Of a DNA stretch of 15,221 nucleotides, positions 1 to 15,221 are shown piece by piece. The first letter of the stretch is position 1; the number at the start of each line of letters is the position of its first letter. Made by a program: the position numbers and the translations under genes. A model generated the notes under the pieces. It was not told the origin of the DNA, ran no database searches, and was given only the letters and a program-made list of their open reading frames with translations. The DNA is from Candidatus Nanohaloarchaea archaeon (GTDB lineage: Archaea > Nanohalarchaeota > Nanosalinia > Nanosalinales > Nanosalinaceae). The DNA lies in assembly GCA_041640035.1 (NCBI GenBank), contig JBEQBC010000015.1, positions 1 to 15,221 of the forward strand. Reading direction: 5' to 3'.

Positions 1-2
1 AT

Positions 3-722
3 CAGAGTGAAGAGATTGAGTTGAAGTCGGCTCCAGGAGAAGAAATGATTCATCGAGAAGGCTTAGGTAAGATTGTGAAGATGAGCATGGTGCTACCTGC
101 TGCACTGCCTCTGATAGCGGTAGGTGCCGGTTCCCGTGTCATGAATCTTCCATTCATCGGTGTCGTGGACTGGGGTTTGATTTATCCGCTTTTCCTGCTT
201 CCAGTTGGAATGCTTTTCGTCTCTAATGTTGTTAATATGCTGGAAGGTATGAACGGTCTTGGAGCTTCTCTCAGCATGATAACCGCTTTCACACTCGGTA
301 TATACGCAGGTATGAACGGTCGTGTAGGTGCTGCGATTCTCGCCTTTGCTCTAGGAGGATCTTTACTTGGATTCCTGAAATTCAATTTTTATCCTGCATC
401 CATGTTGCCCGGAGATTCTTTGACTTATCTCTGTGGTGCTGTTTTGTTTTCAGTGATTGTTATAGGTAATATTGAGAAGTTTGCAATACCTGTATTCAGT
501 CTTTACTTTGCGGAGTTCTTTCTGAAGGCAAGAAGCGGTTTCGATGCACATTCCTGGGGTCACTTGAATGAAAACGGTACTTTGGAACCTCAACACGATA
601 AGACTTATTCACTGACTCATCCATTTATGCGTAGAGGTTTCACCGAGCCAGGCATCACTGTAGCGCTTTCAGTAGTTCAGCTTGTAATATGCGTGGCTGC
701 TTTACTCTTCTTCAGCCTCTGA
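3..722 (+). CDS. MraY/GPT-family polyprenyl-phosphate N-acetylhexosamine-1-phosphate transferase (Alg7/AglH-like), 5' partial
   Basis: Multiple TM helices. NVVNMLEGMNGL and FNFYPASMLPGDSLTY match the GPT/MraY motifs (N..N..DG.NGL, N.YPA.vF.GD). The frame is open from base 3 (QSEEIELKSAP...), so the true start lies upstream of the window. Confidence 0.85.
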   Translation, partial: QSEEIELKSAPGEEMIHREGLGKIVKMSMVLPAALPLIAVGAGSRVMNLPFIGVVDWGLIYPLFLLPVGMLFVSNVVNMLEGMNGLGASLSMITAFTLGIYAGMNGRVGAAILAFALGGSLLGFLKFNFYPASMLPGDSLTYLCGAVLFSVIVIGNIEKFAIPVFSLYFAEFFLKARSGFDAHSWGHLNENGTLEPQHDKTYSLTHPFMRRGFTEPGITVALSVVQLVICVAALLFFSL

Positions 723-1082
723 TCTTTCTTCATCGTACGGATCTTCTATCCTCTCGATGTCTTCCGGTCGGTATGGGAATGAGATTTCCAGTATTTCTGC
801 TACTTCGCTATTGATGTTCTGTATCTGGTGTTTGTCTTCGGGCTTAACTGTTACTGCATTGCCTTTTTCCAGGTCCTGTAGTCCTTCTTCTGTTCTAAGG
901 ACTGCTGCTCCTTCCTCCAGGTAGATGATGTCCTGCTGCTTGCTGTGAGTTGCGTAAGAAGTCATCTCATCTGCGTTGATGACAAGTCTTTTGATTGCTA
1001 ACATGCCTGAGCTGCCGTCTACTTCTACCTGGGTGACAAGTATCTGTTCTTCGTAGCCCCAGGGTTTCTCTATTCTTCCCAT
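702..1082 (-). CDS. Cupin-domain protein (mannose-6-phosphate isomerase type II C-terminal-like)
   Basis: Contains KPWGYE, H..Q....Y..EG and HQIQN....AEILEIS....PEDIERIEDPY, typical of the PMI-type cupin. Start moved to the ATG at 1082 (MGRIEKPWG) because the TTG at 1181 lies inside the epimerase gene and a TATA box sits 25-32 nt upstream of 1082. Confidence 0.8.
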   Translation of the reverse strand: MGRIEKPWGYEEQILVTQVEVDGSSGMLAIKRLVINADEMTSYATHSKQQDIIYLEEGAAVLRTEEGLQDLEKGNAVTVKPEDKHQIQNINSEVAEILEISFPYRPEDIERIEDPYDEERSEAEEE

Positions 1083-1106
1083 ATAGAATGTATCGGGTTC
1101 AAATCT

Positions 1107-1114
1107 CTTATATA
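1107..1114 (-). promoter_or_regulatory. Archaeal TATA box for the cupin gene (leaderless)
   Basis: TATATAAG on the minus strand, 25-32 nt upstream of ATG 1082. Confidence 0.6.
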
Positions 1115-1120
1115 TGGCTT

Positions 1121-2050
1121 CTAACTGTAGTACTCTACTGTCTTCTTCAAGCCTTCCTTGAAGCTGTTCTGAGGCTGCCAACCAAGGATTTCCTGTGCTT
1201 TGGAATTATCCGCTTTATGCTCGTGGACATACTTATCTCGCGGGTTCTCAATCTTCTCAGCATCTATGTCTTTACCTAGGTGTTCGTTGAGAAGCTCTAC
1301 GACTGTGTTGAAGTTGACGGGGTTTCCGGTTCCGATGTTGAATACTTCGCCGTCCAGTTCTTCACGGCGTTCTGCGGCCTTGATGTTGGCTCTTGCTACA
1401 TCTTTAACATAGACGAAGTCTCTCTCCTGGGTTCCGTCTCCCCATATGACAGGTTGTTCTCCGTTTTGCATCTTCCATAGGAACTGGGTAACCACATTAG
1501 CATACTCTCCCTTCGCCTTTTCATGAGGGCCGTATACCGAGAAGAATCTGAGACCTGTAGTCTGTATATCCTCCTGGTAACTGTAACATTTTGCGTACAT
1601 TTCGCGGGACATCTTTGAAGCAGTGTACAGGTTTACAGGTTCCACATCCATGTCTTCTTGGTGAGGTGGTTCTACACTTCCGTACATGGAGCTGGTGGAG
1701 GCGTATACTACTTTTTCGACTCCTTCTTCCTTCGCTGCTTCTACTGTCTTCACAAATCCCTCGATGTTTACTCTTGCGCCTTCAGTAGGATCATCTTTAT
1801 GCATAGGAGAGGAACTTCGGGCCGCCATATGGAAAACTGTGTCACAGCCGTCCAGCGCTTCTTCCAAATCTTCTTCATTCAGCACTGATCCTTCGACCAG
1901 TTTTATCTTGTCTTTTATTTCTTCAAGGTTGGAAGCATCGCCCAGATACATTGAGTCCAGTACTACGACTTCTACTCCTTTTTCTACCAGCATTTCTGCG
2001 ATATTTGATCCGATGAATCCTGCGCCTCCTGTGACCAGTGCTTTTTCCAT
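1121..2050 (-). CDS. NAD-dependent NDP-sugar epimerase/dehydratase (extended SDR, GalE-like)
   Basis: Has the TGGAGFIG Rossmann motif, ASTSSMYG, catalytic YTASK (YxxxK), RFFSVYGP and GDGTQERDFVYV. Confidence 0.93.
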   Translation of the reverse strand: MEKALVTGGAGFIGSNIAEMLVEKGVEVVVLDSMYLGDASNLEEIKDKIKLVEGSVLNEEDLEEALDGCDTVFHMAARSSSPMHKDDPTEGARVNIEGFVKTVEAAKEEGVEKVVYASTSSMYGSVEPPHQEDMDVEPVNLYTASKMSREMYAKCYSYQEDIQTTGLRFFSVYGPHEKAKGEYANVVTQFLWKMQNGEQPVIWGDGTQERDFVYVKDVARANIKAAERREELDGEVFNIGTGNPVNFNTVVELLNEHLGKDIDAEKIENPRDKYVHEHKADNSKAQEILGWQPQNSFKEGLKKTVEYYS

Positions 2051-2056
2051 ATTTCT

Positions 2057-2923
2057 TCACTTCTGTAATGAGTTTTTTAGTTCTGTTTTTGTTGGAAGTG
2101 CTTCCATCGCACCTGTCTCAGTGGTTGAAAGTGAGGCAGCATGAACCGAACTTTTGACCGCCTGTTCCAGGCCCTGATCTCTATGCGCTAGGTATGCTCC
2201 GGCAAGTGCATCTCCGGCTCCGGTCGTATCGACTACATCGACTTCCGGCGGTTCTTCCGTAATCTTCTGATCTTCTTTCAGTACTTCGACTCCGTCGCTT
2301 CCCTTGCTTGCGACTACTTCATCTACGGTTTCAAGTATCTCTTCTTTGCCTCCAAGCTGTTCAAGTTCGTCTTCAGCTGCGAATAGGATATCTGTATGCT
2401 GTATCATCTGCTTCAACCGGTTATGATATCTTTCGTCGTCGAGATCTTCCCTGAGGTTGGGGTCGAAGCTAACTGTCGCGTCTGTTCTTTGAGCTGTTCT
2501 GATTATGTTGGCCGCGGTTTCTGGATCGGATAATGGCAGCGATCCGATGTGTATGACATCGTGATGATGCTCTATCTGTTCTTCTCTTATTGTTTCGTCT
2601 GCTCCCCGGTGGAAGCTGAACTCCGGCTCCGCATCCTCATTCAAGGCGACAAAGGCTAGTGTTGTATCTTTATCTCTGTCTCTGTGGATATTTGAGACAT
2701 TTACTTCCTCGTCTTTGAGTCTTTCTACAAGGTATTCTCCGAAATGGTCGTTTCCTACGGTTGCGGTCATGTGACTGTCTGCTCCGAGTCTGGATGCTGC
2801 TACGGCTACATTTGCTGGTGCTCCACCTGCTCTTTTCTGGAAGTCGTGGTTTTCCATTAGGCCGTCCTGTTTCTGGCCGATCATGTCGACAAGTACTTCG
2901 CCTATACAGTTTATCTTAACGAT
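2057..2923 (-). CDS. PfkB/ribokinase-family carbohydrate kinase (fructokinase-like)
   Basis: Has the signatures AGGAPANVAVAASRLG, SFDPNLR and VVDTTGAGDAL. The first ATG is at 2884, but the conserved N-terminal strand KINCIGEVLVD is encoded in frame upstream, so the start is placed tentatively at the ATC at 2923 (see findings). Confidence 0.88.
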   Translation of the reverse strand: MVKINCIGEVLVDMIGQKQDGLMENHDFQKRAGGAPANVAVAASRLGADSHMTATVGNDHFGEYLVERLKDEEVNVSNIHRDRDKDTTLAFVALNEDAEPEFSFHRGADETIREEQIEHHHDVIHIGSLPLSDPETAANIIRTAQRTDATVSFDPNLREDLDDERYHNRLKQMIQHTDILFAAEDELEQLGGKEEILETVDEVVASKGSDGVEVLKEDQKITEEPPEVDVVDTTGAGDALAGAYLAHRDQGLEQAVKSSVHAASLSTTETGAMEALPTKTELKNSLQK

Positions 2924-3795
2924 TGTCTTACACCCTCCAAGTATTCTTGTACATCATCTATCTCCAATTCTTTCTGCTCATCAGCCATCTCTCCAGCTAC
3001 GACTCTTCCTTCCGGTTCTTCAAGCCCTCTGTCTGCGAGTTCCTGTACTGAGGCCGGGTTGCCTGGCATGGTGAGCCTGTTAAGAACCCATCCTGTTGTG
3101 TGGTGGTCCTCATTTGGATCTGCTACATAAACTGTAGCTTCATCCACATTTTCCTGCGCTGCTTGTATGGTTGGTCCGACTGCTACCCCGAAGCCACCTG
3201 TACCGTCCGCAAACCGAATAGCTTCGATGTCTCCGTTGCTGTCTCCCGTGTATACGAGTTCTTGTGGTTCTCTACCTAGTTCTTCGTCGTAGAAGTGCTG
3301 TAGGTTGTCTCTTTTTTCTCCCTGTCCATTGTAGAAAGGTCTATGATCGAAATCACCTGCGATTATACCGTCAAAATGTCCGTTGGTCTGCGCCTGGGCT
3401 ACAGGGAAGTACCCTGCTGTTGAAAGGATATTTGGTGCGTCCTGTTCCGCCCTGTATTGCAGGAAGCCTTCGAAACCAGTCCTGTTCTCCAGTTCGAACT
3501 CTTCTGTTTTCTGTTCCGCATGTTCCGCGAACTCCGGGTTGTTGTATAGAAATGTTACAAGAGGGTTGCTGTGACCTCGTGATTTCTCTTCGTCTACCGC
3601 CGATATCAAGCGGTTAAACTCTTTTTCTCCGAAATGTCCGTCTGTCGGAAGATCTTGGTAATCTGCGTTTTCTGGTACATATTGGAATTCGCCGTCGTAG
3701 TCTGCGGCGTTCTGCATTAGGACAAATCCAGAGTCGTAGGGTATTACGGTGTTGTCCCAGTCTGTCGCGTAGTCTCGTATCTCTGTATCCGACAT
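2911..3795 (-). CDS. HAD-superfamily hydrolase (putative phosphatase)
   Basis: HAD motif I ATDWDNTV (DxDxT), motif II ILSTAG, motif III Lys in GEKR and motif IV YTGDSNGD. An SD-like GAGGT lies 6 nt before the ATG. Confidence 0.75.
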   Translation of the reverse strand: MSDTEIRDYATDWDNTVIPYDSGFVLMQNAADYDGEFQYVPENADYQDLPTDGHFGEKEFNRLISAVDEEKSRGHSNPLVTFLYNNPEFAEHAEQKTEEFELENRTGFEGFLQYRAEQDAPNILSTAGYFPVAQAQTNGHFDGIIAGDFDHRPFYNGQGEKRDNLQHFYDEELGREPQELVYTGDSNGDIEAIRFADGTGGFGVAVGPTIQAAQENVDEATVYVADPNEDHHTTGWVLNRLTMPGNPASVQELADRGLEEPEGRVVAGEMADEQKELEIDDVQEYLEGVRQSLR

Positions 3796-3837
3796 CGTAT
3801 TACCTCGTAATATGTTATGATGTATTACCTTGCCTGG

Positions 3838-3846
3838 TATTTAAAA
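3838..3846. promoter_or_regulatory. TATA element between the divergent HAD and membrane-protein genes
   Basis: TATTTAAAA on the plus strand, 25-33 nt before ATG 3871. It reads TTTTAAATA on the minus strand, about 43-51 nt before ATG 3795. Confidence 0.5.
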
Positions 3847-3870
3847 CCTGCCAGATGCAATCAAAATAAT

Positions 3871-4302
3871 ATGAACCAGAACTTCCTGAGAGAAGTACTT
3901 ACAGGAGAATCCAGAGCATACGGCTTCACAATCGCGTTCTGGGGCTCAGGACAGGCACTAGCATACCATACCACATCGATACTGCCAACAAATGTTTTCA
4001 TGTACGGAGTAGGCGCAGTAACCGGTTTCAGCATCATGGCCTACTTCGCTTTCCGTGAAGCTCTGAGACCTGCCAAATATGAGGAAGAGCCTGAGTACAT
4101 GGTTATGAGCATGATGCATTATCTAGCCGCTTTACTGCCGATATTACTAGCTTACATCTACGGAAGTTTCATAGAAGGAAATGCACTGTTCTTCGCTACA
4201 GGCGCATCTGTATCACTGGTATACAATATAGCGATGATCGCCGAAGAGCTTTTCTCAGAGGAAGCTCATTACCTTGAGACGAAGCTTATGGAAGGTTTAT
4301 GA
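3871..4302 (+). CDS. Small integral membrane protein of unknown function (about 4 TM)
   Basis: Four hydrophobic segments and an acidic C-terminus. Start moved to ATG 3871 (MNQNFLREV) on TATA spacing; the ORF-track extension from 3817 runs through the promoter. Confidence 0.7.
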   Translation: MNQNFLREVLTGESRAYGFTIAFWGSGQALAYHTTSILPTNVFMYGVGAVTGFSIMAYFAFREALRPAKYEEEPEYMVMSMMHYLAALLPILLAYIYGSFIEGNALFFATGASVSLVYNIAMIAEELFSEEAHYLETKLMEGL

Positions 4303-5046
4303 GATATCCTTCCACTTACCACCGTATACATATCCATTCATCCTGTTTTCTTTAGCCAGGTGGCGGAAGACTTCTTCTAGATCTTTTTCACCAGTTTCAT
4401 TTATCTTGGAGAATATCTCTGGTTCTAGTATGTATGTCCCTGCGTTGATGAGTCTTGTGTCCGGTTTGCTTGGTTTTTCCTCAAAACCGAGTACTTTTCT
4501 ACCTTTCAGAGTTACGACTCCGTAGTTTGATGCGTCCTGAACTGTTGTCAGTGCTACTGTTGCCGGTCCTTCCTCTTCTCTGTGTGTTTCCAGCATTTCT
4601 TTGAAGTCTACATCTGATATCACATGTCCGTTGAGGGCTACGAAGGTGTTTCCTATCTTCTCTTCTGCTTTGCTGAGTGCTGAAGCTGTTCCCTCCGGTG
4701 ATTTTTCTTCTATGTATTCGAGTGTGACGCCTTCGTGTTTGGAGCCGAAGTTCGGTTCTATCTCATCTCTGTTGTCCCCTACGAGAAGAATCGCTCTTTT
4801 GATCCCTTCCTGCGCCAGATGTTCGATTATATGGCTGAGCACAGGTTTTCCTTCGTGGAGAGTGAGGGTTTCGTTCTCCGAGTCTCCGCACAGTATTACT
4901 GCTGTATCCAGTCCTTTGGCCTGGAAGTAATCCCCTGTTATCTTCTCCATCATCTGGGACCGGTTGATATCGTAGTTGCTGGCCTCCTTATCTATCTTGT
5001 TTACAAGTTCCTGATCCAGTGTGAGAGATACCCTCTTCTTCGGCAT
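4297..5046 (-). CDS. RHH (CopG/MetJ-like) domain fused to a degenerate sugar-phosphate nucleotidyltransferase domain
   Basis: The N-terminal KKRVSLTLDQELVNKIDKEA....INRSQMMEKI fits the RHH strand-helix-helix pattern. The rest is NTP_transferase-like (AVILCG, GKPVL.HII, PEGTASAL, YGVV, FEEKP, INAGTYIL), but the GGxGTRL..PK loop is missing. Confidence 0.82.
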   Translation of the reverse strand: MPKKRVSLTLDQELVNKIDKEASNYDINRSQMMEKITGDYFQAKGLDTAVILCGDSENETLTLHEGKPVLSHIIEHLAQEGIKRAILLVGDNRDEIEPNFGSKHEGVTLEYIEEKSPEGTASALSKAEEKIGNTFVALNGHVISDVDFKEMLETHREEEGPATVALTTVQDASNYGVVTLKGRKVLGFEEKPSKPDTRLINAGTYILEPEIFSKINETGEKDLEEVFRHLAKENRMNGYVYGGKWKDIS

Positions 5047-5070
5047 ATATTTCGATATGCGTACTTGATA

Positions 5071-5079
5071 CTTTAATTA
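5071..5079 (-). promoter_or_regulatory. TATA-like box for the RHH-nucleotidyltransferase gene
   Basis: TAATTAAAG on the minus strand, 25-33 nt upstream of ATG 5046. Confidence 0.45.
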
Positions 5080-5082
5080 GTG

Positions 5083-5106
5083 AAAGAAAAATTAGAGAAA
5101 AAAGAG
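5083..5106 (-). terminator. Archaeal oligo-T terminator after cysD
   Basis: The minus strand reads CTCTTTTTTCTCTAATTTTTCTTT about 18-40 nt after the cysD stop. Confidence 0.5.
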
Positions 5107-5123
5107 CGGAGATTGTGTTTGCC

Positions 5124-6038
5124 TCACATGTAGCCGAGGCTTCTCAGCTTGTCCATGATCTCTTTGTCGTCTTTGTTCTGTGCTCTGCCTGCTCGTTCTT
5201 TGGTGTTCTCTACATCTTGTAGCCATGCTGGTTCTTCTGCTGACTTGTCTGTGGAGACTTCTGATCCAAGGGATCTGAATCCTGCCCAGTACTTTGGACT
5301 GATAGGTACATCGTCTTTGGTTAGTCCTTCTGGGAGGTCGTCAGGTGTTTCTGGGTATTCTTCGATTTCTACTCCTGTGATGTCTGGTACCATGTGGAAC
5401 CATGATACATCCCATACATCTCGTTCGTCTAGCTGCAGGATTGGGTGTACTCTGATGTGGTCTGGGTCTTCTCGTGGGCTGTAGAATTCTTCGTCGCCAC
5501 GGCTCTCGTGTTCGTCCCAGCGTACTCCGTTGATCACTGCTTCGATATTGTGGTTTTCCAGGAGTTCGTTCATCGGTACTGTCTTGAGTAGGTGGTTTCC
5601 TGCTTCTGTATCCATTAGCCATGGTACTTCTTCGTAGTCTCCTACTTCTTCGGCTGCTTTCTGGTTTCTGTCGTTGAGTTCTGCGACAGGTACTTTGTCG
5701 CCTGGCTGGTCGGCTTTCTCGATCAGGTCTTCGTTCTTGGCAGTCATTACTTCGAATCCCCAGTTGTCGGCTAGTCTTTCGACATAGTCTTCTAGTTCGT
5801 CGAAGTGCTGTCCGTGGTCTACGAACATGAACCGTGGTTTGTCGAATCCGTGTTCTTCACAGACTCTTTTGACGATCCATGCGGTCAGTGTGGAGTCTTT
5901 TCCTCCTGTGAATCCGATGACTACATTTTCTGAGTCGTGTTCTTCGAGTGCTCGTTTGACGACATCTTCTCCTGCTTTGATTTTGGCGTTGAGAGGTGCG
6001 TTTTCAATTTCGTCTCGTGTTACAGGTGCTTCTGGCAT
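5124..6038 (-). CDS. cysD: Sulfate adenylyltransferase subunit 2-like protein (PAPS-reductase/PP-loop family)
   Basis: PP-loop FTGGKDS, plus VDHGQHF, LKT, GVRWDEHESR, RVHPI and FRSLG. ERAGR resembles CysD ERQGR, and the terminal LGYM resembles CysD GYF. It lacks the ECGLH tail and Fe-S cysteines of APS/PAPS reductases. SD AGGTGA is present upstream. Confidence 0.72.
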   Translation of the reverse strand: MPEAPVTRDEIENAPLNAKIKAGEDVVKRALEEHDSENVVIGFTGGKDSTLTAWIVKRVCEEHGFDKPRFMFVDHGQHFDELEDYVERLADNWGFEVMTAKNEDLIEKADQPGDKVPVAELNDRNQKAAEEVGDYEEVPWLMDTEAGNHLLKTVPMNELLENHNIEAVINGVRWDEHESRGDEEFYSPREDPDHIRVHPILQLDERDVWDVSWFHMVPDITGVEIEEYPETPDDLPEGLTKDDVPISPKYWAGFRSLGSEVSTDKSAEEPAWLQDVENTKERAGRAQNKDDKEIMDKLRSLGYM

Positions 6039-6060
6039 TAGTTGGTTTGTTCACCTAGTA

Positions 6061-6843
6061 TTAGTTTTCCGGATAATCGTGTCCGTAATGGTTTAGGATA
6101 GCTTTTGCGACATCTCCAGGCTGATCTATCTCAAAATCAACATTATTCGTGATCAAAACCGCGTCCTCATGATGATCTCCCTCTAGTTTACCGTGAGGCG
6201 TTTCTTCTGGCAGCGTCTGGACTCTTCCTTCTCCGAACTCTGCGAAGCCGTGGTCCGAAAGCACGATCAAAGGTTCATCGCTGTCGAAATCATAATATTC
6301 GAGTAGTTCGCCAAGTACTTCATCCATCTTCTTGTACCAGTCCAGGATGAGGTCTTTGTCGTTCCAGTAGAAATGTGAGACGCGGTCGAGCTGCATGAAG
6401 ACAACTGCGAAGAACTCTGGATCATCCTCCAGGACTTCCTTGCTTTTTTCGATCAGTTTCTGTCGGTCTGCTTCCAGTTCGTCAAGGTCGCTGCTGACTC
6501 CGAAACCTTCAGGCTCGTAACTTGTTTTATAGTTTATCGGCGGAATCACGGCCGGTATCTGAAGAATCTTTGAGTCAACATCCGGCATCTTTTCCCAGAC
6601 GAACTCTCCGTCAATATCGCTCTGTTTCTGGAGTTCGTCTTCGACCACGAAGTCTTTATGACCGTGCTCATCCTGCCGCAGGCCTGTGAATATTGAGGTC
6701 CAGAGAGGCGCGGATTTAGGTGTTTCCTCGACCGTGACTGTTTTGTGGTTGCATTCTTTCATCAGTCGGTCGAAGTTCGGTAGTTCGTCTCTATGTGGTT
6801 TTATCATGTCCCATGTGGCCGCGTCTATTCCGATAACTTTCAT
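6061..6843 (-). CDS. Alkaline phosphatase superfamily protein (NPP/phosphodiesterase type), compact form
   Basis: Contains GIDAATW, PKSAPLWTSIFTG (Ser at the nucleophile position), LDRVSH, LSDHGF and GDHHEDA. SD GGAGG is 11 nt upstream. Confidence 0.85.
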   Translation of the reverse strand: MKVIGIDAATWDMIKPHRDELPNFDRLMKECNHKTVTVEETPKSAPLWTSIFTGLRQDEHGHKDFVVEDELQKQSDIDGEFVWEKMPDVDSKILQIPAVIPPINYKTSYEPEGFGVSSDLDELEADRQKLIEKSKEVLEDDPEFFAVVFMQLDRVSHFYWNDKDLILDWYKKMDEVLGELLEYYDFDSDEPLIVLSDHGFAEFGEGRVQTLPEETPHGKLEGDHHEDAVLITNNVDFEIDQPGDVAKAILNHYGHDYPEN

Positions 6844-6861
6844 TTTGGTTCTTGCCTCCGT

Positions 6862-7065
6862 TTATCTTTCCATGTATCCGAGTTTTTCGAGTTTCTTGCC
6901 GATCTCCTTGATCTCCTGCTCACTCATCTTTTCTCCTGATTCCATATCCTGTAGGACCAAGTGTTTGATGTATTCTTTCGGTGTTGAGAAGTTCTGGTCG
7001 TCGATATGTTCCTCTACATCGCCAAGAAATTCCTTTTTGAAGGAGATCGTGGTGTAGTCGGACAT
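6862..7065 (-). CDS. Small RHH/CopG-like protein with a C-terminal LxxLGY helix
   Basis: YTTISF strand followed by two helices (FSTPKEYIKHLV); ends IGKKLEKLGYMER. It has its own TATA box. Confidence 0.78.
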   Translation of the reverse strand: MSDYTTISFKKEFLGDVEEHIDDQNFSTPKEYIKHLVLQDMESGEKMSEQEIKEIGKKLEKLGYMER

Positions 7066-7089
7066 TAAGAAGAAAGTGTAGATAGGATG

Positions 7090-7098
7090 TTTATATAA
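7090..7098 (-). promoter_or_regulatory. TATA box for the RHH-AlkP-cysD operon (leaderless)
   Basis: TTATATAAA on the minus strand, 25-33 nt upstream of ATG 7065. Confidence 0.6.
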
Positions 7099-7113
7099 CC
7101 TAATTATATTTAA

Positions 7114-7338
7114 TTAGTCTAGGTATCCTAGTCCTTTCAGTCTCTCTTTGACTTTCTCTTCGTCTTCTTCACTGAATTCTTTGTCTTCTTCATCAGCCAT
7201 CTTCTTCTTTGCTTTCTCTGCTACCTGGTTGAGGACATAGTTAATGTACTCTTCCGTGGTATCGAATCCTTTGTCTTCTGCTCTTTTTGCTAGAAGGCCG
7301 TAGGTTTCTTCCGGTATCTCTACAGTGTTGTCAGTCAT
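7114..7338 (-). CDS. Small RHH/CopG-like protein with a C-terminal LxxLGY helix
   Basis: NTVEIP strand, helices including GFDTTEEYINYVL, an acidic linker, and the end EEKVKERLKGLGYLD. Confidence 0.8.
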   Translation of the reverse strand: MTDNTVEIPEETYGLLAKRAEDKGFDTTEEYINYVLNQVAEKAKKKMADEEDKEFSEEDEEKVKERLKGLGYLD

Positions 7339-7387
7339 CGAAGTATCACAGTAGATATTGGTGTGTTGGTTCTTTAAACCAGTTTTT

Positions 7388-8761
7388 TCATATATCTAGG
7401 TCTGCTACTTCTGAGGTCTGCAACGGTTCAAAGTCCTCTGAGAATATCTCTTGTATTATTTCTCCGTCACAGTCGATTTTTTGGCCTAGATAGTGTGCTA
7501 TTGTTGGTGCTACATCTGTTATGTGCTGTTTTCCAGGATTTTCTGTCTTGAAGCTAGGTCCTGTACCTGCTATGATCCCTGTTCTTCCGTGGATGAATGC
7601 CTGTGTGCGGAAATATTCTTTGCCTGCTGGCTGCATCCCTGAACCTGCGTCCTCTACGGTTTTTGCGACTAGATCGGGGAATCCTTCTTTCTTTTCGTAG
7701 AGCTCTTCTGTTTCTATGACTTCATCGATGATTTCTTCGTTCTCCAGTTTTCTCTTTATCTCTTGTTTCTTGGATTTATCGTTTAAGTTGACATCTGCAT
7801 AGGAGTTTGCGCTTCCTCTGTAACAGTAAGCATCCGAAGATTCAAAATCTATTTTATCCAGGCTTTTTGAGGTTGGTGAGAAGTCTTTACCAGTCTTTGA
7901 TGCAACTATATCGTTTATTGTCTTGAGGTAAGGCTTTAGTTTTGTGCCCGCCAGGTATGATTTTATTGAGAATATCAGACCTGATGAGGAGTTGTTTTCT
8001 TCTCCTTCCTCCATTTTTAGGTATCCTCTGTTCTTTAGCCATGTGTTGATGTAGAAGAAACGATCAACCTTTTTGAATCCGTGATCGGATACAACTAGTA
8101 CATCATCATATTCTTCCATCCTGTCGCCTAGTACTTTGTCTATCTTCCTGTATGATTCAAGCAGTTGATCAAGTGTCTGTGCTTTGTGTGAAGCCGTGTC
8201 CGTTATTTGGTATACCTCTATCCTTACATCGGGGTTTGAACCTATTTCTGAGAAAATTTCCTTCCTTTGATCAAAATTCTCATGGTAAAGATTGAATTTT
8301 TCTTTCGCTGTAGTTGCTTCCGCTTCTTCCCTGAAATCCAGTTCCTGAAGCTTTTCATCAACTTCTTCCGGGTATCCTGATGGATCGCTCACCATCGGGA
8401 AGCCTTCAACCATAACTCCGTTAATCGGCCAGATAGGAGAGTTCCCCGGAACATTAATCAAGTCATATTTTGCATCTGTCTTGTCCCATACCATCTCTCC
8501 CTTCCATTTGCTGGAGGAGGATGGTGAAAGTCCATCATCAGTATCTAGCTCGGTCATGTGATAGAATCCTAAGGTGCCGGGTTGCTGGCCTGAAAACATG
8601 GATACCCATGCTGGAAGAGTGGTAGGAGGTATAGTTGAATCCATATCGGCCAGAAAGCCTTCTGAAAGCAGTTTCTCCATGTTTGGCATCAAGCCTCTGT
8701 CGATCGCTTCGTTAATGTATTCTTTTGATGCACCATCCATGCCAAATATGAGTAAGCTCAC
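7388..8761 (-). CDS. Alkaline phosphatase superfamily protein (type I phosphodiesterase/NPP-like)
   Basis: Contains GMDGA, STIPPTTLPAWVSMFSG, TDTASH, VSDHGF, FIHGRTG and DVAPTI. GTG start with GGAGG 10 nt upstream; ends ADLDI. Confidence 0.88.
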   Translation of the reverse strand: MSLLIFGMDGASKEYINEAIDRGLMPNMEKLLSEGFLADMDSTIPPTTLPAWVSMFSGQQPGTLGFYHMTELDTDDGLSPSSSSKWKGEMVWDKTDAKYDLINVPGNSPIWPINGVMVEGFPMVSDPSGYPEEVDEKLQELDFREEAEATTAKEKFNLYHENFDQRKEIFSEIGSNPDVRIEVYQITDTASHKAQTLDQLLESYRKIDKVLGDRMEEYDDVLVVSDHGFKKVDRFFYINTWLKNRGYLKMEEGEENNSSSGLIFSIKSYLAGTKLKPYLKTINDIVASKTGKDFSPTSKSLDKIDFESSDAYCYRGSANSYADVNLNDKSKKQEIKRKLENEEIIDEVIETEELYEKKEGFPDLVAKTVEDAGSGMQPAGKEYFRTQAFIHGRTGIIAGTGPSFKTENPGKQHITDVAPTIAHYLGQKIDCDGEIIQEIFSEDFEPLQTSEVADLDI

Positions 8762-8824
8762 TATCTTTTTTCCTCCTGTAGAAAATTCATTCGATGTTAT
8801 GACTTAAATGAATATGAGTTATAT

Positions 8825-10234
8825 CTACAGATCAAGATCAGCGATATCTTCCCCTTCGCTATAGTTTGTTTCCTCAAGTATATCCTCTCTGACTTGGCCG
8901 CTGTTAGCCGATACCTGCCCATCGATAGCCTGAATAGTTGAGGCTACATCTAGAAGGTGAGCATCTTGCTGTTCATTACTGAATGCCGGTCCTTCACCCA
9001 TCCAGAGACCTTCCTTGTTGTGTACAACAGCTGAAGTGTTGTGGAACTTGTTTGTGTAAAGTTCTCCGCCTATTACAGTATTATCTTCAGCTTCTACAAT
9101 CAAATCAGGCATCTTATCAGTGAAACCGAGTTCATCAGCTTTATAGACTTCTTTAATGTACTCTTCTGTTTCGAGCTGCTGCTTGACTTCTTCTGCTTTC
9201 TCTGAACGGTTTTCGACTATGCCTTCAGGAAATCTTTCTTTATCGTGTATCCAGATGGCTCCGAAGTTTGAGACTGCGGACAGGTTGGAGAAGGCTTCGG
9301 TTTGAGAAAATTCTATACCGTCCATTATGCCGCTCTTGCCTGGCTGGAGATCTTTCCCAGTGTTTGACTCTATCAAGTTCTTGGTTTTTTTCATGAAAGG
9401 TTTAAGACCTAGTTTCAGGCCAATCTGTACAGCTCTATCCATCAAGGTTTTGGAAACTGCTTCCTCACTTTCTTTGTACTTTGTATATCCTTTTTCTCTC
9501 AGCCAGGCGTTCATGTAGAGCTTTCTACCGGTATTACCCGAGCCATGATCTGAAGTAACCATCAGGTTCCAGTTATTTTTGTTACAGAGTTCCCTGAATT
9601 TTCCAAGCGCTTCATCCGCTTTCAGGTATGCTTTTTTCATCTCTGACTCTTCATCGACATCGTGCATGTATGTGTCGATTATTCTGAATACTGAGAACGC
9701 TCTTTCGAACTCTCTGTTTTCCAGCAGCCATTTGAATATCTTCACATTCTGTTCAAAGTTGTAGCCGGCTACTTCCTGTTTACCGCCCTCATTGAGAGCT
9801 TTGAAATCGAAATCTAGTTCTTCTTTGATTTCCTGTTCGAGCTCCTCTGACTGGAACTCTATCTCCTCTGCTTTCATGAAGCCAGATATCATATCGCTGT
9901 TTATTTCATAGCCTGGCGTGGTCCCTGGAACTCTGAAGCTTATCGTTTTCTTATCGCTGTCGATTATTGATTTGCCTTTGAAGAAGCTTGAGTTAACTGG
10001 TGTGATTTCATAATTTTCGAAGTCTAGGTTACCGAAGTCCCATGCCTCGAACTCTCCTGGTTTCTTGCCTGACAGCATGCACATCCATGCCGGTACTGTG
10101 ATAGGTGGCTTGATACTTTCCAGTTCTCCATGGAAGCCGTTATCCATTATTGCCTGAAAGTTAGGGAGATCTTTCTTCCATTTTTCGACTAGTTCTGGGT
10201 CGGCTCCGTCTAGGCCTATCATTACTGTCGGCAT
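8825..10234 (-). CDS. Alkaline phosphatase superfamily protein (type I phosphodiesterase/NPP-like)
   Basis: Contains GLDGA, PPITVPAWMCMLSG, IDTYMH, TSDHG and VHNKEG; ends ADLDL. Start moved to ATG 10234 (MPTVMIGLDG) by alignment with the paralogs; the longer ORF overlaps the flippase. Confidence 0.88.
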   Translation of the reverse strand: MPTVMIGLDGADPELVEKWKKDLPNFQAIMDNGFHGELESIKPPITVPAWMCMLSGKKPGEFEAWDFGNLDFENYEITPVNSSFFKGKSIIDSDKKTISFRVPGTTPGYEINSDMISGFMKAEEIEFQSEELEQEIKEELDFDFKALNEGGKQEVAGYNFEQNVKIFKWLLENREFERAFSVFRIIDTYMHDVDEESEMKKAYLKADEALGKFRELCNKNNWNLMVTSDHGSGNTGRKLYMNAWLREKGYTKYKESEEAVSKTLMDRAVQIGLKLGLKPFMKKTKNLIESNTGKDLQPGKSGIMDGIEFSQTEAFSNLSAVSNFGAIWIHDKERFPEGIVENRSEKAEEVKQQLETEEYIKEVYKADELGFTDKMPDLIVEAEDNTVIGGELYTNKFHNTSAVVHNKEGLWMGEGPAFSNEQQDAHLLDVASTIQAIDGQVSANSGQVREDILEETNYSEGEDIADLDL

Positions 10235-10257
10235 ATGAGAGGAAGGTGTTTTAATCG

Positions 10258-10266
10258 CTTTTATAC
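10258..10266. promoter_or_regulatory. Bidirectional TATA element between the AlkP and flippase genes
   Basis: CTTTTATAC is centred at 10262, exactly midway between the divergent ATGs at 10234 and 10290 (24-31 nt from each). Confidence 0.6.
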
Positions 10267-10289
10267 CTTCGATTAACTGAAATGGATAT

Positions 10290-11852
10290 ATGGCCTCGGA
10301 AGAAAAGGAAAACGCCATAAAGTCGATCTTCAAGGGCGGCACCATTGTTTTCCTTGGAGTGATAGCCTCGAAGTTCATGGGTCTGGGCTACCGCGTACTT
10401 GTAGGTAGATACCTTGGTCCCGCGGATTACGGAGTGATATCTGTCATGATGGCTGTTTTCTCGGTTTCGACTACTTTGGTGTACATCGGGCTTCCTAACG
10501 GCATACAGAGGTATATATCGTACTATCTGGAACAAGATGATAGGGAGTCTGCGCGAGGAACTGTTAGAACCGGTTTCAAGCTTTTGACAGCTACTTCAGT
10601 TATTGGCGGCATAATATTATTTGCTATAGCTCCATGGCTTTCTAACACGGTTTTTAATGAGCCTAAGGCGATTTGGCCGATCCGTATGATGGCGGTTATT
10701 CTTCCTTTCCGTGCTTACACGCTGATATTCACCCGTATAACGAATGCTTTTGAGAAGATGCAGTATCAGGTTATTACGGGCCGTATTTATGCGAATTTTT
10801 CCAAGATGCTGGTTGCAGCGATACTCGTAGGTCTTGGAACCGGTTATATGGGTGCGGCAGCAGGTTACGCGTTTGGATTTGGTTCAGCTGCTTTTGTAGG
10901 AGGTTACTTTGCATACAAGGTCTTTCCAGATGCATTTTCGCTTTCAAAGCCGGTAACACATAATTATAGCGAGCTTTTCCATCATTCTTTTCCTCTTATG
11001 GCGGCCGGGCTTTTCGGAATAATAACAGGTCACATCGATACCTTCATGCTTCAGATTTTCCGTGACTCTACTCAGGTCGGGATCTATCAGGCAGCCTATC
11101 CTTTCGCCATGTTGATGACTACTGGTCTTTCTATGTTTAGCAGCATATTTCTCTCTAATGCCTCTAAATTAGCATCTCAAGGTAACGAAGGTGATCTTGT
11201 TTCCACATACAGAACCGTTATCAAATGGGTGTCGATCGTTACTGTACCGGTCTTCCTGATTATATTTGCCTTCCCTAAAACAGCGCTTATAGTGTATGGA
11301 GCAGAATACTACAGCGCTACAAATGTATTGAGAGTTCTATTAGTCGGATTTATGTTAAGTGCGTTGATAGGTCCTGCCAGCAATATCTATCAGGCCTATG
11401 ATCGGACAAAACTTAATCTTGTAGCCTCCATAATAATTGCTACGGTTAATGCTGGCATAAACTATGTTTTAATACCTCAGAACACCTGGTACGGTGGTCC
11501 TATGGGTGCTGCTATCGCGTCAACTATCGCTTTTGCGGCAGTATTCATTTTCCATTTCGGAACTCTTTACCGAATTCTTGGCGGACAGCCTTTCCGTTTC
11601 TCGCTTTTGAAGATCTGGGTTTCAGGATTGGTAAGTATAGGGGTAGTTTACGGCATTTCCAACCTTCTGTTCAATATTACTCCTGTATGGTTCTTCGCAG
11701 TGAATCTAGGCATATTTGGTGCAATCTATGGAGTGCTTTTACTTGTAAGCAGAACTATAGAGGAGGAAGACTTAGTGGTGCTGCGTGCATTGAGAGATAA
11801 AACAGGTCTGGAACTTGGATTTGTTGAGAAAATCGTGAGAAAGTTCAGTTAG
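10290..11852 (+). CDS. Oligosaccharide flippase (MOP superfamily, Wzx/AglR-like)
   Basis: About 14 TM helices, with RYLGPADYG, GLPNGIQRYIS, ELFHHSFPL, IDTFML....STQVGIYQAA and NYVLIP...GPMGAAIAS. Confidence 0.9.
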   Translation: MASEEKENAIKSIFKGGTIVFLGVIASKFMGLGYRVLVGRYLGPADYGVISVMMAVFSVSTTLVYIGLPNGIQRYISYYLEQDDRESARGTVRTGFKLLTATSVIGGIILFAIAPWLSNTVFNEPKAIWPIRMMAVILPFRAYTLIFTRITNAFEKMQYQVITGRIYANFSKMLVAAILVGLGTGYMGAAAGYAFGFGSAAFVGGYFAYKVFPDAFSLSKPVTHNYSELFHHSFPLMAAGLFGIITGHIDTFMLQIFRDSTQVGIYQAAYPFAMLMTTGLSMFSSIFLSNASKLASQGNEGDLVSTYRTVIKWVSIVTVPVFLIIFAFPKTALIVYGAEYYSATNVLRVLLVGFMLSALIGPASNIYQAYDRTKLNLVASIIIATVNAGINYVLIPQNTWYGGPMGAAIASTIAFAAVFIFHFGTLYRILGGQPFRFSLLKIWVSGLVSIGVVYGISNLLFNITPVWFFAVNLGIFGAIYGVLLLVSRTIEEEDLVVLRALRDKTGLELGFVEKIVRKFS

Positions 11853-12439
11853 TCTTTTTCCTTTTCTATCACTATGAACTTGGTCATAGGAAGTATTTTC
11901 GGAAAGTTGGCTGTATCCAGGACATTATACTGTTGGAAGTGGCTTATATCTACGATATTGAGGTGCAGATTCTCTTTCTTCAGTTCTTTCTGACGCCATC
12001 TAAGTAGAATGGACATAACGCCCTGTGGTTTCACATCAAATATGATTCTGCCACCTGGTTTACACACTCTGTGCATCTCTTCTACTGCTTTTTCCCAGTT
12101 ATCGATGTGCATGAGTAGCCGGGTTGAGATCACATTGTCGAAGGAGTTGTCTTCGAAAGGTAGTTCTTTGGCATCGCCTTGAATGTACTCGTTGTCGGGA
12201 TGTTTTTCTCTTGCTTTTTCCAGCATTGGTTCTGAGAAATCTATACCGGTGTAGTTCTGTATGAAGCCGAATCGTGATGTTCCGCATCCTACATCGAGTA
12301 CTGAGCCTGGCCGGATCCATCTGGTGACGCATCCTCTTTCGAATATATCGAAGTATTTTTTCCGCCAGTTGCTGTCTTGGAACCTGTTTTCATCGTATTC
12401 TTCTGCTATTTCTTCTTTCTGATAATGTTCAGGATCCAT
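11849..12439 (-). CDS. Class I SAM-dependent methyltransferase
   Basis: Contains VLDVGCGT, GIDFSEPML, GDAKELPFEDNSFD and EMHRVCKPGG. Confidence 0.92.
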   Translation of the reverse strand: MDPEHYQKEEIAEEYDENRFQDSNWRKKYFDIFERGCVTRWIRPGSVLDVGCGTSRFGFIQNYTGIDFSEPMLEKAREKHPDNEYIQGDAKELPFEDNSFDNVISTRLLMHIDNWEKAVEEMHRVCKPGGRIIFDVKPQGVMSILLRWRQKELKKENLHLNIVDISHFQQYNVLDTANFPKILPMTKFIVIEKEKD

Positions 12440-13496
12440 CGATAACTCCTCTGTATTCTTCTATGTATTTTTCTGTTATATAATCCCAGCTGTAGTTTGA
12501 TTCTATTGTCTCTCTTGCCTTTTCAGACATCGTGTCAAACTCTTGCTGTTCAAGTTGGCAGATTCTTTCAGCGAGTTCTTTCTCTTCTCCGTACCTGAAA
12601 AGCAAGCCATTTTTCCCATCTTCAATCAGTTCGCGAAAGTCAGGTATCTCTGTGCAGCAGACTATTCTTCCGCAGGACATCGCTTCGAGCGTTATGATCG
12701 GAGGAGAAGTGACTCCTGAACTATCTTTGATCGGGTTTAAGAGGATATCTGCACTGTTGTAGAACTCCGGCAGGTCTTCTATAAACCCTCTTACCTCTGT
12801 TATATCTTCCAAACCTTCTTCCATTATCTTTTCACGGGCTCTCTCCTTTTGATTATTTCTCTCGCGGACAGCTACTAATAAATTGACAGGTTTTTTCTCT
12901 CTAAGATTTTTCACAGTTTTAATCGCTGATAGGAATCCTCTTTTTTCATTTGGAGCTCCCATGTACAGCACATCCAAATCTTCATTCTTTCCTGGTTTTT
13001 CTCTTATATTGTAGTTTTCTGTGTCTATGCCGTACGGTATTACATCTTCCGCCGGAGATCTTTCTCTTATTTCATTGGAGGTGGCTACCACTTTCTGTCT
13101 AGATAACAGACGCCACAGTTTTTCTTCCTTACTTGAAGATCTGTATGCCGGAATAGTCCATAGAGAGTTAGAGGTTAGTTTAGATGCGTAAAGCGCCATC
13201 TTTGCTGACGAAGTATGGACATGTACCAGATCGACACCCTCTTCACGCATCAATTGACGGTTCTGGAAAAAGTTAGTCGCCTTGATCGGCCTCCTTACAA
13301 TCCGGACACCTTCGTAGATTTCCTCGCGCGGTAGATTATCCTCCTTGCTATTACTATCTCTTGTAAAGACAAATGCCTCATCCAACTTTTCATCGAGCTT
13401 CTTGGCGAGATTAACCGCTGATTTACCTGTGCCTTCATCAAGAGGTGTTCTCAGCTCTCCAACCAGAACCGCCACCTTCAAATCTTCTGCATTCAT
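12429..13496 (-). CDS. Glycosyltransferase family 4 (GT-B)
   Basis: Contains DLVHVH, IPYGID, YMG....KRG, FYNSADI, LEAMSCG, ELIEDGKNGLLF and NYSWD. Confidence 0.92.
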   Translation of the reverse strand: MNAEDLKVAVLVGELRTPLDEGTGKSAVNLAKKLDEKLDEAFVFTRDSNSKEDNLPREEIYEGVRIVRRPIKATNFFQNRQLMREEGVDLVHVHTSSAKMALYASKLTSNSLWTIPAYRSSSKEEKLWRLLSRQKVVATSNEIRERSPAEDVIPYGIDTENYNIREKPGKNEDLDVLYMGAPNEKRGFLSAIKTVKNLREKKPVNLLVAVRERNNQKERAREKIMEEGLEDITEVRGFIEDLPEFYNSADILLNPIKDSSGVTSPPIITLEAMSCGRIVCCTEIPDFRELIEDGKNGLLFRYGEEKELAERICQLEQQEFDTMSEKARETIESNYSWDYITEKYIEEYRGVIDGS

Positions 13497-13508
13497 TTTT
13501 AATCCCTC

Positions 13509-14957
13509 CTATACATCTAGATCTCCTGTAAAATCGTAGGAAACCTCTTTTTCATTTCTCTGAATTCCGTTCAATACCTCGCCTTCCATATAATCAGGGA
13601 TATCTATACCCATCAAGTGAAGAAGAGTAGGGGCTATATCGATAATTTCAGCATCTACACGCTCACCTTCAACTATACCATCGCCTATAGCACCGAAAAT
13701 ACCGGTGTAGCTATGATAGGCATTGTCAGGTTCGTCAAAGTAACCCTCATCGACTTCTCCCAGTATAAACTCTTTATTCAGTTTGCCTGTCAATTTTGGA
13801 CCTCTTCCTCTGTAATCATCTTCATCTTTGAACTCAAAGCTGTCAAAAACCTTTTCTCCATCAGGGCCAGAAAGTTGCTCGAGCTCTTCCTTCAGCTCAT
13901 GAAGTTTTTCCTCGTCATCAGTGTAGTCAAAGATTAAAGCTGCGCCCATACCTGTGGAGAGGAATTCTGTTTTCGCCAGGTCGATTTTACCATCTTTAAT
14001 TTGATGCGCCATGCCGCTTCTTCCATCAGGCACTGCTTCCTGAACATTTTCCGGCACGAAACGCTTTACAACATCTCTAAGACCTAGTTTATTTACTAAA
14101 TCAGACATATTACTCTTTGTGAAACCCAGATTTTCGAGAAAACTTCTATTATCATTTGTGCTCTGATATCCGTTATCTCTTAGCCATTTATTGATATCAA
14201 ATGTGTATTCGGACATCACCATCCCGTGATCTGACATCAGTAATACCTGATAGCCTTCATCGGTTAGTTCTCCGACTAAATGGCTTAGATAAGAGTCTAC
14301 ATCCTTGAATAAATCCTCTACCTCTTGCTGCTGTGGATCCCAGTAGAAGTGAGTCAGTATATCAGTTATCCTTAGTACTGAAACGAAGAGATCCCAGTCC
14401 TCTCTATTTTTGAGATCTTTTAGAGCTTTTTTTCTTTTATCGTAGACCCTGTATATCTCATCGAGAAAATCCTCATCTTTAAGCGAGTATAATCCTTGAG
14501 CCTCTATTTCGTAGTCATGTTCCTCAAGTAACTCTTCCTTCAGATCTTCAGGATATGTGAAATCGCTATTCTCTGAGGGTGTTGTCATTCCTGAAACCAT
14601 AACCCCGTTCACTTCGTGCGGAGGATATGTGACAGGCACATTAGCCACGCATGTACTCTTCCCGTTCTTTGATGCGACTTCCCAGAAACGCTCATCTTTG
14701 ATATAGCTTCCATTAATGTAATGTACCGAATTATCATCGATAAGTTCAAAACCATAGATACCATGGCTCTCCGGCTTCTTACCTGTCATGAACGACGGCC
14801 ATGCAGAAGCAGTCACCGGCGGAGTAGTCGTCTCAAGCTCTCCCCAGACGCCTTCTTCCTTCAGTTTCTGGAAGAACGGCAGCTTTCCTTCCGCTATCAA
14901 TGGATCAAGTATCCTCCAGGTTGCTCCATCCAGACCGATTACTGCGACCTTGCTCAT
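13509..14957 (-). CDS. Alkaline phosphatase superfamily protein (type I phosphodiesterase/NPP-like)
   Basis: Contains GLDGATW, TTPPVTASAWPSFMTG, TDILTH, MSDHG, AYHSYTG and DIAPTLL; ends GDLDV. Confidence 0.9.
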   Translation of the reverse strand: MSKVAVIGLDGATWRILDPLIAEGKLPFFQKLKEEGVWGELETTTPPVTASAWPSFMTGKKPESHGIYGFELIDDNSVHYINGSYIKDERFWEVASKNGKSTCVANVPVTYPPHEVNGVMVSGMTTPSENSDFTYPEDLKEELLEEHDYEIEAQGLYSLKDEDFLDEIYRVYDKRKKALKDLKNREDWDLFVSVLRITDILTHFYWDPQQQEVEDLFKDVDSYLSHLVGELTDEGYQVLLMSDHGMVMSEYTFDINKWLRDNGYQSTNDNRSFLENLGFTKSNMSDLVNKLGLRDVVKRFVPENVQEAVPDGRSGMAHQIKDGKIDLAKTEFLSTGMGAALIFDYTDDEEKLHELKEELEQLSGPDGEKVFDSFEFKDEDDYRGRGPKLTGKLNKEFILGEVDEGYFDEPDNAYHSYTGIFGAIGDGIVEGERVDAEIIDIAPTLLHLMGIDIPDYMEGEVLNGIQRNEKEVSYDFTGDLDV

Positions 14958-14966
14958 CTAGTACAC

Positions 14967-15221
14967 CTATATATCAAGGTCGTCTACAGCTTTATCCATT
15001 TTGGCTTCAGAACCGTCAGCGAAAATCTCATTTCTTACCTGTCCATCTACATCTGATGGAATCTGAACATCGTAATAGTTGAGAATTGTCGGCATAAGAT
15101 CGTAGATGCTGATGTCCTTCTCGCCTTCAGTAAATTCAGGTCCGTATGCAGCATAGATCCCTTCCTGTCGATGATTGGCTATCCAAGAACTTGCACCGCA
15201 CTCTTCGTCGATTACTTTATC
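14967..15221 (-). CDS. C-terminal part of a fifth alkaline phosphatase superfamily protein (5' partial, absent from the ORF track)
   Basis: Manual translation gives DKVIDEECGASSWIANHRQEGIYAAYGPEFTEGEKDISIYDLMPTILNYYDVQIPSDVDGQVRNEIFADGSEAKMDKAVDDLDI*. This aligns with the paralog C-termini (H...G....GP, D..PT.L, DG.V). Confidence 0.85.
   Translation of the reverse strand, partial: DKVIDEECGASSWIANHRQEGIYAAYGPEFTEGEKDISIYDLMPTILNYYDVQIPSDVDGQVRNEIFADGSEAKMDKAVDDLDI

Follow-up and report, generated by a model that had tools for sequence, protein, structure and literature searches.

In Haloferax volcanii, the cytosolic protein Agl7 (HVO_2046), annotated as a sulfatase, is required for the sulfation of DolP-hexose (PMC3892788). 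The sulfatase-like proteins Agl30 (VNG1056C) and Agl31 (VNG1057C) sulfate the N-glycan of Halobacterium salinarum and, when transplanted, also a Haloferax glycan (PMC11980604). All three are needed for N-glycan sulfation and modify dolichol-phosphate-linked glycans before flipping and without a classical sulfotransferase; the portions consulted of these reports name neither a sulfate donor nor an activating enzyme (PMC11980604, PMC3892788).

The window analyzed here is a whole nanohaloarchaeal contig (C15) of 15.2 kb (15,221 nucleotides). It contains a gene for a CysD-like PP-loop protein, four complete genes of the PF01663 AlkP/NPP fold and a fifth that is truncated by the contig end (Table 1). 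All six genes of the preliminary description are real, as judged by Pfam and by C-terminal alignment, but the CysD-like gene flanks the AlkP array on one side instead of sitting in its middle. The flippase, methyltransferase and GT4 genes are located between AlkP genes, as described before. All other ORFs of at least 80 aa in 5124-15221 lie inside or overlap the named genes. The only ORFs without a family are two small ones in this region and a membrane-like 161-aa ORF elsewhere in the window. On balance, an APS-based glycan sulfation system is the probable product of these genes, in which the CysD-like protein would synthesize APS and AlkP-fold sulfotransferases would act on glycans before flipping. 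The region is probably the half of a surface-glycan cluster that is devoted to tailoring, equipped with sulfation machinery of its own; the glycan is probably a lipid-linked oligosaccharide.

Table 1. Genes and ORFs of the cassette and the adjacent nucleotidyltransferase gene.
Feature	Coordinates	Strand	Match or remark
Sugar-1-phosphate nucleotidyltransferase, N-terminal RHH domain (context)	4297..5046	-	PF00483 E 1e-29 + weak RHH_1
CysD-like PP-loop ATP pyrophosphatase, 304 aa	5124..6038	-	PF01507 PAPS_reduct E 2.6e-21 (Pfam)
Minimal 260-aa AlkP/NPP-fold enzyme, Ser nucleophile	6061..6843	-	PF01663 E 2.9e-24
Small acidic ORF, 67 aa, weakly RHH-like, tail ..KLGYMER (CysD-type)	6862..7065	-	
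Second small acidic ORF, 74 aa, tail ..GLGYLD	7114..7338	-	
Long AlkP/NPP-fold paralog 2, 457 aa, Thr nucleophile, tail ..ADLDI	7388..8761	-	PF01663 E 9.2e-33
Long AlkP/NPP-fold paralog 3, 470 aa from likely start M48, tail ..ADLDL	8825..10237	-	PF01663 E 1.2e-29; ORF extends to 10378
Wzx-type polysaccharide flippase	10290..11852	+	PF01943 E 7e-30 + PF13440
SAM-dependent methyltransferase	11849..12439	-	PF08241 E 4.6e-26
GT4-family glycosyltransferase	12429..13496	-	PF13692 E 1.7e-22 + PF00534
Long AlkP/NPP-fold paralog 4 (AlkP4), 482 aa, Thr nucleophile, tail ..GDLDV	13509..14957	-	PF01663 E 3.9e-41
Fifth AlkP paralog, C-terminal 84 aa, cut by contig end, tail ..DDLDI	14967..15221	-	Alignment to AlkP C-termini

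Agl7, Agl30 and Agl31 share with the window AlkPs the alkaline-phosphatase-superfamily fold and the location of their genes in glycosylation clusters. The location of Agl31 and Agl7 is the cytosol, as is predicted for the window proteins (PMC11980604, PMC3892788). The precedent for sulfation by this superfamily is thus stronger than the preliminary description had it. The Agl proteins are sulfatase-like, of the PF00884 type, and their best structural matches are sulfatases, whereas the window proteins are of the PF01663/NPP type with a Thr/Ser nucleophile. Furthermore, a CysD-like activator accompanies the window AlkPs through gene linkage, and in relatives through fusion.

The best structural matches of the window AlkPs are the nucleotide pyrophosphatases/phosphodiesterases ENPP1/3/5/6 and Xanthomonas (Xac) NPP and the phosphonoacetate hydrolase PhnA; these are also the nearest solved folds of the AF2 model of AlkP4 (pLDDT 84.2). 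The ENPPs, to which the fold comes closest, bind nucleotides. PF01663, the two-metal ligands and the Thr/Ser nucleophile are kept. The NPP/ENPP enzymes are secreted, whereas the window proteins are predicted to be cytoplasmic. The nucleophile motif of NPPs is T-F-P-N-H. It reads T-x-P-A-W in the window, so that the Asn that holds a phosphoryl oxygen is missing. An additional C-terminal domain with an acidic-hydrophobic tail and the formation of large paralog families in glycan clusters further distinguish the window type from NPPs. Between 5 and 21 diverged paralogs are present per 1-Mb genome, scattered among glycosyltransferase (GT) and flippase genes.

In the alignment (A3), the residues D10, T49, D199, H203, D243, H244 and H415 (AlkP4 numbering) are kept in all three long window paralogs. 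The 260-aa AlkP keeps D7, S44, D153, H157, D197, H198 and H224. Twelve nanohaloarchaeal orthologues show 68-90% identity and the more distant L026 shows 42%; the metal ligands and S44 are invariant across the orthologues. The highest Kyte-Doolittle value over 19 residues among the AlkP and CysD-like proteins is 1.22, compared to 2.37 for the hydrophobic Wzx, and the AlkP proteins open directly with the first β-strand. Thus, they have no signal peptide or membrane segment and are soluble. The earlier statements on metal ligands, nucleophile and signal peptides are borne out. Homologues of paralog 3 align only from M48 on, which is the likely start (coordinate 10237); with this start the overlap with Wzx disappears. 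The open-ended 84-aa ORF has no match in Pfam. Related loci contain 13 AlkP ORFs whose C-termini align with it (E 1.4e-10 to 2.5e-4); it is therefore a real, truncated paralog.

The GTP-regulated ATP sulfurylase CysD-CysN (E. coli cysDN; Pseudomonas syringae 1ZUN) and its paralogue NodP-NodQ provide the second comparison. NodPQ activates sulfate specifically for the decoration of glycans. The PP-loop TGGKDS and the PAPS-reductase-like fold are common to these enzymes and the CysD-like protein, and CysD also shares the C-terminal RSLG and ER.GR...GY motifs. Relative to CysD, the CysD-like protein lacks an insertion of about 40 residues. CysD is partnered by CysN, whereas the CysD-like protein is partnered by an AlkP-fold protein; CysN and CysC were not found here. 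The best NCBIfam match is CysD PRK05253 with 73 bits, compared to a cut-off of 195, so that 'CysD-like' and not 'CysD' is the correct label. The family profile aligns to CysD (1zun_A, E 5e-14) with the RSLG / ERxGR...LGY motif of the C-terminus covered, and its PP-loop region also matches human FAD synthase (E 1e-9). The tail ER.GR..KE..M..LR..GY[MFW] is common to 26 of the 28 relatives examined. By profile, the nearest family is CysD, its specific C-terminal motif included, and not the FAD synthetases or reductases. The AF2 model (pLDDT 84.7) has a PAPS-reductase-like fold that is about as close to APS reductase as to FAD synthase and CysD. The protein has a single Cys (C60) and hence lacks the catalytic Cys of the CysH type. 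It has no hydrophobic segment (no 19-residue window above 1.6). In two relatives (P0228 and P0242) an EF-Tu/CysN-type G domain is fused in front of the CysD-like domain.

The small ORF, the 260-aa AlkP gene and the CysD-like gene form a conserved unit, with the AlkP gene directly upstream of the CysD-like gene. The 544-bp 'gap' 6844-7387, overlooked in the preliminary description, is not empty and contains two conserved small ORFs. In related loci, homologues of the 67-aa ORF immediately precede the 260-aa AlkP gene. Its orthologues have marginal RHH_1 or CcdA matches (E about 1e-3), which a Pfam search did not find for the window copy. The 74-aa ORF shares 51-89% identity with ORFs of six related loci and has no significant match in Pfam.

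A PF01663 gene is located within 1 kb of the CysD-like gene in 18/23 nanohaloarchaeal and 21/57 Halobacteria loci. Linkage is thus conserved in other genomes. Among 70 genomes of the phylum, 29 contain both the CysD-like gene and the 260-aa AlkP, 11 only the former, two only the latter and 28 neither; these genomes are kin, so that such tallies overstate independence. The CysD-like gene is accessory in the phylum (40/70) and placed inside glycan clusters. Nearly all genomes with the 260-aa AlkP (30/31) also have the CysD-like gene or Sat. Conversely, the 260-aa AlkP is missing in 11 of 40 genomes with the CysD-like gene, four of them closed. By these distributions it looks like an obligate partner of the CysD-like enzyme, though the pair is not obligatory. 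The CysD-like gene or Sat is present in 26/30 genomes with at least five PF01663 matches, compared to 8/24 with at most two. In four genomes with 5 to 14 matches (G037, G014, G008 and G067; 69-92% complete) no activation gene was found.

Fusions provide a further connection. The nanohaloarchaeal locus L024 encodes a 570-aa AlkP1::CysD-like fusion protein. Among 31 scanned relatives, chosen from the 150 matches listed for their length plus the top matches, 19 begin with an AlkP-superfamily domain (PF01663 or PF00884) and end with a CysD-like one. One such fusion also holds an EF-Tu-type GTPase domain. Over 512 aa, AlkP4 and the AlkP portion of the fusion P0181 share 30% identity.

Sat is present in 8/70 genomes of the phylum, and APS kinase (E≤1e-20) only in these eight. 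Among 201 sampled Halobacteria, 199 have the CysD-like gene, four Sat and eight CysC. For six of the eight Sat genomes loci were retrieved, and in all six the neighbors of Sat-CysC include PF01663 genes or CysD-like remnants. A PHP-domain gene accompanies Sat-CysC in G007, G036, G038 and G054; in G004 Sat-CysC stands without one. G003 has CysC and PHP, with Sat at the contig end. In G054, Sat-CysC adjoins only a degraded CysD-like gene, and the 5-kb contig has no PF01663 ORF. G038 has the 260-aa AlkP and Sat-CysC, and the CysD-like gene was not found. The contig context in G003, G004, G007 and G038 is of the Wzx/GT/RHH-nucleotidyltransferase/epimerase type. None of the 90 ORFs scanned in the Sat-type loci matches a sulfotransferase family; several family-less ones could be unrecognized sulfotransferases. 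The pathway of Sat-CysC and P-loop sulfotransferases, with the same predicted outcome of glycan sulfate esters, thus occupies the same cluster slot in sister nanohaloarchaea, although Sat is not homologous to the CysD-like activator.

In the genome of the window (89% complete), no Sat, true CysN, cysC, Sulfotransfer_1/_2/_3 or sulfite reductase was found, which extends the absence reported before for the window. The only match of the CysN search is aEF-1alpha (270 bits, cut-off 336). A second gene of the PAPS_reduct family was not found either; APS would therefore have no assimilatory outlet. The distribution of APS kinase supports the PAPS-independent route that had been proposed as a possibility. 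The conserved operon, the fusions and the replacement by Sat-CysC in sister genomes are strong support for connecting the AlkP paralogs with activated sulfate.

Most likely, the five AlkP-fold enzymes in this surface-sugar cluster of a tiny salt-loving archaeon, coupled to a stand-alone sulfate activator, sulfate glycans without the usual donor PAPS. The CysD-like protein would be a stand-alone ATP sulfurylase that needs no CysN or GTPase and converts ATP and the abundant sulfate of the brine to APS. It would be tightly, probably physically, coupled to the Ser-type 260-aa AlkP, which may capture or hand on its unstable product. The long Thr-type paralogs would be cytoplasmic sulfotransferases that differ in acceptor position. 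Their putative sulfuryl donor is APS, or PAPS in lineages with Sat-CysC, and a covalent sulfo-Thr/Ser intermediate would probably form at the two-metal site. Sulfate would be placed on the glycan intermediates, which Wzx would then flip. To our knowledge, known Thr-nucleophile enzymes of the AlkP superfamily transfer phosphoryl and not sulfuryl groups, and if the phosphorus of APS were attacked in the NPP manner, the outcome would be mere hydrolysis.

The AlkP/NPP proteins could instead be helpers of a sulfate-activating CysD-like enzyme. As phosphodiesterases or pyrophosphatases they would remove PPi to pull the unfavorable APS equilibrium, or clear or proofread AMP, APS and PAP; the true sulfotransferase would be an unrecognized protein elsewhere. 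In favor of this, nucleotide pyrophosphatases are their closest solved structures, they retain a hydrolase's metal ligands and nucleophile, ATP sulfurylase-pyrophosphatase fusions exist in eukaryotes and the Sat-type loci contain family-less ORFs. However, the genome already encodes a normal inorganic pyrophosphatase, and the numerous diverged paralogs among GT and flippase genes would be left unexplained. Known sulfotransferase families were not found in this genome, the two small ORFs are the only family-less ones in the region, and Agl30/31 show that AlkP-superfamily proteins can be sulfotransferases (PMC11980604). A helper role is unlikely. It is improbable that the substrate adenylylated by the CysD-like enzyme is not sulfate but, for example, FMN (to FAD), a sugar phosphate or another oxyanion, while the AlkPs add phospho-substituents (phosphodiester-linked groups) like LtaS, EptA and PIG-N-type enzymes. 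The score below the CysD cut-off, the FAD synthase match and a riboflavin kinase in the organism would fit, and all characterized Thr-type transferases of the superfamily known to us move phospho-groups. Yet Sat-CysC replaces the CysD-like gene in the same context, the C-terminal motif is CysD-specific, relatives are fused to CysN-type G domains and the window has no donor-making cytidylyltransferase for glycerol-P, choline or ethanolamine. The genome encodes a RibL-like protein of the cytidylyltransferase family, and the Haloferax genomes searched carry the CysD-like gene despite RibL (HVO_1015; PMC8305020). Of the proposed sulfate or phospho transfer, the tie to sulfate is strongly supported and the phospho alternative is weakened.

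Even less probable is a plain assimilatory ATP sulfurylase of halophilic archaea whose adjacency to AlkP genes is functionally meaningless. Its near-universal presence in Halobacteria, where Sat is rare, agrees with this. In 35/57 Halobacteria loci no AlkP lies within 10 kb and the neighbors are often housekeeping genes; because of this context, the main role there may be sulfate assimilation rather than glycan sulfation. In the phylum of the window, by contrast, the gene is accessory and inside glycan clusters, the own genome has no detected sulfite reductase or other PAPS_reduct-family gene, and chance adjacency does not account for AlkP fusions. A system of the BREX/Dnd/Ssp type for phage defense or DNA modification, with a PglZ-like AlkP and a PAPS-reductase-like ATPase, is scarcely credible. 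PglZ has the AlkP fold, and DndC, SspD and BrxP resemble PAPS reductase; AlkP4 has a weak PglZ match in Pfam (E 0.008) and PADLOC gave an SspD match of 19.5 bits. Beyond that match PADLOC found nothing in seven proteins, and the methyltransferase/ATPase/helicase set of such systems is missing. The context consists of flippase, GT and nucleotide-sugar genes, and near-universality in Halobacteria also speaks against defense.

The best NCBIfam matches of the GT4 gene, all far below cut-off, are TIGR04063 stp3 (67 bits; 442) and Agl16 (61 bits; 575). The RHH-nucleotidyltransferase gene is the next one downstream on the strand of the cassette. Its RHH part is kept in 17 loci, and the orthologue L091:4310-5059 matches RHH_1 with E 2.5e-8.

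The genes from AlkP3 to the sugar-1-phosphate nucleotidyltransferase form a minus-strand run with intergenic gaps of 18 to 77 bp on contig C15, the 15,221-bp window, of a 0.98-Mb nanohaloarchaeal genome (89% complete). Pfam identifies Wzx, GT4, AglH-like PF00953 and nucleotide-sugar genes in the window. The gene inventory of the preliminary description is correct in what it lists, but it overlooked two conserved small ORFs next to AlkP1.

Features of the window and of related fetched loci (L numbers)
Locus	Coordinates	Strand	Feature	Remarks
Window	3-722		AglH/MraY-like PF00953 initiating transferase	adjoins the NDP-heptose-type set
Window	702-5046		NDP-heptose-type set
Window	702-1181		cupin	part of the set
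Window	3817-4302		161-aa ORF	hydrophobic segment, KD19 1.85
Window	4297-5046	-	sugar-1-phosphate nucleotidyltransferase	N-terminal ribbon-helix-helix (RHH) domain
Window	5124-6038	-	CysD-like protein	304 aa
Window	6061-6843	-	AlkP1	260 aa
Window	6862-7065	-	small ORF	kept in related loci
Window	7114-7338	-	small ORF	kept in related loci
Window	7388-8761	-	AlkP2	acidic-hydrophobic tail
Window	8825-10237	-	AlkP3	acidic-hydrophobic tail
Window	10290-11852		Wzx	divergent from AlkP3
Window			methyltransferase, GT4	follow Wzx
Window	13509-14957		AlkP4	follows GT4; acidic-hydrophobic tail
Window	14967-15221		AlkP5	cut; acidic-hydrophobic tail
L027	17495-19042		long Halobacteria AlkP	C-terminal ..RLxxLGY[MI]
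L053	18246-19760		long Halobacteria AlkP	C-terminal ..RLxxLGY[MI]
L052	10903-11958		tandem second CysD-like paralog	example
L090	3133-3978, 1881-3119		PHP and MgtC/DUF4010 genes near Sat-CysC or CysC	examples
L091	4310-5059		orthologue of the RHH-fused nucleotidyltransferase	RHH_1 E 2.5e-8

The window AlkPs score 86.7 to 142.2 bits against PF01663 (cut-off 23), and the two-metal ligand columns and the Thr/Ser nucleophile are kept in the alignments. According to sequence and hydropathy the proteins are soluble, with neither signal peptide nor membrane segment. All of this agrees with the preliminary description. The best structural matches in a fold search are ENPPs. The nucleophile motif is T-x-P/S-A-W with an invariant Trp, whereas the NPP active-site motif is T-F-P-N-H with an Asn near the nucleophile. 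This Asn and the extracytoplasmic location of the NPP family are both missing in the window AlkPs, and the motif T-x-P-A-W may reflect a different electrophile. The only traces of the sulfatase family are a sub-threshold SGSH_C match on AlkP4 (Pfam, E 7e-4) and a weak arylsulfatase match. The host genome has five PF01663 matches, and all four that are placed among the matches listed sit on C15. The longest ORF of AlkP3 (8825-10378) runs 89 bp into the start of Wzx. Since homologues align from M48 only, the true start is probably 10237, which would leave a 52-bp divergent promoter region.

The synteny of the CysD-like gene with PF01663 genes, a check proposed in the preliminary description, was analyzed in 80 loci, each fetched with flanks of up to 10 kb. 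Of the 23 nanohaloarchaeal loci, 18 have a PF01663 gene at a distance of at most 1 kb and one more has it within 10 kb; for three of the remaining four, the upstream sequence is shorter than 750 bp. In Halobacteria the 1-kb distance holds for 21 of 57 loci, which are not independent because most come from Halorubrum and its kin. In both phyla the nucleophile of the adjoining partner is Ser (S44 in the 260-aa enzyme, also Ser in the 446-476-aa form of Halobacteria), whereas the other AlkP paralogs have Thr. Among the 70 genomes of the phylum, 29 carry the CysD-like gene and the 260-aa AlkP, 11 (four of them closed) the CysD-like gene only, two the AlkP only and 28 neither.

In one locus (L024, Ca. 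Nanohalalkaliarchaeum) a small LGY-tailed ORF is followed by a natural fusion, 570 aa long, of the 260-aa AlkP with the CysD-like protein. A search with the family profile against 1.84 billion representatives gave 102 clusters at E<=1e-30. Domains were scanned in 31 of 150 listed relatives, chosen for length plus top hits. In 19 of these 31 an AlkP-superfamily domain of PF01663 or PF00884 type is N-terminal and the CysD-like domain is C-terminal. An EF-Tu-type G domain lies between PF01663 and the CysD-like domain in relative P0242, and P0228 consists of a G domain followed by the CysD-like domain. The AlkP part of P0181 shares 30% identity with AlkP4 across 512 aa, and the fusion P0175 matches sulfatase clusters in the ESM Atlas (score 0.80). 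It is these natural fusions that suggest physical binding of the CysD-like protein to AlkP1.

Sat is present in eight of the 70 genomes and APS kinase in exactly the same eight. Seven Sat loci from six of these genomes were sampled, and their 90 ORFs gave no sulfotransferase-family match. In the fetched loci Sat-CysC adjoins PF01663 genes, except in genome G054, where only a degraded CysD-like gene lies beside Sat-CysC-PHP. Sat-CysC is usually accompanied by a phosphatase-like gene with a PHP domain, and often by MgtC/DUF4010 as well. The contigs of G003, G004, G007 and G038 share the context of the window (Wzx, GT, RHH-nucleotidyltransferase and epimerase). Within family f4 none of ten genomes has the CysD-like gene, and AlkP-Sat-CysC is found in G004 and G007. 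G038 is one of the two genomes with the 260-aa AlkP only, and Sat-CysC-PHP lies about 1.5 kb from it. Altogether the CysD-like gene or Sat is present in 30 of the 31 genomes that carry the 260-aa AlkP. One of these activators is present in 26 of 30 genomes with at least five PF01663 matches versus 8 of 24 with two or fewer. Two unrelated sulfate activators in one AlkP slot are the strongest argument that the CysD-like protein activates sulfate and that the AlkPs use the product.

Five of the six fetched genomes (L088-L094) encode a PHP protein next to Sat-CysC or CysC; none was seen in G004. PAP phosphatase is a function of the PHP family, and the protein may serve as such in the Sat-CysC pathway. 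An MgtC/DUF4010 membrane protein is found near Sat-CysC or CysC in G003, G004 and G007.

The nearest named relative of the CysD-like protein belongs to Ca. Nanohalobium constans (93% identity). The NCBIfam scores are below cut-off for CysD (73.1 bits versus 195 for PRK05253, 45.3 versus 396.6 for TIGR02039) and also for CysH (47.9 versus 154). The AF2 model (pLDDT 84.7) has a PAPS-reductase-like fold. Foldseek matches at E about 1e-8 are 4bwv, 8ron and 1zun, and the fold search does not separate CysD, CysH and FMNAT. The PP-loop motif T44-G-G-K-D-S49 is invariant in the alignment of the family. With the family profile the best match is CysD (1zun_A, E 5.2e-14), where positions 151-306 align to residues 130-324 and include the CysD-type C-terminal motifs RSLG and ER.GR...GY. 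The C-terminus reads ER.GR..KE..M..LR..GY[MFW] in 26 of the 28 relatives that were examined.

A CysH-type reductase would match the fold of the model. The catalytic C-terminal cysteine motif of CysH is of the ECGLH type, and the only cysteine of the CysD-like protein is C60, with none in the C-terminal 240 residues. Such a reductase or an Fe-S enzyme is therefore excluded. An FAD synthetase or FMN adenylyltransferase would share the N-terminal PP-loop: the family profile matches FMNAT (8rom) well in the stretch 15-103 and only weakly in a second one (168-224, i-E 0.64). This role is probably not needed, as the host encodes a 129-aa RibL-like protein of the cytidylyltransferase family and Haloferax has RibL (HVO_1015; PMC8305020) in addition to a CysD-like gene, which the locus search found in Haloferax genomes. 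For these reasons and the sulfate context, the assignment was set aside.

Sulfur scavenging or assimilation in the host was rejected, as neither sulfite reductase nor a second PAPS_reduct gene besides the CysD-like gene was found. The cysC, cysN and sulfotransferase genes, for which the preliminary description had suggested a search, are likewise not found in the host genome, and neither is Sat. The families covered were Sulfotransfer_1, _2 and _3; the absence of Sulfotransfer_2 weighs little, since the controls gave no match either. For CysN the only match is aEF-1alpha (270 bits versus a cut-off of 336). CysD works with the CysN GTPase, whereas the host has no CysN, though the relatives P0228 and P0242 have a fused EF-Tu-type G domain. 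An ordinary pyrophosphatase is encoded. With no sulfite reductase, second PAPS_reduct gene or APS kinase, APS would have neither an assimilatory outlet nor a kinase. A BREX, Dnd or Ssp defence system was also rejected; the only PADLOC match is that of the PP-loop protein to SspD (19.5 bits), and the AlkPs have none.

An ATP sulfurylase coupled to AlkPs is the preferred reading. From the gene-level observations we infer the following chemistry. The CysD-like enzyme would form APS. APS formation is an unfavourable step, which makes tight coupling or fusion to a consumer and use in sulfate-rich brines plausible. The minimal Ser-type AlkP would accept or relay the sulfuryl group. The long Thr-type paralogs would sulfate different positions of a lipid-linked glycan at the cytoplasmic face, before flipping by Wzx, with their extra C-terminal domain holding the acceptor. 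The main doubt is chemical. To our knowledge, known Thr-type enzymes of the AlkP superfamily attack phosphorus, and in APS such an attack would result in plain hydrolysis.

NPP-fold PF01663 enzymes may be glycan sulfotransferases that work independently of PAPS and form a large class so far overlooked, coupled to the CysD-like enzyme and equipped with docking tails. We regard this as a serious possibility, somewhat short of probable. These enzymes would move the sulfuryl group straight from APS via a covalent sulfo-Thr/Ser intermediate, and would be in physical contact with a CysD-like ATP sulfurylase that lacks a GTPase, as a fusion protein in many organisms. This sulfurylase would be the near-universal sulfate activator of Halobacteria, feeding sulfated N-glycans and glycolipids. 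Assembly of this machinery would rely on docking by the small LGY-tailed proteins and by the acidic-hydrophobic paralog tails.

Sulfation of glycans and glycolipids is a hallmark of haloarchaeal envelopes. Glycan sulfation by the AlkP superfamily is itself known. Agl7 (HVO_2046), annotated as an N-acetylgalactosamine-4-sulfatase and cytosolic or membrane-associated, is required for sulfation of DolP-hexose (PMC3892788). The sulfatase-like AlkP-superfamily proteins Agl30 and Agl31 sulfate the Halobacterium N-glycan and, after transfer, a Haloferax glycan (PMC11980604). In the parts available, neither paper names the sulfate donor or the activating enzyme, and PAPS is not mentioned in the text of PMC11980604. 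In the part available of a 2024 review on polysaccharide sulfotransferases, AlkP-type enzymes do not appear (PMC11625862). The window AlkPs share the glycosylation-cluster location and cytoplasmic side of these proteins but are assigned to PF01663 instead of the sulfatase-like PF00884 type. New here, and partly supported, is a probable glycan sulfation by NPP-type AlkPs with a GTPase-less CysD-like activator and no PAPS route; no paper on CysD-like/AlkP coupling was found in the literature. The interpretation of the preliminary description is supported in part: AlkP-superfamily glycan sulfation would be tied to a CysD-like activator, and the chemistry it proposed stays conditional. If NPP-fold sulfotransferases do use APS, there would be a second widespread sulfation chemistry beside the PAPS-dependent P-loop enzymes. 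The very large 'alkaline phosphatase family' group in glycan clusters would have a function, and the retention of up to 21 such genes in 1-Mb symbiont genomes would be explained.

The CysD-like gene is accessory in the phylum: 40 of the 70 genomes carry it, among them 18 of the 28 of high quality, and it is absent from the two other genomes of the host genus. Most nanohaloarchaeal matches are 70-94% identical. Among 201 sampled Halobacteria, 199 have the CysD-like gene, 4 have Sat and 8 a true APS kinase, counted at E<=1e-20; looser matches are P-loop-only (about 24 bits), and Haloferax volcanii gives none at this threshold. For about 98% of the sampled Halobacteria the search gave no candidate ATP sulfurylase other than the CysD-like protein, and no PAPS route was found in these genomes. 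These counts make the gene the obvious candidate for the missing sulfate-activation step of haloarchaea, open to direct test by Haloferax genetics.

A second CysD-like gene in tandem (43-46% identical, all motifs kept; L038, L050, L052, L063, L074) is present in Haloferax and in several other Halobacteria. It is followed by a Dph6-like and an NTP_transferase gene, both with Pfam evidence in L052 only. The tandem genes of Haloferax volcanii next to dph6 (HVO_1077) are presumably HVO_1078 and HVO_1079; nothing was found in the literature for these two or for sulfated-glycolipid sulfotransferases. In L052, L059 and L069 the CysD-like gene has DUF7110 on its upstream side.

Some 1-Mb nanohaloarchaeal genomes show a huge expansion of PF01663: G048 has the most matches (21), and G035 and G039 have 16 and 15. 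These genes take up a good part of genomes this small. A C-terminal tail of the type D-[LIV]-[DES]-[IVFL] (such as DLDI, GIDF or DISV) is shared by almost all AlkP paralogs of nanohaloarchaea, whether short or long, as seen in the window and in L005-L023 and L088-L094. The two paralogs directly adjoining Sat have no such tail. The tail may be a docking signal.

The small ORFs end in ..KLGYMER and ..GLGYLD, resembling the C-terminus ..LRSLGYM of the CysD-like protein. They have no significant Pfam match, and the label 'RHH-like' derives from marginal matches of two orthologues. LGY is terminal in CysD-like proteins, one to three residues from the end in the small ORFs, and also found at the C-terminus of two long Halobacteria AlkPs (L027, L053). 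As judged from sequence, this suggests a portable C-terminal docking helix.

The NDP-heptose-type set comprises the cupin, an HldD-like epimerase (TIGR02197, 183 bits, below cut-off), a PfkB kinase, a HAD phosphatase and the RHH-fused NTP_transferase (HddC model, 73 bits), which look like a complete nucleotide-sugar pathway. The last of these is an enzyme fused to a DNA-binding-type domain, an arrangement kept in 17 related loci. The 161-aa ORF belongs to no Pfam or NCBIfam family and occupies the same place in 15 related loci with 39-48% identity.

Follow-up and report, generated by a model that had tools for sequence, protein, structure and literature searches.

A C-terminal LxxLGY helix common to CopG-like small proteins and sulfation-pathway proteins at a nanohaloarchaeal locus

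Among RHH repressors, functional C-terminal tails are found in the type II antitoxins RelB, ParD and CcdA, which bind their partner through this tail, and in the Mnt repressor, which oligomerises through one. A different kind of small protein, the membrane protein DltX, has a C-terminal Tyr and works with an MBOAT. Among sulfate-activating enzymes, CysD of the CysDN ATP sulfurylase (Escherichia coli b2752; Pseudomonas syringae 1ZUN) has a PP-loop fold, a conserved ER.GR segment and, after it, a terminal GY-hydrophobic ending. In archaea, the available part of a study of Pyrococcus yayanosii describes a five-gene cluster (pych_17520-17560) that encodes, in this order, a putative copG transcription factor, an ATP sulfurylase, a DHH pAp phosphatase, a type I phosphodiesterase (PF01663) and an APS kinase, and that part of the text mentions neither a shared tail nor an operator (PMC8268124). 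A literature search on CopG combined with ATP sulfurylase and APS kinase returned only this source, and a search with the tail strings returned only an unrelated spectrin paper and no description of the tail. In Halobacterium salinarum, the AlkP-superfamily proteins VNG1056C and VNG1057C are required for N-glycan sulfation, according to the available part of the corresponding report (PMC11980604).

The window, by which we mean the whole 15,221-nt stretch of nanohaloarchaeal DNA that was analysed, holds an orthologue of the first gene of the P. yayanosii cluster, but it has two such small genes, a CysD-like route with a compact AlkP instead of Sat, and many extra AlkP and glycan genes (PMC8268124). 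Its genome, which is 89% complete, gave no tblastn match to APS kinase, CysN, Sat or DHH. The sulfatase-like and AlkP-like proteins of the H. salinarum glycan cluster are comparable to the window genes by context, and this likeness suggests what the AlkP and sulfatase-like genes described here might plausibly do (PMC11980604). As in the antitoxins and Mnt, the small proteins join a predicted N-terminal RHH domain through a flexible linker to a short helix at the C-terminus, of the kind that binds a partner or oligomerises, and their genes stand first in the operon with a candidate palindromic operator in their own promoter. Unlike the antitoxins, they are accompanied by no toxin gene; the genes downstream encode metabolic enzymes, and the tail sequence is common to those enzymes, an arrangement that we know of for no antitoxin. 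They share small size and a conserved Tyr near the C-terminus with DltX, but are soluble RHH proteins, and no MBOAT or Dlt family was detected by Pfam among the 18 window ORFs scanned.

Table 1. Positions of the features discussed, numbered from the first letter of the window.
Feature	Position	Strand	Remarks
Sugar-1-phosphate nucleotidyltransferase	4297..5046	-	N-terminal RHH-like extension; next gene downstream of the CysD-like gene
CysD-like PP-loop protein	5124..6038	-	304 aa; PAPS_reduct domain; ends ...IMDKLRSLGYM, then stop
Native tail helix and LGYM end of the CysD-like protein	~5127-5165	-	encoded positions
Compact AlkP (PF01663)	6061..6843	-	260 aa; no tail, ends ...HYGHDYPEN; Pfam 86.7 bits (cut-off 23)
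Small RHH protein, class I	6862..7065	-	67 aa; reading strand YTTIS; ends ...IGKKLEKLGYMER, then stop
Tail of the 67-aa protein	~6865-6912	-	encoded positions; ...EIKEIGKKLEKLGYMER
Operator-like palindrome	7101..7116		TAATTAAATATAATTA; the ATG of the 67-aa gene lies 36 nt downstream
Small RHH-like protein, class II	7114..7338	-	74 aa; ends ...VKERLKGLGYLD, then stop
Tail of the 74-aa protein	~7117-7161	-	encoded positions; ...EEKVKERLKGLGYLD; preceded by an acidic linker
Large AlkP (PF01663)	7388..8761	-	457 aa; no LGY tail, ends ...ADLDI
Large AlkP (PF01663)	8825..10378	-	517-aa ORF; no LGY tail, ends ...ADLDL
Large AlkP (PF01663)	13509..14957	-	482 aa; no LGY tail, ends ...GDLDV

Three of four consecutive genes in the window encode proteins with the same C-terminal helix, their endings being exactly those quoted in the earlier note that drew attention to it. 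The tail is a helix of about 15 residues capped by LxxLGY, with a core of the form [VIL]xx[RK]LxxLGY followed by 1-3 further residues, and is placed after an acidic flexible linker. Across the whole 978,572-base genome, L..LGY occurs anywhere in the protein in 23 of 4337 ORFs of at least 50 aa, and LxxLGY lies within 3 residues of the C-terminus in only four, three of them in the window and the other a sulfatase-like ORF on contig C3. Simulation gave a probability of 7.5e-5 for three of four tagged genes falling by chance in one four-gene stretch among 1000 genes; the clustering is thus real and beyond chance. Within 79 related loci, a loose form of the tail was present on none of 505 unrelated neighbour genes. 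All 90 of the 90 small proteins from these loci have Leu at positions L(-4) and L(-1) as well as the terminal G and Y, a figure biased by the fetching of the loci with a peptide pattern from the acidic start of the tail. L59, L62, G63 and Y64 are invariant in the alignment of the 67-aa family (A5), and the tail positions are likewise invariant in alignments A3 (CysD-like) and A6. The conservation that had been proposed for the tail Tyr holds across the carrier families, both in the alignments and in the homologue counts.

The CysD-like protein matches PAPS_reduct (PF01507) with 76.8 bits, and its residues 38-304 align with residues 29-302 of E. coli CysD (BLASTP, E = 2e-13), the GYM and GYF ends lying opposite each other. 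As this alignment reaches the terminal GYF, the tail is shown by comparison to be native and ancestral to the CysD family, and not the added tag for which it had been taken. In a 38-sequence alignment, M295, L298, R299, L301, G302 and Y303 of the tail are invariant, as are G46, D48 and S49 of the PP-loop ATP-binding motif, and of 120 CysD-like homologues 98 have GY in the last 8 residues, L(-4), G and Y being present in all of these and L(-1) in 94%. An AF2 model predicts residues 292-300 to be helical, with pLDDT values of 61-75 against a mean of 90.9. A phmmer search of the PDB gave no alignment covering the tail, and entry 1zun_A (the CysD chain) comprises 204 residues only, so that the tail position is not readable from it. 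Despite the common fold and full-length alignment, the window protein differs from CysD in falling far below the curated NCBIfam cut-offs (73.1 against 195 bits for NF003587; 45.3 against 396.6 bits for TIGR02039), in the absence of the partner GTPase CysN from its genome, and in being paired, and in one genome fused, with a compact AlkP. The CysD family search of its own genome scored 22.9 bits, and tblastn of the 89%-complete genome with E. coli CysN and archaeal CysN-like queries yielded only EF-1-alpha-like matches. In other archaea, a CysN-like gene follows the tail-bearing CysD-like gene in 11 loci.

Both small window proteins are acidic and can be aligned to RHH proteins. Neither has a Pfam match or, at E <= 0.1, a match to an RHH family, and a search of the PDB with the small-protein profile gave nothing meaningful (best E = 0.021, a ribosomal protein). 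We assign them to the RHH proteins because homologues of the 74-aa protein, and likewise Atlas clusters, are named CopG family regulators, because two relatives exceed the RHH_1 (PF01402) cut-off of 20.5 (L076:5632-5985, 26.1 bits; L136:2676-2888, 24.9 bits), and because hhalign relates the two small-protein families with a probability of 99%. The tail is shown to be invariant on this pan-archaeal family of small CopG/RHH proteins.

The palindrome (Table 1) lies just upstream of a TATA-like TTATATAA (~7090-7098). The 74-aa gene, whose stop codon it overlaps, is itself preceded by a GTGAT Shine-Dalgarno-like motif. No other perfect TAATTA-N4-TAATTA occurs anywhere in the genome; the sequence consists of two identical palindromic hexamers 10 bp apart, with three repeats in Thermococcus-type loci. 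Allowing at most one mismatch, it precedes 26 of 40 class I genes, against 3 of 49 in class II and 8 of 659 other genes. It accompanies the YTT[VI]S type of reading strand in 6 of 6 cases and the KTISLP type in none of 11, 7 of which have ATGCATAANTTATGCAT. Since the conserved operator changes along with the reading strand, it would seem that the small proteins are true sequence-specific DNA binders, and not mere enzyme cofactors or scaffolds as proposed in the earlier note. Comparative evidence thus shows the two window proteins as putative regulators of the cluster, and the 67-aa class I protein as the likely reader of a putative TAATTA-N4-TAATTA operator in its own promoter.

Assignment to Phosphodiest (PF01663) is supported by Pfam for four window AlkPs. 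The statement that the AlkPs lack the tail stands for the compact and the three complete large ones; the supposed fifth is only a partial ORF (14967-15221), AlkP-like by eye and without a Pfam match, which ends in DLD[ILV] like the three complete large AlkPs. The true start of the 517-aa ORF is probably downstream of the ORF start. In the compact AlkP, D7, T35, D153, H157, D197, H198 and H224 are invariant (22 sequences), residues that we take to be those of the metal sites and the nucleophile. Its gene adjoins the CysD-like gene in nanohaloarchaeal loci. One genome has the two as a single fused gene (L071:3462-5174, 570 aa), and in 8 loci of other archaea a compact AlkP of 240 aa comes after the genes for the CysD-like and CysN-like proteins; judged by gene neighbourhood, it is a conserved partner gene of the CysD-like protein. 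The earlier note also asked whether tail-less AlkPs co-occur with stand-alone small genes, and they do: PF01663 AlkPs without the tail are the commonest neighbours of such genes (36 of 79 loci), and none of the 40 complete PF01663 AlkP genes checked in the related loci has an LGY tail. The numbers of tail matches and PF01663 matches per genome are correlated (Spearman 0.71, 70 genomes), a value that we do not stress, the genomes being related to one another and both numbers rising with cluster size.

The small-protein genes, as "putative CopG" genes, head the sulfate-activation operons of archaea (small gene, then Sat or CysD-like, DHH, AlkP, APS kinase), and the commonest arrangement in the 79 loci, with ATP sulfurylase in second place, is that of P. 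yayanosii (PMC8268124). The gene directly after the small gene and on the same strand encodes Sat in 27 cases, the CysD-like protein and AlkP in 12 each, and DHH in 5 (90 small genes). Most of these operons contain the complete ordinary PAPS pathway (Sat, APS kinase, PAP-phosphatase), sometimes with an ordinary sulfotransferase too, and in some Thermoplasmata loci only Sat, DHH and APS kinase stand beside the small gene. As none of the enzyme families occurs in every operon, a universal enzyme partner is not evident.

The tail is also appended to APS kinases, sulfatase-like AlkP-superfamily enzymes and a DUF2061 membrane protein in nanohaloarchaea, haloarchaea and some bacteria. Searching 1.84 billion representatives with a profile of the tail gave 37 matches at E <= 0.001, which include RHH-plus-tail proteins, a tandem RHH-tail-RHH-tail protein (P0168) and APS-kinase ends with an extra tail, present as a second copy beyond the native end. 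Within the phylum, 36 larger tail-bearing ORFs were assigned by Pfam to Sulfatase (17), APS_kinase (6), Phosphodiest (1), a Phosphodiest and PAPS_reduct fusion (1) and DUF7557 (1), with 10 belonging to no family. For a tail-bearing sulfatase, AF2 models the core with pLDDT above 90, the linker (residues 421-432) with values under 55 and the helix of the tail (430-443) with 63-74; this model and that of the CysD-like protein speak for a tail that is tethered and not packed. The same helix ends at least five unrelated domains (PP-loop CysD-like, RHH, APS kinase, sulfatase-like AlkP-superfamily and DUF2061 membrane proteins), all found in sulfate-activation or sulfation contexts, which bears out the earlier note in describing it as a portable module; the tail attributed there to archaeal sulfatases is real, and in one sulfatase-like family 119 of 120 homologues carry it, with L(-4), L(-1), G and Y conserved. 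Whatever its mechanism, the LxxLGY ending stands as a precise flag for sulfation-pathway proteins, many of them unannotated.

Our best reading, which we consider an evenly balanced proposition, is that the tail serves as a docking helix on a tether, not as a catalytic group, and forms a pathway-specific peptide module of sulfate activation and sulfation. It could bind a partner site in common or pair with further copies of itself, and in both cases there would be a physical link between the regulators and the enzymes of the pathway, in a manner resembling the RHH antitoxins and Mnt. PF01663 AlkPs lacking the tail and the core of the CysD-like protein are the foremost candidates for its partner. 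Part of the resemblance among tails could be due to structural convergence, since L-x-x-L-G-Y, a generic helix C-cap, is also found in PG_binding repeats and where the APS-kinase fold natively ends. That convergence explains all of it, with LxxLGY being a good helix stop that ends CysD, RHH, APS kinase and sulfatase proteins without any common function, appears to us decidedly improbable. Six fixed positions over 10 residues recur together with an acidic linker on the unrelated domains listed above, the carriers are all in sulfate-activation contexts and the unrelated neighbour genes are free of the tail, the APS kinases bear it past their native end, and the appended tails follow disordered linkers and so are not the end of a domain helix. 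The points in favour of convergence are the hexapeptide in unrelated PG_binding and other repeat proteins (P0167, P0169, P0181), its place in the solved fold of the APS kinases at their native end, and the ancestral CysD ending. It is also unlikely, though less so, that the tail only self-associates, pairing RHH dimers on the two TAATTA half-sites into a dimer of dimers while the enzymes homo-oligomerise separately and no regulator-enzyme hetero-complex forms. The repeated hexamers of the operator would suit two dimers that bind cooperatively, the flexible linker ends in a short amphipathic helix, and the tandem protein P0168 exists, but self-association would leave the restriction of the tail to the proteins of one pathway unexplained, a helix of 10-12 residues is short for a stable bundle, and class II proteins keep the tail though the operator is rare before their genes.

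A covalent role of the Tyr had been proposed, with the small proteins lending the tail in trans to the AlkPs and the Tyr carrying sulfate or AMP from the CysD-like protein to the AlkP active sites; we give it hardly any credence. Such a carrier would be at odds with the presence of the tail on proteins with an RHH reading head and a conserved operator, and with the full Sat, APS kinase and PAP-phosphatase route, sometimes with a sulfotransferase, encoded by most of the operons. We know of no carrier system in which every enzyme bears an arm of its own, as would be the case here, nor of any such chemistry for E. coli CysD, which has the GY end. On the other hand, homologous PAPS reductases have a mobile C-terminal arm for a covalent sulfo-intermediate. 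A carrier would also agree with the invariance of the Tyr, the flexible linker, the frequency of tail-less PF01663 AlkPs beside small genes, the fusion of compact AlkP and CysD-like protein, a genome in which tblastn found no APS kinase, CysN, Sat or DHH, and the need for AlkP-superfamily proteins in Halobacterium N-glycan sulfation (PMC11980604). An extended form of the proposal, to our mind just as improbable, makes the tail a sulfate shuttle: the CysD-like protein would make APS, the sulfuryl group would pass to the tail Tyr, which could be that of the CysD-like protein itself or of the small proteins or sulfatase-like enzymes, the Thr-nucleophile AlkP-superfamily enzymes would move the aryl sulfate onto glycans, and the small proteins would report loading to the promoter. 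If this were true, sulfation without APS kinase or CysN would be possible in reduced genomes.

Should the tail be a docking helix, it would constitute a prokaryotic pathway-wide C-terminal tag common to a transcription factor and the enzymes under its control, and would imply either a physically organised archaeal machinery for sulfate activation and sulfation or direct feedback from enzyme to regulator. Whatever the mechanism of the tail, TAATTA-N4-TAATTA is a candidate operator for a pan-archaeal sulfate regulon, and the loci provide a firm genomic link of PF01663 and sulfatase-like AlkPs to PAPS metabolism, which fits recent genetics of archaeal glycan sulfation.

Two further comparisons of the tail were discarded. 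MIM1-type tails bind the MIT domain, and the pattern E..[VI]..RL..L prompted a search for MIT (PF04212), of which there was no match at E <= 0.01 in the 89%-complete genome. Docking to the proteasome through a penultimate Tyr was rejected as the residue before the Tyr is always Gly, in the small proteins the Tyr is followed by 1-3 residues, and the same ending is present on CysD of E. coli, which lacks a proteasome. At least one genome that is 96% complete (G045) encodes a tail-bearing sulfatase and gave no match to a tail-bearing small protein or a CysD-like protein, which, like the want of a universal enzyme partner, counts against the docking reading. The N-terminal extension of the nucleotidyltransferase bears no relation to the small-protein family (hhalign probability 0.5%); this protein matches NTP_transferase with 104.3 bits and RHH_1 with 17.1 bits, which is under the cut-off, and is kept at 54-60% identity in related clusters.

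The LxxLGY tail of the CysD-like protein and the two small RHH proteins was shown to be an invariant helix, restricted to one pathway, that is held at the C-terminus by a flexible linker. The three endings quoted in the earlier note were found to be exact in the window ORFs, and all the alkaline-phosphatase-superfamily enzymes (AlkPs) lacked such an ending. Among the 4337 ORFs of at least 50 aa in the genome, L..LGY occurs 23 times, and it lies three or fewer residues from the end in only four ORFs, three of them in the window and the fourth encoding a 335-aa sulfatase-like protein (contig C3, 80700-81707; Sulfatase E = 0.0053, below the cut-off). A simple simulation put the probability of three of these four tagged genes lying within a four-gene stretch at about 7.5e-5. 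Tail matches were present in 52 of 70 genomes of the phylum, and 40 regions taken from phylum genomes provided 75 ORFs ending in the tail. A loose form of the tail was found in none of the 505 unrelated genes of 79 loci containing small genes.

The assembly comprises 978,572 bases in 24 contigs, with a completeness of 89%, and the window, its contig C15, harbors a glycan and sulfation gene cluster encoded mostly on the minus strand, as deduced from an ORF listing and Pfam. Searches by tblastn of this 89% complete genome detected no APS kinase, Sat, DHH PAP phosphatase, Sulfotransfer_3, sulfate symporter or DUF2061; for CysN, the matches were all EF-1-alpha-like. The sole recognisable sulfate-activation candidate in the genome is the pair formed by the CysD-like protein and the compact AlkP.

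Genes of the glycan and sulfation cluster in the window
Feature	Coordinates	Strand	C-terminal end	Basis
GT4 glycosyltransferase, cupin, epimerase, PfkB kinase, HAD protein
Membrane protein, 161 aa
Nucleotidyltransferase (sugar-1-phosphate) with RHH-like N-terminal extension	4297-5046	-		Pfam
PAPS_reduct / CysD-like protein	5124-6038			Pfam
Compact AlkP, PF01663	6061-6843			Pfam
Small RHH protein, 67 aa	6862-7065
Small RHH protein, 74 aa	7114-7338
Large PF01663 AlkP	7388-8761		ADLDI
Large PF01663 AlkP	8825-10378	-	ADLDL
Flippase	10290-11852	+
Methyltransferase, GT1
Large PF01663 AlkP, third	13509-14957		GDLDV	Pfam
C-terminal part of a further ORF, AlkP-like in looks, no Pfam match	14967-15221		DDLDI

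The endings of three families were aligned on the GY pair. The ending was present in 90/90 small proteins (consensus EEDEEK[VI]KERL[RK]xLGY[LIM](D)), in 98/120 CysD-like proteins (D..E[IL]M.[RK]LR.LGYM) and in 119/120 members of one sulfatase-like family (DEE[VI]..RLE.LGY[RK...]), with [VIL]-x-x-[RK]-L-x-x-L-G-Y as the common core. Twenty-two CysD-like homologues have no GY in their last 8 residues; a few of these are truncated, and in most a hydrophobic extension comes after the motif. About 20 of the 120 (P0047, P0048, P0053, P0058, P0060 and some 15 more) continue after LGYM with a hydrophobic stretch of 8-20 residues that is alike between sequences; the window gene ends directly after LGYM, and its downstream frame has no similarity to these extensions. 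The core positions are invariant in the curated alignments of CysD-like (A3, n = 38), sulfatase-like (A6, n = 46) and small proteins (A1 and A5), and the Tyr, whose conservation the earlier note had set as a test, is invariant in the aligned endings of all three families. In form, L-x-x-L-G-Y is a classical helix C-cap: Gly occupies C', and C3 and C'' are hydrophobic. For this reason the bare hexapeptide is also seen in PG_binding repeats and where the APS-kinase fold natively ends. The longer match, together with the acidic linker, exceeds a plain C-cap.

The genome's four tails were made into a profile (A2), and its search against 1.84 billion representatives (E <= 0.001) gave 37 matches. 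The majority were RHH-plus-tail proteins of 60-90 aa; there were also four C-terminal fragments of APS kinases to which a tail is added, and unrelated repeat proteins that have the cap alone in common. One match (P0168, 185 aa) contains two RHH-tail units in tandem, and two lipoprotein-like proteins from bacteria (P0193, P0197; 76-91 aa), which have a signal peptide, carry 2-3 internal E.L[RK].LGY copies, so the motif is not limited to cytoplasmic C-termini. Pfam assigned the 36 larger tail-ending ORFs of the phylum to Sulfatase (17), APS_kinase (6), Phosphodiest (1), a 570-aa Phosphodiest and PAPS_reduct fusion (1), DUF7557 (1) or no family (10). This natural fusion (L071:3462-5174, genome G019) joins an N-terminal compact PF01663 AlkP to a C-terminal CysD-like PP-loop domain that keeps the tail, which argues that the compact AlkP and the CysD-like protein, neighbors in the window, act together. 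In Woesearchaeota, an 84-aa DUF2061 predicted membrane protein encoded directly after the CysD-like gene (L076:7048-7302, L096:966-1220) ends in ...VIKKLRDLGYI, a hint that the module might be membrane-anchored. The tail-bearing sulfatase-like family (L059:4534-5877 and homologues) has a W-T-L-P-S-H segment, which we take to be the sulfatase nucleophile motif; its nearly invariant Thr would be in keeping with an AlkP-superfamily enzyme of the transferase type, as opposed to a formylglycine sulfatase.

The earlier note had regarded the tail as a module placed on unrelated folds. At least five unrelated domains do carry it, but the CysD copy is native: in BLASTP, the window protein aligned with Escherichia coli CysD from residue 38 through to its C-terminus, matching ...ER.GR...M......GY[MF], and this ending is therefore, as judged from the alignment, an old family feature rather than a tag. 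The AF2 model of the CysD-like protein (mean pLDDT 90.9), whose fold groups in Foldseek with FMN adenylyltransferases, APS/PAPS reductases and CysD, has helix 292-300 at pLDDT 61-75, and its tail is thus semi-ordered. In APS kinases of nanohaloarchaea and two bacterial MAGs the tail is a second copy that follows their own terminal helix and a linker. For a tail-bearing sulfatase-like enzyme, the AF2 model (linker pLDDT <55, tail helix 63-74, core >90) predicts a tethered helix that is not packed in cis.

The 79 related loci were retrieved with the small-protein alignment A1 and belong to Woesearchaeota, Thermoplasmata, Methanosarcinales, Aenigmatarchaeota, Hadarchaeota, Thermococcus, Archaeoglobus, Methanocaldococcus, Asgard archaea, Thermoproteota and a few bacteria; as the retrieval pattern was taken from the acidic start of the tail, the set is biased towards tail carriers. 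Neighboring genes were clustered and cluster representatives run against Pfam. A sodium:sulfate symporter family was also recurrent. Of the 90 small genes, 27 had Sat as the next same-strand gene downstream, 12 had CysD-like, 12 AlkP and 5 DHH. The co-occurrence of tail-less AlkPs with stand-alone small genes, implied by the earlier proposal that the tail is provided in trans, was observed, PF01663 AlkPs being the commonest neighbor in this tail-biased set (36/79 loci). A Pyrococcus yayanosii version of the cluster has been published (PMC8268124), and the DHH enzyme is a PAP phosphatase (PMC10322725).

Gene families beside the small genes at the 79 loci, and their tails
Family	Loci	Genes with tail
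PF01663 AlkP	36/79	0/40 complete genes
APS kinase	33/79	6/32, loose, native ends included
DHH phosphoesterase	29/79	0/25
Sat-type ATP sulfurylase	28/79	0/25
CysD-like	17/79	15/17 complete genes
CysN-like GTPase	11/79	0/10
Sulfotransfer_3	9/79
Compact AlkP, 240 aa	8/79	0/8
DUF2061	7/79	2/6

Upstream of the 67-aa gene, TAATTAAATATAATTA at 7101-7116 adjoins a TATA-like box. We searched for TAATTA-N4-TAATTA, allowing one mismatch, between -80 and +25 of gene starts, and found it at 26/40 class I genes (small genes with a ..TT[VI]S..-type reading strand), compared with 3/49 class II and 8/659 other genes; the class I genes came from Nanohaloarchaeota, Thermoplasmata, Thermococci, Hadarchaeota, Asgard archaea and Pyrodictiaceae. 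The window copy is the only perfect one in its genome. In nanohaloarchaea, relatives of the 67-aa protein fall into two subtypes: the TAATTA palindrome accompanies YTT[VI]S in 6/6 cases, and KTISLP is accompanied by ATGCATAANTTATGCAT in 7/11 and by the TAATTA type in 0/11. Such switching of the operator with the reading strand would be expected of a sequence-specific autoregulator. The 74-aa protein, of class II, is homologous to class I over its full length (hhalign 99%); its gene is preceded by a Shine-Dalgarno-like GTGAT, and the palindrome was not found upstream of it. By this comparative evidence the small proteins behave as operon-leading, operator-associated RHH regulators, rather than solely as the enzyme cofactors or scaffolds suggested previously.

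RHH antitoxins and Mnt consist of an RHH, a linker and a short C-terminal helix, an architecture that the small proteins share. We propose that the tail helix would act as a docking element coupling regulator and enzymes, by binding either one common site on a partner or further copies of the tail. The tail-less PF01663 AlkPs are candidate partners: they are the commonest neighbors of the small genes, and, with the 240-aa compact form included, no other enzyme family was found in Sat-type as well as CysD-type operons. The CysD-like core, which must have a natural place for such a helix, is another candidate. A single enzyme partner for all loci is argued against by those where the small gene is accompanied only by Sat, DHH and APS kinase, and by genome G045, whose sole tail match is a tail-bearing sulfatase. 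PAPS reductases have a mobile C-terminal arm that serves a covalent sulfo-intermediate; the earlier note speculated that the tail Tyr carries sulfate or AMP. The invariance of this Tyr, the flexible linker, the arm of those related reductases and the lack of tblastn matches to APS kinase, CysN, Sat and DHH in the 89% complete genome are in line with such a carrier, as is the requirement for AlkP-superfamily proteins in Halobacterium glycan sulfation (PMC11980604). However, the same tail is found on putative DNA-binding regulators of organisms whose ordinary PAPS pathway is complete, and we consider a Tyr carrier very improbable.

The gene cluster and its "copG" label are already known. In the portions of the literature accessible to our search, we found no description of the common tail, of its presence on five or more unrelated domains within a single pathway, of the pan-archaeal operator, or of the pairing and fusion of CysD-like protein and compact AlkP. 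The nearest known kinds are docking peptides at C-termini and RHH regulators whose tails are functional.

Large PF01663 AlkPs have a second common C-terminal motif, the acidic-hydrophobic ...[DE]x[DG][LIV][DES][FILV]*. At the nanohaloarchaeal loci (L034-L073) the strict pattern occurs in 13/25 large PF01663 ORFs, most of the others ending in G[LI]D[FI]; the LGY tail is present in 0/25 of these ORFs, whereas 19/31 sulfatase-like ORFs have it, and the two endings look like alternatives in these sequences. PF01663 genes are strongly expanded in the ~1 Mb genomes of the phylum, with at least one in 65/70 and up to 17 matches per genome, and the 5 genomes without a PF01663 match also lack a tail match. 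The RHH-like extension of the nucleotidyltransferase (~45 aa; RHH_1 17.1 bits, under the cut-off) is kept in related clusters, and hhalign detected no relation to the small-protein family. The ORF of the second large AlkP shares 89 bases with the divergent flippase ORF; judged by the other AlkPs, which begin with M..V.G.DG, translation of this AlkP probably starts at a Met ~47 codons downstream.
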